In this document: positions 1-64,000 of the stretch, in pieces | How the letters are laid out: every line of letters begins with the position of its first letter | Numbering within the stretch: position 1 is the stretch's first letter | Assembly: GCA_965199715.1 (NCBI GenBank) | Contig: OZ241322.1 | Coordinates: 73,226 to 137,225, forward strand | DNA length: 64,000 bases | Source of the DNA: Vicinamibacteria bacterium | GTDB lineage: Bacteria; Acidobacteriota; Vicinamibacteria; Marinacidobacterales; Marinacidobacteraceae | Reading direction: 5' to 3' | Made by a program: the position numbers and the translations under genes | The notes under the pieces: model-generated | Databases searched by the model: none | What the model was told of the DNA's origin: nothing | Seen by the model: the letters and a program-made list of their open reading frames with translations, nothing else

Positions 1-2780
1 AGCCGCTCGCGCACTGGGCGCTCGCCACGTTCCAGGAGCGCCTCGACGAACCGGACTACGAGGAGGACGAGGCGTGTTCGGACCCCACGCTCGGCGCCGG
101 CCTCCCGTACGGATCGCCCGGGGCGAGGGAGGCGTCGGTCCCGATCTGGTGGGCCCCGTGCCGGGGCGTCGCGATCCGGACCGAGCCCGACGCCTGCGAC
201 GCGCAGGCGAACGCCGACGACGTGCTGCGGCGCCTCCCGCGGGACGTGAACTCGACCGTGACCCCGAACGGAATCGGCCTCTGGCAGCTCGCGCTCCACA
301 TCCGCGGCGCCGCGGCCGTCGATCCGGTCCCCGGCCGTCGCGACTTCATCCTCGCGCTCACCGACGGCGAGGACACCTGCGAGTGCGGCGAGCACTTATG
401 GAAGGACTTCAACGAGGGACCGCGCGGGCGCGCCCGAAGCCGCGACGTCGCCCTGCGCTCGCTCGCCGGATCCCCCGAAGAAGTGTCCGTGCGCCGGCCG
501 GAGCCCCGCGACCTGTACGCCTGGAACGCCGGGCTGAAGGCGCGGGCCGCCTACCGCGCGCTGCGCGGCGAGGATCCGGCGAATCCCGCCGGGGACGTCT
601 TCGTCGTCGGGTACGCGATGGGGGACCCCCGCACCCGGGAGCGCGTGAACCACCTCGGCTGGATGGCGTCCGACCTCCGGCGCCCGACGATCCACGCCGG
701 GAACGCGGGCGAACTGTTGGGAGCGCTTCGCCGCGCCATGGACGTGGTGACGCTGCCCGACGGGATGTCCGCGCTCTCCCCGCCGGCGCTAGCCACGGTC
801 AAGGAGCTCGTGGCCCGCTCGCCGTCCCCGGCCTTCCCGGGCAGCGACCCGTCGCTCCAACCCGGCGATCTCGTCGCCGACCCCTCGGATCCGGACGACC
901 TGAGCCGCGCGCTCCGGCTGCGCGCGGCCTATCGGGACAACATCCTCATCTCCACCGCCGCGGAGCTCCACGAGCTGCGCGGACACCTCCGAGCGCGGCC
1001 GTCAGCCGGCGGCGCGGTCGTCTGGGACGCCGGCGAACGGCTCCGGGACCGCGATCCCGACGGGCGGACGTTGCTGTTCAACCGGCCCGGCCGGCGCGCG
1101 CTGCTTCCCTTCCGGGTGGGGGAGGTCTCCGCCCGGGACGTCGGAGTCGCCGCGGGCTTCCTCGCCGAGTTGGACGGAAAGGGCGCCCGGACCGCCGCCG
1201 ACGCGGCGGAGATCGTGGTGCGGGTCACCCGGGGCGCGGAGCTCGGAATCCACCCGAAGACCGGCCGGATGTACGGCCCGGGCGGCAGGCTCCACTTCAC
1301 CGGCGGAGCGGGCACCTGGAAGCTCCGCGAGGCGCTCGCCGCGCCGGTCGCGGTGGGGAGCCCGCCGACGGCCCCCGACGCCATGACCCGGCGCCGGGAC
1401 GCCTACCGGCCCTTCTTCGACGCCCACGTGAACCGCCGCACGGTCGCCTACCTGCCCACGAGCGGCGGGATGCTACACGCCTTCGCCGCCGACACCGGCC
1501 ACGAGATCTTCGCGTACGTCCCGGACGACGTGCTCGGCCCCGCGCCCGGCGAGACCGAGCCGGACCGGGTCCTTCTGCGGGACCTCGTGGAGCAGACCGT
1601 CGTTCCCGATCCCGGGTACGAGGCGGCTCGCGCCAGCCGATTCAGCCTCGCTGGGTCGGCCTCGGTGCGCGATCTCTGGCTCGAGGGCGAGCGGCGGTGG
1701 GCGACCGTGCTCGCGTTCGGGCGCGACTACGGCGGGCGCTTCCTGACCGCGCTCGACGTCTCGCAGGTGGGCGACGGCTGGCGCGGCGACCTGACCCCGG
1801 CGCACGGGGGCCCGCCGCGGCTCCTGTTCAACGTGGGGCCCCGGGACGCGCTCGCCGGACTCGGCCACACGCCGGTTCCGGCTCTCGCCGAAGTTCCCGG
1901 CGCGGACGGCGCGACGTCGGTCGTGTTCCAGACCGCGGGCGCCGGAGCCCCCGGCGACGATTCCGGCGAGTGGCTCTTCGCGCTCTCGCCGGAGACCGGG
2001 AACGTCCTGCGCCGCTACCGGCTCCCGAGCGACTCCGGCGCCCGGATCGCGGCGAACGCCACCCCGGCGCCGCCCGCGCTCTGGCGCGAGTCCTACGCCG
2101 ACCGCGACGGCGGCGATCTCGTGACGCGCGTGTTCGCAGCGGACGTGCAGGGGCAGATCCACCGCCTCGACGTCCGCGACCCGAGTCGCTGGAAGTGGGG
2201 CCGGGCGTTCTCGCTGGGGCCGGACCAACCGGTCCTGACCGCCCCGGTCGCGCTCGCGCTGCCGGGCCGCACCGAACCGCACCTCCTGGTCGTGACGGGC
2301 GGGGATCGCCGGATTCCCGGCGGCGCGTCGCAGTTGGCGCTCCTGCGCGAATCGGGAACCCGGCTCGTGGAGGTCTGGCGGCGGTCGCTCGACCCCGGCG
2401 AGGCCCCTCAGGGGGTCCCCGCGGTGGTCTCGGATGGCGCGAACGTGGACGTGCTCCTCGCCACCCGGCTGTCCACGACTTCGGGCGAGGACTGCTCGGG
2501 AGTCGTCCGGGAGTCCCGGTCGCGGCTGCGCGCCTTCGACGGCCTCACCGGCGCTCCCGCCGCCGGCGTCGTCGCGACGGACGCCGCGTTTCGGGAGCTC
2601 GGCCCCGGCGCGGTCCGGGGGATCGCGCTGTCGGCCTCGGGCAATGCGGCGCTGAGCTTCTCGTCGGGCGCGGGCGAGGTGATCGACGCGGTCATCGGCG
2701 ACTTCAAGTTCCGCATCCCCGACCGCGCCCTCAAGGACGTGACGCTGTTCGTCGAGGGATTCCGGCGCTCGCCGTTCTGA
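1..2780 (+). CDS. pilY1: PilY1-like type IV pilus tip-associated adhesin, beta-propeller domain protein (5' end lies outside the window)
   Basis: Frame 3 is open from nt 3 and runs into the 222..2780 ORF, so the gene starts upstream of the window. Composition is diverse and protein-like. The motif 'SGGMLHAFAADTGHEIFAYVPDDV' is typical of the PilY1/PilC C-terminal propeller. A prepilin-type gene follows directly. Confidence 0.6.
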   Translation, partial: PLAHWALATFQERLDEPDYEEDEACSDPTLGAGLPYGSPGAREASVPIWWAPCRGVAIRTEPDACDAQANADDVLRRLPRDVNSTVTPNGIGLWQLALHIRGAAAVDPVPGRRDFILALTDGEDTCECGEHLWKDFNEGPRGRARSRDVALRSLAGSPEEVSVRRPEPRDLYAWNAGLKARAAYRALRGEDPANPAGDVFVVGYAMGDPRTRERVNHLGWMASDLRRPTIHAGNAGELLGALRRAMDVVTLPDGMSALSPPALATVKELVARSPSPAFPGSDPSLQPGDLVADPSDPDDLSRALRLRAAYRDNILISTAAELHELRGHLRARPSAGGAVVWDAGERLRDRDPDGRTLLFNRPGRRALLPFRVGEVSARDVGVAAGFLAELDGKGARTAADAAEIVVRVTRGAELGIHPKTGRMYGPGGRLHFTGGAGTWKLREALAAPVAVGSPPTAPDAMTRRRDAYRPFFDAHVNRRTVAYLPTSGGMLHAFAADTGHEIFAYVPDDVLGPAPGETEPDRVLLRDLVEQTVVPDPGYEAARASRFSLAGSASVRDLWLEGERRWATVLAFGRDYGGRFLTALDVSQVGDGWRGDLTPAHGGPPRLLFNVGPRDALAGLGHTPVPALAEVPGADGATSVVFQTAGAGAPGDDSGEWLFALSPETGNVLRRYRLPSDSGARIAANATPAPPALWRESYADRDGGDLVTRVFAADVQGQIHRLDVRDPSRWKWGRAFSLGPDQPVLTAPVALALPGRTEPHLLVVTGGDRRIPGGASQLALLRESGTRLVEVWRRSLDPGEAPQGVPAVVSDGANVDVLLATRLSTTSGEDCSGVVRESRSRLRAFDGLTGAPAAGVVATDAAFRELGPGAVRGIALSASGNAALSFSSGAGEVIDAVIGDFKFRIPDRALKDVTLFVEGFRRSPF

Positions 2781-2782
2781 CC

Positions 2783-4054
2783 ATGTCCGCTTCGCGCAGA
2801 AGCGCCGGATTCACGCTCGTCGAGGCGATCCTCGTCGCCGCGGTCACGCTCTTCGTCGTGGGCGGCTTCCTCGTCCTGTTTCGCGCCGGGCAGGGGGCCT
2901 TCCGGACCGGGCCCGAGGGAGCGGCGCTGCAACTGGACGCCGCCGCCATGCTGGACCTCGTCGCCCGCGACCTCGAACGGGCGGGCTCGGGGCTTCCGCC
3001 GGAGGTCCCCGTGTTCAACGATCTCGGGCAAGCCGGCGACCGGAACCCCGACGGGCTTGACTTTCTCGCCGCGCCCGAGCGCCTCGCCGCAACCGGATTC
3101 GAGCCGGTCGTCGCTTTCGACGGCGCCGTCGCCCGGCTCGACGCGCCCCGCAGCCGCCTCGAACCCAACTCCCTCGCCGTGGTCTTCAACGACGACGAGA
3201 TGACGCCCCGCTGGGCGCTCGGCGAAGTGGCCGAGGCGTCCCGGGGCGGCGGTTCGCCGCAGTCTCCGTCGGGCGCGCGAGTGCGGCTGCGCCCGATCCG
3301 CAACGACTGGCACTTCCACTTCCGCTCGCTCGACTCCGGCACCTTCGAGCCGGGCGGAGGCGGCGGGCTCATGCAGCGCGCCCTCACGAGCGTGCTGGGC
3401 GGAATCATCGAGGCGGCGCTCCCCGGGCTCGGATCCGGCCCCGCCGGGGCCCTCACCGACCAGGTCGTCTCGACGATGCTGGAGCAACTCGGCGAGAAAA
3501 CCCGAAAGAAGAAAGGGAAGGGGAAAGGGAAGTCCGTTCCCGGCGGAACGGACGAGGAGGACGCGAACTTCGGCCCTTTCGGCCTCGGCCAGCCGGGACT
3601 CGTGCCCGTGTCCCGGATCCGCTACTGGCTGCGCGAGCCCCGTGCGCGGGACGGGGGCCGGCGCACGCTCATGCGGCAGGTGGACGACGGCCAGCCGCAG
3701 CCGGTCGGGTTCGCCGAGGACTTCCAGGTCCGCTACGTCACCGGACGCGACGCGGACCGGATGGGCGGCGCGCCGCCCGCCCTCATCGGCGACATGAAGA
3801 CGGCCCGCCAGCTCGGCGACCGGATCGTGCGGGCGGTGGACGTGGAGATCCGGGTGGCGTCCAGCGACGCGCCGAGCCGCGGCCCCTCGAACGAAGCGGA
3901 GTCCCGGACGACGACCGTGCGCCGCCGGGTCGGGCTTCGCGTGACGGCCGCCGGGGTCGGACGGCGGGCGTGGGAGGAGAGCATGCAGCGCAACGCGCTT
4001 CCCACCGAGATCCCGCGGATCGGCCCGCTTCGCTTCATCAAGCTGCCGTGGTGA
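2783..4054 (+). CDS. Type IV pilus minor pilin / pseudopilin (PilW/PilX-like) with prepilin N-terminal cleavage/methylation motif
   Basis: ATG at 2783 is in frame with the tail of the large 74..4054 ORF. The N-terminus 'MSASRRSAGFTLVEAILVAAVTLFVVGG' carries the classic G|FTLxE prepilin motif followed by a hydrophobic helix. It sits 2 nt after the pilY1-like stop. Confidence 0.7.
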   Translation: MSASRRSAGFTLVEAILVAAVTLFVVGGFLVLFRAGQGAFRTGPEGAALQLDAAAMLDLVARDLERAGSGLPPEVPVFNDLGQAGDRNPDGLDFLAAPERLAATGFEPVVAFDGAVARLDAPRSRLEPNSLAVVFNDDEMTPRWALGEVAEASRGGGSPQSPSGARVRLRPIRNDWHFHFRSLDSGTFEPGGGGGLMQRALTSVLGGIIEAALPGLGSGPAGALTDQVVSTMLEQLGEKTRKKKGKGKGKSVPGGTDEEDANFGPFGLGQPGLVPVSRIRYWLREPRARDGGRRTLMRQVDDGQPQPVGFAEDFQVRYVTGRDADRMGGAPPALIGDMKTARQLGDRIVRAVDVEIRVASSDAPSRGPSNEAESRTTTVRRRVGLRVTAAGVGRRAWEESMQRNALPTEIPRIGPLRFIKLPW

Positions 4055-4721
4055 TCTCCGGTTTCGCCCCCGAGTGGATCGCGACCGTCCCCAGCGTGCG
4101 TTTCGTCCACGAGACCGCGCCGAACCCGGCCGCCCGCAGGCTCGCCGCCAGGTCGTCCGCGTCGGGGAAGTCGAGGATCGAGTCCCGGAGGTACCCGTAC
4201 GGGGCCCGCCCGGGAGCGGCCAGCGCCGCGAGCGTCGGCACGCCGAGCCGCAGCCACGCGCCGTGCAGGAGCCGGACGCCGGCGTTCCCCGGCCGGGAGA
4301 ACTCGAGGACGACGAGCCGTCCGCCGGGGACGAGCACCCGCAGGATCTCGGCGAGGCCCGCGCCGAGGTCCGGCAGGTTGCGCACCCCGAACCCCACCGT
4401 CGCCCCGTCGAAGCTCCCGTCAGGGAAGGGGAGCCGCATCGCGTCGCCGGCCACCCACGCGATCGGGCGGCGGCGCGCCTCGGCCTTGACCTGCGCGCGG
4501 CCGAGCATCGCCGGCGTGAAGTCGCACCCCACCGTCCGCAGCTCCCGAGGAACCTCGAGCGCGAGGTCGCCGGTCCCGCAGCACAGGTCCAGAATCCGGT
4601 CGCCGGGCAGCGGAGCGCCGCCGAGGAGCCGGGCGCGCGCCGCCTTGCGCCATCCCCGGTCCAGACCGACGCTCAGGAGCCGGTTCATGCGGTCGTAGCC
4701 GGGCGCCACGGCGTCGAACAT
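4038..4721 (-). CDS. ubiE: Demethylmenaquinone / ubiquinone C-methyltransferase UbiE/MenG
   Basis: 'MFDAVAPGYDRMNRLLSVGLDRGWRK...DLCCGTGDLA...LVPGGRLVVLEFSRP' is the UbiE signature. ATG at 4721 verified in sequence. The R-rich N-terminal extension of the 4038..5297 ORF is an artefact. Confidence 0.85.
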   Translation of the reverse strand: MFDAVAPGYDRMNRLLSVGLDRGWRKAARARLLGGAPLPGDRILDLCCGTGDLALEVPRELRTVGCDFTPAMLGRAQVKAEARRRPIAWVAGDAMRLPFPDGSFDGATVGFGVRNLPDLGAGLAEILRVLVPGGRLVVLEFSRPGNAGVRLLHGAWLRLGVPTLAALAAPGRAPYGYLRDSILDFPDADDLAASLRAAGFGAVSWTKRTLGTVAIHSGAKPEITTAA

Positions 4722-4853
4722 GCCCTGGACGGCGCCGGGCGTCCGCCGGAACGCGTCGGGGCTGCGCTCGAATGCCACGGGCCGGGATTCTGGCGCCGAT
4801 CCCCCGGCGATAATCTTCCGCGCCCGGTGTCCGCCTCTTCTCCGCTCCTCCTG

Positions 4854-5183
4854 ATGATCGGCCCGCTCGGGGTTCAGGAGATGGTCGTCATCATGCTCTT
4901 GGCGCTGATGCTGTTCGGACCCCGGAAGCTGCCGCAGATCGGCAAGACGCTCGGAAAGAGCCTCGCCGAGTTCCGCCGGACCAGCAACGAGCTCAAGAAC
5001 ACCCTGGAGCGCGAGGTCCAGATGGAGGAGTTCCGCAACGCCCGGTCGGAGATGAAGGGCTTTCAGCAGGATCTGCGCGAGGGGCTCGCCGGCTCCGACT
5101 CCGGTCGGCCTCCGGAGGACGACCCCGACGAGCCCCCCGCCGAGTCGTCCGAATCCCCGCCGGACGAACCGCCGCGTGCCTGA
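4854..5183 (+). CDS. tatA: Twin-arginine translocase subunit TatA/E
   Basis: 'MIGPLGVQEMVVIMLLALMLFGPRKLPQIGKTLGKSLAEFRR' is the TatA TM helix plus amphipathic helix, followed by an acidic tail. ATG at 4854. Confidence 0.85.
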   Translation: MIGPLGVQEMVVIMLLALMLFGPRKLPQIGKTLGKSLAEFRRTSNELKNTLEREVQMEEFRNARSEMKGFQQDLREGLAGSDSGRPPEDDPDEPPAESSESPPDEPPRA

Positions 5184-5985
5184 ACCGGAAGACGTCGCGG
5201 ACGGCTCCGGCGAGGGCGGCGGCGCCCCCGACCGGATGACCTTCCTCGAGCACCTGGACGAGCTCCGCACCCGCCTGATCCGGGCGGTCATGGCCATCGG
5301 CGTGACGTTCGTCGCGTGCTTCTTCTTCTACGAGCGGATCTTCAACTTCCTGATGCAGCCGCTGCGGGAGGTGCTGGACCCGCTCGGCGGCGAGCTCATC
5401 GCGACCGCCCCCACCGAGATCTTCTACCTCGGCATGAAGATGAGCCTGTTGGTCGCGGTGCTCGTCTCGACCCCCGCGTGGCTCGGGCAGGTCTGGGGTT
5501 TCGTGGCCCCCGGCCTCTACAAGCACGAGCGCCGGCTCGCGTGGCCGCTCGTGGGGCTCGGCTCGATGTTCTTCGTGCTCGGCGCGGTCTTCGCGCACGC
5601 CGTCCTCTTCCCCGCGGCCGCGGGCTTCCTCGGCACGTTCGGAGGGGGCGGCGAGGGGATCGAGCTTCGCTACAAGGTCTCCGAGGTGTTCAGCTTCTAC
5701 GCCCGCGTGGTGCTGGGCTCCGCGATCGTCTTCCAGATTCCGACGCTCGCGCTGGCGCTCTCGCGCCTCGGGCTCGTCACGCCCCGGATGCTCTGGAAGT
5801 ACTTCCGCTTCGCGGTGCTCGGCGCCTTCGTCCTCGCCGCGCTCCTGACCCCGCCGGACCCGACCACCCAGATTATCCTCGCCGGCCCGATGATCGTCCT
5901 GTATCTGGTCTCCATCGGGATCGCGTGGGTCGGCAACCGCAGCCGCCGCAAGCGGCGCGAGGAGGCCTCGGGCGACGGCTCGTGA
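5176..5985 (+). CDS. tatC: Twin-arginine translocase subunit TatC
   Basis: 'MTFLEHLDELRTRLIRAVMAIGVTFVACFFFYERIFNFLMQPL...' with six predicted TMs. GTG at 5176 overlaps the tatA stop by 8 nt. An alternative ATG start at 5236 is possible. Confidence 0.85.
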   Translation: MPEPEDVADGSGEGGGAPDRMTFLEHLDELRTRLIRAVMAIGVTFVACFFFYERIFNFLMQPLREVLDPLGGELIATAPTEIFYLGMKMSLLVAVLVSTPAWLGQVWGFVAPGLYKHERRLAWPLVGLGSMFFVLGAVFAHAVLFPAAAGFLGTFGGGGEGIELRYKVSEVFSFYARVVLGSAIVFQIPTLALALSRLGLVTPRMLWKYFRFAVLGAFVLAALLTPPDPTTQIILAGPMIVLYLVSIGIAWVGNRSRRKRREEASGDGS

Positions 5986-6025
5986 TCGCCGCCGGCGCGC
6001 GCCGCGGGGCTGCTAGGATGCGGCC

Positions 6026-7669
6026 ATGCCGAAGGCCCGCCTGATCGGCAGGGCGTCGCTCCTGCCTCTCCTGGTCGCTTCCACCATCGCGGTCGCGGTG
6101 GCCGCGCCGGACCCGTGGAAAGAGCTCCGCCAGTGGCACGTGAACGTGATCCGCACGGTGGAGACCGAGTACGTCCGCGAGATCAGCCCCGAGACGCTCA
6201 CGAGCGCCACGGTGTCGGGCATGCTGGCCCGACTCGATCCGCACTCGAGCCTGATGCCGCCGCAGAACTACCGGCAGATGCGCGAGCGCCAGCAGGGCGG
6301 CTACGTGGGCCTCGGGATCCGGGTGCAGCAGCGCAACGGCCTCCTCACCGTGGTCTCGCCCTTCGAGGGCACGCCGGCGTATCGGCTCGGCATCCGCGCC
6401 GGCGACGTGATCTCGCGGATCGAGGGCGTGGACGCCACCGAGTACGACATGGACGGCGCCGTCTCCCGCCTCAGGGGGCCGCAGGGAACCGCGGTCCGCA
6501 TCACGATCACCCGGCCGGGCTACGACGCGCCGCTCGACTTCACCGTGATCCGGGACCGGATCGCGCTCCGCAGCGTCCCGTACTTCTTCCTGCTCGACGC
6601 GGAGGAGCCCACCGGCTACGTCCGGATCTCCGACTTCAACGAGAACACCGACCAGGAGCTCAAGGACGCCATCGTCGAGCTCCGGCTCCAGGGCGCGGAA
6701 CGGCTCATGGTGGACCTCCGCCGGAATCCGGGCGGCCTTCTGAACCAGGCCGTCTCGGTGTCCAACGTCTTCCTGAAGCAGGGCAAGGAAGTGGTCTCGA
6801 TCCGCGGACGCGACGCGCGCATGGATCAGGAGTACCACGCCCGGGAGCCGAGCCCTCACGCGGATCTCCCGCTGGTCGTCCTCGTCTCGAGGGAGAGCGC
6901 GTCCGCGTCGGAGATCGTGGCCGGAGCCGTGCAAGACCATGACCGGGGCCTCATCGTCGGCGAGAACACCTACGGAAAGGGCCTCGTCCAGTCGGTGTTC
7001 CAGCTTCCCCACGGCTACGCGCTCGGCCTGACCTCGGCGCAGTACTTCACCCCCAGCGGCCGGCGGCTTCAGCGCGACTACGACTCGGGCGACTTCCTCG
7101 CCTACTACCAGGGGCGCGGCGAGCACGACTCCAACGACGAGGCGGGGACCGTCGTCCGGACCGGAATCGGCCGCGAGCTCTCGGGCGGCGGCGGAATCGA
7201 ACCCGACCACGAGGCGCGCACCCCGGACCTTCCGGACGCCGTGCTGGAGCTGGAGCAGCGGGGAGCCTTCTTCCGCTTCGCCACCCGTTTCGTCCCGAAG
7301 GACGGCCGCGGCGCCGTCGATGGGGCGGGGGAGCGCCCCGACGAGCTCACCGCCCGGGGCGCGAACGTCCGCGCCGTCGATCAGGCCTTCCGCGCCGACG
7401 AGCGGGCCTTCGAGGAGTTCTTCGCCTTCCTCGAAGAGGAGAACGTGGCCCACGACCGGGAGGCGCTCGAGGCCCACCGCGAGCCGATGGCCATCCGGAT
7501 CGAGAGCGAGGTCTTTCACCTGCTGTGGGGCCCCGGAGCGGCCCAGCGGGCGGTGATCGACCGCGACCCGCAGGTCCGGGCGGGGCTCGATCTCATGCCG
7601 CGGGCGGCGCTCCTGCTCGAGGACCCGGACGCCTACCTCACGACGATGGGCGGTTCGGGACTCCAGTGA
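6026..7669 (+). CDS. ctpA: Carboxyl-terminal processing protease (S41 family, PDZ domain)
   Basis: Signal peptide, then 'GYVGLGIRVQ...GDVISRIEG' (PDZ) and 'DLRRNPGGLLNQAVSVSNVFL...VVLVSRESASASEIVAGA..GENTYGKGLVQ' (S41 catalytic region). Confidence 0.85.
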   Translation: MPKARLIGRASLLPLLVASTIAVAVAAPDPWKELRQWHVNVIRTVETEYVREISPETLTSATVSGMLARLDPHSSLMPPQNYRQMRERQQGGYVGLGIRVQQRNGLLTVVSPFEGTPAYRLGIRAGDVISRIEGVDATEYDMDGAVSRLRGPQGTAVRITITRPGYDAPLDFTVIRDRIALRSVPYFFLLDAEEPTGYVRISDFNENTDQELKDAIVELRLQGAERLMVDLRRNPGGLLNQAVSVSNVFLKQGKEVVSIRGRDARMDQEYHAREPSPHADLPLVVLVSRESASASEIVAGAVQDHDRGLIVGENTYGKGLVQSVFQLPHGYALGLTSAQYFTPSGRRLQRDYDSGDFLAYYQGRGEHDSNDEAGTVVRTGIGRELSGGGGIEPDHEARTPDLPDAVLELEQRGAFFRFATRFVPKDGRGAVDGAGERPDELTARGANVRAVDQAFRADERAFEEFFAFLEEENVAHDREALEAHREPMAIRIESEVFHLLWGPGAAQRAVIDRDPQVRAGLDLMPRAALLLEDPDAYLTTMGGSGLQ

Positions 7670-8970
7670 CGGCCGTCCTCGCGGCGGTTCTGCTGCTCCC
7701 CGCGCTCGCGAACGCGCAGTCCATCGACGAGCTGCTCGTGCGCATCGAGAGCCCCGACGCCGACATCCGGCGCGAGGCGGCCCGCGACCTCGGCCGCAAC
7801 GGTTCGGACGCGGCCGTCGAGGCTCTGAACGGGGCCGCCGCCGACGAGGACGTCCAGGTGCGGGACGAGGTGCTCGCCGCGCTCGTCGCCGTCCGCCGTC
7901 CGGTCGCGGCCCCCGGCGTCCTTCTCTTCCTCGGCAGCGACGTGAAGGCCGACCGCGAGCGGGCGGTCGCGTCGCTCGTGGACATGCACGGGATCGAGGA
8001 GCCGCCGGGACGGGGCGCCCGCGCGATGAACTGGCTGCTCCGCCGCGACGACGACTTCGTGCTGGATCCGCTGCGCCCGGTGTCCCCGAGCGTCGTCGGC
8101 GGGCTCATGGGCCGGCTCCAGGATCCCGAGCGCGACGTCCGCCTCGCGGCCGCGGAAGGACTCGGCCTGCTGCGGGCGGCCGCCGCCGTTCCCGCGCTCA
8201 CGGCGGCGGCGGGCGACGCCGAGGAACGGGTGGCGCGCGCCGCGATCGCGGCGCTCGGCGAGGTGGGCCACGTCGCCCCCGAAACCGCCGGCCCGGCGCT
8301 CGTGGGCCTGCTGGACGGCTCGCCTCATCCCGTGGACGTGGTCGAGAGCCTCGGGATGATGGCCTTCGAGAGCGCCGGTCGGACGCTGCTCGCGGCCTAT
8401 GACGGCGACGCCGACGGCGAGCTCGGCGAGGCGGCGCTCTGGGCGCTCTCTCGGATCGGATATTCGGGCGCGCTCGCCACGTTCATCGCCGAGCTGACCG
8501 GCAGCGACGCCGGGCGGCGCGAGTCGGCCGCGGCGGGTCTCGGCCGCATCGGCGACCGGGATATGGCCGACGGCATGGTCCGCGACTTCCTGCGGGAGGA
8601 CGACCGTCGCGTCCAGCTCGCCTACTGCTTCGCGCTGACGCTGCTGGGCGAGACTCCCTTCGTGGACCGGGTGGTGCTCGATCTGACCGACCGGACGCTC
8701 GGCGACCAGGCGCGCGACTACGCGCTGGAGCTCGGCGAGCCCGCGGTTCCCCAGTTCGTCCGCTATCTCGGCGATCCCGACAAGGACATGCGCCTGCGGC
8801 TGATCGAGCTTCTGGAGCGCATCGGCTCGGCCGCCGCGATCCCCGGGCTCGAGGGCCGCGAGCAGGATCCCGAAGCGGACGTCGTGGATCGGGCGCGGCT
8901 CGCGATCCGCCGCCTGCGCCAGCTCGAGGAAGCCGGAGTCGAAGCGCGGCGCGGGCCGGGCGGCGGTTGA
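7666..8970 (+). CDS. Secreted HEAT-repeat (PBS-lyase-like) protein
   Basis: GTG at 7666 overlaps the ctpA stop (GTGA). Signal peptide 'VTAVLAAVLLLPALANAQS'. Repeated 'D..VR..AA.ALG..G...A...L' HEAT-like units. The upstream part of the 7525 ORF is G/P/R-rich junk. Confidence 0.65.
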   Translation: MTAVLAAVLLLPALANAQSIDELLVRIESPDADIRREAARDLGRNGSDAAVEALNGAAADEDVQVRDEVLAALVAVRRPVAAPGVLLFLGSDVKADRERAVASLVDMHGIEEPPGRGARAMNWLLRRDDDFVLDPLRPVSPSVVGGLMGRLQDPERDVRLAAAEGLGLLRAAAAVPALTAAAGDAEERVARAAIAALGEVGHVAPETAGPALVGLLDGSPHPVDVVESLGMMAFESAGRTLLAAYDGDADGELGEAALWALSRIGYSGALATFIAELTGSDAGRRESAAAGLGRIGDRDMADGMVRDFLREDDRRVQLAYCFALTLLGETPFVDRVVLDLTDRTLGDQARDYALELGEPAVPQFVRYLGDPDKDMRLRLIELLERIGSAAAIPGLEGREQDPEADVVDRARLAIRRLRQLEEAGVEARRGPGGG

Positions 8971-10406
8971 AGCCTCCCGGAAACGATGAGACGATCGGCG
9001 GCGTGAACCTGGCACTCGTGAGTCACTCCACTCGGCGCCGCGTCCCGGCGGCGCTTCTCGCCGCGGTCTTCGTCCTCGGCGCGCTTCCGGCGGACGCGGA
9101 CGCGCCGTCCCGGCGCACCGTCTGGCGCGACATGACGAACAAGGGGAACTCCCTCGTGATCGGGCGGTTCGCGGGCAAGTTCGAGAGTTCCGACTTCCGT
9201 TCCCGGCGCATCGTGATGCGGCACCGGGACACCGGCAAGCGGGAGACGCTCCGGATCGACGACGGTCTCGGCCTGATCGCCGAGATCGTGAAGCCGGGCG
9301 TGTACGACGTGCTCGCGATCGAGGCGGTGTACCTGCCGCAGATCCGCCCCATGAACCCGCGCCGGATCCGCCCCATCCGCCAGCGGTTCTCGGTCTCGCC
9401 CAGGGAGCACGAGATCAGGGAGGCGCTGATCCTCGTCCCCGCCGACCGCCCGGTCTACATCGGCACGATCCGCGCCGGCGCCGAGCGGCGGGGGATGGTG
9501 TACGAGGGCCAGAAGCTGCGCGTGGTCGATGACTTCGACGTGGCCATGGACCGGCTCGCCACGGTGTATCCGCAGCTCGCGACCAGCCTCGAGCAGGAGG
9601 CGCTGGTTCCGCAGCGGCACTTCATGCTGCGTCCGACCCGCACCGACCCGCCGCTCGAGGCCGTCGTCGGCATGGAGGACCCGGTGACGCAGGCGCGGCG
9701 CTACATCGAGGACGGAAAGTACGAGCAGGCCATCGACTGGCTCTCCACGTTCATGCCGGTCTCCGACAACCAGCGCAGCGAGGTGCGGCTCCTGATCGGC
9801 GAGGCGCATCTGGGATCGCGCGACCTGCCGCTCGCCATCGAGGAGCTCGGCGAAGTGCTCCTGAGCGAGCCCGGCAATGTCCGCGCCTTGCGGCTGCTCG
9901 CCCGCGCCCACTCGCTGAACGGCGATCTGGAGGACACCGAGAACCTCTACCACGCGCTTCTCGAGATGCGGCCCCGCGACGCCGAGGCGCACCTCCAGAT
10001 CGGCTACCTGCAGGCGCTTCGCTCCGAGGAGGAGAGTTCGCTCGCCTCGTTCGAAGTCGCCTTCGAGAGCGAGTTCGACTACCTGATGCACGACCTCGCG
10101 CCGTTCCTGATCGCGGTGCGCGGCACCACCGAGCAGGGCGCGCTCTACGAGCCGGCCACGATGCTCGACACCGACGTCCCGTTCGCGGGCGGCTCCGGCT
10201 CCCGGCGCTCGTCGCGCAACGACGGCATCCTCGTGCTGATCGACCACCGGGGGCGCGTCAAGGCGGCGCACTTCGCGCCGGACAGCTCGAACCGCGCCCA
10301 CCTCACGATGTTGTCTTTGGTGCGCGGGCGCTACCGCCCGGCGCGCCTCAACGGGGTCTCGGTGCCGTCGATCCTCGCGAGCGGCCGCTTCCGCGGCGAG
10401 AACTAG
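8967..10406 (+). CDS. Secreted TPR-repeat protein (hypothetical)
   Basis: Protein-like composition. Signal-peptide-like 'RRRVPAALLAAVFVLGALPADA'. TPR-like segments 'YEQAIDWLS...', 'ALRLLARAHSLNGDLEDTENLYHALLEMRP'. Start is uncertain: TTG 8967 (TTGA overlap with the upstream stop), GTG 9003 or GTG 9018. Confidence 0.55.
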   Translation: MKPPGNDETIGGVNLALVSHSTRRRVPAALLAAVFVLGALPADADAPSRRTVWRDMTNKGNSLVIGRFAGKFESSDFRSRRIVMRHRDTGKRETLRIDDGLGLIAEIVKPGVYDVLAIEAVYLPQIRPMNPRRIRPIRQRFSVSPREHEIREALILVPADRPVYIGTIRAGAERRGMVYEGQKLRVVDDFDVAMDRLATVYPQLATSLEQEALVPQRHFMLRPTRTDPPLEAVVGMEDPVTQARRYIEDGKYEQAIDWLSTFMPVSDNQRSEVRLLIGEAHLGSRDLPLAIEELGEVLLSEPGNVRALRLLARAHSLNGDLEDTENLYHALLEMRPRDAEAHLQIGYLQALRSEEESSLASFEVAFESEFDYLMHDLAPFLIAVRGTTEQGALYEPATMLDTDVPFAGGSGSRRSSRNDGILVLIDHRGRVKAAHFAPDSSNRAHLTMLSLVRGRYRPARLNGVSVPSILASGRFRGEN

Positions 10407-11161
10407 GGCGCTTCCAGCAGCCGCTCCACCTCGGCCTCGAGCGCCGAGAACGGTTGGTCGGTGCTCGGCGCCGGGTGCAGTAGCCCTTGGCGGTCGATGA
10501 GGAAGTTGGCCGGGTAGCGGGCGGTCTCCATGAACACCGGCGGCACGGCGCCGCCCTCGAGCGCGCCGGGCACGAGCAGCGGGTACTCGACCGCCACCGA
10601 CTCGTCCCGGAACGTCCGCTGGATCGCCTCCTCCTCGGTCGAGATCCCGAACACCACGAGGCCCCGGTCCGCCTCCTCGGCGGCGAGCCGGTCCAGCTCG
10701 GGCATCTCGGCGCGACACGGCGGACACCACGTGGCCCAGATGTTGACAAGCACGACGGACCCCCGGTAGCCGGAAAGCCGGTGGACGCCGCCGTCCAGAT
10801 CGCGGGCGAGGAAGTCGGGCGCGGGCACGCCCGAGAGCGCGAGGTTGGCCGCCTGCCGCGCCCGGCGGACGCCGCCCCGGATGGGGACGAAGGCGAGCCC
10901 GAGCGTCAGCGTCGCGACGAGCGCGCCCGCGATCCCCGCGGCGCCGAGCGCGCCGGCGCGCCGCGCCCGGAACGCCGAAACCAGCGCGAGGACCGGCGGC
11001 GCCAGCATCGCGAGGGTGACCGCGGCGAGCCGGAACACCCAGTCGCCGTCGGGGTTCGCGCTCAGGCGCGTGAGCCCGACGTACGCGCCGAGGCCGAGGA
11101 CGGCGGAGAGCAGCGGGGCGGAAAGGCCGGCCCACAAGGGCGAGCGGGGCACAAGGCTCAT
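10403..11161 (-). CDS. Membrane-anchored TlpA/ResA-like thiol:disulfide oxidoreductase (thioredoxin fold, WCPPC)
   Basis: Three or four N-terminal TM helices, then 'VVLVNIWATWCPPCRAEMPELD' as the redoxin active site. ATG 11161 overlaps the upstream stop (ATGA). Confidence 0.8.
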   Translation of the reverse strand: MSLVPRSPLWAGLSAPLLSAVLGLGAYVGLTRLSANPDGDWVFRLAAVTLAMLAPPVLALVSAFRARRAGALGAAGIAGALVATLTLGLAFVPIRGGVRRARQAANLALSGVPAPDFLARDLDGGVHRLSGYRGSVVLVNIWATWCPPCRAEMPELDRLAAEEADRGLVVFGISTEEEAIQRTFRDESVAVEYPLLVPGALEGGAVPPVFMETARYPANFLIDRQGLLHPAPSTDQPFSALEAEVERLLEAP

Positions 11162-12141
11162 GGGACGTCTCCCTCGTAGCGGCGGCGGATGACGGGAATC
11201 AGGTACTCGGCGAACAGCGACTCGGCGTCGGGGTCGGGAACCCAGCGGAAGTCGTCCCGCGCCGCGCGGTCGTCCACCTCGGCCGGCCAGCTCTGGACGA
11301 TCCGGTCGCGTTGCACGTCGGGAGCGTAGGTATGGTCGAGGTCCGGGAAGTCCCGCCGCACGCGGGCGGCGACTTCCTCCGCCGAAAGGCTGGGGCCGCC
11401 GAGGTTGTATGCGGTGCGCGAGAGGCGGGACTTGTCCGCGTCGGCCAGCCGGAGCACGCCCTCGACCGCCGTCGGCATGGCGCAAAACGGAAGTCGCGCC
11501 TCGGGACCGACGAAGCACGCGAACGACTCGCCCCGCGCCGCGGCGTGGATCATCTCGGGCGCCCAGTCGCTCGTCCCTCCCGACGGCAGCGTCTCGGCGG
11601 ACAGGAGCCCGGGGAACCGCACCGCGCGGAAGTCCAGATTCGCGCACTCCCGCTCGAGGACCGTCCCGAGGCGCTCGACGTAGAGCTTTTGCGCTCCGTA
11701 GAGCGTCGCCGGGTTCAGGAACTGGTCCTCGCGCACCGGCCCGGGGTCGCGCCGCAGCGGCACTCCGTACACGGCGATCGAGCTCGGGAAGAGGAACGCC
11801 ACCGGGGTCTCGGCGGCGAGCGCCGCCGCTGCCCCGAGCGCCCGGACCGAACCCTCGACGTTGACCCGGTGCGCGAGTTCGGGGACCGACTCGGCGCGGG
11901 TCGAGAGCAGCGCGGCGAGGTGGAAGATCCGCTGCGGCCGATGTCCGAGGATGCGCTTCCAGACCTCCCGGTCGAGGATGTCGCCCTGGATGTGCCCGAG
12001 GCTTCTCGGGGCCGCTTCGCCGGGGAGCGGGCGGATGTCGGTCGTGAGCACCCGGCAGTCGGAACGCGCCGAAAGCCGGCGCACGAGCGCGGTTCCGATC
12101 TCCCCGGACGCGCCGGTGACCAGCGTGACCGGCGGGCTCAC
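11158..12141 (-). CDS. NAD-dependent epimerase/dehydratase family protein (short-chain dehydrogenase, L-threonine-3-dehydrogenase-like)
   Basis: 'VTLVTGASGEIGTALV' Rossmann motif, '...YGAQK' catalytic YxxxK. GTG at 12141 verified; it overlaps the upstream gene stop (GTGA). The R-rich 5' extension of the track ORF was rejected. Confidence 0.75.
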   Translation of the reverse strand: MSPPVTLVTGASGEIGTALVRRLSARSDCRVLTTDIRPLPGEAAPRSLGHIQGDILDREVWKRILGHRPQRIFHLAALLSTRAESVPELAHRVNVEGSVRALGAAAALAAETPVAFLFPSSIAVYGVPLRRDPGPVREDQFLNPATLYGAQKLYVERLGTVLERECANLDFRAVRFPGLLSAETLPSGGTSDWAPEMIHAAARGESFACFVGPEARLPFCAMPTAVEGVLRLADADKSRLSRTAYNLGGPSLSAEEVAARVRRDFPDLDHTYAPDVQRDRIVQSWPAEVDDRAARDDFRWVPDPDAESLFAEYLIPVIRRRYEGDVP

Positions 12142-12827
12142 GCCGGGCCCCCGAGAACGGCGGCGAGGAACCGCCCCACGTCGCGGCACTCGGGCGCCGA
12201 GACCTCGTGGGCGATCGGGTACGCGCGGAAGACTCCGTCCCACCCGGCGTCGCGAAACGCCCGGAACGCGGCCTCGCCGTAGCGGCACGGAATGAGTTCA
12301 TCCGACAGGCCGTGGCCGGCGAAAAGCCGCGCTCCCGGGAGCTTCGGACCGCGCACCAGCTCGGTGTGGGCGACGTGAGTCGAAAGCGCCAGCACGCCGC
12401 CGACCTCGACGGGATCCCCCGCCACGCCGTCGAGCCCGGCGGCGGCGAGCGCCACCGCGCCGCCCTGCGAGAACCCGGCGAGGACGATCCGGCGCGCCGG
12501 AACGCCCGCCTCGCGCTCCTCCCGGACGAGTTCCCGGATCCAGGTCACCGACTCGGCGAGCTGCTCCTCGTCCACGAGCCGCCCGCGGGCCTCCGGAGAC
12601 TCCGCGATGATCGCGCGCAGATCGAACCACGAGCGCATCGGGAAGCCGCCGTTCAACGTCACCGGGCGGACCGGCGCCTCCGGGAAGCGGAAGCGGACTC
12701 CGAGCGCGGGCGGGAGGCCGAGCATGGGGATCACCGGGACGAAGTCGTCGCCGTCGGCCCCGAGGCCGTGGAGCCAGATCACGGTGGCGCGGTGCTCTCC
12801 AGACGGCGGGAGTTCGACGATGCTCAC
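12138..12827 (-). CDS. Phospholipase/carboxylesterase family alpha/beta hydrolase
   Basis: 'TVIWLHGLGADGDDF', 'MRSWFD', 'GFSQGGAVAL' (nucleophile elbow), matching the Abhydrolase_2 pattern. GTG at 12827 overlaps the upstream stop (GTGA). Only the last 229 aa of the 899-aa track ORF are protein-like. Confidence 0.75.
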   Translation of the reverse strand: MSIVELPPSGEHRATVIWLHGLGADGDDFVPVIPMLGLPPALGVRFRFPEAPVRPVTLNGGFPMRSWFDLRAIIAESPEARGRLVDEEQLAESVTWIRELVREEREAGVPARRIVLAGFSQGGAVALAAAGLDGVAGDPVEVGGVLALSTHVAHTELVRGPKLPGARLFAGHGLSDELIPCRYGEAAFRAFRDAGWDGVFRAYPIAHEVSAPECRDVGRFLAAVLGGPA

Positions 12828-15742
12828 GTGAATTGCTCCCGCAGCGCGAAGTCGAGCGTCTCCAGGTACCGGTCGGCGTCGGCGTTCGAGAAGGTGAGCG
12901 GGGGCTTGAGCTTGATCACGTTGCGGTCGGGGCCGTCGGTGCTGTTGAGGATGCGGCAGTCGTGGAGGCGCCGCACGAGCCGCCCGGCCTCCCGGGTCGC
13001 CGGCGCCGGCGGATCGCCCGGGTGCGCGAGCTCGAAGCCGAGGAAGAGGCCCCGGCCGCGGACGTCGGCAAGGATAGGGCAGGAGCGGCCGATCTCGGCG
13101 ATCCCGGAAAGAAGCCGCGCCCCCACGGCCGCCGCGCGCTCGGCGAGCCCCTCGTCGCGGATGACGTCGAGGACGGCGAGGCCGGCGGCGCACGAGACCG
13201 GATTCCCGCCGAAGGTGTTGAAGTACTCCATCCCGTCCTCGAAGGAACGGGCGACCTCCGGGGTCGTCACGACGGCTCCGAGCGGGTGCCCGTTTCCGGC
13301 CGGCTTGCCCACGGTCACGATGTCGGGAACCGCCGCGTCGTCGCCGGTCCGGTCGGAAAAGGCCCAGAACGCCGGGCCGACGCGCCCGAAGCCGGTCTGC
13401 ACCTCGTCGGCGACGATGACGCCGCCGGCCTCGCGCACCGCCCGGTAGAGCGCGTCCAGATATCCCGGCGGCGGGACGATCTGCCCTCCGCAGCTCAGGA
13501 TGGCCTCGTGAACGAGGGTGGCCGGCCCGGCGGCGGCGACGCGGCGGGCCGCGTCCTCCATGAGCCGCTGCGTCCAGTCGGGCCGATTTCGGCGGAAGCG
13601 CCCGCGGAACCCGTCGGGAGCCGGCAGCCGATGGAGGCGGGGGTGCGGCCGGCCGCCGCCCGGACCGTCCAGCTTGTACGGGCTGATCTGGATGAGCGAG
13701 GTCAGGTTCCCGTGGTAGCCGCCGTCGAAGACGATCGCGTCGTCGCGGCCGAGCCGAGCGCGGGCCAGCCGCAGCGCGAGGTCGTTGGCCTCGCTGCCGG
13801 AGTTCGTGAAGAACACGACCGACAGCGGCTCGGGAAGCGTTTCGGCGAGCGCCTCCGCGTATTCGGTCAACTGCCGGTAGAGATACCGGGTGTTCGTGTT
13901 CAGGAGCCGCGCCTGCCTCGCGATGGCCTCGGCGACTCTCGGATGCGCGTGCCCGACGTGGCAGACGTTGTTCACCATGTCGAGGTAGTCGCGCCCAAGG
14001 TTGTCGTACAGCCGGGTGCGCCGCCCGCGCGCCACCGAGACCGGCGGGTCGCCGCTGAGGCTGAGCGCCGCGCTGATCCGTCGCCTCCGCGCCTTCAGCA
14101 GGTGCTCGGGCTCGGCGAGGGCCTCGTGCGAGACCGCGACCCGGTCCGGGTCGAGGCCGAGGAACGCCGCCGGGTTCGGGCTCATCGCCTCGAGGACCGG
14201 AAGGTCGCGGGGCGCGGCCACGCCCGGCGGGTCGTCGCCGAAGCCGAGATCGGCGGTCAGCAACTGGAAATGGAGGTGCGGCGGCCAGCCGCCGTTCTCG
14301 TCTTCGGTCCCGAGCCTCGCGATTCGATCGCCGCGCCGGACCGGGTCGCCGGGCTTCCAGCGGGCGAGGCATTCGCGGGCGAGATGGCCGTACAGCGCGC
14401 CGAAGCCGCCCGGATGCCGGATCGCGAGGCAGGGACCGAACCCGAGCGGGACGGCGTCCTCGCGAATCCAGTCGATCGCGCCGTCCAGCGGGGCGCGGAC
14501 CTCGGTTCCGGCCGGCGCGAAGACGTCGATCCCGAGGTGAATCGTGCGCGGCTCGGCGACCGGCGATCCGCCCCGGAAGCCGGGCGCGGCGTAGAGCAGG
14601 CGCGGCTCGCGATAGCGGCCGATGGAGACTCCGGGCGGGATGGCGTCGGCGAGCTCCTCGGGGCCGGCCAAGGCTTCGGGGCCGAGATCCAGCGCCGGCG
14701 CGTCGTCCGGAATCTCGATCGGCCGAACGGCCGCCCCTCCGGGATCCGCCGATCGAACCCGGAACCCGGCCGCGACCCGCGCCCGAGCCGCGAGCAGCGC
14801 GCCCGGAGTGCGGTCCAGTTCCGACAGGAACCGCCACATCCCGTCCTCGCTGGTCACGAGATACGCCTCGCCGGCGTTGGCTCGCCCGGCGCTGACCGCG
14901 GCGCTCACGAGCGCCCGCGCCGCGAGCGCGGTCGGGAAGAGTTCGGCTTCGGCCGCGAGCGCAGGGGCGAACGCCCGGAGGACGGCGAGCGCCGCCTCGA
15001 GCGGCTCGGCGGCGGTGAGCGAGAGATAGAGCGCGGCGTTCGCGGCCTCAAGCAGCGGCGGACCCCGCGACGCGTCCCCGAAGTCCAGCACGGCGAGCGC
15101 GCCCGGGTTCTCGGGTTCGCCCTCGAGCAGCAGGTTGTCGTCGTTCAGATCGTTGTGGAGCCAGTTCTCCGGAAGGCCGAGGAGTTCCGTCAGTCTCGGC
15201 AGCGTCCGCTCCCGGATCCGGTCGTAGAGCTCCGGATCGCGCAGTCCGCGTCCGGCCGCCCGGATGACGCCCTCGTACCGATCCGGCCGCCAGGGAATGT
15301 CCGCCGGCGGGAGCTCGTCGCCCGCGACCGAGGCCAGCGCCGACTGGAGCCGGGCCGCGGTTTCGCCGGCCCGGGCGAGGAGCGCCGGCGGGCGGCGCCG
15401 GAACGACGAGAGCGCCCGGCCGGGGAGGCGCGGGAAAAGCCGCAGCCAGTGGCGCCGTCCGTCGAAGACGCGCGACGCCCGTGCGCGCCCGTCGGGAAGC
15501 GGGATCGGAACCGCGACCCGGACCTGCGCCGCCGCCGCCCGGATCAGGCGCTCCTCGAGGTCGAGCTGCGCGGCGGAAGCGCCGCTCTCGCTGATCTTGA
15601 GGACGCGGGCGCCCACCGCGAAGTTGAGATCGCGCTCGCCGGGCAGGGGAAGCGCCTGCGCGGAGACGCCCCACAGCGCGGCGGCGAGCTCTTCGGCCTC
15701 CGCCGGGGTGACGCGGGGCCGGCGCGGCAGCGGATCGTTCAC
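12824..15742 (-). CDS. Three-domain fusion protein: APH/hydroxylysine-kinase-like phosphotransferase + M23 metallopeptidase domain + class-III (AGXT2L-like) PLP-dependent aminotransferase/phospho-lyase
   Basis: N-terminal 'ERDLNFAVGARVLKIS...LHNDLNDDNLLL...VLDFGDA' (kinase HxDxxxxN and DFG motifs). Middle 'HLGIDVFAPAGTEV...GGWPPHLHFQL' (M23 HxxxD and HxH zinc motifs). C-terminal 'GGYHGNL...ADEVQTGFGRVG...VTVGKPAGNGHPLGAV' (class-III aminotransferase with PLP lysine). GTG at 15742 overlaps the ALDH stop (GTGA). The first ~400 codons of the 1368-aa track ORF are R/P-rich artefact. Confidence 0.75.
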   Translation of the reverse strand: MNDPLPRRPRVTPAEAEELAAALWGVSAQALPLPGERDLNFAVGARVLKISESGASAAQLDLEERLIRAAAAQVRVAVPIPLPDGRARASRVFDGRRHWLRLFPRLPGRALSSFRRRPPALLARAGETAARLQSALASVAGDELPPADIPWRPDRYEGVIRAAGRGLRDPELYDRIRERTLPRLTELLGLPENWLHNDLNDDNLLLEGEPENPGALAVLDFGDASRGPPLLEAANAALYLSLTAAEPLEAALAVLRAFAPALAAEAELFPTALAARALVSAAVSAGRANAGEAYLVTSEDGMWRFLSELDRTPGALLAARARVAAGFRVRSADPGGAAVRPIEIPDDAPALDLGPEALAGPEELADAIPPGVSIGRYREPRLLYAAPGFRGGSPVAEPRTIHLGIDVFAPAGTEVRAPLDGAIDWIREDAVPLGFGPCLAIRHPGGFGALYGHLARECLARWKPGDPVRRGDRIARLGTEDENGGWPPHLHFQLLTADLGFGDDPPGVAAPRDLPVLEAMSPNPAAFLGLDPDRVAVSHEALAEPEHLLKARRRRISAALSLSGDPPVSVARGRRTRLYDNLGRDYLDMVNNVCHVGHAHPRVAEAIARQARLLNTNTRYLYRQLTEYAEALAETLPEPLSVVFFTNSGSEANDLALRLARARLGRDDAIVFDGGYHGNLTSLIQISPYKLDGPGGGRPHPRLHRLPAPDGFRGRFRRNRPDWTQRLMEDAARRVAAAGPATLVHEAILSCGGQIVPPPGYLDALYRAVREAGGVIVADEVQTGFGRVGPAFWAFSDRTGDDAAVPDIVTVGKPAGNGHPLGAVVTTPEVARSFEDGMEYFNTFGGNPVSCAAGLAVLDVIRDEGLAERAAAVGARLLSGIAEIGRSCPILADVRGRGLFLGFELAHPGDPPAPATREAGRLVRRLHDCRILNSTDGPDRNVIKLKPPLTFSNADADRYLETLDFALREQFT

Positions 15743-17097
15743 CGCAGCAGCATCCGGATCAGCCCCAGCTTGCCGGCGTAGGGCGGATAGCGGATCGGGA
15801 GGTCCAGCCGCGAGCCGGAGAGCACTGCGCGGGGCCGGGACAGGCGGTCGAAGCCGTAGCGGCCGTGGTAGGCGCCGACCCCGCTGCGGCCGGTCCCGCC
15901 GAAGGGCAGCCAGGGGCTCGCGCAGTGGAGCACTGTGTCCTGCGTCACGAGCGCGCCGCCGGGAATCCGCCGCACCGCCACCCCGAGCGAACTCCGCCGC
16001 GACCCGAAGAAGTAGAGCGCGAGCGGCTCCGGATTCGCCGCCACTCGGTCGAGCGCCTCGTCCTCGCTCCTCCACGGGACGAGCGGCAGGATCGGGCCGA
16101 AGATCTCCTCGGTCGCGGCGGCGTGTCCCTCGGGCCACGGCCCGGTGACGGTCGGCGCGAGATAGCGCCGCGCCGGGTCCGCCTCGCCGCCGCGAAGTAC
16201 CGGAAGCCCGTCGAGCAGGCCGAGCAGCCGATCGAGGTGGCTCTCGTTCACGATGCGGGCGTAGTCCGGGCTCTTCGCCGGGTTCTCGCCGTAAAAGCGC
16301 GTCAGCTCGCGGCCCACGAGCGCGGCGAATTCGTCGAGGCGGCGCTCGGGGACGAGCGCGTAGTCGGGCGCCACGCAGGTCTGGCCGGCGTTCAGGAACT
16401 TCCCCCACGCGATCCGGCGGGCGGCGAGCGGCAGATCGGCGGAGTCGTCCACCATCGCCGGGCACTTGCCGCCGAGTTCGAGGGTGACCGGCGCGAGCGT
16501 GTGCGCCGCCGCCTCGGCGACGGCCATTCCGGTGCGCCGGTTTCCGGTGAAGAACACGTGGTCGAACCCGGCCCGCACCAGCGCCGCGCCGGTCTCGGGG
16601 CCGCCCCGCACGACGCTCGCGAGCCCCTCGGGCAGCGCGTCGGGGAGGATGCGGGCGAGGAGGTCGGCGGTCGCCGGCGCGAGTTCCGACGGCTTCAGGA
16701 CGACGGCGTTCCCCGCCGCGATCGCGGCGACGACGGGCGCGAGCGAGAGCTGGACCGGGTAGTTCCACGGCGCGATCACGAGCACCGCCCCGAGCGGGAC
16801 CGGCTCGACCCGGCTGCGCGCCGGAAGCAGCGCGAGCGGCGTGGGCCGGCTCCGCGGACGCATCCACTCTCCGAGATGGCTTCGCGCGTGGCGGATTTCG
16901 GCGCGCACGAGGCCGATCTCGGTGGCCCACGCCTCGAACGGGCCCTTGCCGAGGTCCCTCTCGAGCGCTTTCTCCAGCGCGCCCCGATGCTCCCGCAGCA
17001 TCCGGTCGAGCGAACCGAGCGCGTCCCGCCGGAACCGCCGGGAGAGGGTGGCTCCGCTCCTCGCGAATCGCCTCGCCCGCTCCCGAATCTCGTCCAA
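15739..17097 (-). CDS. Aldehyde dehydrogenase (ALDH3/fatty-aldehyde-dehydrogenase-like)
   Basis: 'VLVIAPWNYPVQL', 'ELGGKCPAMV', 'FLNAGQTCVAPDY', 'EEIFGPILPL'. The N-terminus aligns with ALDH3 proteins from 'MDEIRERARRFARSG', so I chose TTG at 17097, which lies about 10 nt downstream of a TATACT -10 box. The longer track ORF would overlap msrA. Confidence 0.75.
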   Translation of the reverse strand: MDEIRERARRFARSGATLSRRFRRDALGSLDRMLREHRGALEKALERDLGKGPFEAWATEIGLVRAEIRHARSHLGEWMRPRSRPTPLALLPARSRVEPVPLGAVLVIAPWNYPVQLSLAPVVAAIAAGNAVVLKPSELAPATADLLARILPDALPEGLASVVRGGPETGAALVRAGFDHVFFTGNRRTGMAVAEAAAHTLAPVTLELGGKCPAMVDDSADLPLAARRIAWGKFLNAGQTCVAPDYALVPERRLDEFAALVGRELTRFYGENPAKSPDYARIVNESHLDRLLGLLDGLPVLRGGEADPARRYLAPTVTGPWPEGHAAATEEIFGPILPLVPWRSEDEALDRVAANPEPLALYFFGSRRSSLGVAVRRIPGGALVTQDTVLHCASPWLPFGGTGRSGVGAYHGRYGFDRLSRPRAVLSGSRLDLPIRYPPYAGKLGLIRMLLR

Positions 17098-17131
17098 GGG
17101 AGGGCGAGTATAGAGTCTAGAATCGGCGGCG

Positions 17132-17779
17132 ATGGCCGCCCGTTCCCAAGCTCTCCCGTACCCCTCCGCAACGCTGCCGGACCGCCCGGTCGCCATCCCG
17201 CCGCCCGCCGCGCACCGCGTCCTCGGGAATCCGATGGCTCCGCCGTGGCCGGCGGGAATCGATGAGAGCTTCTTCGGCATGGGCTGCTTCTGGGGCGCCG
17301 AGCGGCTGTTCTGGAAGCTCCCGGGCGTCTGGAGCACCGCGGTCGGATACGCCGGCGGAACCACCGCGAACCCGTCGTACGAGGACGTCTGCTCGGGGAG
17401 GACCGGCCACGCCGAGGTGGTGCGGGTCGCGTTCGACCCGGCGCGGATCGACTACGACGGGCTGCTGTGCGCGTTTTGGAACAACCACGACCCCACCCAG
17501 GGAATGCGCCAGGGCGGCGACGTCGGCACGCAGTACCGCTCGGCGCTCTATACGGTGGGCGACCGGCAGCGGGACGCCGCGCTCGCCTCGCGCGACGCCT
17601 TCGAGGCGCGCCTCCGGGACGCCGGGCTCGGCGCGATCACGACCGAGATCCGGCCCTCGCCGGCGTTCCATTTCGCCGAGGAGTACCACCAGCAGTACCT
17701 CGACAAGAACCCGTGGGGGTACTGCGGCCTCGCCGGTACCGGCGTCTCCTGCCCGACGGGCGTCCGCGCCGCGAGCTGA
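17132..17779 (+). CDS. msrA: Peptide-methionine (S)-S-oxide reductase MsrA
   Basis: '[29 protein letters not shown]...GHAEVVRV...[19 protein letters not shown]...EEYHQQYL'. The N-terminus aligns with E. coli MsrA. TAGAAT -10 box 8 nt upstream. Confidence 0.9.
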
Positions 17780-18074
17780 TGGCGGGGACCGGGCGGCGGA
17801 GCGCGCCGCCGGGCTGCGCCTCGGAGCGATCCGGCGCCGGATCTTCCTCTGCGCGGACGCGACGAAGCCCAGGTGCTGCGCCCCCGAGCGCTCGCTCGAG
17901 TCCTGGGCCTTCCTGAAGCGGCGGCTCGCCGAACTGGGCCTCGCGCGCGGCCCCGAGGGAGGCCCGGTGGCGCGGACGAAGGCGAACTGCCTGCGCGAGT
18001 GCGCCGACGGGCCGGTCAGCCCAGCAGGCGCCGCAGCAGCGTCTCCGCGCGCTCCGCCGGAATCCCCCTCCTGA
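17779..18074 (+). pseudogene. Probable remnant of a thioredoxin-like [2Fe-2S] ferredoxin gene (frameshifted at 5' end, runs into metH 3' end)
   Basis: Frame 0 encodes 'RRRIFLCADATKPRCCAPERSLESWAFLKRRLAELGL...VARTKANCLRECADGPV', matching the small Trx-like ferredoxin family. That frame has no start codon: the ATG at 17779 is in a different frame. The conserved 'VVVYP..WY' continuation is missing. Confidence 0.3.
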
Positions 18075-21000
18075 GCGCGTAGTCGCGCAACTGGTCCCGG
18101 CCGATCCGGCCGACGCTGAAGTACCGCGCTTCGGGGCTTCCGAAGTACATCCCGGCCACCGACGCGGCCGGATGGATCGCGAAGTTCTCGGTGAGCGCGA
18201 CCCCGATCCGCGCCGGGGCGTCCAGAAGCTCGAACACGTCGGCGAGGATTCCGAGGTCGGGCGTCGCGGGATAGCCGGGCGCGGGCCGGATCCCCTGGTA
18301 CGCCTCCCGCAGCAGATCCTCGGGTGCCAGGTTCTCGTCGCGCCCGTAGCCGAGCGCGCGCCGCGCCTCCTGGTGGGTCTTCTCGGCGAGCGCCTCGGCC
18401 AGCCGGTCGCCGAGCGAACGCAGGAGCAGCGCGTCGTAGTCGTCTCCCTCCGCCGCCCGCACGAGATCGTCCAGCCCGGCGACGGTCACGGCGAACAGCC
18501 CGACCGTGTCCGCTTCGGAATCGAGGAAGTCGGCGGCGGCGAGGCGCGGGCCGGGCCGATCCTCCTGCTGGCGGAGCGTCGGGATGCGGCGAAGCGCCCG
18601 CTGCGGGTCCTCGGGATCGCGGACCTCGAGGTCGTCCCCGACCGAGACCGCCGGGAACAGCCCGAAGACCGCCTCGCCCGAGAGACCGTCCAGCCCCTCG
18701 AGCCGCGCCCGGGCGGCGTCGTGAAGCTCGCGGGCGGCGGGACCGGCGTAGGGGTGGTCGAGGAGCGCCGGGAATGTTCCCCGGAACTGCCAGGCGTGGA
18801 AGAACGGCGTCCAGTCGATGTACGGGACGAGATCGACGACGGGAACGCTCCGCCGGCGGAACCCGAAGAACTCGGGGCGCACCGACTCCGCGCGCGCGAA
18901 CCGGGGAGCGCGGGCGCGGGCCTCCTCGAGGCCCAGCAGCTTCGGCCGGGAGCGCGGGTCGCGCCGGCGGATCGCTTCCTGCTCGTCCCGGTTCCGTGCG
19001 ACGAACGCGTCCCGGTCCGCGCCGAGGAGCGCCGCCGCCACCCCCGACGCCCGGGACGCGTCCGCCACGTGCACCACCGGCGCGGCGCGCTTGGGGGCGA
19101 TCCGCAGCGCCGTGTGGCGGACCGAGGTCGTCGCCCCGCCGATCAGCAGCGGCGTCGCGACCCCCCGGCGTTCCATTTCTTCGGCGAAGCGCTCCATCTC
19201 GTCGAGCGACGGCGTGATGAGGCCGGAAAGCCCGATCAGCGAGGCCTCCGAGTCCAGCGCGGCGTCGAGGATCCGGTCCGCCGGGACCATGACCCCGAGG
19301 TCGTGGATCCGGTAGCCGTTGCAGGCCAGCACGATGCCCACGATGCTCTTGCCGATGTCGTGGACATCGCCGCGCACCGTCGCGAGCACGATGGAGCCGC
19401 GCCGCGCGCCGGCGTCGGTCTCCATGAAGGGCTCGAGCGCGGCGACCGCCCGCTTCATCACCCGCGCGCTCTTGACCACCTGAGGCAGGAACATCCGCCC
19501 GGCCCCGAACCGGTCGCCGACGACGCGCATCCCGTCCATGAGCGGCCCCTCGATCACCGCAAGCGCCTCGCCATGCTCGCCGAGCGCTTCCACGGCGTCC
19601 CGCTCCATGTGGTCGAGAACGCCTTCGAGGACCGCCCGGGCGAGCCGCTCGCCCACCGGCAGGTCGTCCCGCCGCTCGGCCTTGCGGCTGCGAAGCCGCG
19701 CCCGCGCTCCGGCGGCCGCCTCGACGAGCCGCTCCGTCGCGTCCGGACGGCGGGCGAGGAGCACGTCCTCCACCCGCTCGCGCAGCGCCTCGGGAATCGA
19801 GTCGATCGGTGGCAGCCTCCCGGCGTTCACGATCGCCATGTCGAGGCCGGCGGCGATCGCGTGGTGCAAGAAGACCGAGTTCATGGCTTGGCGCACCGCC
19901 TCGTTCCCCCGAAACGCGAACGAGACGTTCGAGACTCCGCCGGAGAGCAGCGACCCCGGGCACGCCTCCCTGATGAGCGGCAGCGACGCGAGGAACTCCA
20001 GCGCGTAGCGGTCGTGCTCGGGAATTCCCGTGGCCACCGCGAGCACGTTGGGGTCGAGGATCACGTCCTCGGGCGGAAAACCGACGCGCTCGACCAGAAG
20101 GCGCGCCGCCCGCGCCGCGATCGCCGTCTTCCGCTCCCGGTCCACCGCCTGGCCCCGCTCGTCGAAGGCCATCACCACTGTCGCGGCCCCGAACCGGCGC
20201 ACCCGCTCCGCCGCCCGCAGGAAGGCGTCCTCGCCGTCCTTCAGCGAGAGCGAGTTCACGACGCACTTGCCGGGCGCCGCCCGAAGCCCGCGCTCCAGCA
20301 CGCCCTGCCGCGAGCTGTCGATCATGATCGGGAGGCGGGCGACCTCCGGCTCCATCGCCACCAGCCGGAGGAACCGCTCCATCGCCGCCTCCGCGTCCAG
20401 AAGCGCGTCGTCCATGTTTACGTCGATGAGGTTCGCGCCGCTGCTCACCTGGTCCCGCGCGACCGCGAGCGCCTCTTCCAGCCGCTCCTCGCGGACGAGG
20501 CGGGCGAACTTGCGGGAGCCGGTGACGTTCGTGCGCTCGCCGATCACGAGGAAGCTGCCCTCGGGGCGCACGAGCGGCTCGGTCCCGGCGAGGCGGAGGC
20601 GGCGCGCGGGGCGGGGGACGCCGCGCGGCGGCACGTCCCGGACCGCCGCCCCGATCGCCTCGACGTGCTCGGGGCCGGTTCCGCAGCACCCCCCGACCGC
20701 ATTCACGAGGCCGTCCCCGGCGAGGCTGCGTATCTCCCGGGCCATCGCCTCGGGGGTTTCGTCGTACTCGCCGAGCTCGTTCGGAAGCCCGGCGTTCGGC
20801 GCGAGCGTGATGGGAACCGCCGCCTCCCGCGCCAGATCCCGAACGAACGGGCGCATCGCCCCGGGGCCGAGCGAGCAGTTGATTCCGGCCGCCGTGACCG
20901 CGGCGTGGCCGACCGAGATCCAGAACGCCTCCGCGGTGTGCCCGGTCAGGTTCCGTCCGCTCCGATCGACCGCGGTGAACGAGACCACCAGGCCGGCGCG

Positions 21001-21600
21001 GCCCGGCGCCCGGTCGATGGCTTCGGTGGCGGCGTCCAGCGCCGCCTTCGCGTTCAGCGTGTCGAAGCAGGTCTCCACCAGAAGGACGTCGGCCCCGCCC
21101 TCGAGCAGCCCGGACGCCTGCTCTGCGTAGGAGTCGCGCAGCTCGTCGTAGCCCAGCGCGCGATGCGCCGGGTCGGCCACGTCGGGGGAGATCCCGAGCG
21201 TGCGGTTCGTGGGCCCCATGGAGCCGAGCACGAAGACCTCCGGCCCGCCCGCCCGCCGCGCCAGCGCCGCGCCCGCCCGGTTGATCTCGAACGCGAGGCT
21301 CGCCGCGCCGTAGTCGGCGAGCGAGATCGAGGTCGCGGTGAACGTGTTCGTGGTCAGCGCCTCGGCTCCCGCCGCGAGGTAGCGCCGATGCACCCCGAGC
21401 ACCAGCTCGGGCCGGGTCAGGCAGAGCGCGTCGCCGAGGCCGGCGAGCGGCTGCGGGTGGTCGCGAAGCCGCTCGCCCCGATACCCCGCCTCGTCGAGCC
21501 GCTCCCGCTGGATCATGGTCCCGATCGCGCCGTCGATGAGCAGGATGCGCTGCGCCAGGGCGTCCAGCAGCGCCCCGTGGCGGTCGTCGCGAGCGGTCAT
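18016..21600 (-). CDS. metH: Cobalamin-dependent methionine synthase MetH
   Basis: 1194 aa with the Hcy-binding domain ('LIDGAIGTMIQ', 'GGCCGTGPEH'), pterin-binding, B12-binding ('VRGDVHDIGKSIV') and AdoMet-activation domains in canonical order. Confidence 0.92.
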   Translation of the reverse strand: MTARDDRHGALLDALAQRILLIDGAIGTMIQRERLDEAGYRGERLRDHPQPLAGLGDALCLTRPELVLGVHRRYLAAGAEALTTNTFTATSISLADYGAASLAFEINRAGAALARRAGGPEVFVLGSMGPTNRTLGISPDVADPAHRALGYDELRDSYAEQASGLLEGGADVLLVETCFDTLNAKAALDAATEAIDRAPGRAGLVVSFTAVDRSGRNLTGHTAEAFWISVGHAAVTAAGINCSLGPGAMRPFVRDLAREAAVPITLAPNAGLPNELGEYDETPEAMAREIRSLAGDGLVNAVGGCCGTGPEHVEAIGAAVRDVPPRGVPRPARRLRLAGTEPLVRPEGSFLVIGERTNVTGSRKFARLVREERLEEALAVARDQVSSGANLIDVNMDDALLDAEAAMERFLRLVAMEPEVARLPIMIDSSRQGVLERGLRAAPGKCVVNSLSLKDGEDAFLRAAERVRRFGAATVVMAFDERGQAVDRERKTAIAARAARLLVERVGFPPEDVILDPNVLAVATGIPEHDRYALEFLASLPLIREACPGSLLSGGVSNVSFAFRGNEAVRQAMNSVFLHHAIAAGLDMAIVNAGRLPPIDSIPEALRERVEDVLLARRPDATERLVEAAAGARARLRSRKAERRDDLPVGERLARAVLEGVLDHMERDAVEALGEHGEALAVIEGPLMDGMRVVGDRFGAGRMFLPQVVKSARVMKRAVAALEPFMETDAGARRGSIVLATVRGDVHDIGKSIVGIVLACNGYRIHDLGVMVPADRILDAALDSEASLIGLSGLITPSLDEMERFAEEMERRGVATPLLIGGATTSVRHTALRIAPKRAAPVVHVADASRASGVAAALLGADRDAFVARNRDEQEAIRRRDPRSRPKLLGLEEARARAPRFARAESVRPEFFGFRRRSVPVVDLVPYIDWTPFFHAWQFRGTFPALLDHPYAGPAARELHDAARARLEGLDGLSGEAVFGLFPAVSVGDDLEVRDPEDPQRALRRIPTLRQQEDRPGPRLAAADFLDSEADTVGLFAVTVAGLDDLVRAAEGDDYDALLLRSLGDRLAEALAEKTHQEARRALGYGRDENLAPEDLLREAYQGIRPAPGYPATPDLGILADVFELLDAPARIGVALTENFAIHPAASVAGMYFGSPEARYFSVGRIGRDQLRDYALRRGIPAERAETLLRRLLG

Positions 21601-21639
21601 TGGCGCCCGGAAGTGTAGGGGTAGGATTGCCGGGCGCCG

Positions 21640-22871
21640 TGAGCCGCATCCCCCTCCACCTTCAGGTCGTCATCGGCGCGGTCGCCGGAATCCTCGTCGG
21701 CGCGCTCGTGGGCGAACCGGCGTCCCTGCTCCAGCCGGTTGCGGATCTCTTCGTCCAGTTGCTGCGGATGATCATCGCCCCGATGATCTTCCTCACGCTG
21801 GCGGTGGCCATCATCGGCCACGGGGCGCGGTCGGTTTCGGGCGTCGGCGTCCGGGCGGTCGCCTACAACCTCGTCACGCTCTCGATCGCGCTCGCCGTCG
21901 GGATCGGCGTCGCCGCCGCGCTCGGCCCGGGCGAGGGTCTGGACGCCGCGACCCGCGCCTCGCTGGAGGGGAGCGGAACGGCTCCGGCGGTGACGGGCGA
22001 GCCCCGGTCGGCCCTCGACGTCCTCATCGGCGTCGTCCCGACGAACGTCTTCAGCGCGTTCGTGGACGGCGACGTCCTCCAGATCCTCTTCCTCGCGATC
22101 CTCTTCGGCGTGGCGGTGCGGGCGGTGGGGATCGACCGGTTGGACGGCCTCGTGCGCGTCGTGCGGGGCATGAACCAGCTCGTGTACAAGGTGGTCCACT
22201 GGGTGGTGCTGCTCGCCCCGTTCGGCGTGTTCGCGATCCTCGCCGCGGTGGTGGGCCGCAGCGGGCTCGGCATCCTCGGCGCGCTCGCGTGGTACTGCGC
22301 CGTGGTCTTCCTCGCGATCCTCGCGCACGTCACGTTCGTCCACGTCGGCGCGGTTCGCGTTCTCGCCCGGCAGCCGCTCGGCAACTTCCTTCGGGCGCTG
22401 CGGGAGCCGCTTCCGATCGCCTTCGCGGCGGTCTCGACCGCGGCGGCGCTTCCGGCGTCCATGGTGGCCGTGCCGCGCGAGACCGGGATCACCGAGCGCG
22501 CCGCTGGGTTCGTGCTGCCGCTCGGGGCCGCCGCCGGACGCGATTCCAGCGGGATCTACCAAGTCGTCTCGGTGCTTTGCATCGCCCAGCTCGTGGGCCG
22601 CTCGCTCGACGGCCCCGAACTCTTCCTGCTGTGGGTGACCGCGATCCTCTCCTCGCTCGCGGTCGCGGCGGTGCCGGGCGCGAGCTTCGTGAACCTGACC
22701 ATCCTGCTGGACGCCGTCGGCCTTCCGGTCACGCTCGCCGCGCTCGTGTTCGCGGTGGAGCGGCCGCTCGACCACCTGCGCACCAGCGGGAATCTCATCG
22801 GCCAGCTCGCCAACGCGACGTTCACCGGAGCGACGAGCGGCGAGATCGGACCGCCGGGACGAAGGCGCTGA
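21640..22871 (+). CDS. Dicarboxylate/amino-acid:cation symporter (DAACS family, GltP/DctA-like)
   Basis: Multi-TM protein. 'AFAAVSTAAALPASMVAVPRETGI...FVLPLGAAAGRDSSGIYQVVSVLCIAQLVG' matches DAACS TM7/HP2 motifs. GTG 21640 chosen; the TTG at 21600 would coincide with the metH start codon. Confidence 0.75.
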
Positions 22872-22872
22872 G

Positions 22873-23781
22873 TTGCGGCGCGTCCTCCTCGCGCTGCCGC
22901 TCCTCGTCGGCTGCGGCGGCTCCGAACCGAGTTCGGTCGCGCCGACTCCGCCATCCGCGGCGAACGTGCGGGGCATGGTCGTCGCTACGGTCACCGGCGT
23001 CCCGGCCCCGGGCGCGACGCTGCGCGCCGGGGAGCGGACCGCGAGCGCCGGCTCGGACGGCCGATTCTCGCTGGACCTCCCCGTCGGGACGCACCGGATC
23101 ACGCTCTCCGCCCCCGGCTTTGTGGAGCGCGTGACGACGATCCGGGCGCCCAACGCCGACCTGCGGCTCGACCTCATCCCCGAGGCGGCCCCGTGGGACC
23201 TGCGGTTCTATCGGGAGCTGGCCCGAAACGGCGCTGGCGGCGGCGACCTGGAGCCGCTGCGCCGCTGGAACCAGGAGCCGGTCTTCTACGTCGATTCCAA
23301 CCCCGAGCCCACGACCGGCGACCTGGTTCCCGAAGCCGCGATCGAGCTCGTCCTGGAAGCGATCCGGGTGACCGTGCCGCTGCTCACCGGCGGCCGCTTC
23401 ACCGGCGAGCGGGTCCACGTCACGACGGACCCGCCCGCCGACATGACGCCGGGCACGGTCGTGCTGCGCTGGAACGCCGCCGAGGTGGAGTCCGAGATCG
23501 GCGTGGGGGACGCCTTCGCCTACCGGGTCGGCGGACCGGCGAACGTGGTCGTCTTCCGGCACTTCGAGCAGACCTTCGCCGCGCACCACGAGATCGGGCA
23601 CGTGCTCGGCCTCTACCACCCGCTCGGCGGCTTTCGGCCCTCGCACATGTGGTACTCCGGCGTCCTCGACCCGCCCCACTTCACCCAGTGGGACGTCTTC
23701 CACGCCCGCGTCCTCTACAGCCGGCCCGAGGGCAACTCCGATCCGGACGTGGACCCGCCGGGCTTCGTGGCCGGTGAGTAG
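22873..23781 (+). CDS. Lipoprotein zinc metallopeptidase (carboxypeptidase-regulatory-like domain + HExxH)
   Basis: Lipobox 'LLVGCGG'. 'GMVVATVTGVPAPGATLRAGERTASAGSDGRFSLDLPVGTHRITLSAPGF' (CarbopepD_reg-like). 'AAHHEIGHVLGLYHP' zinc site. Confidence 0.65.
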   Translation: MRRVLLALPLLVGCGGSEPSSVAPTPPSAANVRGMVVATVTGVPAPGATLRAGERTASAGSDGRFSLDLPVGTHRITLSAPGFVERVTTIRAPNADLRLDLIPEAAPWDLRFYRELARNGAGGGDLEPLRRWNQEPVFYVDSNPEPTTGDLVPEAAIELVLEAIRVTVPLLTGGRFTGERVHVTTDPPADMTPGTVVLRWNAAEVESEIGVGDAFAYRVGGPANVVVFRHFEQTFAAHHEIGHVLGLYHPLGGFRPSHMWYSGVLDPPHFTQWDVFHARVLYSRPEGNSDPDVDPPGFVAGE

Positions 23782-23782
23782 G

Positions 23783-25312
23783 TCAGGGAACGAGCAGGTT
23801 CCGCCGGAGCCGGCCGGCCGCCGGGTCGGACATCCCGTCGGCGAGCGTCGAGGCGAAGCCGGGCCCGTAGCGCCCGGCGAAGACGAGCGGCCCCAGCCGA
23901 CGCTCCTGCGGCGCGCCGCCGGGGAAGAGCGCGTTCCGCGCCCGCAGGAAGCGCCGCCGCCGCTCCTGGTCGCGCCGCTTGGCCGCCCGCAGCGCCTTGC
24001 CCTCCAGATCGCCGAGGATGCCCAGCACCTTGCCCCGCGCGCGGGCGACGGCTCCGGCGAGGCTCGGGTCGAGCGCCCCGAGCGCCGCCTCGACCGCGGC
24101 GAGCCGTTCCTCGTTCGCGGCCCGCGCCGAAGCGAGCGCCGCGTCGGAACGGGGATCGCCGGAGCGCCGGTTGAGCGCGGCCTCGTCGGCGTGCGAGAGC
24201 TCATCGAAGCCGATCCCGTCCTCGTCCAGAACCCGCAGCGCCGGCCGATGCAGGATGCTGACGAGGTGCCGCGGCAGCACCAGCGGCCGCGGAATTCCGT
24301 GGAGTTCGTAGAGCGCTCCCATCTGCGCGTGGTAGGCGAGCTCCGACGGCCCCGCGACGTACGCCGCGGTGGGGAGGAGCGCGTCCTGGACCAGCGGGCG
24401 CAAGAGCACCGCGGCGCTCGCGCGTTCCGGCGCGGACTCCAGATCCGGCCACGGCGGCTCGGCGCGGCTGCGGACGGAGTCCACCGTTCGGAAGACGCCG
24501 TACCCGGTCGGGCTCGCCTGCGGCGCGAACCCCCGCGCCTCGATTCGCGCGCTCGTCGACTCCACGAGCGCCCGCGCCTCGTCCTGCCGGTCGAGCGCCG
24601 CCCGATAGACCGGCGTCGCCAGCGCCTTCAGCGCCGGGTCGCTCGGGTTCATCACGACGAGTCCGGACCCCCGGGTCAGCCACGCGAGCAGCCGGGCGAA
24701 GGCGCCCGCGAGCGTCCGGCCCGGCCGGTAGGCGTCGCGCGCGGCGGCGACCGTTTCTTCGGAGAACGCCGTCTTCGGCAGCGTCCGCTCGAACTCGTCC
24801 AGCAGCGTCAGGACGTTGTCGTCCAGCCGGCGCACCGATCCCGGCGTTCCCGGCGCCTCGTCGTCCGGGGCGTACCGCAGCGAGACCGGCTTCCCGCCCG
24901 AATCCAGGATCCACGCGGTCCGGATTTCCTCGAAATCGTGGTCGTCGCCCTCGACCCAGAACACCGGCACCGCCGGGCGCCCGGCGCGCTCCTCGAATCG
25001 CCGCGCCGCCACGACCGTCGAGATCGCCTTCGCGAGCCCGTAGAGCGGTCCGCCGAGGAGACCCGGCTGCTGGCCGGTGACGATCGCGACCGCGCTCGGA
25101 TCGGCGAGGCGGCCGGCTGCCTCGCCGCCTTGCCGGACGAGCGCCTCTGCGACCGCCTCCCGGGGTCGGGCGAGGCTCAGCGTCCGCTCGACCGCGTCCC
25201 GCTCGGCGTCCGGAGCGAACGGATCGGGCAGGAACTCGGCGAACCCGCCCGGATCCCGCGCCCACGCCCCGAAGAACCCGCCCGGCGGGAGGTCGAGCGT
25301 CCGGACGTTCAC
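23783..25312 (-). CDS. bshC: Bacillithiol biosynthesis cysteine-adding enzyme BshC
   Basis: 'AIVTGQQPGLLGGPLY' and 'VPVFWVEGDDHDFEEI' match the B. subtilis BshC motifs 'VVVGGQQAGLLTGPLY' and 'IPIFWVAGEDHDLDEI'. GTG 25312 overlaps the lepB stop (GTGA). Confidence 0.85.
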   Translation of the reverse strand: MNVRTLDLPPGGFFGAWARDPGGFAEFLPDPFAPDAERDAVERTLSLARPREAVAEALVRQGGEAAGRLADPSAVAIVTGQQPGLLGGPLYGLAKAISTVVAARRFEERAGRPAVPVFWVEGDDHDFEEIRTAWILDSGGKPVSLRYAPDDEAPGTPGSVRRLDDNVLTLLDEFERTLPKTAFSEETVAAARDAYRPGRTLAGAFARLLAWLTRGSGLVVMNPSDPALKALATPVYRAALDRQDEARALVESTSARIEARGFAPQASPTGYGVFRTVDSVRSRAEPPWPDLESAPERASAAVLLRPLVQDALLPTAAYVAGPSELAYHAQMGALYELHGIPRPLVLPRHLVSILHRPALRVLDEDGIGFDELSHADEAALNRRSGDPRSDAALASARAANEERLAAVEAALGALDPSLAGAVARARGKVLGILGDLEGKALRAAKRRDQERRRRFLRARNALFPGGAPQERRLGPLVFAGRYGPGFASTLADGMSDPAAGRLRRNLLVP

Positions 25313-25740
25313 AGCCGGCCCATCCGTTCAAGCGGCCAGTAGCGGAACAGCACCTTCCCCACGATGGCCTCGCCCGCGACCGCGCCGAACTGGCGGCTGT
25401 CCCGGCTGCGCCCGCGGTTGTCCCCGAGCACGAAGTAGCGGTCGCCGTCGAGGACCAGCGGCGCGGGGGCGCGGCCCCGGCGAGCGGCGAACCGCACCGT
25501 GTCTCCCGGAAGCGCCACCACCCGCTTCACCATCGCGGTCTCCCGATGGTCGAACACGACGAGATCGCCGCGATCCACGCCGAACCACCGGAACCCCGCC
25601 GGGCTGATGAGGATGCGCTCCCCCGGCTGGAGCGCCGGCGCCATGCTGCGGCCCTCGACCCGGTAGCTGCGGACCGCGTGGCCCGCCCCGAATCCGAGCG
25701 CGCCGGCGGCGAGCAGCGTGAGCGCGACCCGGACTCTCAC
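25309..25740 (-). CDS. lepB: Signal peptidase I
   Basis: TM anchor, then 'GRSMAPAL' (Ser box), 'VKRVVALPGDTV' (Lys box) and 'GDNRGRSRDSR' (box E). GTG 25740 overlaps the argS stop (GTGA). Confidence 0.8.
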   Translation of the reverse strand: MRVRVALTLLAAGALGFGAGHAVRSYRVEGRSMAPALQPGERILISPAGFRWFGVDRGDLVVFDHRETAMVKRVVALPGDTVRFAARRGRAPAPLVLDGDRYFVLGDNRGRSRDSRQFGAVAGEAIVGKVLFRYWPLERMGRL

Positions 25741-27644
25741 ATGCGCTCCGGGGCGGGGATGCCGAGCAGCGCCATCCCCGCCGCGTGCCACGCGAGGAAG
25801 CAGGCGACCGCGTGCGCCCGCAGCTCGAGGGCGTTCGCGTCCGGCTCGCCCGCGATCCGGTAGCGGTGGTAGAAGGCGTTGAAGCGCTGGGCGCCGTCGT
25901 AGGCCCAGCGGGCGAGGATCTGGGGTTCCTCGGATTCCGCGGCGCGGGCGGCCGCGTCCCGCAGCGAGGCGGCCTCGCGCATCAGCGTCCAGAGCGCGGT
26001 GGACTCCTCGGGATCGAGCGCGTCGAGGCGACGGTCGAGGTCGGGCAGGGGAGCGGGCGGACGATCGGGAACCTCCGCGCCGATGCGCACGAGGATGTTG
26101 CGGGCGCGGACCGCCGCGTACTGGAGGTACGGGCCGGTCGCGCCGTCGAAGCTGAGCGCCTCGTCGAGGTCGAACGCGATGATCTGGCTCTTCGTGACCT
26201 TGACCATCAGGTACCGCAGCGCCCCGACGGCGACGTCCCGCGCCAGCGCCCACCGCGCCGCCTCGTCGAGGTCGGGATTCCGACGCGCGACCTCCTCCCC
26301 GGCCCGCTCGATGAGCGCGTCGAGGAAGTCGTCCGCCTTCACCCCAATGCCCTTGCGCCCGGACACCTCCACGCTGCCGCGCCCCGAGCCGTCGCCGAGG
26401 CCGAGCCGCTCGAGCGTCGCCCGCGTGAGCGAGACCATCTCGTAGGCGAAGTGCCGCGTCCGGGCGCGGTCCGCCTCCGTCGTCAGGCGGGCGACGGCCT
26501 CCTGGACGATCTGCTGCGGGTAGGACTGGCGGGCGTCGATCACGTGGTGGACGACCGCGCCGGCGCCGAACGTCGGCGCGTCCGGGTCCGCCTCCCCGTC
26601 GGTCGTGATCCACGCGGTGGCGCCGTCCGGATAGCAGTGGAACCGGCGGGAGCGGAATTCGAGGCCGAGCAGGCCGATCTGCCACAACTGATACGGGATG
26701 TCCTTGCCCACGTAGGTCACGGTGCCGTTCGAGCGGACGATCACCTTCTCGCCGTCCTGCGCGAGCGGGGTGTCCATGACCCAGCAGCCCCGGTTCTTGC
26801 CGGAGTCGCTCAGCCGGATCGCGCCGCGCTCCTGCAGCAGCTCGAACGCGCGGTCCCAGAAGCGGAGCCGAAGGATCGTCTTCTCGCAGGGCAGGACGTC
26901 GTAGCGCGCCCCGATCCGCTCCATCGTCTCGACGTGGCGAAGCGCGACCCGATCCGCGACGATCGCGCCGATCTCCGACCACGGCGGATCGCCGTGTTCG
27001 AGGCCCCACAGCGCCTCGCGCCGCAGCTCCGCCCGCTCCGGATCCTCTTCCAGCCAGCGCGAGACCTCGGTGTAGAGCTCCCAGCAGAGGTAGTCGAAGC
27101 GCGGCTTCCGGGCGAGCTCCCGCACTGCGTCGGCGTCGAGCCCGCGCAGCGCGACGAAGCCGAGCGCCACGTCGGCCACCTGCACCCCGGTGTCGTCGAT
27201 GTAGTTGTGGATCTCGACCGCGTGGCCGAGGAACTTCAGAATGCGGGCGAAGGAATCGCCGAGCGCCGCGTTCCGCAGGTGGCCGATGTGCGCGGCCTTG
27301 TTGGGGTTGATGCAGGTGTGCTCGACGATGCGCAGCCCGTCCGGCGCCTGCGTCGGCGGTTCGGCGGCGGCGCGCAGCCAGCGCTCCCGGTCGAGGAACA
27401 CGTTCACGTAGCCCGGGCCGGCGACTTCGACCCGCCGCACGGCCGGATGAGCTTCGAGCGACGCAGCGATCGAGGCCGCGATCTCGCGGGGCGGCCGCCG
27501 GAGGACGCGGGCGAGGGCGAGCGCGGCGGGGAACGCGACGTCGCCCCGGTCCGGGCTGGCGGGGGTGTCCGCGACGACCCGCGGTTTCGGGACGCCGAGG
27601 TCCCGAACCGCCTCCCGGACCGTATCGACCAGTCCGGTGAGCAT
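25737..27644 (-). CDS. argS: Arginine--tRNA ligase
   Basis: 'INPNKAAHIGHLRNAALGDSF' HIGH motif, ArgRS N-terminal and anticodon-binding regions, 635 aa. Confidence 0.92.
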   Translation of the reverse strand: MLTGLVDTVREAVRDLGVPKPRVVADTPASPDRGDVAFPAALALARVLRRPPREIAASIAASLEAHPAVRRVEVAGPGYVNVFLDRERWLRAAAEPPTQAPDGLRIVEHTCINPNKAAHIGHLRNAALGDSFARILKFLGHAVEIHNYIDDTGVQVADVALGFVALRGLDADAVRELARKPRFDYLCWELYTEVSRWLEEDPERAELRREALWGLEHGDPPWSEIGAIVADRVALRHVETMERIGARYDVLPCEKTILRLRFWDRAFELLQERGAIRLSDSGKNRGCWVMDTPLAQDGEKVIVRSNGTVTYVGKDIPYQLWQIGLLGLEFRSRRFHCYPDGATAWITTDGEADPDAPTFGAGAVVHHVIDARQSYPQQIVQEAVARLTTEADRARTRHFAYEMVSLTRATLERLGLGDGSGRGSVEVSGRKGIGVKADDFLDALIERAGEEVARRNPDLDEAARWALARDVAVGALRYLMVKVTKSQIIAFDLDEALSFDGATGPYLQYAAVRARNILVRIGAEVPDRPPAPLPDLDRRLDALDPEESTALWTLMREAASLRDAAARAAESEEPQILARWAYDGAQRFNAFYHRYRIAGEPDANALELRAHAVACFLAWHAAGMALLGIPAPERM

Positions 27645-27689
27645 GAGGGATCGGCGCGGATTCTATGCCGCGCTTCCTAGAATCCCCGC

Positions 27690-29540
27690 GTGCGCCGCGA
27701 CGAGTTCACCGCTTTCCTGCGGGAGCGCCCGCGGGTCGCCGACGGAGCGGTCGGGACCGCGCTCTACCGGGGCGGCGTGTCGGTGCGGCGCTGCTTCGAC
27801 GACCTGAACCGGTCCGATCCGGCCCGCGTCCACGCGATCCACGCGGGGCACCTGGCGGCGGGCGCCGAACTGGTCACCACGAACACCTTCGGCGCGAACC
27901 GCTTCAAGCTCCGCCGGCACGGCCTCGGTTCGGAAGTCGCCGCGATCAACGCCGCCGGGGTCGAGATCGCGCGCCGCGCGGCCGGCCGCAAGGCGCTCGT
28001 CTTCGGCTCGGTCGGCCCCACTGGCGAGAGCGTCGGCCCGTACGCGCCGCAGGCGCTGCGCGACGAGGTCCGCGAGGCGTTTCGGGAGCAGTGCGCGGCG
28101 CTCGCCGAAGCCGGCGTGGACGGGTTCCAGATCGAGACCTTCACGAGCCTCGCCGAGTGCCTTCTCGCGCTCGCCGCGGCGCGCGAAGCCGCGCCGGACC
28201 TCGCCGTCGTCGCGCTCATGACGTTTTCGGAGCAGGGGACCGCGGCCGCCGGCGAGACCCCGAAGGCGGTGACGGCCGCACTCGAGAGCGCCGGCGCGGA
28301 CGCGGTCGGCTCCAACTGCGGCCGCGGGCCGGCCACGACCTGCGACGCCCTCGAGGAGATGCGCGGCGCGACCGCGCTGCCGCTCGCCGCGCAGCCCAAC
28401 GCGGGCGTTCCGGAGCGGGTGGACGACCGGTTCCTCTATCCGTCCTCGCCGGACTACATGGCGCACTTCGCGAAGCGCTTCCTGCGGCTCGGGGCGCGGC
28501 TCATCGGCGGCTGCTGCGGCACCGGCGAGGAGCACTTGGGCGCGATCGCCGGTGCCGTCCGGGCGCTTTCCGCGTCGGGCCGGGCGATCCCGGCGGCGGC
28601 CGGAGCTGGGTCGCGCCGGGGCGGCGAGGCGAAGGAGCCGGTCCCGAGCCGGGATCGCTCGGGCCTCGGGGCGGCGCTCGCCGAGGGGCGGTTCGCGGTC
28701 TCGGTGGAGTTCGACCCGCCCCGCGGCGCGAACGCGGCGCCGCTCTTGAAGAAGGCGCGGTCGCTCGCCGCCGCCGGCGTGCGATTCGCGAACGTGGCGG
28801 ACGGACCCCGCGCCAGCGCCCGGATGAGCGCGATCGCGTTCGCCGCGCTGCTCGAGCGGGAGGGGGCGCTCGAGACGATCCTCCACTACCAGTGCCGCGA
28901 CCGGAACCTGATCGGGATCCAGGCGGATCTGCTCGGGGCGCACGCGCTCGGGCTGCGCAACGTGCTGGCGGTGACCGGCGATCCGCCGAAGCTCGGCGAC
29001 TACCCGCACGCCACCCCGGTCTTCGATCTCGATTCGGTGGGGCTCGTGCGCATCCTCTCGTCGCTCAACCGGGCGCTCGACCTCGCCGGAAATCCCGTCG
29101 GCGCGCCGCTGCCGTTCCTCGCCGGCGTGGGCGCGAACCCGGCGGCGGTGGACCTCGAGGCGGAAGTCGGGAAGTTCCGCCGCAAGGTGGAGGCGGGAGC
29201 GAGCTACGGCCTCACCCAGCCGGTGTACGAGCCGCGGGTCCTCGAGCGCTTCCTCGAGGCGATCCGGGACTCTCGGGTTCCCATCCTCGTGGGGGTGCTG
29301 CCGCTCGTGAGCTCGCGCAACGCCGAGTTCCTCCACAACGAGGTGCCCGGGATGACGGTGCCGCAGCCGGTGCGCGAGCGCATGGCGCGGGCGCCGGACG
29401 CCGAGGCGGCGCGGTCCGTCGGGGTCGAGGTGGCGCGGGAGATGGTGGCCGTCTCGCGCGACCTGGCCGAGGGGGTGTACGTGATGCCGCCGTTCAACCG
29501 GTTCGAGCTGGCGATCCGGGCGGTGCGGGGGTTCGTCTGA
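27690..29540 (+). CDS. metF: Bifunctional homocysteine S-methyltransferase / 5,10-methylenetetrahydrofolate reductase
   Basis: N-terminal Hcy-binding domain ('DGAVGTALY', 'GGCCGTGEEH') fused to an MTHFR domain ('SVEFDPPRG', 'ILHYQCRDRN', 'LAVTGDPP'). GTG start at 27690. Confidence 0.85.
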   Translation: MRRDEFTAFLRERPRVADGAVGTALYRGGVSVRRCFDDLNRSDPARVHAIHAGHLAAGAELVTTNTFGANRFKLRRHGLGSEVAAINAAGVEIARRAAGRKALVFGSVGPTGESVGPYAPQALRDEVREAFREQCAALAEAGVDGFQIETFTSLAECLLALAAAREAAPDLAVVALMTFSEQGTAAAGETPKAVTAALESAGADAVGSNCGRGPATTCDALEEMRGATALPLAAQPNAGVPERVDDRFLYPSSPDYMAHFAKRFLRLGARLIGGCCGTGEEHLGAIAGAVRALSASGRAIPAAAGAGSRRGGEAKEPVPSRDRSGLGAALAEGRFAVSVEFDPPRGANAAPLLKKARSLAAAGVRFANVADGPRASARMSAIAFAALLEREGALETILHYQCRDRNLIGIQADLLGAHALGLRNVLAVTGDPPKLGDYPHATPVFDLDSVGLVRILSSLNRALDLAGNPVGAPLPFLAGVGANPAAVDLEAEVGKFRRKVEAGASYGLTQPVYEPRVLERFLEAIRDSRVPILVGVLPLVSSRNAEFLHNEVPGMTVPQPVRERMARAPDAEAARSVGVEVAREMVAVSRDLAEGVYVMPPFNRFELAIRAVRGFV

Positions 29541-29556
29541 TCGGGAAGGTGGGAGA

Positions 29557-30507
29557 ATGCGGGGCATGAGGCTCGGCGCCGCCGCGATCCTGCTGGCGCT
29601 TCCGGCCGCGGCTCAGGAGATCCCGCGCTTCGAGGCGGGGGTCGATCTCGTCTCGGTGCCGGTCGCGGTCACGGATCGCGACGGGGACTTCGTCACCGGA
29701 CTGACGGCGGCGGATTTCCGCGTCTTCGAGGATGGAGTCGAGCAGGAGATCCTGATCTTCGGCGCCGGGCTCGACGAGTCGTGGGTCGAGCTGCCCCCGG
29801 AAGCGAAGGAGGACACGCCCGGCCGCAACGTCATCGGCCTGCTCCTCGACTCGTCGGGCAGCATGGAGAAGGACATGAGCCTGCTCCACGAGGCGGCGAT
29901 CAAGTTCCTGACCAACATTCCGCCCGCAGAGCATCTCTTCGTCATCAGCTTCGACGAGAACATCCGGCTTTCCGAGTATTCGTCGGACGACCAGCGGACC
30001 ATCGCGAACCGCATCTACGACATCGAGGCCGACGGTTGGACCGCGCTCTACGACTCGGTGGCGACGTTCCTCGACCGCGTCTGGGACTACGAGGGACGCA
30101 AGACGCTCGCGGTGTTCAGCGACGGAGCCGACTCGCGCTCGGCGCTCAGCTTCGGCGAGGCCATGGACCTCGTCAAGCTCGGCGACACCACCATCCACAC
30201 GATCCAGTTCGGCGACCGGGCGCGCGCCCGGGACCTCTTTCACAACTCGCGCTTCCTGCGGGCCATCGCCGAGGAGACCGGCGGCTCGCACGCGGTGGCG
30301 TCCTCGCTCGACCAGATCGACGAGCTCTACGACCGCATCCTCGACGAGCTCCACAGCCAGTACGCCATCGGCTACGTGTCCAGCAACCTGAAGCGCGAGG
30401 GCCGCTACCGGGACATCGAGGTGCGCGTCGTCGCCGACGGGCTGGACGACCCGAAGGTGCGGGCGCGCCGGGGGTACTACGGCCCGATGGACCCGCCGAG
30501 CCCCTGA
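29557..30507 (+). CDS. Secreted von Willebrand factor A (VWA) domain protein
   Basis: Signal peptide; 'IGLLLDSSGSMEKDM' MIDAS DxSxS motif; '...TALYDSVATFL...LAVFSDGADS'. Confidence 0.8.
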   Translation: MRGMRLGAAAILLALPAAAQEIPRFEAGVDLVSVPVAVTDRDGDFVTGLTAADFRVFEDGVEQEILIFGAGLDESWVELPPEAKEDTPGRNVIGLLLDSSGSMEKDMSLLHEAAIKFLTNIPPAEHLFVISFDENIRLSEYSSDDQRTIANRIYDIEADGWTALYDSVATFLDRVWDYEGRKTLAVFSDGADSRSALSFGEAMDLVKLGDTTIHTIQFGDRARARDLFHNSRFLRAIAEETGGSHAVASSLDQIDELYDRILDELHSQYAIGYVSSNLKREGRYRDIEVRVVADGLDDPKVRARRGYYGPMDPPSP

Positions 30508-31107
30508 CCGGGCGCCGCGAGCCGGCGAAGCAACTCCCGCACTTCGCCCAGGCGTTCGTGGTCGAGGTTCCAGAGCGCCTTCTTCGCCGCCACCCCGACG
30601 GACGCCTGGGGAGCGGAGGTCGTCGCGAGGAAGGCTCGCGACCGCGCCTTCGCCGTGGGCGCGACGAGCCGTCCACTCGGGCGACGCAGTCGAAGAACTC
30701 GTCGATGCACGGCGTGATGGGACGTTTTCCTCAAGGCTCTGCAATCGAGGCTCGAGCGCCTTCAGCGAGTGAAGAAGCAAACCCTCGCGCTTCCGCCTGC
30801 GCAGCACGGAGAGCCGATTCGCGTCTTCCGTAGCATTTCGATTGGCCGCCGACAGGAACGCGCCCCGAAACTGCGTTGCCTCGGGACAGTCCATCGACAG
30901 TTTGCCGTCCTTCCCGAATCGCCGGGTCGGCTCCCGTCTGGAATTCTGCTCATGGGACAGCGAAAGGGTTGGCAACCGGACGGTCTCGGCTTGCGTCGCG
31001 ATCGCGGCGGGTGCGCGGTTGCACCCATTGCCATTGGCTTCTGATTGGTCCCCACGGACCGGGACAGCGAGTGATCCGTCCTCGCGGTCAACGCGAATGG
31101 TCAGCGC

Positions 31108-31536
31108 CTAGGAACCGTGATCTCGATGCTGGCCGCCAAGCTTGATCGACCGTTTCAGGTCGAGCTGTGAGAAGAGGGGCTTCCAGATCGTGTTCTGGAT
31201 CGCATCGGGCGATCCCGCGAAATCCACGACGCCGCGGAATCCGGTAACCCGCATGATCAGCCCGGCGTGTCCAGCGCCGGCCAACAGGAAGAGCGCTTCG
31301 AGCAAGGAGGTCTTCCCGACGCTGTTTCCCCCGGCGAACAGATTGATTGGGCCGAGACGGGAGATGTGGAGATCTTCCAGCCCCGGAAATTGCGGATTCG
31401 CCGTTGCTCGAACATGGGTTGCTCCACTCTGACGGGGCCCTGAACGGACGGAACCGCCCGCCCCGGTCCACGTCGCGTCGAACTGTACGTCGCCCCGACC
31501 GATACGCCGCCCAGGTAGCCTACGCTTCCCCGCCAT
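31108..31536 (-). pseudogene. Truncated AAA/P-loop ATPase N-terminal fragment (OLD/AAA_15/AAA_21-type, defense-system-like)
   Basis: 'LEDLHISRLGPINLFAGGNSVGKTSLLEALFLL' is the N-terminal Walker-A region typical of OLD-family/abortive-infection ATPases. The ORF stops after about 90 homologous residues with no Walker B or ATPase core. Lower-GC context. Confidence 0.5.
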
Positions 31537-32557
31537 GCAGAAGCTCGCCGCCGCGCTCCTCCTCGGCGCCCTCGCCGCGCCCGCCGCCGGCCAGCCGGAA
31601 TTCCACGACGTCCACTTCCATGCGACGGACTACATCCAGCGCCAGATCGATTTACGGGACTTCCTCGGGATGATGGGCGATCGGGTGGGCCGTTCCACCG
31701 TCATGCCCATCCCGCTCCAGCAGAAGTGGGATCCGCACGTCTCGGGGGACCGCGCCCCCGACTACTACCTGCGCACCGACGCGCCGCTGTACTACTACTC
31801 GTTCGTGGACGCCATGGTCGCCGAGGCGGTGCTCGCGCTCCCCGAAGCGGACCGCGCCCGGCTGGACCCGATGATCACCGGCTTCAACCCCACCGACATG
31901 TACGCGGCGGACCACATCGAGCGCGCGCTTCGCATGTACCCCGGAGTGTTCAGCGGAATCGGCGAGTTCTCCATCCACAAGGAAGTCGTGACTCCCAAGA
32001 CGCTCGGCCACGCGGCGAGCCTCCGCAACCCGGCGCTCGACCGGATCCTCGAGTTCGCCGCCGAGTCCGGCCTGCTCGCGCTCGTCCACAACGACGCGGA
32101 CGTCATCCTGCCGCACGCGGACGCCCATCCGGCGCACTTCGACGCCTTCCTCGAGCTCGTCGCCGACCACCCGGACGCGACCATTGTTTGGGCGCACTCC
32201 GGGCTCGGGCGCTTCGTCGAGCCGACGGACGGATACGTGGACCTGCTGGAGGACGTGCTGGAGGACGACCGCTACGCCCATCTGCACCTCGATCTCTCGT
32301 GGGACGTCGTCGCGGAGCAGATCGCCGACGACCCGGCGTGGGCCGATCTCGTCGAGCGCTTTCCGACGCGGTTCCTGCTGGGTTCCGACGCCGTGACTCC
32401 CCGGGACGAGGCCGCCTACCTGCGGAACCTGGCCGTCTGGGAGCCGCTCCTCGACCGGCTCGGCGCGGACGCCGGCGAGGCGCTGCGCCTGCGGAACTAC
32501 GAGCGCCTCTTCGATGAGGCCCGCCGGCGGGTGCGGGCGTTCGAGGCGTCCCGATAA
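31535..32557 (+). CDS. Secreted amidohydrolase-family (metal-dependent TIM-barrel hydrolase) protein
   Basis: Signal peptide 'MQKLAAALLLGALAAPAAG'. 'FHDVHFHATDY' (HxH metal motif), 'ALVHNDADV', 'IVWAHSGLG', 'LLGSDAV' are typical amidohydrolase metal ligands. Confidence 0.75.
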   Translation: MQKLAAALLLGALAAPAAGQPEFHDVHFHATDYIQRQIDLRDFLGMMGDRVGRSTVMPIPLQQKWDPHVSGDRAPDYYLRTDAPLYYYSFVDAMVAEAVLALPEADRARLDPMITGFNPTDMYAADHIERALRMYPGVFSGIGEFSIHKEVVTPKTLGHAASLRNPALDRILEFAAESGLLALVHNDADVILPHADAHPAHFDAFLELVADHPDATIVWAHSGLGRFVEPTDGYVDLLEDVLEDDRYAHLHLDLSWDVVAEQIADDPAWADLVERFPTRFLLGSDAVTPRDEAAYLRNLAVWEPLLDRLGADAGEALRLRNYERLFDEARRRVRAFEASR

Positions 32558-33036
32558 GCGGGCCCGGAGTCGGTCAGGGAGCCGTGACGCTGACATTGTC
32601 GCTCACGATGTAGGGCCCATTCCTCGCGGCCGTCGAATGGACGCAGGCGTAGTAGTCGTGGTCGATGAAGTTCGGGGGGGCTCCGGCCGTCCGTCTGCCT
32701 GAATCCGGTGGCGTTCCAGGTCGCGCTGAGACCGCCCTTGCCGGCCGCGCCCCAGTTGTCCTCGGTCTTCTTCCCGGTCGAATGGAGCTCCGCGCGGATC
32801 TCCTCGGCTTTCGTCTTGGTCAACGCCGCCGACGCGCTGATCGTAAAGTGGACGTCATGTTCCGTAGAGCTCGACCCAAGCTGCCCGGAGGAATTCCGAA
32901 GCGCGAGGCGGAGCGGCTCGAGAAAGGCTGTCCTGCCGGCGTTGTCGGGGCCGTCCAGGACGGTCATCTCGCCGAGGTCGCGCGCGACGCGTCGGATGGG
33001 CCGAAAGTTCTCGATCTCAATGCGGACGATGCGCAC
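32497..33036 (-). pseudogene. Truncated OLD-family/AAA_21-like ATPase N-terminal fragment
   Basis: 'MRIVRIEIENFRPIRRVARDLGEMTVLDGPDNAGRTAFLEPLRLAL' is the canonical N-terminus of OLD/ATP-dependent-endonuclease ATPases with a degenerate P-loop (GPDNAGRT). It decays into low-complexity sequence and overlaps the amidohydrolase 3' end by 60 nt. Confidence 0.45.
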
Positions 33037-33133
33037 GCGACGGACAACTCCCTTCGCCGCCGCGGTCGTGATTTCCTGCGTGGAGCGCAGCGAAAAGGGG
33101 GACGGGACATCGCTTCGATCTCGGCGGAAGCGA

Positions 33134-33171
33134 AAAAGGGAGCAGGCCCGCTCCTTGTGGAGCGGGCCTGC
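33134..33171 (-). terminator. Rho-independent terminator of the FN3 lipoprotein gene
   Basis: Perfect 13-bp inverted repeat GCAGGCCCGCTCC-TTGT-GGAGCGGGCCTGC, followed on the minus strand by CCCTTTTTCG. About 20 nt downstream of the stop at 33191. Coordinates approximate to 1-2 nt. Confidence 0.7.
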
Positions 33172-33190
33172 TGGGGAGTCGGGAATCAGG

Positions 33191-35062
33191 TCAGGGCGTG
33201 GGGATCGCAGGAAGGCGTACGCCGTTGCTCAGCGTCCAAGCATCCAGGTCTTTGTTCTGGACGGGGGCAGCGCAGACGTAGTACGTGGCCGCGACAACTC
33301 GTCGGGTGACGTCTTGATCCCAGGTGGCCGTTGTCGCGGTCGGAGCAGTGGCGGTCTTCGGCGTCAAGCCATTGCCACCGCGGCAGGCTTCCAGTGGGTC
33401 GGGAGGATTTTCGTCGTCGTCCCTCACGACATACCTGCGAAACGCGTAGTTTGTGATCTCTTCGTCGGCGGCCTTCGGGAACGCCCAACTGTCGGCCGCG
33501 CGGCGGATGGTGAAACGAATGTTGCCGGCGTTGGCCCGGTCCGGGTCGTCGGAGGACTCTGAGACCCACCGGCCTCCACGGATCGAAACGATCGGCGCGG
33601 AAACGGTCTCGACCGGAATGTCAGAGAACTTCCAGTCGGAACGTCCGTTCTCATTCTGCGCTCGGTAACACAGGTAGTACTCGGAGTGCGGAGTGAGGGC
33701 TCCAGTAGTCGTGTACCGGTCAACAGTCGCTCCGCTCAGCGTGTCGGACGTCTGAGCTGCGTCGCACGTACCCTGATCGATCTTCCTCGGATCGATGTTG
33801 TCCGTCTTGATCGCCATTCGGTCCACGAGATACCGGAACTCGTACTCGATGGCGGCGACGTCGGACATCTCGACGTCCCAGGAGATGGTGTCGGTAACGC
33901 CGTCAGCGTTGATCGAATTCGGCATCCCTCCCGCCAACGTAGTTGGGGCAGGCGCTCCCCACGACCACGAGGGGTCGCCGAACTGTCGCTCGCCGGAGGA
34001 GTCCGTCCAAGTCGCCCGAACGCAAAGGACGCGAGCGTGTCCATCGGGACCGTTGTAGGCCTGCGTGAAGGAGTTTCCGAAGCCAAGGTCATTGTCTCGC
34101 CACTGAATGGATCTGTCGTCGCATGGCGCGTCCAGATCGAGCACTCTCGCGGACAGCTTCGTCTGATAGTCCACGTCAGCGCCAGCCTGGTCCCAGCGCC
34201 ACGTCACGTTGTTTGCGTCGCTGCGCCAGGTGACGTTCAGGGCGCCGGAGCCGGTCACCGGGCCGGGCCTGGGGCCGCCAGAGCCGCTCAGCGTGGTCGC
34301 TTCGGCGGTGTCGCTCCACTCGCTCGCGGCCATCGTCTCGTCGTCCTCGTCGGGAACGGCGCGCACTCGGAACTCATACTCGGTGTCGGCCTCGAGGCCG
34401 GTCACCGTGCATTCCGGATCGTCCACGTCGTCCACGTCGCAGTCCACGTCGTCCCAGTCGCCTGTCCCGATGCGGGCCTGGACCTCGTAGCTCTCGGCGT
34501 CGTCCACGGCGTCCCACGCGAGATCCACGGTGGTCTCTCCCGGGTCGCTGGTCTCGAGGTCGTCGGGCGTGTCGAGAGCGACCGCCGGAGGCGTGCCCGC
34601 GACGCCGCGCACCGACTCCGTCCAGTCGCTGAACTGGGGATCGGCGACGGTTCCCACGAGGGATCGCACCCGGGCGTGGGCCACGGCGTCCTTGGCGAGG
34701 TTGCTCAGCCGGAATTTCGGCACGGTCACGACGGTGAAGTTCTCTCCGCCCACGAACGCCGCGCCGACGCTGTACTCGACGAAGTAGCCGCTGACGTCCT
34801 TGACCGCGGTCCACGTCCACTCGACGTAGCCGGACCCGGACTGGGCCGCGAGGTCGGTCGGAACGGCGATGGCTTCGGGCTCGGGCTCGGGCTCGGGCGC
34901 CGGTTCGGGAGCCGGAGCTGGAGCGGGGGTCGGAGCTGGAGCGGGGGTCGGAGTGGGCTTGTCGTCCCCGCAGCCGGCGGTGAGCAGCCCGAGGCCAGCG
35001 ATCAAGCCGAGCGACAGGACCCAGAAGCGCCAGGAGCGGCGTCCGCGCGTGGAATTCAGCAT
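33191..35062 (-). CDS. Acidic lipoprotein with Pro/Thr-rich linker and multiple fibronectin type III domains
   Basis: 'MLNSTRGRRSWRFWVLSLGLIAGLGLLTAGC' (lipobox), a PTPAPAPEPEP linker, and repeated FN3-like units ('SGYFVEYSVGAAF..', 'ESYEVQARIGTGDWDDVD...TVTGLEADTEYEFRVRAV'). Strong GGAGGA SD. Lower GC (~60%). Confidence 0.75.
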   Translation of the reverse strand: MLNSTRGRRSWRFWVLSLGLIAGLGLLTAGCGDDKPTPTPAPAPTPAPAPAPEPAPEPEPEPEAIAVPTDLAAQSGSGYVEWTWTAVKDVSGYFVEYSVGAAFVGGENFTVVTVPKFRLSNLAKDAVAHARVRSLVGTVADPQFSDWTESVRGVAGTPPAVALDTPDDLETSDPGETTVDLAWDAVDDAESYEVQARIGTGDWDDVDCDVDDVDDPECTVTGLEADTEYEFRVRAVPDEDDETMAASEWSDTAEATTLSGSGGPRPGPVTGSGALNVTWRSDANNVTWRWDQAGADVDYQTKLSARVLDLDAPCDDRSIQWRDNDLGFGNSFTQAYNGPDGHARVLCVRATWTDSSGERQFGDPSWSWGAPAPTTLAGGMPNSINADGVTDTISWDVEMSDVAAIEYEFRYLVDRMAIKTDNIDPRKIDQGTCDAAQTSDTLSGATVDRYTTTGALTPHSEYYLCYRAQNENGRSDWKFSDIPVETVSAPIVSIRGGRWVSESSDDPDRANAGNIRFTIRRAADSWAFPKAADEEITNYAFRRYVVRDDDENPPDPLEACRGGNGLTPKTATAPTATTATWDQDVTRRVVAATYYVCAAPVQNKDLDAWTLSNGVRLPAIPTP

Positions 35063-35177
35063 GTCAGGTTCCTCCGATATGCACAACTCGTGGGGCAAGT
35101 AACGTGCCCAAGTTACAAGGGCAGCGCAACCATAACAGAAGCGAAACCGGATGAAAAGCGCAACCGGCGCGGCGGCG

Positions 35178-35795
35178 TCAGGGGAGCCGCCGCGCCGCCA
35201 GCGCGACGAGCCCCGCCCCGACGAGGAGCGCGGCGCCGATCCGGTTCGCGGTCCGGCGCGACTCCGGGCTCGCGAGCCGTCCCCGCAATCCCGAGGCCAG
35301 CAGGATCCATCCCACGACCGCGATCCCCCCGAGAACCACGAACGTGGCTTCGAGGATTGCGAACTGTAGCGGCAACGGGCGCTCCGGCTCCACGAATTGC
35401 GGCAGGACCGCCATGAAGAAGACGATGCTCCTCGGGTTGATCGCGGTCACCACGAACGAGTCGAGGAACATGGCGCGCCCGGAGCCCGACCGCGCCTCGC
35501 CGCTCGCGTCCGGCTCGCTGCGCCAGCGGCGGACGCCGAGGACGATCAGGTACGCGCCGCCCGCCACGGCGAGCGTCCGGAAGAGCGCGTCCGAGAGATG
35601 CAGCGCCGCCGCCACGGCGGCGAGCGAGGCGGTCATCGCCACCACGTCGCCGAGCACCACGCCGGGCACGGTGAACCGCCCCGAACTCCGGCCGCTTCCG
35701 AGCGCGTAGCCGATCACCACGAGGATCGTCGGGCCGGGGACCATCATGAACGCCGTCGTGGCGGCGACCCACGCGAACCAGAGTTCGGGGGCCAA
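35178..35795 (-). CDS. LysE/RhtB-family amino-acid exporter
   Basis: Six-TM protein with 'MMVPGPTILVVIGYALGSG' and 'FVVTAINPRSIVFFMAVLPQF', typical of LysE/RhtB translocators. Confidence 0.8.
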   Translation of the reverse strand: MAPELWFAWVAATTAFMMVPGPTILVVIGYALGSGRSSGRFTVPGVVLGDVVAMTASLAAVAAALHLSDALFRTLAVAGGAYLIVLGVRRWRSEPDASGEARSGSGRAMFLDSFVVTAINPRSIVFFMAVLPQFVEPERPLPLQFAILEATFVVLGGIAVVGWILLASGLRGRLASPESRRTANRIGAALLVGAGLVALAARRLP

Positions 35796-35801
35796 GCGCG
35801 G

Positions 35802-36917
35802 TCAGGGAGTCGCGGCGGAGAGGCCGAAGACCGCGCCGTCCTGCGTGCCCACGACCAGGAACCCGTCCGTGACCGCCGGCGACCCCATGATCGCCGCCCC
35901 GAGGTGGTGCTCGGCGACCGGCGCGCCGGTCTCGAGGTCGAGCACGTGGAGGCGCCCGTCGGCGTTGCCGACGTACGCGCGGTCGCCCGCGATCGCGGGC
36001 GAGGAGTCGAACCGCGCGCCGCCGCGGAAGGTCCAGCGGGCCTCCCCCGACGCGCGGTCGAGCGCGTGGACGAGCTTGTCGCGTCCGGCGACGATCACGA
36101 GGTCGCCGCGGACCGCGGCCGAGGCGTAGAACGGGAAGTGGCGCTGCGGATGCTCGTAGGACCACCGCGGCGCCCCGGCGTCCAGATCCACCGCGAGCAC
36201 CTGGTTGTCGAACGTTCCGTAGAACGCGATCCCCGACGCGATCGCCGCCGAAGCCGCGGTGTAGCCGCCCGAGTCGAACCGGAACGCCTCGGCGCCGGTC
36301 GATAGCCGCACCCCCCGCAGGAACCCGTCGCAGCCGCTGATGTAGGCGATCCCGTCCCGGATCGCGGCGGTCGCGTGCACCGGCCCCTCGGTCTCGACCG
36401 AAAAGCGCAGCGCCCCGGTCTTCCGGTCGAGTGCGTAGAACTTCTGGTCGTAGCTGCCGATGAGCACGAGATCGCCCGACACCACCGGCGAGGCCTTGAT
36501 CTCGGCCCCGGTCGCGAAGGTCCAGCGCGGCTCGCCCGTCTCCGCGTCGAGGGCGTGGACGACGCCGAGGAGGTCCCCGATATACAGCAGCCCGCCCGCG
36601 ACCGCGGGGGAGGACTCCCCGAAGAGATCGTCCTCGCCGTCGGGGTCGGCGGACGGTTGGAAGCGCCAGCGCTCGGCGCCGGTCGCGAGGTCGAGCCGGA
36701 CCACGACGTCGGGAAGCGCCGAGACATAGACCGCGCCATCGACGACGGCGGGGGAGGACTCGACCGAGAACCCGAGCGGAGCGGTCCAGCGCACGTCGAG
36801 GTCGTCGGGAAGCGCCTCGGCGGCGACCCCGGTGAGGCCGGCGTCGCGGCGGAACTGCGGCCAGTCTCCGGCGGAGGCGGAGCCGGCGGCGAGGGCGAGG
36901 AGGAGGGTCAGGCGCAT
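35802..36917 (-). CDS. Secreted PQQ-like 8-bladed beta-propeller repeat protein (BamB-like fold), paralog 1
   Basis: Signal peptide plus 'DWPQFRRDAGLTG', then repeated 'G.VYVG..DG.L.ALD..TGE..W' blades. Start taken from the ORF track (M at codon 205). Confidence 0.8.
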   Translation of the reverse strand: MRLTLLLALAAGSASAGDWPQFRRDAGLTGVAAEALPDDLDVRWTAPLGFSVESSPAVVDGAVYVSALPDVVVRLDLATGAERWRFQPSADPDGEDDLFGESSPAVAGGLLYIGDLLGVVHALDAETGEPRWTFATGAEIKASPVVSGDLVLIGSYDQKFYALDRKTGALRFSVETEGPVHATAAIRDGIAYISGCDGFLRGVRLSTGAEAFRFDSGGYTAASAAIASGIAFYGTFDNQVLAVDLDAGAPRWSYEHPQRHFPFYASAAVRGDLVIVAGRDKLVHALDRASGEARWTFRGGARFDSSPAIAGDRAYVGNADGRLHVLDLETGAPVAEHHLGAAIMGSPAVTDGFLVVGTQDGAVFGLSAATP

Positions 36918-38032
36918 GCTCGGTAGATGTGGAGCGCGTCCTCGGCGGCGAAGGCGCGGGGGTTGTGCCGCCCGGTCCATTCGCGGGCGGCTTCGGCGGC
37001 GAGGTCGGGCAGCTCGCCGAGGCCGTGGTCGAGCCTTGGGGGAAGGCCGGCGGTCTCGATCCAGTCCTCGAGGAGATCCGCGAGGGTCGCCGCCGGATTC
37101 GGCCCCGGTTCGATCCCGGCGGCCTCGAGGAGCGCCCGGTAGCCGTCTTCCGCATCGGGGCCGTTCCAGCGGACCACCCGCGGCAGGGTGATCGCGAGCG
37201 CCTCGCCGTGGGGGACGCCGTAGCGGCGGGTCAACGGGTTTGCGGCGGCGTGTCCGGCGCCGAGCATGGAGCGCTCGATCGCGGCCCCCGCGAGAAACGC
37301 CCCGAGCTGCATGTCGGCCGGGGCCCCGCCGGGGAACGCCCGCGCCAGCAGCGCGAAGGCCGCCCGGCTGAGCGCGAGCGATTCGGGGGTGCGCGTCTTC
37401 GTCACGGCGGTCTCGACCGCGTGGGCCACCGCGTCGAAGCCGGCGGCGCGGGCGACGGCTTCGGGGGCCGAGCGGGTCAGCTCGGGGTCGAGCACTACGG
37501 CGCGGAACATGGCGTCCGGCGCCCCGCACGCCAGCTTGGCGTGGTCCCGGTCGCGCGAGATGAGCGCGTACGATTGCGCCTCGCTTCCGGTGCCGGCGGT
37601 CGTGGGCACGCCGAAGAGCGGAGGAAGCGGGCAGCGGCGGCGCCCGTGGCCCCGGTAGTCCTCCATCCGGCCCCCGCCCGCGAGCAGGAAGCCGATCCCC
37701 TTGGCCATGTCGAGCGAGCTTCCGCCGCCGCAGCCGACGAGGCAGTCGGCCCCGGTCTCCTTGGCGAAGGCGGCTCCCGCGGCGACCTGGCTCTCGGTCG
37801 GGTTCGCGCCGAAGTCGGAGAAGACGCGCGGCTCGCGCCCGGCCTCCCGCAGCGCTTCTTCGACCCGGCTCGCGATCCCGGCGCGGACGACGCCGGGGTC
37901 GGCGGCGACGAGCGGGCGCGCTCCCGTCCGTTCGGCCAGCGCCCGCAGGTCGGGCAGGACGTCCGGCGAGGGGTCGTCCAGCCGCCAGCTTCCGGCGGTC
38001 GCGCCCGGCCGCCGGGGGAATGCGCCGGTCAA
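36908..38032 (-). CDS. Iron-containing (group III) alcohol dehydrogenase
   Basis: 'CLVGCGGGSSLDMAKG' and the Fe-ADH His cluster ('HAVETAV', 'GVPHGEA'). Confidence 0.8.
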   Translation of the reverse strand: MTGAFPRRPGATAGSWRLDDPSPDVLPDLRALAERTGARPLVAADPGVVRAGIASRVEEALREAGREPRVFSDFGANPTESQVAAGAAFAKETGADCLVGCGGGSSLDMAKGIGFLLAGGGRMEDYRGHGRRRCPLPPLFGVPTTAGTGSEAQSYALISRDRDHAKLACGAPDAMFRAVVLDPELTRSAPEAVARAAGFDAVAHAVETAVTKTRTPESLALSRAAFALLARAFPGGAPADMQLGAFLAGAAIERSMLGAGHAAANPLTRRYGVPHGEALAITLPRVVRWNGPDAEDGYRALLEAAGIEPGPNPAATLADLLEDWIETAGLPPRLDHGLGELPDLAAEAAREWTGRHNPRAFAAEDALHIYRACA

Positions 38033-38038
38033 GCCGCC

Positions 38039-39430
38039 CTATTCGGCGATGGCGAAGAGCTGGTTGCGGCTCGCGATGTAGAGGGTCCCGTTCGCCGGGA
38101 CCACGCTCGAGTACACCGAGCTGCCCATGTTCATCTCGGCCAGGACTTCCTCGGTCGGGCCGGGTCGGAGCACGACCACGTCGCCGTCCTCGTCGCCGAG
38201 GTAGAGCTTGCCGTCCGCGACGACCGGCGATCCCCAGACGGCGGCGAAGGTGTCATGCACCCACAGCGGCTCGCCGGTCTCCATGTCGAGCGCGTGCAGG
38301 AAGCCGGAGAAGTCCGGCATGTACACGATCCCCTCGTGCGCCGCGGCGGTCGAGATCGAGCGGCGGATCACGTCGTAATGCCACAGCCGGCCCGAGTCGG
38401 TGACGTCGCCGCGCATCGTCGGGTCGATGGCGAAGAAGTGGCCCACGCCCTCCCCGTGCTCGGGGTCCTGCCCGTTCGCGATGAAGAGGCGGTCGTCGAG
38501 GATCACCGGGGTCGAGATCACGTTGTTGCGGGTGCGCGGCCACAGCGAGTCCTTGGGGTTCGTGTCGAAGGACCAAAGCAGCTCGCCGGTGTCGGCGACG
38601 TAGCCGCGCACCCAGCCGTCGCCCTCGCCCATGACGACCTGCGCCACGCCGCCGATCTCGGCCACTCCGGCGGAGGACCACTGGCCGTGGAGGATGTTCT
38701 CGCCCACGTGGTTCGCCTCCCAGACCAGCTCGCCGGTCAGCTTGTCGAGAGCGATGATGGCGGGGGCGCGGGGGGAGGGGACGGTGACGTGGGTCTCGTC
38801 CTGGCCGTTCGAGGTGTTGATGAACAGCAGGTTCCCCCACGAGACCGGGCTGGAGTTGGACATGTTGTGGGGGAATGCTCCGACCTCCTCCATCATGTCG
38901 AACCGCCACAGGACGTCGCCGTCCTGCGGGGCCTGGTAGGTCTCGCCGCTCCAGCCGTCGTTGCCGTCCGCCATCCCGTTCACGTCCGCCGCCAGCACCT
39001 CGCCCCGGTTCGTGACGTAGTAGAGGACGTCGCCCTCGACGAGCGGCGAGGAGCACACGCCCTGGAACGGCCAGTCGTTCACCCGGCCCGAAGCGAGCTT
39101 GTCCGAGACGAGCTGCCAGAGGAACTCGCCGGTGGCGGCGTCGAACGCCAGCATCACGCCCTTGTCGCCGGAGATCTCCTGGTCGTAGAGCGCCTCGTTG
39201 TTGGTCCCGACGAAGACCCGCCCGCCGGCGACGACCGGGTTCCCGTAGGTCTGCGAGCCGAGCGCCGCGACCCAGCGGACGTTCTCGCCGGAGCGCACGT
39301 CCCAGGTCAGCGGCAGCGGCGCCGGGGCGTCCGAGACCATGTTGCGGTCGGGGGTTCCGCCCCACATGGGCCAGTCCTGGGCCGCGGCGGGCGCGGCGAG
39401 AAGGAGGGCGGCGGAAACGATTCGGGACAT
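38039..39430 (-). CDS. Secreted PQQ-like beta-propeller repeat protein, paralog 2
   Basis: 'MSRIVSAALLLAAPAAAQDWPMWGGTPDRNM' plus propeller blades. ATG at 39430 verified. Confidence 0.8.
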   Translation of the reverse strand: MSRIVSAALLLAAPAAAQDWPMWGGTPDRNMVSDAPAPLPLTWDVRSGENVRWVAALGSQTYGNPVVAGGRVFVGTNNEALYDQEISGDKGVMLAFDAATGEFLWQLVSDKLASGRVNDWPFQGVCSSPLVEGDVLYYVTNRGEVLAADVNGMADGNDGWSGETYQAPQDGDVLWRFDMMEEVGAFPHNMSNSSPVSWGNLLFINTSNGQDETHVTVPSPRAPAIIALDKLTGELVWEANHVGENILHGQWSSAGVAEIGGVAQVVMGEGDGWVRGYVADTGELLWSFDTNPKDSLWPRTRNNVISTPVILDDRLFIANGQDPEHGEGVGHFFAIDPTMRGDVTDSGRLWHYDVIRRSISTAAAHEGIVYMPDFSGFLHALDMETGEPLWVHDTFAAVWGSPVVADGKLYLGDEDGDVVVLRPGPTEEVLAEMNMGSSVYSSVVPANGTLYIASRNQLFAIAE

Positions 39431-39438
39431 GGAGCCTC

Positions 39439-41598
39439 TCAGTTGCTCACGGGGCCGACCGTGACGTTGTCGAGGAAGATCTCCGCGGCGACGGCGTCGG
39501 CGAACACTCCTGGAGCGCCCTCGAGGTGCGGCAGCTCCTCCCGCCATTCGATCGTCCAGCCGTCGGGCTCCGGATCGCCGCGGCGCCAGACGCGGCCGCG
39601 GGCGACGACGTCCTCGGCGTCCTTGAACACCTCGAAGCGCATCGAGTACCAGGCGTCGGGTTCCCACGCGAAGGGAGTCGCGGTCGAGCGTCCGGGGGTG
39701 GCGTGCCACGAGTGGATCTCGAGGCGCTGGTGGTTGCCCATGAGGACCAACTGGTAGCGCTGGGCGACGAGGCCGACGTTGCCGAGCTGGCGGCGGCGTT
39801 CGGTGGCCATCACGTCGGCGGTCACCGCGTAGTTGCTGAGCTGCGGCGAGCCCATGAAGACCCGCGCCCGCCGCAGGAAGGGGTTGTCGGCGAGCTTCAC
39901 GAGCGTCCCGTCGCGCACGGCGTACTTCCCGGCCGCGTTCACCCACTGCGCGGGAACGGCGGCGTCCTCGGCGTCGAAGTCCCAGCTCCACGGAAGCGGC
40001 GGGACCACCCGGAAGCGGGCGGAGCCGGACAGGTCGCCCGCCCGGGCGGTCACCGCTCCGGCGCCCGCCGGCGCGTCCGCCGGAATCCGCAGCGCGCCGC
40101 CTTCGACCGATCCGGCGAACGCCTCCCACGCCGGATCGCCGGGAACGTCGGTCTCGCGGCCGCGGTCGTCGAAGGCGCGCACGGTCAGGGGAACCTCGTC
40201 GCCCGGGGCGAGGAGCGCCTCGGTGGGCGAGACCAGCAGCCGGACCGCCGGGCCGCCCGCCTCGGGCGCGGTGTCCGTCGCCGGCATGTCGTCCGAGGGA
40301 CGGTGGGCGCCGATCGCGTAGAGGTGGGCGTTCGAGACGAGATACACGAGGCCGTCGCTCACCGCGACCGAGGCGACGACCTCCTCCGGCTCGGTCTCGG
40401 AGCCGAGCAGGTCCTCATCGAGCACGGTCGCTCCTTCGGCCTCCGGCTTCAGGATGTAGAAGCGCCCGTTGCCGGTCCCCACCCACAGCTTGCCGTCGGC
40501 GAGCACCGGCGAGGCGCGCTGGATCGTGCCGAGGTTGCGGGTCCAGCGCCGCTCGCCGTCGCTCGGATCGAACGCCGCGAGGTTCGCGCTGTTGTCCATC
40601 CAGTAGAGGGTCTCGCCGTCGGTCACGCCGGACGAGTAGCCGCCGAGGAAACCCGGCGCCCGCCACAGCGCCGCCTCCTCGGCGATCTCGCCGGTCGAGC
40701 GGGCGTCGAGCGCCGCGAGCAGGCCCATGGTCGAGAAACTCACGTTTTCCTCGCCGTGGCTCACCACGACCGTGTCGCCGAAGAGGATCGCGCCGCTGTT
40801 CACTCCGCGCTTGCTCATCGGGTAGTGCCAGACCGGGTCGCCGGTCGCCGGATCGATCGCGTGGAAGGCGCCGTCCCCGCCGCCGACGAGCAGCAGTCGG
40901 CGGCCGCCGACCGTGCGGATCGAGGGCGGCGAGTAGGTGGTGTCGTAGGGGCGGGCGCCGGGGGCGCTCATCCAGCGCGCCGCGCCGGTGGTCTTCTCGA
41001 AGGCGAAGAAGCGCTGACTGCCGCGGGCGTGCGCGCCCCACGACGAGCTCACCCCGCTCACGATCACGACGTCGCCGTGGATCAGCGGCGACGGGGTGCG
41101 TCCGCCGTGGGTGCTGATGACGCCGAGCTCCTCCGACAGCGAGCGGCGCCAGCGGACCTCGCCGGTGGCCGCGTCGAACGCGGTCAGTTCCGCGCCGACG
41201 GTCAGGGAGAAGACGAGGCCGGACTCGGGATCCGCCGCCGGGGAGGCCCAGCCGGCGCGCCGGGGCGGGGCGTCCGAGTGGAAGACGTTCCGCCGGTGCT
41301 CCCACAGCAGCTCGCCGGTGCGGGCGTCGAGCGCGAGAAGCCGCTCCTGACGGGTCCCGCCGTCGCCCGAGGCGTTTTGCAGGAACAGTCGGTCGCCCAT
41401 GACCACCGGGGTGGAGCGCCCGCCGTAGGGAAGCCGGAACGCGAGGTTCTCGCCGTCCGGCGACCACGAGTCGGGAAGGCCGGTTTCGGCGGAGACGCCG
41501 TCTCGGGTCGGCCCCCGGACTTCCGGCCAGTCGGCCGCCGCGGATCCTGCCAACGACGCCGCGAGCGCGAGGAGGACGCCGGTACGCATGGCCCGCAT
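39439..41598 (-). CDS. Secreted PQQ-like beta-propeller + Big_2 (Ig-like) + DUF1080/LamG-like jelly-roll C-terminal domain protein, paralog 3
   Basis: 'MRAMRTGVLLALAASLAGSAAADWPEVRGPTRDG'. Propeller, then 'LLVSPTEALLAPGDEVPLTVRAFDDRG' (Big_2-like), then 'YAVRDGTLVKL...WYSMRFEVF...EIFLDNVTVGP' (concanavalin-like/DUF1080). Alternative start ATG 41589. Confidence 0.8.
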   Translation of the reverse strand: MRAMRTGVLLALAASLAGSAAADWPEVRGPTRDGVSAETGLPDSWSPDGENLAFRLPYGGRSTPVVMGDRLFLQNASGDGGTRQERLLALDARTGELLWEHRRNVFHSDAPPRRAGWASPAADPESGLVFSLTVGAELTAFDAATGEVRWRRSLSEELGVISTHGGRTPSPLIHGDVVIVSGVSSSWGAHARGSQRFFAFEKTTGAARWMSAPGARPYDTTYSPPSIRTVGGRRLLLVGGGDGAFHAIDPATGDPVWHYPMSKRGVNSGAILFGDTVVVSHGEENVSFSTMGLLAALDARSTGEIAEEAALWRAPGFLGGYSSGVTDGETLYWMDNSANLAAFDPSDGERRWTRNLGTIQRASPVLADGKLWVGTGNGRFYILKPEAEGATVLDEDLLGSETEPEEVVASVAVSDGLVYLVSNAHLYAIGAHRPSDDMPATDTAPEAGGPAVRLLVSPTEALLAPGDEVPLTVRAFDDRGRETDVPGDPAWEAFAGSVEGGALRIPADAPAGAGAVTARAGDLSGSARFRVVPPLPWSWDFDAEDAAVPAQWVNAAGKYAVRDGTLVKLADNPFLRRARVFMGSPQLSNYAVTADVMATERRRQLGNVGLVAQRYQLVLMGNHQRLEIHSWHATPGRSTATPFAWEPDAWYSMRFEVFKDAEDVVARGRVWRRGDPEPDGWTIEWREELPHLEGAPGVFADAVAAEIFLDNVTVGPVSN

Positions 41599-41625
41599 TC
41601 TATTGACCCGGCACAATACGCGGCG

Positions 41626-42936
41626 ATGCACCGAGCCGTCCTCGCGGCCCTTCTGGCGTCGCTGGCCGCGCCCGGCGCCGGACAGTGGCCCGGCTGGCGC
41701 GGTCCTTCCGCGAACGGCGTCTCGGAAGAGACCGGTCTCCCCGAGCGGATCACCGCCGGGGCCGAGGCGTGGAGCGTCGAGGTTCCCGGGCGCGGGCACT
41801 CGTCGCCGGTGGTCGAGGGCGGCCTCGTGTTCCTGACCGCGTCCGTCGAGGGCGAGGTCGTCCCCGGCCATGAGCCACCGATCCACTACCGGGACGGCGA
41901 GGTCTATCTCCACCCTGGCAGCGGATCGGGCGACCGCAGCCACGCGCTGCTCGCGCTCGCGTACGACGCCGAAACCGGGGCGGAGGCCTGGCGGCGGACG
42001 CTCCACGACGGGCCGGTGCACGACAACCGCTACCGCACGAACACCTACGCATCGCTGACCGCGCTGACCGACGGGGAGCGGGTCTATTTCTGGTTCGGCT
42101 CGCAGGGCCTTTACGCGCTGACGCTGGACGGCGAGCCGGTCTGGAGCCGCGACCTCGGCGACTTCGGCGACTGGGGGCTCGGCCACGGGATCTCGCCGGT
42201 GCTCCACGGCGATCTCCTGATCCTCGTCTGCGACGACGACGCCGGCGAGAAGTCGCAGATCTTCGCGGTCCATCGGAAGACCGGCGAGATCGCGTGGCGG
42301 ATCGGGCGGCGTGCGCGCAAGAGCTGGGGGACGCCGAGCCTTGTGCCGGTCGGCGACCGGACGCAGTTGGTGGTCGCGAGCTACGACCGGATCGCGGCCT
42401 ACGACCCGACGAGCGGCCGGGAAGTCTGGGGCGGGGCCGGCTTCGACTCGAACGTGGTCCACACGCCGGTGCATCTCGCCGTCGGCGACGACCGGCTGGT
42501 GTTCGTCTCGACCGGCTACCCCGACAAGGAGGTGCGGGCGCTGCGCCTGAGCCCCGGCCGCGCCGAGCCGACGCGCGAGTGGACGCACGCCCGGGGGACC
42601 GGGTACCTGCCGTCGGGGATCGCGTACGGGGGCGTACTGTTCGTGATCTCGGACGGCGGGGTCGTCACGGGGCTCGATCCGTTGACCGGCGCGGTCCATT
42701 TTCAGGGGCGGCCGCCGAACCCGGGCCGGTACCACGCCTCGCCGGTGGGGTACGAGGGGAAGGTGCTCATTGGGAGCCTCGAGGGCGACCTCACCGTCTT
42801 CCGCGCCGCCCCCGAGTTCGAGGTTCTTTCCACGGGGTCGCTGGACGAGGCGATCTGGGCGTCGCCCGCCATCGCCGACGGGACGCTGTTCCTGCGGACC
42901 GTGTCCCGGCTCTACGCCTTCCGGAGGGGGTCGTGA
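41626..42936 (+). CDS. Secreted PQQ-like beta-propeller repeat protein, paralog 4
   Basis: 'MHRAVLAALLASLAAPGAGQWPGWRGPSANGV...'. ATG 41626 verified. Divergent from paralog 3 across a 27-bp gap. Confidence 0.8.
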   Translation: MHRAVLAALLASLAAPGAGQWPGWRGPSANGVSEETGLPERITAGAEAWSVEVPGRGHSSPVVEGGLVFLTASVEGEVVPGHEPPIHYRDGEVYLHPGSGSGDRSHALLALAYDAETGAEAWRRTLHDGPVHDNRYRTNTYASLTALTDGERVYFWFGSQGLYALTLDGEPVWSRDLGDFGDWGLGHGISPVLHGDLLILVCDDDAGEKSQIFAVHRKTGEIAWRIGRRARKSWGTPSLVPVGDRTQLVVASYDRIAAYDPTSGREVWGGAGFDSNVVHTPVHLAVGDDRLVFVSTGYPDKEVRALRLSPGRAEPTREWTHARGTGYLPSGIAYGGVLFVISDGGVVTGLDPLTGAVHFQGRPPNPGRYHASPVGYEGKVLIGSLEGDLTVFRAAPEFEVLSTGSLDEAIWASPAIADGTLFLRTVSRLYAFRRGS

Positions 42937-44197
42937 AGGCGCTCGCGCTCGTCCTGCTCGTCGCGGCGGGGGGCGAGTGGCCCGGCTGGCGCGGTCCGGG
43001 AGGCCGGGGCGTCGCGGCGTCGCCGGCTCCGACCGAGTGGGGGCCGGAGCATCCGAACCTGCGGTGGCGGCGCGAGATTCCCGGCCGGGGGCACTCGTCG
43101 CCCATCGTGGCCGGGGATCTGGTTCTCCTGACCACCGGGATCGCCGGCGAGACCGTGCCCGGAGCCTCCGCCGTGACCCATCGCATGGGCGGCGAGGAGT
43201 TCGTGCATCCCGACAGCGTCGGAGCCGACCGGCGGGTCACGCTGCTGCTGCTGGCCTACGACCGCGAGACGGGCGAACCCCGCTGGGAGCGGACGGTCCG
43301 GGACGGCGCGCTCCCCCACGACGCGCGCCATCGCGTGGGCTCCTACGCGAACCCCACGCCGCTGTTCGACGGCGAGCGCGTCCTCGCGTGGTTCGGCTCG
43401 CAGGGCCTCCACGCCTTCGACTTCGACGGCGAGCCGCTCTGGTCGCTCGACCTCGGCGGCGTCGCGACGCTCGGGATGGGCGTCGGGGTCTCGCCGCTCC
43501 TCGTCCCGTCGGAGGGGCTGGTCGTGGTTCTCAACGACGCGAGCGACAAAGGCTCGTTCATCGCGGCGGTGGACGCCGCGACCGGGGCCGTGCGCTGGCG
43601 GAAGGAACGGACCCAGCCGGTCGGCTGGGCCTCGCCGATCCTCGTCGGCGACCGGATCGTGACCGCGGGAACGGACGACGTCGTGGCCTACGACGCGGCG
43701 ACCGGGGCCGAGGTCTGGCGCGCCGAGGGCCTCCATGCGAACGCGGTCCCGAGCCCGGTCGCGGACGACGGCGTCGTGGTGGTCGCGACCGGCTATCCCA
43801 GCAAGAAGGTCATGGGGATCGACGCCGCCGACGGAAGCGCGCTGTGGATCCACGCCCGGGGCCAGGGCTACGTGCCGTCGCCGATCCTCTACCGGGGGAT
43901 CGTCCGGCTCGTCAGCGACGGCGGAATCCTGACCGCGCTCGACGCCCGGACCGGAGCGGTCCTCCACGACCCGGGGCGCATGCCGACCCCCGGCAAGTTC
44001 TTCGCGTCGCCGGTGGCGGCCGGGGACTTCCTCTACCTGACCAGCGAGGACGGCGACACTCACGTCGTCCCCGCCGGGCCGGAGTTCCGGGTCGAGGCCA
44101 CGAACTCGCTGGACGAGCCGGTGTTCGCCTCGCCCGCCATCCACGACGGGGCGCTGTACCTGCGCAGCGTCTCCTCCCTCTACTCGGTGGCCGAACC

Positions 44198-44201
<4 letters not shown>
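42933..44201 (+). CDS. Secreted PQQ-like beta-propeller repeat protein, paralog 5
   Basis: GTG 42933 overlaps the upstream stop (GTGA). 'VKALALVLLVAAGGEWPGWRGPGGRGV'. About 50% identical to paralog 4 over its full length. Confidence 0.8.
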
Positions 44202-46071
<1,870 letters not shown>

Positions 46072-46075
<4 letters not shown>

Positions 46076-47487
46076 CGCTGCTGTTTCTCGCGCTGCTCGC
46101 CGTGGCGCCCGCCGAGTGGGACCGCTTCCGCGGCCCCAACGGGAGCGGACGCGGCCCCGACGGGTCGCTGCCCGTGGAATTCACCCCCGACCGGGAGCTC
46201 TTTCGGGTTCCGGTCCCGCTCGGGCACTCGTCGCCGATCCTCGCCGGCGGGCGGGTGCATTTGACCGCGTTCCGGGACGACGAGTTCGTGACCTTCGCGC
46301 TCGACATGGACACCGGCGAGACCCTGTGGGAGTCGATCGCCGCGAGGCCGCGCTTCACTGAGGTGGACTCGCGCAACAACGCCGCGTCGCCGAGCGTCGC
46401 GGCGACCCCGGACGAGGTCGTCGCGTTCTTTCCCGATCTCGGCGTGATCGCCTACGACGGGGCGGGGGAGGAGCGCTGGCGGCTCCCGCTCGGCCCGTTC
46501 GACAACCTCTACGGGATGGGCGCCTCGCCGATCTTCGCGGGCGAGTACGTGGTGCTCGTGCTCGACCAGAACCTGGGCTCGGAGATCCTCGCGATCCATC
46601 GGGACGCTGGAACCGTGGCGTGGCGGACTCCCCGGCCCGAGGCCACGAGCGGCCATTCCACGCCGATCCTCCGGGACGCCGCGGGCGGGGTCGAAATCCT
46701 CGCGCCGGGGAGCTTCCTGCTCACCGCCTACGCGCTGGAGACCGGGACGCCGAGCTGGTGGGTGCGCGGGCTGCCGTGGGAGATGAAGTCCACGCCGGTG
46801 ATGGCCGGCGGCCTCGTGTACGTGAACGGCTACGGGGCGCCGCTGAACGAGCCGGGCAACCAGCGCACCGCGCCGAGCTTCGCGGACGCGCTCGAGGCGT
46901 CGGACGCCGACGGCGACGGGGCGATCTGCCGCGACGAGGCCGAGGGGCATCCGGCGTCGTGGTTTGGCGTGATCGACCTCAGTGGGGACGACGCGCTCCA
47001 GGCCTCCGAATGGGCCTATTACGAGGCGGTGCTCGCGTCGCGCAACGGGGTGATCGCCGTCCGTCCGCCGGGCGTCGGCGAGTCGGGAGACGTGACCGAC
47101 GCGAACACCGTCTGGACCTACCACCGCCGCGCGCCGCAGCTCCCGTCGCCGCTCGAAATCGGGGGCGTGCTGTACCTCGTGAACGACGGCGGGATCGTGA
47201 CCGCGCTCGACCCCGAAGAGGGGGTCATGCTGTCGCAGAACCGGCTGCGGGGCGCGGTGGACGCCTATTACGCCTCGCCGGTGGCCGCCGACGGGAAGAT
47301 CTTCTTCGTGAGCGAGCTCGGCATGGTCGCGGTGACCCGGCCGCTCGAGCCGGGCGAGGAGTCGTCCGAGCTGGAGGTGCTCCACGTGAACCACCTCGAG
47401 GAGGCGGTGTACGCGACGCCCGCGATCGCGCCGTCGCGCCTCTACATCCGGACGGTCGAGCACCTGATCGCGATCACGGGGGAGTAG
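46072..47487 (+). CDS. Secreted PQQ-like beta-propeller protein with inserted EF-hand-like Ca-binding loops, paralog 6
   Basis: GTG 46072 (GTGA overlap). 'VTLLFLALLAVAPAEWDRFRGPNGSG'. Insertion 'DADGDGAICRDEAEG...DLSGDDALQASEW' resembles paired EF-hand DxDxDG loops. Confidence 0.8.
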
Positions 47488-47488
47488 C

Positions 47489-49621
47489 GTGGTCCTCCTG
47501 CTGCTGGCGCTCGCCCTCCAGCCGGACCCCGGCGCCGCGTTGCTGCAAGCCGCCGGCGACGGCGACGCGGCGGCGGTCCGGGAGCTGCTGGACGCGGGAG
47601 CGCCGGTCAACGCCGAGAACCGCTACGGCGCCACGCCGCTCTTCTTCGCGGCGGAGCGCGGCCACGTCGGGATCGTCCGGATGCTGCTGGACGCCGGCGC
47701 GGACGCCGCCCGGCGCGACCGGTTCTACCAGATGACGGCGCTGACCCGGGCGCTCGGGGCCGACCGCCGCGAGGCGGCGCTGCTGCTGATCGACCACGGC
47801 TCCGGCGAAGTCGGGTCGGCGCTGGTGTTCGCCGCGCGGGGCGGCGACGTCGAGCTTCTCGAGGCGGCGCTCGCGAACGGGACGTTCTTCCTCGAGGATC
47901 TGGAGGCGGCGCGGGACGCGGGCGTGGGCGCGATCCGGGAGCGTCTGGCGGCCGTCGTCGCCGAGCCGCGTCCGGTGGAGCCGGCGATCGCGCCCGGAGC
48001 GGTGGCCGGGCGGTACTTGCGCGAGGCCGACCGGGACGGCGTGCTGGTCCGGGCGGCCGGCGACGGGATCGAGGCCCGGTTCTTCACCGGCGAGGACGAG
48101 CCGGGCGAGCCGGTGCGGCTCGATCCGTCGGGCGAGCGCAGCTTCTCGGCCGAGGGACTGACGCTCGTCTTTCCCGGCCGCGGCGGCATGATCGAGCGGC
48201 TCGTCGTGGATCGCGGGGGGGAGATGCGCTCCTTCGAGCCGGTCGGCGAGCTGGAGGGGCGGGCGGAGGCGGACGTGGAGCCGGAGGAGGAGCGGGCGCC
48301 GGCGGCGGATCCGGTGGCTCCGCTGACGCCGGGACCGTGGCCGCAGTTCCGCGGGCCGCGCGGCTCGGGGATCGCCGACGGGCAGGGAACCCCGATCCGC
48401 TGGAGCGCCGAGACCGGCGAGGGGATCCGCTGGGAGGCCGAGCTTCCGGGGCTCGGCGTGTCCAGCCCGATCATCCATGGCGACCGGGTCTTCGCGGTGA
48501 CCGCGGCGAGCGTGACCGGGGACACGGAGTTCCGGATCGGCCTCTACGGCGACGTCGCGCCGGTCGAGAACGAGACCGAGCACGAGTTCGCGCTGCGGGC
48601 GCTCGATCTTTCGACCGGAGAGCCGCTCTGGACGACCGAGCTGCATCGGGGCGTCCCGAAGACGCTGCGGCACACCAAGTCCAGCCAGGCGAACGCCACG
48701 CCGGCGACCGACGGCGAGCGGATCGTCACCGTGCTCGGCAGCGTCGGGCTCCTGTTCGCGCACGACCTCGACGGGAATCTGCTGTGGGAGCGGGACGTGG
48801 GGCCGCTGAACAGCGGCTGGTTCTACGACCCCGCGTTCCAGTGGGGGCACGCATCCTCCCCGGTGATCCACGAGGACACGGTGATCCTGCTCGCCGACGT
48901 CCACGGCGACGCCTTCCTCGGGGCGTTCGACCTCGAGACCGGCGTGCCGGTCTGGCGCGCCGAGCGCAACGAGGTCTCGACGTTCTCCACGCCGCTCGTG
49001 CATGACGCGGGCGGCGCGCCGGAGGTCGTCGTCAACGGCACGGTCATCGCCGGCTACGACGCTTCCACGGGAGCCGAGCGCTGGCGGCTCGGCCCCAACT
49101 CGGAGATCCCGATCGGAGTGCCGCTCCGGGGCGACGGCCTCCTGTACGTGCAGGCCGGGTATCCGCCGGTCCGCCCGATCTACGCGATCCGTCCGGGGAT
49201 GACCGGCGACCTCACGCTGCCCCTGGGCGAGGACGCGAGCGAGGCGATCGCGTGGAGCCACGACCGGGGCGGCGTGTACATCCCGTCGCCGCTGCTCTAC
49301 CGGGGCGTCCTGTACCTGAACGCGAACAACGGCAGGCTCGCGGCCTACAGCGCCGAGACCGGGGAGCGCATCTACCGCGCGCGCATCGGCGGCGTCGGCG
49401 GCTCGTATTCGGCCTCGCCCATCGCCGCCGACGGACGGCTGTACTTCACGTCCGAGGAGGGCGAGACCTTCGTGATCCGCGCCGGACGCGAGTACGCGCT
49501 CCTCGCCCGGAACACCGTGGATCGGATCGTCATGGCGAGCCCGGCGGCGAGCGACGGGGTTCTGGTGATCCGGGCGATCGACCGGTTGTTCGGGATCTCC
49601 GGCGGGGACGCGCATCCTTGA
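47489..49621 (+). CDS. Ankyrin-repeat + PQQ-like beta-propeller fusion protein, paralog 7
   Basis: N-terminal 'GDAAAVRELLDAGAPVNAENRYGATPLFFAAERGHVGIVRMLLDAGADA' (ANK repeats), an acidic linker, then 'PWPQFRGPRGSG' plus propeller blades. Confidence 0.8.
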   Translation: MVLLLLALALQPDPGAALLQAAGDGDAAAVRELLDAGAPVNAENRYGATPLFFAAERGHVGIVRMLLDAGADAARRDRFYQMTALTRALGADRREAALLLIDHGSGEVGSALVFAARGGDVELLEAALANGTFFLEDLEAARDAGVGAIRERLAAVVAEPRPVEPAIAPGAVAGRYLREADRDGVLVRAAGDGIEARFFTGEDEPGEPVRLDPSGERSFSAEGLTLVFPGRGGMIERLVVDRGGEMRSFEPVGELEGRAEADVEPEEERAPAADPVAPLTPGPWPQFRGPRGSGIADGQGTPIRWSAETGEGIRWEAELPGLGVSSPIIHGDRVFAVTAASVTGDTEFRIGLYGDVAPVENETEHEFALRALDLSTGEPLWTTELHRGVPKTLRHTKSSQANATPATDGERIVTVLGSVGLLFAHDLDGNLLWERDVGPLNSGWFYDPAFQWGHASSPVIHEDTVILLADVHGDAFLGAFDLETGVPVWRAERNEVSTFSTPLVHDAGGAPEVVVNGTVIAGYDASTGAERWRLGPNSEIPIGVPLRGDGLLYVQAGYPPVRPIYAIRPGMTGDLTLPLGEDASEAIAWSHDRGGVYIPSPLLYRGVLYLNANNGRLAAYSAETGERIYRARIGGVGGSYSASPIAADGRLYFTSEEGETFVIRAGREYALLARNTVDRIVMASPAASDGVLVIRAIDRLFGISGGDAHP

Positions 49622-49676
49622 ACGACGCCGAATCGGACGCGCGCTACCTCTCGCTCGTCATCGATCCGGTGCGCCG

Positions 49677-50544
49677 GTGCGCGTCCCGCCCCGACGCGGT
49701 CTCGGCGACGCCGCAGCGATGGCGCCGCTGCCGGGAATTTCGAACGTCGAGCGCTGGTGGAACGAGCCGGAGCTCGCGTCCTGCGGCGGATGCTCGCCGC
49801 GATCCACGCCCACCCGCTCGACTCGGAGGGCGTCCGCGACCTGCTGCTCGTCGCGTTCTGCCGGACGATGATGGGTCTGTCCAACGCCGCGTTCCCCCAC
49901 CAGTCGATGTCCTTCCGGGCGACGAACGGCGCGATGCGGACGCTGTTCGAGCGAAGCGTCGGGGAGCGCCATCGGGAGCGGTTCGAGCGGGATTTCGCGA
50001 CGGTGCTGAAGGGCGCGACCGCTCCGCCCGGGGCCGGGGCGCGGACGGGTCGTCCTGGCGGACGCGCGATCGCCCGAATCCGCGTCCGGGGCCGACCTGC
50101 TCATCGCCTCGCCGCCGACCCGAATCGAATGTCCTACGTGCGGGAGCTTCGGCCCTGCATGTACTGGCTCGGATTCCTCGACAACCCCCGGCAGGCCGGA
50201 GAGCTTGATTGGAAGGCGATCGGCGGAACCTGGGGGGTCGCGACGAGCCGCTTGGCCTCGTGGGAAAGCAGCGGCGACGTCTTCCTGCCGCCGAGCCCGC
50301 CCGGCCTCCTCGGACGGATCGGAAACGGCGGAACCTCCGGCGGCGGTCTGTCGCGTTACGTCGGGAAGTGCTTCGAGGACGTCTGGCGACACATCGCCGC
50401 GACCTCGACCTGGATGCGCCCCGACGCGGACGGGACATGCTGCGCGAGGCCGGCGGGGACGACGTGACCGTGACCGCCATCAGGAAGCGCAACTCGAAGA
50501 AGGAGTTGTTCGAGTTCGCCGTGAGCGGTCGGGTGCCGCGATGA
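49677..50544 (+). pseudogene. Decayed gene of unknown function (at least two frameshifts; possible nucleic-acid-modifying enzyme remnant)
   Basis: Protein-like sequence shifts between frames: frame 0 'MAPLPGISNVERWWNEPELA', then frame 2 'RVLRRMLAAIHAHPLDSEGVRDLLLVAFCRTMMGLSNAAFPHQSMSFRATNG...', then frame 1 '...DMLREAGGDDVTVTAIRKRNSKKELFEFAVSGRVPR'. No single intact ORF. Confidence 0.2.
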
Positions 50545-51075
50545 ACCACCCGTTGGTCGAGGCCCTGCTGATCGTCGCCGTCGCGGTCGGGCTGCTCGGC
50601 TGGGCGACCTGGGAGTTCTTCAAGGAGGTTGCGTCGAACCGCTGACCGCCGCTTCGTCCGTGCGTGGGGCCTCGTCGAGATCGGCCAACGCCACCCGGAC
50701 GAAGGCGTCGGGGAGCGTCCCGGCGTTTGCGCACCGGGCGCGGCGGTGCGTGCCGTCGAGGCTGACCGAACAAGGGACCTGTCCGTCCGAACGACGCCGG
50801 ATGAGTACCGACCGCCGGTGCCCGCCCGGCGCTTGGATCGTGACCTCCCCGTAGTGCGTCGGGTACGTTTCCAGTCGGCAAGGACGCAGTTGGTGCACCA
50901 TCGGCAGCAGTCGCCGGGCGTTCGCCATCGCCCGACCGGAGGGCGCCGGGAATCCTTTCTTCCCGGGCCTCCGCCGGCGCGTCCTCGAGATCGGACAGCG
51001 CCGCTGCCAGATCGGGAGTCTCCACCGCATCCACGTCGGAAAACTAGCGAACCCCCCTTCGGGCATGATTCGGCG

Positions 51076-52440
51076 ATGCGCCCGACCCCGCTCCTCCTCC
51101 TCCTCCTCGCCGCCGCGTGCGGCCCCGCCGCCGTCCCCGAACCGGACCCGTACGGAGTCCCGGGCGCGAAGAAGCGGTTCGAGATCCGGCGCGACGTCGT
51201 CGTCGGCAAGCTGGAGGCGGCGCTCGGGCCGGCGATGCGTGCCCACGGGATCGATCTCTGGCTCGTGCTCGACCGGGAGAACAACTACGACCCGCTCCAT
51301 GAGGAGGTCGGCGGCGGCTTCTCCGGCGTCCGGGGCGCGTACATCTTCCACGACCGGGGCGGGGATCGTCCCGAGCGCATCTACATCGGCTCGCACGAAC
51401 ATCCGGGCAACTCGGTGGTCGGGCAGGCGTTCGACGAGACGCTCTACTACGGCTACCACCCGGACGGGATCACGCCGCACCTGCGGGCGGCTATCGAGTC
51501 GCGGGACCCCGAACGGATCGGCGTGAACACGTCGCACACGCTCCCCGAAGCGGACGGGCTCACCGCGGGTCTCCGGAACTTCCTCGAGGACGCGCTCGGG
51601 CCGGAGTACGCGCCCCGCCTCGTCTCCGCCGAGCTTCTGGTCCGGGACTTCCGCCTCGCGCGCACCGAGGCCGAGACCCGCGCCTACCGAAAGGCGCTCG
51701 AGTGGACCGCGCGCTGGATGACCGAGACGCTGCGGGAGATCGAGCCGGGGGTCACGACCGCCGAGGACGTGGCCTGGCGCCTGCAGGACCGCGCCCGGGA
51801 GCTCGGCCTCACCGGCGGCGGCACGGTCCGGGTGGTCCGGGAAGGGGAGCTGCTCCCGATCCACGATCCGGACGTCGCGCTCCAGCCGGGCGACGTCGTC
51901 GGGATCGACGGCGGGCTCAAGTACCTGCACTTCGCCGTGGACATCAAGCGGACCGCCTATCTCCTGAAACCCGGCGAGACCGAGCTTCCGCCCGCGCTCG
52001 CTTCGGCGTGGGAGGACACGGTTCGCTTCGGCGAGCGCTACGCCTCGATGATGCTTCCGGGAACGGTCGGCCACGAACTCTGGTCGGCGCTGGGCGCCGA
52101 GGCGACGGCCGCCGGATACCGCAGCGTGGGACCCGACGCGGGCGGCGATGCGGTCACGACCACCGACCCCGAGGTCGGCGTGTACGGGCACTCGGTCGGC
52201 AACGTCGCCCACGACATCGGCGCCCGCGTCGCCGACAACCTGCCGTTCGCCTACGGGGACCGCGTGGGCTTCTCGCTCGTCGCCGACGAGTGGGTCTCGA
52301 TCGAGTTCCACATGAGCACGCCCATCCCCGATTGGGGCGGCCGGACGTGGTATGCCCGCTTCGAGGAGACCGCGCAGGTCACGCCGGAGGGCGCCGAGTG
52401 GCTCATCCCGTTCCAGCGCGAGATCCTCCTCGTACCGTGA
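51076..52440 (+). CDS. Lipoprotein M24-family metallopeptidase (creatinase/prolidase fold)
   Basis: 'MRPTPLLLLLLAAACGP' lipobox. Pita-bread-fold region 'GDVVGIDGGLKYLHFAVDIKRTAYL...GHSVGNVAHDIG'. ATG 51076 verified. Confidence 0.7.
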   Translation: MRPTPLLLLLLAAACGPAAVPEPDPYGVPGAKKRFEIRRDVVVGKLEAALGPAMRAHGIDLWLVLDRENNYDPLHEEVGGGFSGVRGAYIFHDRGGDRPERIYIGSHEHPGNSVVGQAFDETLYYGYHPDGITPHLRAAIESRDPERIGVNTSHTLPEADGLTAGLRNFLEDALGPEYAPRLVSAELLVRDFRLARTEAETRAYRKALEWTARWMTETLREIEPGVTTAEDVAWRLQDRARELGLTGGGTVRVVREGELLPIHDPDVALQPGDVVGIDGGLKYLHFAVDIKRTAYLLKPGETELPPALASAWEDTVRFGERYASMMLPGTVGHELWSALGAEATAAGYRSVGPDAGGDAVTTTDPEVGVYGHSVGNVAHDIGARVADNLPFAYGDRVGFSLVADEWVSIEFHMSTPIPDWGGRTWYARFEETAQVTPEGAEWLIPFQREILLVP

Positions 52441-53480
52441 AGCCGGTCGGCTTCGGCCTGATCGGGACCGGCATGGCCGGGGGCTTCCACGCCGACGAGC
52501 TGCGCCACGTTCCGAACGGCTTCCTCGCCGCGGTCTGTTCGCGCAACGCGGAGAACGCCCGCCGCTTCGCCGAGGCCCACGGCGCCGCTCGCTGGCACAC
52601 CGACTACCGGGCGCTCCTCGACGACCCCGCGGTCGAGGTCGCGGCCGTCCTGAGTCCGACCGGCCTCCACGCCGAGATGGCCCTCGCCGCCGCCGAGCGC
52701 GGCAAGCACGTACTCGTCGAGAAGCCGCTCGAGGCCACCGTCGAGGCGGGCGAGCGCCTCGTCCGGGGCTGCCGCGAGCGGGAGGCGCTCGTCGGGGTCA
52801 TCTTCCAGATGCGCTTCGGGCGCGTCGCCCGGATGCTGCGGGCGCTCATCGGAAGCGGCGGGCTCGGCGAGATCTGGATGGCCGACGCCTTCGACAAGGC
52901 CAGCCGCCCGCCGTCGTACTACCGGCGCGCCGCGTGGCGGGGGACCGAGGCGCTCGAGGGCGGCGGCTGCCTGATGACCCAGTCGATCCACATCGCGGAC
53001 CTCCTCCAGCACCTCGTCGGGCCGGTGGCCTCGGTGGTCGGGCGCACCGCCACCCGCCGCCACGACGTCGAGGTCGAGGACATGGCTGCGGCGCTGCTGC
53101 GGTTCGGGTCGGGCGCGATGGGCGTGCTGGAGAGCACGACGGCGATTCGGCCGGCGCTGCGCTCGCGGATCGAGATCCACGGCGAGCGGGGAACCGTCGT
53201 CGCGAACGCCCAATACGACCAGTTCCTAGTCTGGAACGTCGAGGGCGTTCCCGGGCCGCCCGGCGTTCCCGAGAGCGACGCGCTGGAGGACACCGACGAC
53301 CCGTGGGCCTATCCGCAGACCCGCCACCGAGTCCAGCTCCAGGACATGGCCCAGGCGGTGCGCGACGGGCGCGAACCGATCCTCAACGGCGAGGAGGCGC
53401 TCAAGTCGCTGCGCCTCGTGCAGGCGATCCGGGAGTCGGCGCGCGCCGGACGCGAGGTCTTCCTTCCGGGCCTAAACTAG
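52437..53480 (+). CDS. Gfo/Idh/MocA-family NAD(P)-dependent oxidoreductase
   Basis: GTG 52437 (GTGA overlap). 'VGFGLIGTGMAGGFHADEL' Rossmann start, 'KHVLVEKPLE' consensus. Confidence 0.8.
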   Translation: MKPVGFGLIGTGMAGGFHADELRHVPNGFLAAVCSRNAENARRFAEAHGAARWHTDYRALLDDPAVEVAAVLSPTGLHAEMALAAAERGKHVLVEKPLEATVEAGERLVRGCREREALVGVIFQMRFGRVARMLRALIGSGGLGEIWMADAFDKASRPPSYYRRAAWRGTEALEGGGCLMTQSIHIADLLQHLVGPVASVVGRTATRRHDVEVEDMAAALLRFGSGAMGVLESTTAIRPALRSRIEIHGERGTVVANAQYDQFLVWNVEGVPGPPGVPESDALEDTDDPWAYPQTRHRVQLQDMAQAVRDGREPILNGEEALKSLRLVQAIRESARAGREVFLPGLN

Positions 53481-53499
53481 CGGCGCGGAGGTTCTACTG

Positions 53500-54825
53500 A
53501 TGCGTTTTCTCGTTCTCGTCGCCGCGGCCGCCCTCCTTCTCGGGGCCGCTTCCGAAGACTGGCCCCACTGGCGGGGGCCCAACCACGACGGCGTGAGCGA
53601 CGAGGTCGGCTTGCCGGTGTCGTGGGACACCGAGGACGGCGTGGTCTGGAAGGCCGAAATGCCGGCGTGGAGCGGCTCCACGCCGATCATCGCCGGCGAC
53701 CGCATCTTCCTCAACGTCTCGGTTCCGGACGACGACGCGGGCGTGCCCGCAAACCCGTCGGGACGCCGCCCGAGGCGCCAGACCGGAGCCGGCAACGCGA
53801 CGTACAGCGGGACGATCGAGCTCTGGGCGCTCTCCCGGACCGACGGCTCGCTCCTGTGGAAGCGGCCGCTGAGCGACCGCGACTACCGGGGCCGCAAGAA
53901 CAACATGTCGTCGCCCTCGCCGGTGACCGACTCCGAACGGGTCATCAGCCTCACCGGAACCGGGATCCTGAAGTCGTTCGACCACGACGGCGGCGAGCTC
54001 TGGTCGCGCGACATCCAGGCCGACTACGGCGACTTCGGGCTGAACTGGGGCTACGCGAGCAGCCCGCTTCTCGTCGGCGACGCGCTGTTCGTGCAGGTGC
54101 TCCACGGCATGAAGACGGACGATCCCTCCTACGTGATGCGGCTCGACGTCGGAACCGGCGAGACCGAATGGAAGATCGAGCGCCCCACCGACGCGATTCA
54201 CGAGTCCCCCGACTCCTACACGACCCCGTTCGTCCATGAGGTCGAAGGGCGCCGGGAGATCGTCATCACCGGCGGCGACGCGGTCACCGGGCACGACTTC
54301 GACACCGGCGAGGAGCTGTGGCGCTCGGACGGGCTCAACCCCGAGAACAACCGGGCCTACCGGATCGTGGCCTCGCCGGTCGTCAAGGACGGGATCATCT
54401 ACGCGCCCACCCGGGTGAAGCCGCTGCTCGCGATCCGCACTGGCGGCGCCGGCGACATCACGGAAAGCCACCGCCTGTGGTCCTTCGACCGGGGTCCCGA
54501 CGTCCCGAGCCCGGTCACCGACGGCAAGAGCTTCTACGTGGTCACCGACAACGGCGTCATGTACGCGCTCGACGCCCGCACCGGCGAGGTCCAGTGGGGC
54601 CCCGAGCGCATCGCGCCGGGCACCTATAGCGCGTCGCCGATCCTCGCCGAGGGCCGCATCTACATCATCAACGAGGACGGGGTGGCCTCGGTGATCTCGG
54701 TGGAGGACGGCTTCGAGGTGCTCGCGACGAACGACATGGGGGCCTACACCCTGAGCTCGTTCGCGATCTCCGGGGGGCAGCTCTTCGTCCGCACCGCCGA
54801 CGCGCTCTACTGCATCGGCGACTGA
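53500..54825 (+). CDS. Secreted PQQ-like beta-propeller repeat protein, paralog 8 (outlying copy)
   Basis: 'MRFLVLVAAAALLLGAASEDWPHWRGPNHDGV' plus blades. Confidence 0.8.
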   Translation: MRFLVLVAAAALLLGAASEDWPHWRGPNHDGVSDEVGLPVSWDTEDGVVWKAEMPAWSGSTPIIAGDRIFLNVSVPDDDAGVPANPSGRRPRRQTGAGNATYSGTIELWALSRTDGSLLWKRPLSDRDYRGRKNNMSSPSPVTDSERVISLTGTGILKSFDHDGGELWSRDIQADYGDFGLNWGYASSPLLVGDALFVQVLHGMKTDDPSYVMRLDVGTGETEWKIERPTDAIHESPDSYTTPFVHEVEGRREIVITGGDAVTGHDFDTGEELWRSDGLNPENNRAYRIVASPVVKDGIIYAPTRVKPLLAIRTGGAGDITESHRLWSFDRGPDVPSPVTDGKSFYVVTDNGVMYALDARTGEVQWGPERIAPGTYSASPILAEGRIYIINEDGVASVISVEDGFEVLATNDMGAYTLSSFAISGGQLFVRTADALYCIGD

Positions 54826-56699
54826 GCGCGCTTACGGAGGCCGTACGCCGCCAGCAGCAGCAGGATCCCCGCGCCGGCCCAGTTCGGCGCGGCCAGCAGC
54901 GCCCCGGCGTCGGGCGGCCAGAGCAGGAAGACGGTCGCGAGCAGCAGCAGCGCCCGTGAGGCGACCCCGAGCGGGCCGAACAGCCAGCCAGTGAGCCCGG
55001 CGGAGAGCGTCGCCACGACGAGCGCGCCGAGCAGGAACGCCGCGACCGCCCCGGGGACGCCGCGCCCGTCGAGGATCAGCAGCAGCTCCGGCCGCCATAC
55101 GAAGAAGTAGGGCAGCGCGAATCCGGTCAGCGCGAATCGGAAGGCGGTGACCGCCACCGGCAGGATCGGGGCGTTCGCGATTCCCGCCGTCGTGTAGGCG
55201 GCGAGCGCGACCGGCGGGGTCACCATCGAGAGCATCCCGAAGTAGAAGATGAAGAAGTGGATCGACAGCGGCGGCACGCCGAGCTGGCCGATGATCGGGC
55301 CGATTAGAGTGGCCATCAGCAGGTAGCAGACCGCCGACGGCAGGCCCATGCCGAGCACGACCGAGCCGACCATGATGAGCAGCAGCGCCGGCAGCAGGCC
55401 GTCGCCGGCCACCGAGAGGACCGTCGCCGGAAACCGCGTCCCGAGCCCGGTCAGCGTGACCATCCCGAGGATGATCCCGACCGATCCCGCCGCGGCGACG
55501 AGCGGCGCCGCGCCGCCGGCGATCTGGCGCAACCCGTCGAGACCGCGGCTCAGGCTCGGGCGCGTCGAGGGGTGGAGCGCGGCGACGACCGCGACCACGA
55601 CGAGCGCCACGCTCACCGAGCGGAAGACGGTGCGTCCGGCGACGAGCGACGCGAGCAGGCTGAGCAGCCCGGCGGAGAAGACGACCCCGGGCCAGATCGG
55701 TCCGCGCGCTTGTTCGGACGCAGGCGCCTCGGTCTCGCCGAACCGCTCGCGGCGCGCCTCGAGGTGGACCATCGTCAGCAGCGCGAGGTAGTAGAGGATC
55801 GACGGCAGGATCGCTGCCCGCACCACGGTGAGGAAGCTCACCGGCGGGTCCACGAGCTCCAGCATCATGTAGGCGCCCGCGCCCATGACCGGGGGCACGA
55901 GCGCCGCGCCCGAAGCCGCGGCCGCCGTGATCCCGGCGGCGGCCCGGGCGGTGAACCCGGTGCTGCGCATGAGCGGGATCGTCAGCGTGCCGGTGGTGGC
56001 CGCTCCCGCGACCGCGCTTCCCGACAGCGAACCCATGAGCGCGTTCGCGAAGACCGAGACCTTCGCCGCCCCGCCCACGCTTCCGAGGAAGAGCCGCCGC
56101 GCCGAGCGGGTGATGAACCCGGTCGCGCCGGTCTGCTGGAGCGCCGCCCCGAACGCGACGAACAGGAAGACGTACGAGAACATCACCTTCATCGCGATCC
56201 CGAAGACGCCCTGGCTTTGCAAGAAGCCCTGCGACGCGATCCGGCTCAGCGAGTACCCCCGGTGCGGGAACAGGAGGTCCGGCATGTGGGGCCCGAGGAT
56301 CGCGTGGACGAGGAAGAGGCCGGTCAGGATCGGCAGCGCCGGCCCGAGCGCCCGCCACGTCGCGAGCAGCGCCGCGCCGATCCCGAGCGTCCCGAACGCG
56401 AGGTCCATCGGGGTCTCGGCCCCCGCCCGCGCGCCGAGCGTGGTCGGCCCGAGCGCGCTCCACCAGAAGACGTAGCCCGCGGCCGCCGCCGAGGCGGCGA
56501 TTCCGGCGACGTCGAGGAGCCGCAGCCAGAGCGGGTCGCCGTCCTTCCCCTTGGCGAGGAAGCACAGCGGCAGCCCGAGCAGCGCGAAGACGGCGAGCTG
56601 CGCCTGCGGCGCGAGCGAGGGCCGGTTGACCTCGACGAGGACGAACCCGGTCAGCAGAAGCGCGAGCGCCGGGATCCCGAACCGGCGCGCGGAGCTCAG
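54807..56699 (-). CDS. TAXI-type TRAP transporter fused permease (4TM DctQ-like + 12TM DctM-like)
   Basis: The DctM-like body runs from the ATG at 56408. The same frame stays open and TM-rich upstream ('LLSSARRFGIPALALLLTGFVLVEV...'), but has no ATG/GTG/TTG. The first in-frame codon after the SBP stop is CTG (CTGA overlap at 56696-56699). The 5' end is therefore uncertain; the minimal ORF is 54807..56408. Confidence 0.6.
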   Translation of the reverse strand: MSSARRFGIPALALLLTGFVLVEVNRPSLAPQAQLAVFALLGLPLCFLAKGKDGDPLWLRLLDVAGIAASAAAAGYVFWWSALGPTTLGARAGAETPMDLAFGTLGIGAALLATWRALGPALPILTGLFLVHAILGPHMPDLLFPHRGYSLSRIASQGFLQSQGVFGIAMKVMFSYVFLFVAFGAALQQTGATGFITRSARRLFLGSVGGAAKVSVFANALMGSLSGSAVAGAATTGTLTIPLMRSTGFTARAAAGITAAAASGAALVPPVMGAGAYMMLELVDPPVSFLTVVRAAILPSILYYLALLTMVHLEARRERFGETEAPASEQARGPIWPGVVFSAGLLSLLASLVAGRTVFRSVSVALVVVAVVAALHPSTRPSLSRGLDGLRQIAGGAAPLVAAAGSVGIILGMVTLTGLGTRFPATVLSVAGDGLLPALLLIMVGSVVLGMGLPSAVCYLLMATLIGPIIGQLGVPPLSIHFFIFYFGMLSMVTPPVALAAYTTAGIANAPILPVAVTAFRFALTGFALPYFFVWRPELLLILDGRGVPGAVAAFLLGALVVATLSAGLTGWLFGPLGVASRALLLLATVFLLWPPDAGALLAAPNWAGAGILLLLAAYGLRKRAQSPMQ

Positions 56700-57658
56700 G
56701 AGCCCGGCCAGATCCCGGCTTCCCGGTAGTACCGCTCCGCCCCCGGATGGAAGGGGACGCCGGTGCTGCGCACGGCGTTGTCAGCGCGGATGGAGCGCCC
56801 CGCCGGATGCTTGGTCGCGACGTCCTCGCGGGCCTCCCACAGCGTCCGGGTGATCCGGTAGATCAGCTCGGGATCCGCGTCGGCGCGGGTGATGAGGTGC
56901 ATGGATCCCACGTCGAGTCCGAGGTAGTCCTCGTCCTGGTTCCGGTAGGTCCCCGCCGGGACCACCGCGGGCCGGTAGAACGGGTACTCGTCGGGAAGCG
57001 CGTCCCGGACCGCGGGATCGAGCGGCACGAGGCGGACGTCCATTCCCGAGGCGGCCTGCACGATCGAGGCGGTGGGGACCGCGCCGCCGAGGAAGGCGGC
57101 CTGGGCGGAGCCGTCGGTGAGCATGTCCACCGCGCCCGCCTGGGTGTTGTACAGCGGCACGAAGTCCTGGTAGCCGACCCCGTGCGCCTCGACGATCGGG
57201 CGGATGAAGTGCTCGAACCCGGCGCCGGCCACGCCGACCACGACCCGCCGCCCGGCGAGGTCGGAGAGCCCCGCGATCCCGTGGCGGACCGGCGCGACGA
57301 AGGTCGCCACGTTCGGGGCGAGGGTCATGACCGCCTGCACCGGATACGCCTGGCCCCAGCCGTCCTCGCCGCGCGACGCGAAGTAGGTGACAGCGGCGTT
57401 CGAGAGCGCCAGATCCAGCTCGCCCCGGCTGAGGCGGCGGATGTTCTCGCCCGAGCCCTTGGTCGCCTCGGCGGTGATCTCGAACTCGCCGGACTCCTGG
57501 AGCACCTCGGCGAGCGCCCCCGCGACCACGAAGAACGCCCCGCCGGGAGGGGCGCCGCCGAGGCTCAGGAAGCGGTTCGTCGAGTCCCCGCCGACTCCGC
57601 AACTCGCGGCCAGAAGCAGGAGGGCGGGGGCGATTCGGGTCATGCGCCCCGGAAGCAT
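56696..57658 (-). CDS. TAXI-family TRAP transporter solute-binding protein (lipoprotein)
   Basis: 'MTRIAPALLLLAASCG' lipobox. 'FFVVAGALAEV...TKGSGENIRRLSRGELDLAL' is typical of TAXI/Imp receptors. Confidence 0.8.
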   Translation of the reverse strand: MLPGRMTRIAPALLLLAASCGVGGDSTNRFLSLGGAPPGGAFFVVAGALAEVLQESGEFEITAEATKGSGENIRRLSRGELDLALSNAAVTYFASRGEDGWGQAYPVQAVMTLAPNVATFVAPVRHGIAGLSDLAGRRVVVGVAGAGFEHFIRPIVEAHGVGYQDFVPLYNTQAGAVDMLTDGSAQAAFLGGAVPTASIVQAASGMDVRLVPLDPAVRDALPDEYPFYRPAVVPAGTYRNQDEDYLGLDVGSMHLITRADADPELIYRITRTLWEAREDVATKHPAGRSIRADNAVRSTGVPFHPGAERYYREAGIWPGS

Positions 57659-57674
57659 ATAAACTCACAATGAC

Positions 57675-58307
57675 GTGCTTCTGCGCCAGTCGGACCAGGA
57701 CGCCATTCGCAAGCTGCTCGCCCAGCTTCCGGGGCCGGTGACCCTCACGCTGCGAACGATCCGCGAGGGCGAGTGCCGCTCCTGCCCGACGACCGAGCAG
57801 TTGCTGCAGGAGGTCGCGGAGCTCTCCCCGAACGTCCGCGTCGAGATCGAGGAGGCGGAGGCGCCCGAGGAGCCGGCCCCGGTCATCACGCTCACCGGCG
57901 CCGCCGCCGGCCGGGTCCGCTTCCTCGGGCTGCCCGAGGGGCACGAGTTCGCTTCGCTCCTCGACGCGATGCGGCGGGTCGCGGGCGAGCCGCTCACGCT
58001 CGGCGACGCGACGAGGGACGCGCTCGCCGGACTCCGGCGGCCGGCGCACGTCCGCGTCTTCGCCACCCCCAATTGACCGTATTGCCCCCCGGCGGCCGGT
58101 CTGGCCGTCCAGTTCGCGGTCGCGAGCGAGAAGGTCTCGACCGACGTGGTGCTGGCGCGGGACTACCCGGGGCTGGCCCGGCGGTATCGGCTCAGTTCGG
58201 TGCCGCTGACCGTGATCGAGTCGGAGGGAGCCTCGCGCAGCGTCCTCGGCGCGCGGCCGGAGGCGGACTTCCGCGACGCCCTGCTGGAGGCCGACGGCGA
58301 TGCCTGA
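57675..58307 (+). CDS. Candidate selenoprotein: two-domain glutaredoxin-like / protein-disulfide-oxidoreductase-like thioredoxin-fold protein with in-frame UGA (Sec) at 58074..58076
   Basis: Unit 1 has 'CRSCP' and 'RVRFLGLPEGHEFASLLDAM'. Unit 2 reads 'HVRVFATPN-TGA-PYCPPAAGLAVQFAV...RYRLSSVPLTVIE', so the TGA sits exactly where the first Cys of the conserved CPYC motif belongs. The reading frame stays open to TGA 58305-58307. A SECIS-like hairpin lies 14 nt downstream of the UGA. Confidence 0.6.
58091..58109 (+). promoter_or_regulatory. SECIS-like stem-loop (GGCGGCC-GGUCU-GGCCGUC) downstream of in-frame UGA
   Basis: 7-bp stem (one G-U pair) with apical loop GGUCU, starting 14 nt after the UGA. 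The apical GGUCU is about 21 nt from the UGA. In E. coli fdhF the apical GGUCU lies about 18 nt from the UGA. Confidence 0.55.
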
Positions 58308-59748
58308 ACTGACCCGACGCGCGGCGCTCGCGCTCCTGGGCGCCTCGCCGGCCTCGCTAGCCCGTTCGGCGCCGTTCCCCGAAGACTCGGTCGGCGACCT
58401 CGGGCGGAGGATCCACGGCGTCCGCCGCCGGTTCGGCCTGAACCGGGCGATCGGCGTCCACGTCCGCCATCTCGAGTCCGGGACCGAACTCTTCAGCCAC
58501 AACGCCGACCGGACCTACATCCCGGCGTCGGGCATGAAGCTGCCGGTGATGGGGGCGTGCCTCCACTACCTCGGGCCGTCGTACCGCTTTCCGACGCGGT
58601 TCTACGTGGACGCGCCGCCCGACGCGGATGGGGTGATCCACGGGCCGGTCCACGTCGTCGGCTGCGGCGATCCGTCCATCACCCGCCACGACATGGACTT
58701 CATCGCCGACTCGCTCGCCGCCGCCGGAATCACGGAAGTGCGGGGCGGCGTGCTCCTCGACGACGGGTTCTTCGAGGCGCAGGAGGAGGACCAGCCGCGG
58801 ATCGCCCGCATGATGGCCAAGCGACTGCCGATCCAGAGCGCGCTCGGCTACATGTGGAACCGGGTCGAGGTGGCGGGCGTGCCGGGCGAGGGAAACCGGC
58901 CCGACGTCCGCGACGAGGGCCACGGGTACTACGAGCTCGACAACCGCATGGTGCTGCGCAACTCCGGGCGCCCCTACATCCTCGTCCAACGCCGGGGCAG
59001 GCGGCGCGCGCGCATCCAGGGGCGCATCCGCCGGGGCGGAAGCGAGCGGGTGGCGCGGTTCACCGCGACCGAGCCGGCGCTCTACTTCGGCTACGCCTTC
59101 CAGGGCAAGCTCGCGGAGCGCGGGATCGTCGTCCACGGCGAGCCCGAACGGAAGGCGCTGCCGAATCCGCGCGAGAAGCTGCTCCTGTACCGACACGAGT
59201 CGGCGTCGCTGCCGCAGGTGCTGGAGGCGCTCGGCAAGTACAGCAACAACTGGTCCTCCGAGCAGTTGCTCTTCGTCGCCGGCGCGCACCGCTGGGGGCC
59301 GCCCGGAACGGTCGAAAAGGGCGCGGCGGCGCTCGAGGAGTACATCGTCGGCCTCGGGTTCCCGGCCAGCACCTTCAAGATCGCCGACGGCTCCGGGCTC
59401 TCCCGCGAGAACAAGCTGAGCGCGCGGATCCTCGTGGCCATCGTGCGCGACCTCTACCGCCCGCCCGAGCTCCGCTCCGACTTCCTCTGCTCGCTCGCGG
59501 TCTCCGGCGTGGACGGCACGCTCGCCCGCCGCATGCGCTCCCGGAACACGCTCGGCCAGGTCATGGCCAAGACCGGCAGCCTCAACGGCGTGAGCTCGCT
59601 CTCCGGCGTGGCGTTCCCGCACGGGCCGCAGGATCGGGCGCTCGGGTTCTCGGTCGTGACGAACGGCGTGCGCCAGAGCAGCGGCGACGCGGTCGAGAAC
59701 GTGATCGCGGGCGAGCTGGTGAGCTGGGCGAGCGACCTGACCACCTGA
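58300..59748 (+). CDS. dacB: D-alanyl-D-alanine carboxypeptidase/endopeptidase (PBP4, S13 family)
   Basis: Tat-like signal 'RRAALALLGASPASLA'. 'PASGMKLPV' (SxxK), 'SNNWSSEQL', 'KTGSL' motifs. ATG 58300 overlaps the preceding stop by 8 nt. Confidence 0.8.
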   Translation: MPELTRRAALALLGASPASLARSAPFPEDSVGDLGRRIHGVRRRFGLNRAIGVHVRHLESGTELFSHNADRTYIPASGMKLPVMGACLHYLGPSYRFPTRFYVDAPPDADGVIHGPVHVVGCGDPSITRHDMDFIADSLAAAGITEVRGGVLLDDGFFEAQEEDQPRIARMMAKRLPIQSALGYMWNRVEVAGVPGEGNRPDVRDEGHGYYELDNRMVLRNSGRPYILVQRRGRRRARIQGRIRRGGSERVARFTATEPALYFGYAFQGKLAERGIVVHGEPERKALPNPREKLLLYRHESASLPQVLEALGKYSNNWSSEQLLFVAGAHRWGPPGTVEKGAAALEEYIVGLGFPASTFKIADGSGLSRENKLSARILVAIVRDLYRPPELRSDFLCSLAVSGVDGTLARRMRSRNTLGQVMAKTGSLNGVSSLSGVAFPHGPQDRALGFSVVTNGVRQSSGDAVENVIAGELVSWASDLTT

Positions 59749-60741
59749 GTGCGGGGCGTCCCGGGCCTCGATCCGCCCGAGTACTGCGACTGGAAGCCGG
59801 ACCCCGACGCGGTCCGGGAGTTCCGCGACAACGCCGGCGACGCGGACGACGCCGACTTCCTCGGGCTGTACCGGGGGCTCGTGCGGAATCGGCTCCACGA
59901 CCGCCAGCTCAAGCGGTGGGTGCGGTCGGGCCGGCTCTCGAAGGCGTGGCTCGGGACCGGGGAGGAGGCGGTCACCGTCGGGGCCTGCCACGCGCTCGGC
60001 CCCCGGGACGCGGTCGGGCCGATGATCCGCAACGCGGGAGCCGCGCGAGAGCGGGGCATGCCGCTCGTCGAGATGTTCCGGGGCGCGCTCGGGGACCTCG
60101 ACGGTCCCGCCTGCGGGCGCGACCTCCATTTCGGCGACCTCGACCGGGGCGTGGTCGCGCCCATCAGCATGGTCGGGTCGCTCGTCCCGGTGCTGGCCGG
60201 GATGGCGCTCGCCTATCGGCTGCGGGGCGAGGACCGGGCCGGCCTCACGTGGGTCGGCGACGGGACCACCGGAACCGCCGGATTCCACGAAGGGCTCACG
60301 TCGGCGGTCGCGCTCGGGGCGCCGCTGATCGTCGTGATCCAGAACAACCGGGTCGCGCTCGGAACCCGGACGCCCGAGGACGCGCCCTTCGCCGCGCTCG
60401 GGGCGGCGTACGGAGTTGCGTCGCTGGAAGTGGACGGCAACCATGTCCTCGACGTGCTCCGGGGCGTGCGCCGCGCGCGGGAGCGATGCCTTGCCGACGC
60501 GCGTCCGGCGCTCGTCGTGGCGAGCACGTTCCGGATGGGCGGGCACGCGACGCACGACGAGGCCGAGGCGCGAGCGCTGTTTCCCCCGGAGGTCTTCCGG
60601 TGGTGGGGAAGCCGCGACCCGGTGCGCCAGTACCGGCACTGGCTCGTCGAGGAGGGCCGCGCCGATGAGGCGGCGGTGGAGGCCGTCGAGCGCGAGGTCG
60701 AGGCGGAGGTCGAGGCGGCGGCGAGCGAGGCGTCAGGGTAG
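59749..60741 (+). CDS. Thiamine-pyrophosphate-dependent 2-oxoacid dehydrogenase E1 component alpha subunit (no beta subunit gene follows)
   Basis: 'YRGLVRNRLHDRQLKRWVRSGRLSKAWLGTGEEAV', 'GDGTTGTAGFHEGL' (TPP-binding GDG), 'VIQNNRVALGT'. GTG 59749. Confidence 0.7.
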   Translation: MRGVPGLDPPEYCDWKPDPDAVREFRDNAGDADDADFLGLYRGLVRNRLHDRQLKRWVRSGRLSKAWLGTGEEAVTVGACHALGPRDAVGPMIRNAGAARERGMPLVEMFRGALGDLDGPACGRDLHFGDLDRGVVAPISMVGSLVPVLAGMALAYRLRGEDRAGLTWVGDGTTGTAGFHEGLTSAVALGAPLIVVIQNNRVALGTRTPEDAPFAALGAAYGVASLEVDGNHVLDVLRGVRRARERCLADARPALVVASTFRMGGHATHDEAEARALFPPEVFRWWGSRDPVRQYRHWLVEEGRADEAAVEAVEREVEAEVEAAASEASG

Positions 60742-61185
60742 GGGGAGGACGACCAGGTCGATCCAGACCCCGCGCCGGGGCTCGAAGTCCCGGTCGGTCG
60801 TGACGAGGGTGGCGCCGGTGACGCGAGCCGTAGCCGCGAGCCAGATCTCGTTCTTGCCGAGATTGCGGGCGGGTTTCCACGGCGGCTCCCCGGCCGGACC
60901 GGGGATCTTCCCCTCGAGCCATGCGTCGATTTCGGCGTATGTCTCAAGAAGACCAGGTTCGAGAGGGAGCATCTGGGCCCGATCGAGCATCTGTTGAATC
61001 CTCCGACGTTTGCCGTCGCCTCAGTGGCGTTTGTGCGCGAGGGCGAGGAGTTCGCCATGGCACACGATCGAGAAGTACTTGCCGACGTTTTCGGCCTAGC
61101 CGTTCGTGTCGCGCAGGGCGGGCCACGGCTTGCCGCGCACCAGTTCCAGGAGAAGCCCGCTGTCGAGGACGAACCGCCCCGCGGT
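60733..61185 (-). pseudogene. vapC: vapC (PIN-domain toxin) pseudogene, disrupted by two frameshifts/stop
   Basis: Three minus-strand frames carry consecutive VapC segments: 'RFVLDSGLLLELVRGKPWPALRD' (N-terminus, ends TAG), 'YFSIVCHGELLALAHKRH', and 'NEIWLAATARVTGATLVTTDRDFEPR' (C-terminus, the 60733..60990 ORF). Confidence 0.55.
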
Positions 61186-61752
61186 CAACGAAGCTCAGCG
61201 TGAAGTTCCGCGAAGTCTTCCGTGCCCGGCCACGGCTCGTCGAACCGGGGCGGGAAGCGATACGGATCCTCGGGATCCCGCTTCGGAAGCAGCGGACGCT
61301 GACCTTTTTCTCGATTGGGAAGCGAGCGGAACAACGCGTCCCGCTCCTGCGCCTGCTTTCGCGAGTTCGCCTGCGGCCTTGAGGACCGCGCTGTCGAAGC
61401 GGCCCATGTCCGCGACTGCGGACGCGGCCAGATGGATCGCCGTGCCGCCAAGTGTCCGCCGCCGGGAAACGCTCGCGAGCCATCTCCAGCCTCGGGGCGC
61501 TCAGTTCGACGATCGTGGAGCCGCTGGGAGTTCCGTCAGTTCGAAGTCCACGAGCTTCCTCAGCCAGTCCGGCGAGGGCCCGCGTCGCGCTCCCGAACCG
61601 GTCACGACGAAGCGGGCCGCCGTGTCGGCGGTCGCCCGCAGCGTGTCCACCAGTCGAACGAGCTCGAGCCAACCGATCATCCCCGGCGCGCGCACCGATC
61701 CCCGGAACTCAAGCGAACGATGCGCCCGCGGCGCTTCACCCATCGCCCGCAT
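61185..61752 (-). pseudogene. Frameshifted copy of the duplicated small gene module (paralog of 61757..62547)
   Basis: Segments in three frames ('GWLELVRLVDTLRATADTAARFVVTGSGARRGPSPDWLRKLVDFE', 'ELSAPRLEMARERFP', 'MGRFDSAVLKAAGELAKAG', tail 'RFDEPWPGTEDFAELHAELR') are collinear with the intact-looking copy 2. Confidence 0.4.
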
Positions 61753-61756
61753 CCTA

Positions 61757-62547
61757 CTCCTTCAGCTCGGCGTGCATCTCCAGCATCTCCTCACGGGACC
61801 ACGGCTCGTCGTCCGGGGGGAGCCGGGGCAGCGGCCCCGTCCGGAAGTACGCGTCGAAGCGTTCCCGCTTCCGCCGTCGTTCGTCGGGAGGCGAGCGGAA
61901 CGGCTCGCTCCGGCTCCGGCTCGACGCCGCCGGCCTCGACCGTTCGCGCGCCGCCGTCGCGTGAAGAGCCGGTCACGGTGACGGCCTTGCCCTACAAGCC
62001 GCGCAGGGACTCCACGTCCACTCCCCCGAGCTTCACGCGCAGCGGGGAGCCGGAGTCCACCACCAACAAGCACTCGCGCCTGCCGTAGTCGATCTCGTCG
62101 AGCCGCCCGGTGATTGCGCACGGGCGGGGCGGGGGGATCGATGGACTGGCGAACCGGGTCGAGCGCCTTCAGCCGCCACCTGACGCCCGCCTTCGCGAGT
62201 TCGCTCGCGGCCTTCAGGACGGCTTGGTCGAAGCGGCCCATGTTCGCGATGGCCAGCGCCGCAAGATCGATGGCCGTGTCGTCGAGGTCGGACTCGGGGA
62301 AGCGCTCCCGGGCCGCCGCCAGTCTCGGGGCGGTCAGTTCGAGGGAACCGCGGCGAAGCCCGGCGGCCTCGAAGTCCACGAGCTTCCTCGGCCAGGCCGA
62401 CGCCGGCCCCGGCCGCGCTCCTGAACCAGTGGCCGTGAAGCAGGCAGCCCGTTCGGCGGTCTTCCGCAGCGCCTCCCCGACCCGGGCGAGTTCGCTCCAC
62501 CCGCCGCCGTCCATCTCCAGCGCGTAGCGCGCCCGCGTCCCGTCCAC
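61757..62547 (-). CDS. Hypothetical protein, duplicated module (possible nucleotidyltransferase-fold/TA-associated); C-terminal tail appears to be in a second frame
   Basis: 'MDGGGWSELARVGEALRKTAERAACFTATGSGARPGPASAWPRKLVDFEAAGL...APRLAAARERFPESDLDDTAIDLAALAIANMGRFDQAVLKAASELAKAG'. 'GS...DFE' resembles a Pol-beta NTase motif. The conserved tail '...RFDAYFRTGPLPRLPPDDEPWSREEMLEMHAELKE*' (stop near 61757) is in a different frame, so this is either two small overlapping genes or a shifted gene. Confidence 0.35.
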
Positions 62548-62564
62548 CGTCGGGCGTCCTACCC

Positions 62565-63980
62565 TCAGACCGGGGGGAGCTCCTCGTGGAAATTCGTCCG
62601 CGCCTCGATGGCGTGGGCGACCTGGAGAATGCGCGCCTCGGCGAACGGCGGGCCGTAGATCTGGAGCGCGAGCGGCAACCTCGGCTCGCCGGCGGTGAAC
62701 CCGCAGCCCATCGTAAGCGCCGGAACGCCGGTCATGTTGCCGATGAAGGTCGTTCCAGGACGGGTCGTCATCCCGTCAGGATCGCGTCCTTCGGGCACGT
62801 CGCTGCGCGCCTCGTCGGGGGTTCGCAGCCGTCCCGCGGGCGCGAGCGCGCCGGGAACGATCATCACGTCGCAATCCTCGAACGCCGCAGCCATCTCGCG
62901 CTTCAGGATCGTGCGCACCCGCAGCGCCTTGATGTAGTCGGTCGCCGAGTAGAACCTGGCCACCTCCAGCCGCTCGCGCACCAGGGGATCCAGTAGCTCG
63001 GGCGTTTCGGCGAGGCGCTTCTCGTGGAACGTCGTCGCTTCCGCCATCGCGACGATCCAGCCCGCGGTTCCGGCGAGGTCGGCGTGGGGGATCGAGACCT
63101 CGACGGTCGTTGCGCCGTCGTCTTCGAGAAGCCCGATCGCGCTCTCGACGGCGGCCCGCACCTCGTCGGTCGCTCCTTCGAACATGCCGACCCCGATGCG
63201 CAGGCCTCGGACCCCGGGCGCGAGCGCCGCGAGGTAGTCGGGGACGGGTTCGTCCGCCGCCGTCGGGTCCAGGGGATCGGGGCCGGCGAGAACCTGGAGC
63301 ATGGCCGCTGCGTCGTGCGCGGTGCGGGTCATCGGCCCGGCGTGGTCGAGCGTCCAGCTCAGGGTCGTGACCCCGTAGCGGCTGATCCGCCCGTAGGTCT
63401 GCTTCAGGCCGACCACGCCGCACGCGGCCGCCGGTCCCCGGATCGAGCCGCCGGTGTCGGTGCCGATGGAGAGCGGAACGAACCGGGCGGCGAGCGCGGC
63501 GCCGGAGCCGGACGACGAGCCGGACGGCGAGTGATCGGTCGCCCAGGGGTTGCGGGCGGGGCCGAAGCCGGAGAGGACGCCGCTCCCCATCGCGAACTCC
63601 AGCAAGTTCAGTTTCCCGATCAGGATCGCCCCGGCGTCGTCCAGCCGCCTCGTGATGGTCGAGTCGTAGTCGGGAACCCAGTCGGCGGTCGCCTGCGAGC
63701 CGTTCGTCGTCAGGATCCCGCACGTCGCGAGGATGTCCTTCGGCGCGTAGGGAACGCCGTGCAGCGGGCTCCGGAGGTCCCCGGCGCGGATCTCGGCCTC
63801 GGCCCGGCGCGCCCGCTCCCGCGCATGGTCCGCCGTCACCGTGATGAACGAGTGGATCGCCGGGTCCGCCGCCTCGATATGGGCGAGATGGGCCTCCACC
63901 ACCTCGACCGGCGAGAGCTCGCCCGACCGGTAGCGCTCGGCGAGCGCCCGCGCGCTCAGCCGGCAGAGTTCGGGGATCAC
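62565..63980 (-). CDS. Amidase-signature family amidase (GatA-like)
   Basis: 'GKLNLLEFAMGSG', 'GGSSSGSGAALAA', 'GTDTGGSIRGPAAACGVVGLKQTYGRIS' contain the amidase signature Ser-cisSer-Lys. ATG 63980. Confidence 0.85.
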   Translation of the reverse strand: MIPELCRLSARALAERYRSGELSPVEVVEAHLAHIEAADPAIHSFITVTADHARERARRAEAEIRAGDLRSPLHGVPYAPKDILATCGILTTNGSQATADWVPDYDSTITRRLDDAGAILIGKLNLLEFAMGSGVLSGFGPARNPWATDHSPSGSSSGSGAALAARFVPLSIGTDTGGSIRGPAAACGVVGLKQTYGRISRYGVTTLSWTLDHAGPMTRTAHDAAAMLQVLAGPDPLDPTAADEPVPDYLAALAPGVRGLRIGVGMFEGATDEVRAAVESAIGLLEDDGATTVEVSIPHADLAGTAGWIVAMAEATTFHEKRLAETPELLDPLVRERLEVARFYSATDYIKALRVRTILKREMAAAFEDCDVMIVPGALAPAGRLRTPDEARSDVPEGRDPDGMTTRPGTTFIGNMTGVPALTMGCGFTAGEPRLPLALQIYGPPFAEARILQVAHAIEARTNFHEELPPV

Positions 63981-64000
63981 CGCGCCGTGAAGCGGACCGC

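Follow-up and report, generated by a model that had tools for sequence, protein, structure and literature searches.

The stretch of DNA analysed here (the window, 64 kb in length) carries five genes on its minus strand, running from 17097 to 10403, which form a real, tightly packed operon of an uncultured Vicinamibacteria-type acidobacterium. The features are as follows.

17107..17112, minus strand: TATACT, a −10-like hexamer read from the sequence, 9 nt upstream of the TTG at 17097
15739..17097, minus strand: gene 1, predicted class-3 aldehyde dehydrogenase (ALDH), 452 aa, TTG start (Pfam Aldedh, E=3e-77)
12824..15742, minus strand: gene 2, three-domain fusion, 972 aa (Pfam APH + Peptidase_M23 + Aminotran_3)
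14735..15742, minus strand: gene 2 residues 1-336, APH-fold small-molecule kinase (Pfam APH, E=4e-22)
14114..14734, minus strand: gene 2 residues 337-543, M23 metallopeptidase-like insert (Pfam Peptidase_M23, E=2e-15)
12824..14113, minus strand: gene 2 residues 544-972, class-III-fold PLP domain, most likely of the phospho-lyase (ETNPPL/PHYKPL) subfamily (Pfam Aminotran_3, E=7e-67)
12138..12827, minus strand: gene 3, carboxylesterase / acyl-thioesterase-like serine hydrolase, 229 aa (Pfam Abhydrolase_2, E=3e-31)
11158..12141, minus strand: gene 4, predicted NAD-dependent extended SDR, L-threonine 3-dehydrogenase (GalE-like) family, 327 aa (Pfam Epimerase)
10403..11161, minus strand: gene 5, membrane-anchored TlpA/ResA-like thiol:disulfide oxidoreductase, 252 aa (Pfam AhpC-TSA + Redoxin)
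15739-42 (GTGA), 12824-27 (GTGA), 12138-41 (GTGA) and 11158-61 (ATGA), minus strand: gene junctions, in order from gene 1 to gene 5

All five open reading frames had been called at these positions in a first-pass annotation; its coordinates, junction tetranucleotides and coding frames were all verified, and its domain names match Pfam (Aldedh; APH + Peptidase_M23 + Aminotran_3; Abhydrolase_2; Epimerase; AhpC-TSA/Redoxin). Each junction is an exact 4-nt overlap of start and stop codons. Third-codon-position GC (0.84-0.96) tracks the five frames through every gene body, dropping only in 300-nt windows that cross gene junctions or the operon start. The block is flanked by a divergent msrA (17132-17779, plus strand) and a convergent TPR gene (8967-10406, plus strand), and the operon therefore comprises exactly five genes. 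Shine-Dalgarno-like sequences (GGGAG, GGGGG and GAGGGAG) precede genes 3-5, with none ahead of gene 1, and a scan for terminators gave 3 hits, which is within the 2.0 ± 1.6 expected by chance. We infer that the five genes are a single transcription unit, in which the 4-nt overlaps would couple translation of the downstream genes. There is no transporter or regulator gene among the five, and computed hydropathy shows no signal or membrane segment in any of the four enzymes (ALDH, fusion, esterase and SDR).

The −10 box noted previously, about 10 nt upstream of the ALDH, is indeed present. It is the sole TATACT on either strand of the window, though at least one copy appeared in 32 of 100 shuffled sequences, so that the lone match is by itself not beyond chance. 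It is raised above chance by its conservation: in all six orthologous loci compared (the window, L001, L002, L003, L005 and L087) it lies 9-10 nt upstream of the aligned TTG, GTG or ATG start, while the remaining intergenic DNA is unconserved. A two-hexamer sigma-70 scan found no match, and there is no Shine-Dalgarno sequence between the hexamer and the ALDH start codon. With the conserved element lying right against the first start codon, the mRNA probably has no leader, and the arrangement suggests a leaderless or near-leaderless promoter. A leaderless message starting on TTG would however be unusual. The N-terminus of the ALDH aligns with the starts of its orthologues.

Gene 1 is assigned by homology to class 3, the fatty/aromatic aldehyde type. 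Its catalytic motifs are intact (the Glu of ELGGK and the Cys of GQTCVAPD), and among solved structures the enzyme is closest to 6k0z (3e-112), human fatty aldehyde dehydrogenase 4qgk (7e-108) and rat class-3 ALDH 1ad3. Class-3 ALDHs usually favour medium- and long-chain and aromatic aldehydes. The substrates originally proposed for this enzyme, 2-aminoadipate semialdehyde or acetaldehyde, are therefore not favoured, since class 3 is not the family usually used for them.

In the fusion encoded by gene 2, the N-terminal domain has the kinase motifs K49, H196-x-D198-x4-N203 and D220-F-G-D223, and the catalytic motifs are invariant across 26 family members. In a profile search with this domain, the best solved relative was 6ef6 (1e-13), which we take to be the aminopropanol kinase of M. 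smegmatis, followed by homoserine kinase 2ppq (1e-10). The C-terminal domain contains the PLP-binding lysine K813 and D779, both invariant in the family. It matches human O-phosphoethanolamine phospho-lyase (6tor; 3e-119, 403 bits, 46% identity, TM 0.93) and the Arthrobacter phospholyase (5g4i; 1e-78, 269 bits, 37-38% identity, TM 0.92), the only two phospho-lyases that have been both characterised and solved structurally. A wide score gap separates these from all transaminases, the next best of all other solved matches being 5e-50 and none exceeding 174 bits. The PLP domain is thus most likely a phospho-lyase rather than a transaminase. It had been suggested that the kinase and an AGXT2L-type phospho-lyase yield an aldehyde for the co-transcribed ALDH, and this remains a sound reading, given the proximity of the PLP domain to both phospho-lyases and the presence of an orthologous class-3 ALDH beside or near the fusion in several independent contexts. 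The full-length NCBIfam models PRK06148 and PRK06149 cover the three-domain architecture; no experimentally characterised member of the family was found in the literature searchable here.

Between these domains lies the M23 insert. This genome retains its residues H402xxxD406, H453 and H489xH491, and the domain can be aligned to active M23 enzymes; most family members, in different phyla, likewise keep the zinc and catalytic residues. Five relatives (53-56% identity) have nevertheless lost the zinc ligands, and one orthologue (P0023/L090) lacks the entire M23 segment. Where the context was examined (L002, L003 and L090), the operon is kept despite the loss of ligands or domain. The M23 domain thus appears dispensable in this clade, where the pathway is predicted not to require it. 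The possibility raised earlier that it acts on peptidoglycan is unlikely, the fusion having no signal peptide or membrane segment and the domain being degenerate or deleted in orthologous operons.

The esterase has the nucleophile motif GFSQG, and its solved relatives include P. fluorescens carboxylesterase 1auo (6e-38), APT1/APT2 and SOBER1. The SDR matches solved L-threonine 3-dehydrogenases (TDHs) over its full length (1e-54 to 1e-34, the next family being at 2e-10). It is placed by this comparison in a divergent subfamily of the TDH family, with 34-35% identity to characterised TDHs and changes in TDH-invariant motifs. SDRs about half-identical to gene 4 are also found with no fusion nearby. 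Given these relatives and the motif changes, threonine is not established as the substrate. Gene 5 is predicted from hydropathy to have three N-terminal hydrophobic segments, after which comes a redoxin domain with the WCPPC motif; its scores against NCBIfam TlpA and ResA fall below the cut-offs of those models. The TlpA-like gene occurs only in the window's own clade, being missing from L085 and having an AbgT transporter in its place in L028, and is best described as a lineage-specific passenger. Genes 3-5 had all been set aside as unexplained extras, which still applies to the apparently unrelated TlpA-like gene but not to the esterase and the dehydrogenase (now recognised as a TDH-family SDR), which are the most consistently co-located partners.

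Conservation of the gene neighbourhood, named in the first-pass annotation as a check on the operon, was indeed found. The order ALDH-fusion-esterase-SDR-TlpA is kept in the window and in L001, L002, L003, L005, L087 and L090. In the window's clade, however, the whole neighbourhood is syntenic (metH, msrA, TPR, HEAT, S41 and TatC), so that conservation of the operon inside the clade is weak evidence alone. In two more distant loci the fusions are only 41-45% identical and the other neighbours all differ. In L028, with the fusion at 41%, AbgT and a peptide ABC transporter come after ALDH-fusion-esterase-SDR, while L085 has fusion-esterase-SDR with an orthologous ALDH 3 kb upstream. The fusion-esterase-dehydrogenase block thus recurs in three genomic contexts, and on this comparative evidence the esterase and dehydrogenase are taken to be conserved partners of the fusion. 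In a Coxiellaceae MAG, too, an ALDH of 45% identity adjoins the fusion. The three-domain fusion occurs in at least 598 species genomes, Asgard archaea included, and usually stands alone: about 74 of 80 other genomes have none of these operon neighbours, and no neighbouring Pfam family recurs around the fusion among those 80. The general function of the fusion therefore does not depend on the operon partners.

On the basis of the gene structure, domain identities, intact catalytic motifs, synteny and conservation of the promoter element, we hypothesise the following chemistry, order of steps and substrate. On balance we consider it probable that the operon is one transcription unit for amino-alcohol catabolism by kinase, phospho-lyase and ALDH, with the esterase and SDR as partners. 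The core would be the 972-aa protein, acting in the cytoplasm through two of its domains. Its APH-fold kinase would add phosphate to the hydroxyl group of a vicinal (1,2-) amino alcohol, and its PLP domain would release first the phosphate and next ammonia, leaving an aldehyde. This aldehyde would be oxidised to the acid by the class-3 ALDH, whose gene lies immediately upstream of that for the fusion. The esterase and SDR, which we regard as true pathway partners from their co-location, most likely act before the kinase, the former by de-esterifying a precursor and the latter by turning an amino-hydroxy compound into an amino-keto compound or the reverse. In our leading model, threonine or a related 2-amino-3-hydroxy compound would be converted to an aminoketone or amino alcohol, then to the O-phosphate, the aldehyde and the acid, by analogy with the aminoacetone/1-aminopropan-2-ol pathway. 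Against this, the route from threonine to aminoacetone needs a reduction step that has no dedicated gene, unless the SDR does it, and the preference of class-3 enzymes suits propionaldehyde or acetaldehyde only loosely.

Several other functions were considered. The 46% identity of the PLP domain to the human phosphoethanolamine enzyme, and the relationship of the esterase to acyl-protein thioesterase / lysophospholipase enzymes, would fit salvage of ethanolamine/phosphoethanolamine from phospholipid turnover, in which the esterase would help to free the head group and the kinase, lyase and ALDH would yield phosphoethanolamine, acetaldehyde and acetate in turn. However, similarity to ETNPPL cannot separate it from PHYKPL or other specificities, the TDH-family SDR is left with no role, the ALDH is not of the acetaldehyde dehydrogenase type, and the operon contains no ethanolamine permease or glycerophosphodiesterase gene; we consider this salvage route unlikely. 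Slightly less likely again is the breakdown of a conjugated amino alcohol (an aminolipid, N-acyl amino alcohol or small peptide), where the esterase would strip an O-acyl group, M23 would cut an amide or peptide bond, the freed amino alcohol would be phosphorylated and eliminated, and the class-3 ALDH would take a hydrophobic aldehyde. The widely intact M23 residues, the acyl or hydrophobic substrates of the esterase and ALDH families, and the AbgT-family and peptide-type ABC transporters after the L028 block all point this way, but the transporter link comes from one genome, and orthologous operons keep every other gene after M23 ligand or domain loss. Catabolism of 5-hydroxylysine, as proposed in the first-pass annotation, would use hydroxylysine kinase and 5-phosphohydroxylysine phospho-lyase to make 2-aminoadipate semialdehyde for oxidation by the ALDH. 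The kinase and PLP domains are homologues of animal HYKK and PHYKPL, as reportedly described by Veiga-da-Cunha in 2012. Hydroxylysine is moreover present in some bacterial aminolipids (PMC4484230). Nevertheless, the ALDH is not of the aminoadipate-semialdehyde (ALDH7) type, lysine-catabolic genes are absent nearby and the SDR again has no role, making this proposal improbable.

Two further explanations question the pathway itself. The co-transcribed genes could serve unrelated processes, their conservation being merely inherited synteny, as the clade-wide synteny, the unrelated look of the TlpA-like gene and the many solitary fusion genes would allow. We give this slightly less credence than hydroxylysine catabolism, since fusion-esterase-SDR recurs with an adjacent or nearby orthologous ALDH amid different neighbours in L028 and L085. 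Finally, the PLP domain could be a true aminotransferase, converting for example an aminoketone to a 2-oxoaldehyde for the ALDH, with the kinase having a separate regulatory or resistance role. Class-III enzymes are mostly transaminases (PMC8154272), and Axen et al. first considered a route from aminoacetone through methylglyoxal to an ALDH for the RMM locus. This is very improbable, because the domain is much nearer the phospho-lyases than any transaminase, and its permanent fusion to a kinase throughout the fusion-bearing genomes argues for a phosphorylated substrate.

The preferred reading, amino-alcohol catabolism through an O-phosphate, is of a pathway type already known, although this gene set is uncharacterised. 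The description of the module as apparently undescribed does not hold, as bacterial kinase/phospho-lyase fusions, the PRK06148/PRK06149 models and the analogous RMM enzyme set are already on record. Such fusions ("bi- or tri-functional") are said to have been the clue that led Veiga-da-Cunha in 2012 to the human enzymes. The two models, titled "aminotransferase" with no functional name, share the end-to-end architecture, with 14-971 of the 972 positions of PRK06149 covered. The window fusion scores 857 and 538 bits, below the curated cut-offs of 1128 and 973, and is therefore a divergent relative. The animal enzymes HYKK/AGPHD1 and PHYKPL/ETNPPL (AGXT2L2/AGXT2L1) likewise pair an APH-fold kinase with a PLP enzyme of class-III fold, which releases phosphate and ammonia and leaves an aldehyde; here a single chain carries the two activities along with the M23 insert, and its gene shares an operon with those for a class-3 ALDH, an esterase and a TDH-family SDR. 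The Arthrobacter aurescens phospholyase A1RDF1 (5g4i) is a bacterial member of the same subfamily, but consists of one domain only and lacks the kinase and M23 parts.

Gene 4 has full-length homology to the SDR-type TDHs (mouse 4yr9; T. volcanium, C. necator and T. brucei) and shares with them the NAD-binding Gly motif and Asp, HLAALLS, PSSIA, Y-x3-K and SWP..DD. It differs in GQIG (here GEIG), YGxS/TK (YGAQK), PGGGTTDYA (PSGGTSDWA) and LPMMYMPD (LPFCAMPT), and has an additional C-terminal YLIPxIRRRY tail; the kbl partner gene is absent from the operon.

The nearest bacterial parallel in gene content is the aminoacetone/(S)-1-amino-2-propanol RMM locus of Mycobacterium and Rhodococcus. RMM1 loci are described (Mallette & Kimber being among the references) as containing a class-III "aminotransferase", a phosphotransferase, an SDR that converts between aminopropanol and aminoacetone, hydrolases and an ALDH. 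The shared elements are therefore an amino alcohol/aminoketone SDR, an APH-family kinase, a class-III-fold enzyme, an ALDH and hydrolases, together with 6ef6 as the closest solved relative of the kinase domain. In contrast to the RMM locus, the genes examined here include none for a microcompartment shell, kinase and lyase form one protein, the SDR belongs to the extended GalE/TDH rather than the classical type, the ALDH is class 3 rather than CoA-acylating, and the PLP domain is nearer to ETNPPL than to the Arthrobacter enzyme.

The five minus-strand genes running from 17097 to 10403 are best read as an operon for deaminating a vicinal amino alcohol in a phosphorylation-dependent way. The kinase domain of the fusion protein would act first, on the amino alcohol; the PLP domain would then eliminate phosphate and ammonia to give an aldehyde, which the aldehyde dehydrogenase (ALDH) would finally oxidise. 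The five genes lie in a region of 72–75% GC and were called from an ORF listing combined with third-position GC profiling. They are listed here with the two genes that border them.

15739-17097, minus strand: gene 1, ALDH
12824-15742, minus strand: gene 2, three-domain fusion
12138-12827, minus strand: gene 3, esterase
11158-12141, minus strand: gene 4, SDR
10403-11161, minus strand: gene 5, TlpA-like redoxin
17132-17779, plus strand: msrA, divergent, the right border of the operon, with metH beyond
8967-10406, plus strand: TPR gene, convergent, the left border of the operon

As proposed in the first-pass annotation, the five genes are joined by 4-nt overlaps. The junctions are GTGA, GTGA, GTGA and ATGA, all where that annotation had placed them, and its domain calls for the operon genes are confirmed by Pfam. 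Shine-Dalgarno-like purine runs (GGGAG, GGGGG and GAGGGAG) occur before genes 3 to 5, within the 3' end of the preceding gene, and no such run is found before gene 1. None of the four enzymes (ALDH, fusion, esterase and SDR) has an export signal. At the left border, the stop codons of the TPR gene (8967-10406, plus strand) and the TlpA-like gene (10403-11161, minus strand) overlap by 4 nt, at 10403-10406, so that a terminator would not fit between these convergent units. Terminator-like hits in a scan were at chance level and were located inside the SDR gene.

Two features outside the operon are worth recording. Genes for TPR, HEAT-repeat, S41 (PDZ) peptidase and TatC proteins lie downstream in four related loci (L001, L002, L003 and L087), with TatA as well in L001 and L087, and may form a second functional cluster; in the window, the TPR and HEAT genes of this set were confirmed at about 5900-10406. 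Positions 30001-34000 have a GC content of 0.66-0.67, against about 0.73 elsewhere, and their large ORFs gave no hit in Pfam except for one fibronectin type III domain (33191-35098, minus strand). This stretch may be acquired DNA.

The TATACT -10 box previously noted upstream of the ALDH gene is present at 17107-17112 on the minus strand, 9 nt 5' of the TTG start at 17097. The hexamer occurs once in the window, counting both strands, and one match is within chance. The same hexamer is also found 9-10 nt 5' of the aligned TTG, GTG or ATG start in five related loci (L001, L002, L003, L005 and L087), in which the intergenic DNA around it is unconserved. The bases between TATACT and the start of gene 1 are C-rich and leave no space for a ribosome-binding site. 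We infer that TATACT is probably a conserved -10 element of a leaderless or nearly leaderless message. A standard two-hexamer sigma-70 scan found no promoter, and Rfam gave no match over the whole window, so that no riboswitch or leader RNA accounts for regulation. An alternative ALDH start, the ATG at 17196, was rejected because it would create a 65-nt overlap with msrA and because the starts of the orthologues line up with the TTG.

The gap between msrA and the ALDH gene is 34 bp (17098-17131), and in it a TAGAAT (17118-17123, plus strand) stands back-to-back with the TATACT (17107-17112, minus strand). Each is 8-9 nt 5' of its own start codon, and Shine-Dalgarno sequences are absent on both sides, which suggests divergent leaderless promoters. 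Locus L001 has a matching ATTCTA next to its TATACT. A strictly conserved -10 hexamer so close to the start codon is a rare sequence-level hint on promoter and leaderless-mRNA use in Vicinamibacteria-type Acidobacteriota.

The fusion would carry out the first two steps of the proposed chemistry. Its PLP domain has the class-III aminotransferase fold (Pfam PF00202, E=7e-67), and both the PLP-binding lysine (G812-K813-P814) and the aspartate that contacts the pyridine nitrogen (D779) are invariant in 26 homologues. [quoted passage not shown] All other solved class-III enzymes, comprising transaminases, racemases and decarboxylases, score at most 174 bits. In both sequence and structure the PLP domain is thus nearest to the characterised phospho-lyases. 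The kinase domain has the H196-N-D198...N203 loop, D220-F-G-D223 and the β-3 lysine K49, and D198, N203, D220 and K49 are invariant across the family. As a single sequence it matched no solved structure. A profile of the domain found 6ef6 first (1e-13), which we take to be the M. smegmatis aminopropanol kinase, followed by homoserine kinase (1e-10). AlphaFold gives a confident model of the full-length fusion (pLDDT 86.6, pTM 0.85). When this model was compared with the PDB using Foldseek, the PLP domain alone was matched, and no solved three-domain structure was found.

Proteins with these three domains are not rare: when one genome per species was scanned with a pattern, at least 598 loci matched, and the architecture is present in more than 10 phyla, Asgard archaea included. 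Among the matches listed, it occurs in Acidobacteriota, Gemmatimonadota, Bacteroidota, Chloroflexota, Planctomycetota, Proteobacteria (Rhodobacterales/Ruegeria, Ensifer), Streptomyces and Asgard archaea, and the closest named genome among them is a Candidatus Marinacidobacterium MAG of the class Vicinamibacteria, at 52% identity. The full-length NCBIfam models PRK06148 and PRK06149 both match the window fusion, under their cut-offs. Full-length fusions of 36-37% identity were seen in Thorarchaeota and Promethearchaeota MAGs (L020, L035 and L078) and in an unclassified uncultured archaeon (L021), pointing to inter-domain transfer of a bacterial-type enzyme, or to contamination. Veiga-da-Cunha, in 2012, reportedly called such bacterial fusions 'bi- or tri-functional', and they are said to have given the clue to what three human enzymes do. 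The literature searched yielded no experimental work on any three-domain member; the fusion is widespread, yet no member with a known substrate was found there.

Whether the operon is a functional unit was judged from 90 loci. Throughout the window's own clade (L001, L002, L003, L005, L087 and L090) all five genes occur together, but this proves little alone, because the rest of the neighbourhood is conserved too. More telling are two lineages outside the clade. Locus L028, with a 41% identical fusion, has the order ALDH-fusion-esterase-SDR in surroundings otherwise unrelated to those of the window, while in L085 (45% identical) fusion-esterase-SDR stands in yet a different setting and an orthologous ALDH gene is found 3 kb upstream. 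In a Coxiellaceae MAG, the fusion adjoins an ALDH of 45% identity. The fusion, esterase, SDR and ALDH genes thus recur as a set, without the TlpA-like gene. The core linkage holds in L028 and L085, and the esterase and SDR, earlier set aside with gene 5 as unexplained extras, belong with the fusion; that description still fits the TlpA-like gene. In L028 (12427-17386), which is an acidobacterial MAG, the position of this gene is taken by same-strand genes following the block, for an AbgT-family transporter, a family-5 (peptide-type) solute-binding protein and an ABC permease, and these are the only transporter genes that hint at the substrate.

The operon partners are missing altogether from about 74 of the 80 other fusion loci. 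Outside the acidobacterial block no neighbour of the fusion recurs, either on clustering the ORFs that lie up to 6 kb from it at 84 loci or on Pfam analysis of 128 immediate neighbours. The fusion is therefore normally self-contained, with the operon as a lineage-specific elaboration. In most genomes, where the fusion stands alone, context is uninformative. The acidobacterial clade is unusual in having it embedded in a conserved operon with ALDH, esterase and TDH-family (L-threonine 3-dehydrogenase) SDR genes, which narrows the chemistry and offers a small, testable enzyme set.

In the window the zinc ligands and catalytic residues of the M23 insert are complete, with H402xxxD406, H453 and H489xH491 aligning with active M23 enzymes, and both distant phyla and the relatives at 70% identity keep the ligands. 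Five relatives at 53-56% identity (P0005, P0009, P0013, P0018 and P0021) have H402 and D406 replaced, and four of the five H491 as well, and the operon is retained in both contexts checked (P0005 in L002, P0013 in L003). In L090 the fusion (P0023, 8001-10415) has 804 residues and the whole M23 segment, residues about 337-543, is cleanly absent; its operon shares the metH-msrA flank and all four partner genes with the window. On these alignments the insert is decaying within the window's clade, and its loss from an otherwise intact operon implies that the pathway of this clade is independent of M23 catalysis. The fusion has no hydrophobic segment at its N-terminus, and the insert sits between two cytoplasmic enzyme domains, features that do not fit an exported enzyme acting on cell-wall peptides. 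The suggestion that the M23 domain acts on peptidoglycan fragments is rejected on the grounds of this predicted cytoplasmic location and of the dispensability of the domain. Orthologues that naturally lack the insert, or carry a degenerate one, offer ready-made controls for its function.

The partner enzymes have been further analysed. The ALDH has the ELGGK (general-base Glu) and GQTCVAPD (catalytic Cys) motifs. Its top solved matches are all of the ALDH3/FALDH type (1e-112 to 1e-102), the best being 6k0z, the human fatty aldehyde dehydrogenase and rat ALDH3 (1e-112 to 1e-103), and its best NCBIfam match is the benzaldehyde dehydrogenase MdlD model, under its cut-off. It is a class-3 aldehyde dehydrogenase. 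Comparison with solved structures groups the esterase with P. fluorescens carboxylesterase and the acyl-protein thioesterases. Gene 5 encodes three hydrophobic segments followed by a redoxin domain with WCPPC, and matches the TlpA and ResA models, both under cut-off; with a predicted membrane anchor and a thioredoxin-fold CxxC domain it has the make-up of a TlpA/ResA/DsbE protein, and there are no cytochrome-maturation genes near it.

The SDR matches 18 solved SDR-type TDH sequences over their full length (1e-54 to 1e-34; next family 2e-10) and keeps the cofactor and catalytic residues GxxGxxG, D35, S120, Y148 and K152. Alignment with three characterised TDHs shows that all four TDH-invariant motifs, GQ(I/L)G, YGxS/TK, GGG(T/A)TDYA and LPM(M/L)Y..D, are altered (GQIG to GEIG, YGxS/TK to YGAQK, PGGGTTDYA to PSGGTSDWA, LPMMYMPD to LPFCAMPT), and that the window SDR has an additional C-terminal tail. 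Identification as a true L-threonine dehydrogenase was consequently rejected, and the protein is annotated here as a TDH-family relative. Acidobacterial relatives show the same differences, whether or not a fusion is adjacent, and no kbl-like gene (2-amino-3-ketobutyrate CoA ligase) is present in the operon or its immediate flanks. In L088 and L089 (5586-8023), SDR relatives of about half identity lie directly 3' not of a fusion but of a PALP+CBS-domain gene, which is cystathionine-beta-synthase / threonine-dehydratase-like, so this SDR subfamily has at least one other metabolic partner. A 1023-aa gene near the SDR in L089 is not a homologue of the fusion.

These assignments bear on the substrate. 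The leading candidate, on the strength of the conserved TDH-family SDR, is a threonine-like or aminoketone precursor. Ethanolamine is also in play, given the similarity of the PLP domain to ETNPPL. The presence of a class-3 ALDH and an acyl-esterase hints that the substrate is more hydrophobic or is acylated. Hydroxylysine, the main idea of the first-pass annotation, seems the least favoured of the candidates named. We also considered, as an improbable extension, that the fusion is a 'deconjugate, phosphorylate, eliminate' machine whose operon partners complete a hitherto undescribed catabolic route. The cytoplasmic M23 domain would then be a true amidase, releasing the amino alcohol from a natural product or aminolipid to which an amide or peptide bond ties it, and the esterase, TDH-like SDR and class-3 ALDH would complete a route for an acylated 2-amino-hydroxy compound. 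If true, an orphan enzyme family present in at least 598 species genomes would gain a function. If the substrate of the proposed deamination is an ordinary one, such as ethanolamine or aminopropanol, the operon would be a routine addition to a known pathway type.

The same chemistry is found in the animal HYKK/PHYKPL/ETNPPL enzymes (Veiga-da-Cunha 2012, as cited in PMC8154272) and in the aminoacetone/1-aminopropan-2-ol pathway of the RMM microcompartment (PMC4207490; Mallette & Kimber, as cited in PMC8007038). The RMM locus contains an SDR, a phosphotransferase, a class-III enzyme, hydrolases and an ALDH. The operon is predicted to work in a similar way but is not a member of this system, since the genes between 7.5 and 21.6 kb of the window include no microcompartment shell-protein domains. 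The earlier description of the module as apparently undescribed is too broad, since the type of pathway, the architecture of the fusion and all the enzyme families are known; it stands for the conserved gene set. What appears to be new, in comparison with these systems, is this gene set, the dispensability of the M23 insert within it, and the conserved leaderless-type promoter.

Follow-up and report, generated by a model that had tools for sequence, protein, structure and literature searches.

Results

Five genes on the reverse strand overlap one another within the window, by which we mean the whole 64-kb stretch of DNA that was analysed. The second gene of the run is a complete coding sequence at 12824..15742 (GTG start at 15742, TGA stop at 12826-12824) for a protein of 972 amino acids that combines an N-terminal APH-type small-molecule kinase domain, an M23 peptidase module, and a C-terminal class-III aminotransferase-fold domain, and that we refer to here as the fusion. 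The run is led by an aldehyde dehydrogenase (ALDH) gene whose product resembles the benzaldehyde dehydrogenase MdlD (15739..17196, reverse strand; Pfam Aldedh, E 2.3e-77). The start of this gene is uncertain (ATG at 17196 or TTG at 17097), and its best NCBIfam match, an MdlD-like model, scores 313 bits, under the cut-off of that model. The fusion GTG overlaps the ALDH TGA stop (GTGA), and a comparable junction is present in eight related loci, where in the gene calls the fusion starts at the coordinate at which the ALDH gene ends. Downstream of the fusion lie an Abhydrolase_2 gene of the phospholipase/carboxylesterase family (12138..12827, reverse strand; PF02230, E 2.8e-31), whose GTG start overlaps the fusion TGA, and an NAD-dependent epimerase/dehydratase-family (SDR) gene (11158..12141, reverse strand; Pfam Epimerase, E 8.4e-26), which overlaps the preceding gene by 4 nt and whose product is weakly similar to D-erythronate dehydrogenase (NCBIfam); both keep their positions in relatives. 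The last gene of the run, joined by an ATGA overlap, encodes a TlpA/ResA-like thiol-disulfide oxidoreductase (10403..11161, reverse strand; Pfam AhpC-TSA/Redoxin, NCBIfam TlpA/ResA-like). Its functional tie to the rest of the run is doubtful, and in one related locus (L084) an IS4 transposase lies between it and the remaining operon genes. No rRNA or tRNA genes are present in the 64-kb window.

Translation of 12824-15742 on the reverse strand gives 972 residues without interruption. All three Pfam domains lie in this single reading frame and score well above their gathering cut-offs: APH with 78.1 bits against 23.2 (E 1.1e-21), Peptidase_M23 with 56.5 against 28.7 (E 3.3e-15), and Aminotran_3 (PF00202) with 225 against 30.5 (E 1.4e-66). 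A preliminary description, made from the DNA letters, had proposed one open reading frame with kinase, M23, and class-III domains and had listed the motifs HNDLNDDN, DFG, HLGID, and HLH and the PLP lysine; the Pfam scan and the translation bear out the architecture and confirm each motif and its coordinates. GC3 ranges from 0.86 to 0.96 in one phase throughout the ORF, and the one change of phase comes at 15.7 kb, at the border with the upstream gene. The mechanically called ORF extends further upstream, to 16930; this extra stretch belongs to the ALDH gene and is read there in another frame. A database protein (P0001) of 972 residues is 100% identical to the fusion. AlphaFold2, run on the whole chain, returned a model with pLDDT 92.4, pTM 0.91, and well-ordered linkers, which indicates that the three domains are held in a fixed, rigid arrangement.

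The kinase domain occupies residues 1-330 (14753..15742, reverse strand) and contains the complete APH (PF01636) catalytic set: the ATP-binding lysine K49 (15596-15598), H196, D198, and N203, with the catalytic loop HNDLNDDN at 15134-15157, and D220, with the DFG(D) motif at 15077-15085. D198, N203, D220, and K49 are invariant across the fusion family. A single-sequence search of the PDB with this domain returned only marginal choline-kinase matches, and it was a profile search that brought up 6ef6 as the nearest structure (E 1e-12), followed by the type-II homoserine kinase 2ppq.

The lyase domain, a phospho-lyase-like PLP domain of the class-III aminotransferase fold, spans residues 551-972 (12827..14092, reverse strand). 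Its cofactor-binding aspartate D779 (13406-13408) and PLP lysine K813 (13304-13306) are invariant in all 121 family sequences compared. The closest match is human ETNPPL, an enzyme shown to act as a phospho-lyase and not to transaminate, with 403 bits and 47-48% identity, followed by the phospholyase A1RDF1 with 269 bits, against at most 174 bits for other class-III-fold enzymes. The top two sequence matches and the top fold match are, by a wide margin, the two structurally solved phospho-lyases, and the phospho-lyase clade (ETNPPL, PHYKPL, and A1RDF1) provides the nearest neighbours of the domain, ahead of the transaminases.

Between kinase and lyase, the M23 module, together with the conserved segments on either side, covers residues 345-545 (14108..14710, reverse strand; Pfam M23 core at 14258-14542) and has the canonical M23/LytM zinc-hydrolase fold that marks members of this family. 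It aligns with active M23 enzymes such that the zinc ligands H402 and D406 (HLGID, 14525-14539) and H491 (HLH, 14270-14278), as well as the catalytic histidines H453 (14384-14386) and H489, are all present, with the roles of these residues as defined in a review of the family (PMC9662197). Together with Y384 (14591-14593) and R399 (14546-14548), these residues form a set of seven that is invariant in 101 of 101 intact family members and complete in 75 of 78 aligned fusion ORFs; the five ligand and catalytic positions are retained in 148 of 149 aligned sequences. Among intact members, conservation is stronger in the M23 core than in the kinase domain. Such conservation of the active site argues for a catalytic module, and M23 in the fusion probably functions as a hydrolase, in an accessory role beside the kinase-lyase core. 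The fusion departs from typical M23 enzymes, which are extracytoplasmic and act on peptidoglycan; every role described for M23 has to do with peptidoglycan beyond the cytoplasm (PMC9662197). The fusion shows neither a signal peptide nor a membrane segment (averaged over 19 residues, Kyte-Doolittle hydropathy peaks at 1.39 in the whole protein and at 0.76 within residues 1-60), and no peptidoglycan context is evident around it.

Two full-length NCBIfam models already describe the APH-M23-class-III architecture, PRK06148 at the subfamily level and PRK06149 as an equivalog. The alignment to PRK06149 runs from end to end (fusion residues 8-970 against model positions 14-971 of 972). The fusion scores 856.6 against a curated cut-off of 1128 for PRK06148 and 537.7 against 973 for PRK06149, and since both scores fall under the cut-offs, it belongs to a divergent lineage and is no equivalog. 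The architecture is found in more than 100 protein clusters. Among the 120 relatives listed, 118 have the three-domain layout, and it is the form lacking M23 that is rare, with 2 of the 120 clusters. The 80 genome loci retrieved come from more than 10 phyla, including Asgard archaea, and every one matches the fusion over nearly its full length; its nearest named relatives are Acidobacteriota. Carriers of the family that are in culture include Ensifer adhaerens and Ruegeria sp. An intact M23 domain between kinase and lyase had been considered unusual in the preliminary description, a view that does not hold, given that this is the dominant architecture in every sample examined and in many phyla. 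The fusion protein is an ordinary one, a further member of a widespread and catalogued family that occurs in hundreds of genomes and has already been modelled by NCBI. We know of no enzymology for any family member. Our literature searches found no work linking M23 with a phospho-lyase and no relevant mention of PRK06148 or PRK06149.

The genomic setting varies across the family. An ALDH gene also neighbours the fusion gene in loci L081-L087, L001, and L024, a link confined to one lineage. Across the 80 diverse loci no conserved neighbour was found, and ORF clustering gave no family present in more than six of them. One locus, L088, contains a genuine stand-alone M23 homologue with an intact site, inside a cluster of S9-peptidase, amidohydrolase, and symporter genes. 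Three other loci that a search with the M23 module brought up, with the apparent gene arrangements APH + M23 + AT3 (L092), APH-M23 + AT3 (L089), and M23-AT3 (L090), were considered as proof of an independent M23 partner and rejected. Their DNA and tblastn alignments show homology running on across frames beyond the called gene ends. They are frameshifted fusion copies, so they are not evidence for an independent M23 and only L088 is truly stand-alone.

Within the lineage of the window, a sister clade with the same operon has lost the M23 active-site residues together, in 17 clusters (P0005-P0021). Two further proteins, P0022 and P0023, have had about 210 residues, the entire M23 module, cleanly removed, with kinase and lyase intact. 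The degenerate clade retains the fold residues G375, R381, G404, F408, H443, Y451, L454, and Q493, and identity over its M23 core is still 46-53% after loss of the active site. Orthologues in the same operon that have no M23 site, or no M23 module, imply that hydrolysis is not obligatory for the kinase-lyase function. The lineage thus offers a comparative set in one conserved operon, with the module intact (the fusion), active-site-dead (P0005-P0021), or deleted (P0022 and P0023). The module is probably an ancestral accessory, inessential to the core, whose catalytic activity and role we infer.

Discussion

The explanation that we favour, and consider reasonably probable, is that the fusion is a self-contained cytoplasmic multi-enzyme with a conserved core formed by an amino-alcohol kinase and a PLP-dependent phospho-lyase, to which M23 would be a most likely competent accessory; the reactions, the kind of substrate, and what M23 does are the parts of this explanation that we infer. 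In this scheme, the kinase would use ATP to phosphorylate the hydroxyl of a vicinal amino alcohol, candidates being ethanolamine, 1-amino-2-propanol, and the side chain of 5-hydroxylysine. The PLP-dependent lyase would then eliminate phosphate and ammonia to leave an aldehyde, which the upstream, translationally coupled ALDH could oxidise to the acid. M23, packed rigidly against kinase and lyase, probably would cut an amide or peptide bond, freeing or pre-processing the amine-bearing substrate. The preliminary description had suggested that the substrate may be bound in a peptide or come from the cell wall. The consecutive kinase-then-lyase logic, already put forward in the preliminary description, fits these features and gains support from the coupled ALDH.

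A more specific proposal for M23 is that it truly works as a zinc hydrolase in cytoplasmic metabolism, acting on an amide- or peptide-linked precursor, with the freed amine channelled to kinase and phospho-lyase in one rigid polypeptide. We advance this tentatively, as a possibility that falls somewhat short of an even chance. Conceivable precursors include a small peptide containing Gly, D-amino acids, or hydroxylysine, or an aminoacyl amino alcohol. If true, this would be the first M23 function beyond cell-wall or secreted proteolysis, and the decayed and deleted modules of the sister clade would serve as natural loss-of-function controls.

Alternatively, M23 could be purely architectural, serving as a rigid spacer, or as a platform for oligomerisation, to set the kinase beside a dimeric lyase, with the zinc site kept for fold stability and not for hydrolysis. 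The rigid assembly suggested by the pTM and the ordered linkers accords with such a role, and the degenerate clade, in which kinase and lyase function evidently survives without M23 catalysis, has kept the fold residues and much of the core identity without the active site, which suggests that the fold by itself is worth retaining. However, a structural zinc site requires neither the non-ligand histidines H453 and H489 nor Y384 and R399, yet all four are invariant in the 101 intact members and present in 75 of 78 ORFs, and the non-ligand residues vanish together once the ligands are lost. Moreover, a module that can be deleted outright is not structurally indispensable, and the stand-alone homologue with an intact site resides in a hydrolase cluster. 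We regard a purely architectural M23 as unlikely.

A very improbable alternative to our favoured kinase-lyase scheme is that the C-terminal domain has true aminotransferase activity or another class-III activity, and that the kinase acts on a separate substrate, such as an antibiotic or homoserine, with no pathway leading from kinase to lyase. Public annotation does name it '4-aminobutyrate aminotransferase-like' or 'aminotransferase class III-fold enzyme', and the APH family includes antibiotic kinases, with weak matches of our kinase domain to capreomycin and aminoglycoside phosphotransferases. Against this stand the solved phospho-lyases as best sequence and fold matches of the lyase domain, a kinase profile nearest to 6ef6 and homoserine kinase II rather than to resistance kinases, and the coupling to an aldehyde dehydrogenase, which suits an aldehyde-forming lyase. 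There is also a published precedent, in which this very fusion reportedly served to predict, and later to prove, the vertebrate kinase/lyase pair (Veiga-da-Cunha 2012, cited by PMC5714238 and PMC12138971).

An artefactual origin of the ORF, in which a sequencing or assembly frameshift would have joined two or three genes, a merger that the preliminary description had itself raised, has practically no probability: public assemblies do show the reverse error, with frameshifted fusion copies called as split genes (L089, L090, and L092), but a merger is contradicted by the one GC3 phase over the full ORF, the identical 972-residue protein on record (P0001), the shared layout of more than 100 independent full-length homologues from many phyla, and the confident AlphaFold2 model as a single chain.

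The puzzle posed by the proposed kinase-lyase multi-enzyme is the presence of a zinc peptidase fold of the peptidoglycan type, its active site strictly conserved, within a probable cytoplasmic enzyme of amino-alcohol catabolism in more than 10 phyla. Should M23 prove catalytic, this would widen the known biology of M23 and would establish which substrate is the true physiological one for a bacterial counterpart, itself widespread, of the human ETNPPL/PHYKPL-HYKK pathway.

In comparison with known systems, the closest proteins are those of PRK06148 and PRK06149 (about 970-1015 residues, uncharacterised), whose domains and domain order match those of the fusion, at nearly equal length. The fusion lies in an ALDH-led operon of five overlapping genes, whereas in most of the family the gene stands alone. 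Although LytM, lysostaphin, NMB0315, and StM23 are peptidoglycan enzymes of the same LytM-type, the fusion module sits between cytoplasmic ATP- and PLP-dependent domains and has family-specific invariants (IGRYxExR, Y384, R399, NGGWPPHLHFQ, and DFPGV). The lyase domain of the fusion resembles human ETNPPL more closely than it does the phospholyase A1RDF1 of Arthrobacter aurescens (PDB 5g4i), a protein with one domain.

The best solved relative of the kinase domain, despite low sequence similarity, is 6ef6, which we take to be the amino-alcohol kinase in the 1-amino-2-propanol (RMM) microcompartment pathway of Mycobacterium smegmatis. This pathway also includes a class-III-type phospho-lyase. 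Unlike the fusion, it is encoded by separate genes in a microcompartment locus, without M23. The abstract of the 2012 article by Veiga-da-Cunha reportedly speaks of bacterial 'bi- or tri-functional proteins'. For the RMM pathway, reviews give 1-amino-2-propanol as substrate and include an aldehyde dehydrogenase (Mallette & Kimber 2018, cited therein). PMC5714238 and PMC12138971, which cite Veiga-da-Cunha 2012 as a gene-fusion example, state that comparative genomics helped to identify the vertebrate activities, hydroxylysine kinase and the ammoniophospholyases. In vertebrates, HYKK/AGPHD1 together with ETNPPL (AGXT2L1) and PHYKPL (AGXT2L2) follow the same order as the fusion, an APH kinase and then a PLP lyase of the class-III fold whose substrates are phosphorylated amino alcohols, but as separate proteins without M23.

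Integrity of the fusion gene

We show that the kinase, peptidase and lyase domains of the fusion protein lie in one unbroken 972-codon ORF that begins with GTG on the minus strand of the window (12824-15742). A Pfam scan placed APH (E = 1.1e-21), Peptidase_M23 (E = 3.3e-15) and Aminotran_3 (E = 1.4e-66) on that strand in the frame of this ORF, and translation confirmed the coordinates of HNDLNDDN, DFG, HLGID, HLH and the PLP lysine in VTVGKP, in agreement with the preliminary description of three domains and their motifs in a single ORF. A frameshift merger of separate genes is excluded. The GC3 phase is constant across the entire ORF and shifts only at about 15.7 kb, at the start of the upstream gene. 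The fusion start overlaps the TGA stop of that gene in a GTGA junction, and relatives have a comparable junction, where gene calls end the aldehyde dehydrogenase and start the fusion at one shared coordinate.

Apparent split-gene forms in three loci carrying relatives (L089, L090 and L092) were discarded as evidence of an independent M23 partner, since DNA homology crosses the called boundaries between frames. In these public metagenome assemblies the fused gene carries frameshifts (L089 193-3233, L090 853-3931 and L092 4956-7958) and gene callers cut it into APH, M23 and Aminotran_3 "genes", a pitfall when function is inferred in Rosetta-stone style or domain architectures are counted.

A widespread architecture

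An intact M23 domain between kinase and lyase had been regarded as unusual. This view proved wrong because NCBIfam models, together with cluster, genome and M23-module searches, reveal a wide spread, the three-domain form prevailing in all samples examined and the M23-less form being rare. NCBIfam holds two full-length models of the architecture, PRK06148 and PRK06149; the latter (972 positions) aligns with residues 8-970 of the fusion protein and the former scores 857 bits, each below its curated cut-off. A search of 5.8 billion proteins yielded, among the matches listed, 120 cluster representatives at 38-100% identity, and 118 of these have the three-domain layout. Scanning one genome per species gave no fewer than 595 relatives. 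The 80 best of them align nearly full length and belong to Acidobacteriota, Gemmatimonadota, Bacteroidota, Chloroflexota, Planctomycetota, Alpha-, Gamma- and Deltaproteobacteria, Streptomyces and Asgard archaea. With the M23 module as sole query, 86 representatives of clusters at 50% identity were retrieved at E ≤ 1e-30, and 1015 at E ≤ 1e-10. The fusion protein adds a somewhat divergent member to a known, functionally uncharacterised family. Full-length three-domain homologues at 36-37% identity also occur in Asgard MAGs (Thorarchaeota and Promethearchaeota; loci L016, L017, L031 and L075), which implies that the architecture either is old or has been transferred between domains of life.

Genomic neighbourhood

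The fusion gene stands second in a run of five minus-strand genes (window 10403-17196) linked by 4-nt start/stop overlaps (three GTGA, one ATGA). It follows an aldehyde dehydrogenase gene (nearest model MdlD) and precedes genes for an Abhydrolase_2 esterase, an SDR epimerase-family protein and a TlpA/ResA-like redoxin. This order, flanked by metH/msrA and TPR/HEAT/S41 genes, is seen again in related contigs and partly in loci L001 and L024. Biochemically, it is plausible to couple an aldehyde dehydrogenase to a lyase predicted to form an aldehyde. However, no neighbour of the fusion gene was conserved over the 80 diverse loci compared, and in most organisms it is a stand-alone unit. In L084, an IS4-family transposase (12035-13267) separates the SDR and redoxin genes of an otherwise conserved operon, and this split suggests that the redoxin has no functional tie to the other genes.

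Adjoining the operon is a block encoding an SDF symporter, the B12-dependent methionine synthase MetH and MsrA (window 17132-22871), syntenic in L081, L082, L084 and L086; msrA diverges from the aldehyde dehydrogenase gene, and the two lie very close together (26 nt apart by the gene calls in L081). Elsewhere in the window, GC content falls to about 0.665 at 30001-34000 vs about 0.73 in the remainder, and this segment may have been acquired or be atypical in some other way. No tRNA, rRNA or other Rfam family reached the gathering threshold in window 1-64000.

Constraint and loss of the M23 module

The M23 module is probably a working hydrolase. As the preliminary description held, it is intact: the zinc ligands H402, D406 and H491 and the non-ligand catalytic histidines H453 and H489, whose roles are set out in a review (PMC9662197), are all present. 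Together with Y384 and R399, which may correspond to the oxyanion-stabilising Tyr or Arg reported for LytM and EnpA, they show no variation among the intact family members (101/101). These members conserve the M23 core more strongly than the kinase domain. The five zinc and catalytic residues are kept in 148 of 149 aligned sequences (147/148 subfamily representatives plus the query), and all seven in 75 of 78 aligned fusion ORFs, query included. No export signal was found in the fusion protein.

A further argument for hydrolysis is one truly free-standing cytoplasmic M23 protein of this subfamily in locus L088 (2379-8393). It has 239 aa and an intact active site, and its gene directly follows S9 dipeptidyl-peptidase-like and Amidohydro_3 genes and precedes a sodium:solute symporter. 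The opposite strand there carries a weak L-pipecolate-oxidase-like FAD enzyme.

In a neighbour-joining tree built from kinase and lyase columns, the small clade of the window, with intact M23, is sister to a second clade whose proteins occupy the same operon position. All 17 members of the latter have jointly lost active-site residues (H402 to S/Q/P/E, D406 to E, Y384 to E/G), often with R399, H453 and H491 as well, while fold residues are retained. In one sub-lineage of this second clade (representatives P0022 and P0023, 805 aa), about 210 residues have been cleanly removed, joining kinase straight to lyase. When pairs are matched for lyase divergence, the M23 core is 59% identical in intact pairs vs 46% in degenerate ones. 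Predicted M23 catalysis is an ancestral trait under strong constraint in most lineages and, since the second clade has lost the active site or the whole module, unnecessary for the kinase-lyase core. A peptide-bound or cell-wall-derived substrate, as the preliminary description suggested, is a hypothesis. The role of a predicted cytoplasmic M23 hydrolase in this family is the remaining point of interest, and the intact, dead and deleted forms that occur naturally in the lineage of the window could serve its study.

Comparison with known kinases and phospho-lyases

The proposed kinase-then-lyase logic is upheld. The phosphotransfer residues K49, D198, N203 and D220 of the N-terminal domain are invariant, and its profile is nearest to PDB 6ef6 (E = 1e-12), which we take to be the kinase for (S)-1-amino-2-propanol reported by Mallette & Kimber (2018), followed by type-II homoserine kinase. 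The C-terminal domain, in which the PLP residues K813 and D779 are invariant (n = 121 sequences), is closest to phospho-lyases, scoring 403 bits against human ethanolamine-phosphate phospho-lyase (6tor; 48% identity over 412 residues) and 269 bits against Arthrobacter phospholyase A1RDF1 (5g4i), vs 174 bits for the highest-scoring class-III-fold enzyme of another kind (racemase, decarboxylase or transaminase). Hydroxylysine kinase and the ammoniophospholyases were identified in 2012, work that passages of PMC5714238 and PMC12138971 cite as a case in which comparative genomics and gene fusion revealed function.

Follow-up and report, generated by a model that had tools for sequence, protein, structure and literature searches.

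Probable remnants of two different anti-phage operons on either side of a resident amidohydrolase gene in a Vicinamibacteria genome

Analysis of a 64-kb window (the whole stretch of DNA examined here) from a marine Vicinamibacteria bacterium (Acidobacteriota) showed that the segment at 30508-35177 carries pieces of two different defense systems within a chromosomal block that is conserved in related genomes; the reading we favor, at a probability of about 85%, is that an anti-phage operon was once acquired horizontally in each of the two gaps flanking an amidohydrolase gene and that both operons have since decayed. In the left gap this would have been an AbiLi/PDC-M38-type pair of genes, encoding an ABC-type ATPase of ~350 aa and a DUF3226 protein of ~200 aa, presumably inactivated by an internal deletion of ~0.8 kb that fused the two genes, by two frameshifts, and by a nonsense codon. 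The right gap would have held Gabija, made up of GajA (an OLD-type ATPase-Toprim nuclease) and GajB (a UvrD-like helicase), and appears to have lost at least 3.4 kb, so that gajA survives as ~100 codons from its 5' end, in which the P-loop is mutated. ATP binding, ATP hydrolysis, and DNA cleavage of the kind carried out by the intact relatives are not expected of either relic, and the locus probably encodes no working defense system; relaxed selection or the cost of the systems may account for their loss. We take the region to reflect the normal gain and loss of defense genes, not a new system. The features are collected in Table 1.

Table 1. Positions of the features in and around the two relics (window coordinates)
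Feature	Position	Strand	Basis or remark
DUF3226 / PDC-M38B-type gene, C-terminal third (residues ~131-203)	30519..30721	-	tblastn and pairwise alignment
Deletion junction, ATPase codon ~221 to DUF3226 codon ~131	30712..30725	-	homology limits and reading frames
ATPase pseudogene, AAA_15/AAA_21, PADLOC AbiLi / PDC-M38A type	30722..31415	-	family of ~350 aa; ATG at 31415-31413
Amidohydro_2-type metal-dependent hydrolase, signal peptide, intact, resident	31535..32557	+	orthologues and fold
32-codon ORF tail (NFIDHDYY…VTAP*)	32574..32672	-	coding-like GC by codon position
GajA N-terminal ~100 codons (of ~638 aa)	32737..33036	-	GTG start; PADLOC, library search, family profile
Intrinsic terminator, 14-bp stem then T-run	33141..33172	-	just 3' of the FN3 lipoprotein stop; terminator scan and sequence
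Acidic lipoprotein, 623 aa, one confident FN3 domain, resident	33191..35062	-	fn3 4.5e-14
Hairpin over the LysE stop codon, then T-rich tract	35158..35204	-	inverted repeat and sequence

The two open reading frames (ORFs) that the original prediction had described as truncated OLD/AAA-type defense-ATPase fragments (31108..31536, fragment 1, and 32497..33036, fragment 2, both on the minus strand) are present exactly as described, and in PADLOC both match only the N termini of ABC/OLD-type defense ATPases. Fragment 1 matched AbiLi (8e-13) and PDC-M38A (8e-12). Its reading frame is disrupted by a one-base frameshift in the G-run at 31381-31384 (codon 12), the N terminus MFEQRRIRNFRG being read in a different frame from the rest, and by an in-frame TAG at 31110-31108 (minus strand); because of these two lesions the ATPase relic has no meaningful product. 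Homology runs on in frame beyond the TAG to ~30722 and takes in residues 15-221 of relatives of 350 aa, so that the claim that neither fragment has its core holds for fragment 2 and only in part for fragment 1. The reconstructed peptide of 225 aa found 67 matches of ~350 aa at 38-40% identity and 96-100% coverage, the best E value being 1e-33, and aligned to residues 13-221 of one 350-aa relative (P0001), a protein that is itself matched end to end by AbiLi (5e-52) and also by PDC-M38A (2e-52). Of the ATPase, only residues 1-221 are represented; a deletion has removed the C-terminal third of the gene, in which Walker B and the later ATPase motifs are expected to have lain.

In the intact relatives a DUF3226 gene always follows the ATPase gene at a distance of 2 nt, a pairing seen in four independent genomic contexts (L082, where the operon measures 1053 + 2 + 612 nt, L085, L172, and L173), at least one of which has other defense genes as neighbors. 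In PADLOC the two genes are classed as AbiLi/PDC-M38A and PDC-M38B, the DUF3226 partners matching PDC-M38B at 3.5e-12. The strand and position of the DUF3226 relic are those of the four intact operons, but only residues ~131-203 are left, with a frameshift of their own at ~30655-30670, so that the relic can be recognized though not as a functional partner. The DUF3226 proteins of L082 and L085 located it by tblastn at 30677..30519 (E 3e-9 and 1.5e-8) and 30721..30611 (E 1.7e-5), and pairwise alignment with residues 134-202 of the L085 protein, which form its end, gave 42% identity (E 1e-18). Because this tail lies directly downstream of the ATPase relic on the same strand and the ATPase matches the corresponding family, we assign the left relic to a PDC-M38-type pair. 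ATPase homology ends at 30715-30722 and DUF3226 homology starts at 30721, with the peptides …LQSLEENV and …ITPCIDEFF joined at the junction; relative to the intact operons, ~0.8 kb is absent, an internal deletion that fuses both genes. The remark that 30508..31107 has no convincing ORF was literally correct, but the broken remainder of the ATPase gene and the last third of the DUF3226 gene account for that stretch; the DUF3226 relic ends inside an ORF (30477..30734) that shares 31 nt with the 3' end of the VWA gene.

Fragment 2, of 179 aa, matched GajA (PDLC00062, 4.7e-15) and Old (3.7e-8) in PADLOC. In a full-library search no homology extended past residue ~120, or past ~90 in the best matches, and the best full-length matches were proteins of 630-640 aa; a family profile aligned residues 1-100 (E 1e-27), and identity to one relative, P0069, was 50% over residues 1-84. 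The closest full-length relatives have 638 aa and match the GajA model PDLC00062 at E 1e-246; relatives carry PF20469 at residues 464-529, and in L086 a UvrD-helicase-type GajB gene comes immediately after the gene for P0069. The relic amounts to ~16% of a full GajA. No Toprim domain was found, tblastn with P0069, P0078, and P0094 detected nothing in the window beyond 32788, and the L086 GajB gave nothing significant in the window by the same method. The P-loop reads GPDNAGRT instead of GPNNAGKT and departs from the Walker A consensus GxNNxGK[ST]. The called ORF extends without homology to 32497, and the unassigned stretch 32574-32736 includes the short minus-strand ORF tail listed in Table 1, in which codon positions 1, 2, and 3 have a GC of 0.50, 0.44, and 0.88; this tail is out of frame with the GajA relic, the frame changing at a C7 run, and was matched by neither the GajA profile, GajB, PADLOC, nor a profile of FN3-family C termini.

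The genes around the relics behave as residents. The predicted amidohydrolase was borne out by its fold and not by Pfam: no match was found in Pfam at E<=1, in NCBIfam, or among PDB sequences, and the AF2 model (pLDDT 83.6) resembles Amidohydro_2-type TIM barrels, with Foldseek retrieving 3cjp, 2f6k, and LigI (4d8l) at E 1e-7 to 9e-9. Residues H27, H29, H185, H221, and D285 do not vary among 28 sequences, and the orthologues in related genomes, 72-75% identical, carry a precomputed PF04909. The FN3 lipoprotein has a signal peptide with the lipobox LLTAGC, a pI of 4.16, and an SD sequence, GGAGGA, 7 nt ahead of its ATG at 35062. Its acidity, lipoprotein nature, SD, and terminator agree with the original description; of the multiple FN3 domains proposed there, one was significant, and with a single-sequence model at a pLDDT of 39 any others are putative. 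The supposed promoter palindrome, however, spans the LysE stop codon, and the hairpin at this site is probably the LysE terminator and not a regulatory element of the FN3 gene.

We compared the amidohydrolase locus with three related Vicinamibacteria genomes (L087, L088, and L169), each at 72-75% protein identity there. As a block, the genes from the amidohydrolase through FN3 lipoprotein and LysE to those downstream are syntenic in the three genomes, and in L087 and L169 the BamB-like, Fe-ADH, and PQQ genes also follow in the same order; FN3 homologues are syntenic in both (52% and 36% identity, respectively), and L088 has three paralogues. Only the two relics are missing from the relatives. 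Between the amidohydrolase and FN3 genes there are only 82 nt in L169, an unrelated ATPase of 584 aa in L087, and a transposase in L088. The adjacency of VWA and amidohydrolase is a lineage-specific rearrangement, and the left relic may have come in with this breakpoint rather than by simple insertion. Because no relative compared has an intact copy of either system at these exact sites, we infer the original completeness of both operons, GajB included.

This synteny bears on the view, closest to the original prediction, that the whole of 30508-35177, amidohydrolase and FN3 lipoprotein included, is one acquired low-GC island whose defense systems were broken by later insertions, a view that we consider unlikely. 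It draws on the lower GC across the span (66.7%, against 72.9% in the rest of the window), on the lack of DNA-level homology to the relatives in 30508-31519 and 32558-34156, on the low GC at third codon positions (GC3) in the 3' half of the FN3 gene, and on the absence of the whole stretch downstream of VWA in L002-L009. The dip itself is real, with 29 of the 31 lowest-5% 500-nt windows of the entire 64 kb falling between 29501 and 34001, but its size had been overstated: local values are 61-67%, not 55-62%, and the background is ~72-73%, not 70%. It is also composite. Its onset lies inside the conserved VWA gene, where codon positions 1 and 2 alone account for the low GC. GC3 is 0.92-0.95 in host genes, including the amidohydrolase (0.92), and 0.72-0.77 in the ATPase relic; the GajA relic is intermediate (0.84-0.90) and near host values. 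In the FN3 gene the 5' half is near host values (0.86-0.90) and the 3' half is not (0.71-0.76), and since GC3 in the L087 orthologue is also below that of its neighboring genes, we regard low GC3 as a property of the FN3 gene itself. Deviant composition thus does not extend throughout 30508-35177; clearly foreign-like GC3 is limited to the ATPase relic of fragment 1 and the 3' half of the FN3 gene, and a foreign origin is less evident for the GajA relic than for the ATPase relic.

Signs of mobility were likewise missing: no meaningful flanking direct repeats were found in the window, no tRNA in its 64 kb, no homologues of the relatives' transposases in the window, and neither an integrase nor anything else mobile among the gene calls within ±7-10 kb. 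The predicted wreck of one or two anti-phage systems was recovered, as two different ones (Gabija GajA and an AbiLi/PDC-M38 pair), but the overwriting by later insertions was not, as no inserted element interrupts either relic; the PDC-M38-type pair was damaged by an internal deletion, two frameshifts, and a nonsense codon, and GajA was cut short and has P-loop substitutions. The conserved order of the resident genes, which extends from the amidohydrolase to the PQQ genes in L087 and L169, already largely refutes a single island.

Less probable still is that one or both remnants are kept as functional short proteins, with the 179-aa GajA ORF acting, for example, as a decoy, a regulator, or a dominant-negative ATPase domain. 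This ORF retains its GTG start, an SD-like AAGGGAG, and a high in-frame GC3 for ~120 codons; it was called as a gene, is identical in two assemblies, and has many short matches (60-300 aa) in the full-library search, which contig-end truncation would explain. Invariant P-loop residues are altered, however (N31D, K35R, and A41P, at sites conserved in 13 or 14 of 14 relatives), residues 101-179 have no homologue, the protein is the sole member of its cluster, and the ATPase relic has its early frameshift and in-frame stop. That the lesions are assembly or sequencing artifacts of a metagenome-assembled genome is very improbable, for although the frameshift in a GGGG run and the frame switch at the C7 run fall at typical sites of long-read indel errors, a contig independently assembled from a second sample shows 99.97% identity over 17.4 kb, with all five differences outside 30508-35177, and a TAG codon, a deletion of ~0.8 kb, and a loss of at least 3.4 kb are impossible as homopolymer errors.

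Turnover at defense islands and integration hot spots is a general concept, and decay of two acquired operons within a conserved block fits it in that the amidohydrolase-FN3 gap is empty in one relative and differently filled elsewhere (an unrelated ATPase; a transposase); no recombinase or att-like repeats were identified here, and with three or four genomes compared the site is a candidate hot spot. The amidohydrolase, which belongs to neither defense relic, shares with Amidohydro_2 proteins (PF04909; LigI, ACMSD, and the uncharacterized 3cjp and 2f6k) the modeled TIM-barrel fold and the invariant HxH…H…H…D pattern, but it falls below all Pfam and NCBIfam thresholds and has a signal peptide. 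For the left relic, the closest described system is the PADLOC candidate PDC-M38 (A, an AAA_15/AAA_21 ATPase; B, a DUF3226 protein), which is related to lactococcal AbiL, a bicistronic abiLi/abiLii operon (PMC3985639). Both the ATPase relic and the DUF3226 C terminus align with proteins that match PDC-M38, although neither gene is intact and a deletion has fused the two, and the partner matches PDC-M38B and not an AbiLii model. The papers within the literature that we searched mention neither DUF3226 nor PDC-M38, and it is the PADLOC listing and the surrounding defense genes that point to a putative defense role for the intact system. Gabija pairs GajA, an OLD-family ATPase-Toprim nuclease, with GajB, a UvrD-like helicase (PMC10781630, PMC10822852, PMC10681800). 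The right relic, with its altered Walker A motif and without the dimerization region, the Toprim region, or GajB, is not a working Gabija, but its first ~100 residues share 50% identity with proteins of 638 aa matching the GajA model, one of which is encoded next to a UvrD-helicase gene.

The span 30508-35177, which the original prediction had taken for a single accessory island, proved not to be a unit: the order amidohydrolase, FN3, LysE, BamB-like, Fe-ADH, and PQQ genes is kept at the amidohydrolase loci of two related Vicinamibacteria genomes (L087 and L169). Both of the ORFs that had been read as N-terminal fragments of defense ATPases are present, and they match only ~40 to 90 N-terminal residues of ABC/OLD-type models (Pfam, PADLOC). 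Their lesions are not an assembly artifact; an independent assembly of the same region (L001) was 99.97% identical across 17.4 kb, and the lesions are reproducible because all five differences fall outside 30508-35177. The protein of ORF 32497-33036 is on record twice, in a 2.35-Mb NCBI/ENA contig and in a 57-kb ENA contig from another sample. The MTHFR/homocysteine-methyltransferase gene that flanks the span showed 79% identity to the Vicinamibacteria MAG chromosome OZ244068 and 68 to 70% identity to MAGs that bear the label Vicinamibacteria, Candidatus Marinacidobacterium, or Acidobacteria bacterium.

The first fragment is longer than originally read, since homology continues beyond its apparent end. 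The frame of ORF 31108-31536 runs on past a single TAG (31110-31108), and the minus-strand translation stays protein-like to ~30720. A 225-aa reconstruction spanning the TAG had 67 protein matches, nearly all of ~350 aa (best E value, 1e-33; 38 to 40% identity at 96 to 100% coverage), and it pairs with residues 13-221 of one such relative, P0001, which matches the PADLOC models AbiLi (5e-52, across the full length) and PDC-M38A (2e-52). The true N terminus (MFEQRRIRNFRG) begins at ATG 31415-31413 in another frame and meets the main frame at the G-run 31381-31384, where, judged by comparison with P0001 (MLERLHIRNYRVFNDLKI), a one-base frameshift lies. In four independent genomic contexts, a ~200-aa DUF3226 gene is located 2 nt 3' of the ATPase gene; its product matches PDC-M38B (3.5e-12) and Pfam PF11536 (1.8e-30). 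The intact operons at L082-L084 (5001-11053) have as neighbors an N6/N4 methyltransferase, a CAP12/TIR protein, an MNT-HepT pair, and a ResIII helicase, which is a defense-island context, and the operon at L172 adjoins an N6/N4 methyltransferase. At a further locus, L173, the DUF3226 gene is in two pieces (44 and 134 aa), so that this is apparently one more copy in decay. When DUF3226 proteins were compared with the window by tblastn, minus-strand matches in two frames were found at 30677-30519 (E = 3e-9) and 30721-30611 (E = 1.7e-5); the stitched peptide pairs with residues 134-202, the extreme end of the L085 protein (E = 1e-18), and the remnant carries an additional frameshift. The stretch 30508-31107, in which no convincing ORF had been seen, is fully explained by the fused remainder of the ATPase pseudogene and the DUF3226 remnant; the limits of the two homologies indicate that a deletion of ~0.8 kb joined ATPase codon ~221 to DUF3226 codon ~131. 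No papers on DUF3226 or PDC-M38 were found in the literature library searched.

When 1.84 billion representative proteins were searched, homology of the second fragment was confined to its first ~120 residues (~90 in the best matches), and the best full-length matches were 630 to 640 aa long. Two full-length relatives, P0069 and P0078, fit the GajA model PDLC00062 at 1e-246 and 1e-256, respectively. P0069, the one scanned against Pfam, has an OLD-like Toprim domain, and its gene is directly followed by that of a 656-aa UvrD-type helicase (locus L086), an order that corresponds to the canonical Gabija architecture (PMC10781630, PMC10822852). A profile from 14 relatives matched residues 1-100 of the window ORF (E = 1e-27), and the fragment is identified by homology as the stump of a GajA protein. 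It carries the substitutions N31D, K35R (the Walker A lysine), and A41P at positions conserved in 13 or 14 of the 14 relatives. No further pieces of GajA or an ATPase, whether in a different frame or past the amidohydrolase, were detected in the window by tblastn, and a search with GajB of L086 for a remnant of that gene gave no match there; the intact operon measures ~3.9 kb at L086 versus at most ~0.46 kb left in the window. The L086 Gabija locus (1-4718) is flanked by proteins matching both DruA and Tn5-type transposase Pfam families (DDE_Tnp_1, Dimer_Tnp_Tn5).

GC3 in the frame of the second fragment stays high to ~32677, and the coding-like signal then changes frame at a C7 run. The stop of the 32-codon ORF tail, at 32574, lies 16 nt from the amidohydrolase stop. 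Two readings of this tail, as GajA after a frameshift and as an FN3-family C-terminal remnant, were rejected, the resemblance being at the level of motifs and profile tests not being significant (E = 15; score, -1.4); the tail had no match in PADLOC or to anything else it was compared with.

Features within and around the span, with their GC3 values
Feature	Coordinates	Strand	GC3	Characteristics
VWA gene	29557-30507		0.94	acidobacterial VWFA family TIGR03436 (3.7e-53)
DUF3226 tail	30721-30519	minus	0.87	partner remnant
ATPase relic (fragment 1)	31415-30722	minus	0.72-0.77	AbiLi/PDC-M38A type
Amidohydrolase gene	31535-32557	plus	0.92	signal peptide; predicted Amidohydro_2-type TIM barrel by fold
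32-codon ORF tail	32574-32672	minus		NFIDHDYYACVHSTAARNGPYIVSDNVSVTAP; GC at codon positions 0.50/0.44/0.88, coding-like; frame unlike that of the GajA relic
GajA relic (fragment 2)	within 32497-33036	minus	0.84	N-terminal stump by homology
FN3 lipoprotein gene	33191-35062	minus	0.86-0.90 (5' half); 0.71-0.76 (3' half)	signal peptide, lipobox LLTAGC, Pro/Ala/Glu-rich linker, pI 4.16
Host genes (ArgS, MTHFR, LysE, BamB-like, Fe-ADH)			0.92-0.95	

The amidohydrolase had no sequence match in Pfam, NCBIfam, or PDB, and for its family of >8000 homologs no solved structure was detectable by sequence; on the basis of an alignment-based AF2 model (pLDDT 83.6) that matches 3cjp, 2f6k, and LigI (4d8l), it is predicted to be a TIM barrel of the Amidohydro_2 type, and residues H27, H29, H185, H221, and D285 are invariant. 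The FN3 lipoprotein most likely starts at ATG 35062. It has its own Shine-Dalgarno sequence (GGAGGA, just before this ATG) and its own terminator (33172-33141), as first proposed; of the multiple FN3 domains first proposed, one is significant, and the single-sequence AF2 model (pLDDT 39) is too poor for domain counts. The palindrome assigned to its promoter region has a simpler reading: the GC-rich hairpin at 35158-35204 has the LysE stop codon within it and a T-rich tract after it, and is probably the LysE terminator rather than a regulatory element of the FN3 gene. A sigma-70 promoter scan gave no match in the region. The FN3 gene has two parts that differ in composition, the 5' half aligning to relatives in DNA and the 3' half not, and its family is multicopy in the related genome L088, where transposase genes surround the copies; a surface protein that evolves fast or recombines is suggested.

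The informative synteny comparison came from exact-protein look-ups of amidohydrolase orthologs, the closest of which are 72 to 75% identical and lie in related genomes of 2.9 to 3.0 Mb; a metagenome scan anchored on the amidohydrolase returned only distant homologs (≤57% identity) that belong to other lineages and did not help with synteny. In OZ244068 (L087) the order is SBF transporter, amidohydrolase, 584-aa ATPase, two small ORFs, 643-aa FN3 protein, LysE, BamB-like, Fe-ADH, and PQQ genes. The 584-aa AAA_15/AAA_21 ATPase (L087:11045-12799) occupies the amidohydrolase-FN3 gap on the strand opposite to that of the GajA stump and shares only the P-loop region with it. Its C-terminal half (~250 aa) is without assignment, and its PADLOC matches are weak and generic (NsnB, AriA, mad3). 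At L169, 82 nt with a shared hairpin separate the amidohydrolase stop from that of a 729-aa FN3-family gene, beyond which come LysE, the BamB-like gene, Fe-ADH, and PQQ genes; at L088, a mutator-type transposase follows the amidohydrolase, with three FN3 paralogs nearby among other transposase genes. Orthology was confirmed by tblastn (amidohydrolase, 72 to 75%; FN3, 52% and 36%; LysE, 60 to 65%; BamB-like, 73 to 76%; Fe-ADH, 73%), and DNA-level similarity to relatives is limited to the VWA 3' end, the amidohydrolase, and the FN3 5' half. From the shared gene order and orthology, the amidohydrolase and FN3 lipoprotein genes are therefore resident, with a variable gap separating them.

To the left of the amidohydrolase, relatives carry an SBF transporter (L087, L088) or IS elements, a methyltransferase, and small ORFs (L169). 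The MTHFR-VWA pair of OZ244068 (L002) lies ~320 kb from its amidohydrolase and is followed by genes for cytochrome c peroxidase, DUF4159, and a GATase1-like protein, none of which is in the window; in an MTHFR-anchored genome scan, the pair was kept, with nothing of the span within 10 kb. That VWA adjoins the amidohydrolase block is thus a lineage-specific feature, and since the two loci are apart in OZ244068, the PDC-M38-type relic sits at a lineage-specific breakpoint.

The drop in GC content is real and milder than had been claimed (66.7% in 30508-35177 versus 72.9% elsewhere; 72.4% for the whole window). It starts within the conserved VWA gene, and 29 of the 31 lowest-5% 500-nt windows of the 64 kb lie in 29501-34001. 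The lower total GC of VWA and the amidohydrolase is due to codon positions 1 and 2 only. In L087, the FN3 ortholog is ~0.1 below neighboring genes in GC3, so that its low GC3 seems intrinsic to the gene. Three contributions make up the dip: native genes whose GC is low for amino acid reasons, foreign relics in which amelioration is incomplete, and a single surface-protein gene that evolves fast.

The best-supported history has two steps, gain and then loss, of which the lesions and the synteny are observed directly. Two defense operons, presumably complete at first, would have been gained independently, into variable gaps beside a resident gene; both would then have been lost through deletion, truncation, and point mutation. 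As for hallmarks of mobility, the 64 kb holds no tRNA and no match to Rfam families, homologs of the relatives' transposases were not found, and neither the flanking direct repeats that the original prediction had suggested looking for nor inverted ones are present around the span in any meaningful form. The locus is one of ordinary defense gene turnover. We regard a broader reading as tentative and rather doubtful: the gaps on either side of the amidohydrolase may serve across the lineage as integration hot spots, where marine Vicinamibacteria repeatedly gain and erase different ABC/OLD-type ATPase defenses, and the ATPase-DUF3226 pair would in that case be an experimentally unstudied defense system, widespread in these metagenomes and in mid-decay here. 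The cargo behind the hot-spot idea comprises Gabija in the window, the unrelated 584-aa ATPase in OZ244068, and IS elements with a methyltransferase in other relatives.

No new mechanism is revealed, and mild novelty is limited to two points: a hinted local hot spot, and an ATPase-DUF3226 (PDC-M38) type for which the library searched gave no literature. The value lies mainly in annotation and in a worked example, one more documented case in which an uncultured acidobacterial lineage lost defense systems beside conserved genes, one relic having undergone an internal deletion and the other a truncation. Neither relic can work in the way its intact relatives do: the first is missing most of its partner and, from the ATPase, the C-terminal third in which Walker B and the motifs after it would be expected, and the second is missing all of GajB and ~84% of GajA. 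The 179-aa "AAA family ATPase" call is a pseudogene relic of Gabija, and the uncalled 1-kb gap contains that of an AbiLi/PDC-M38-type ATPase-DUF3226 pair.
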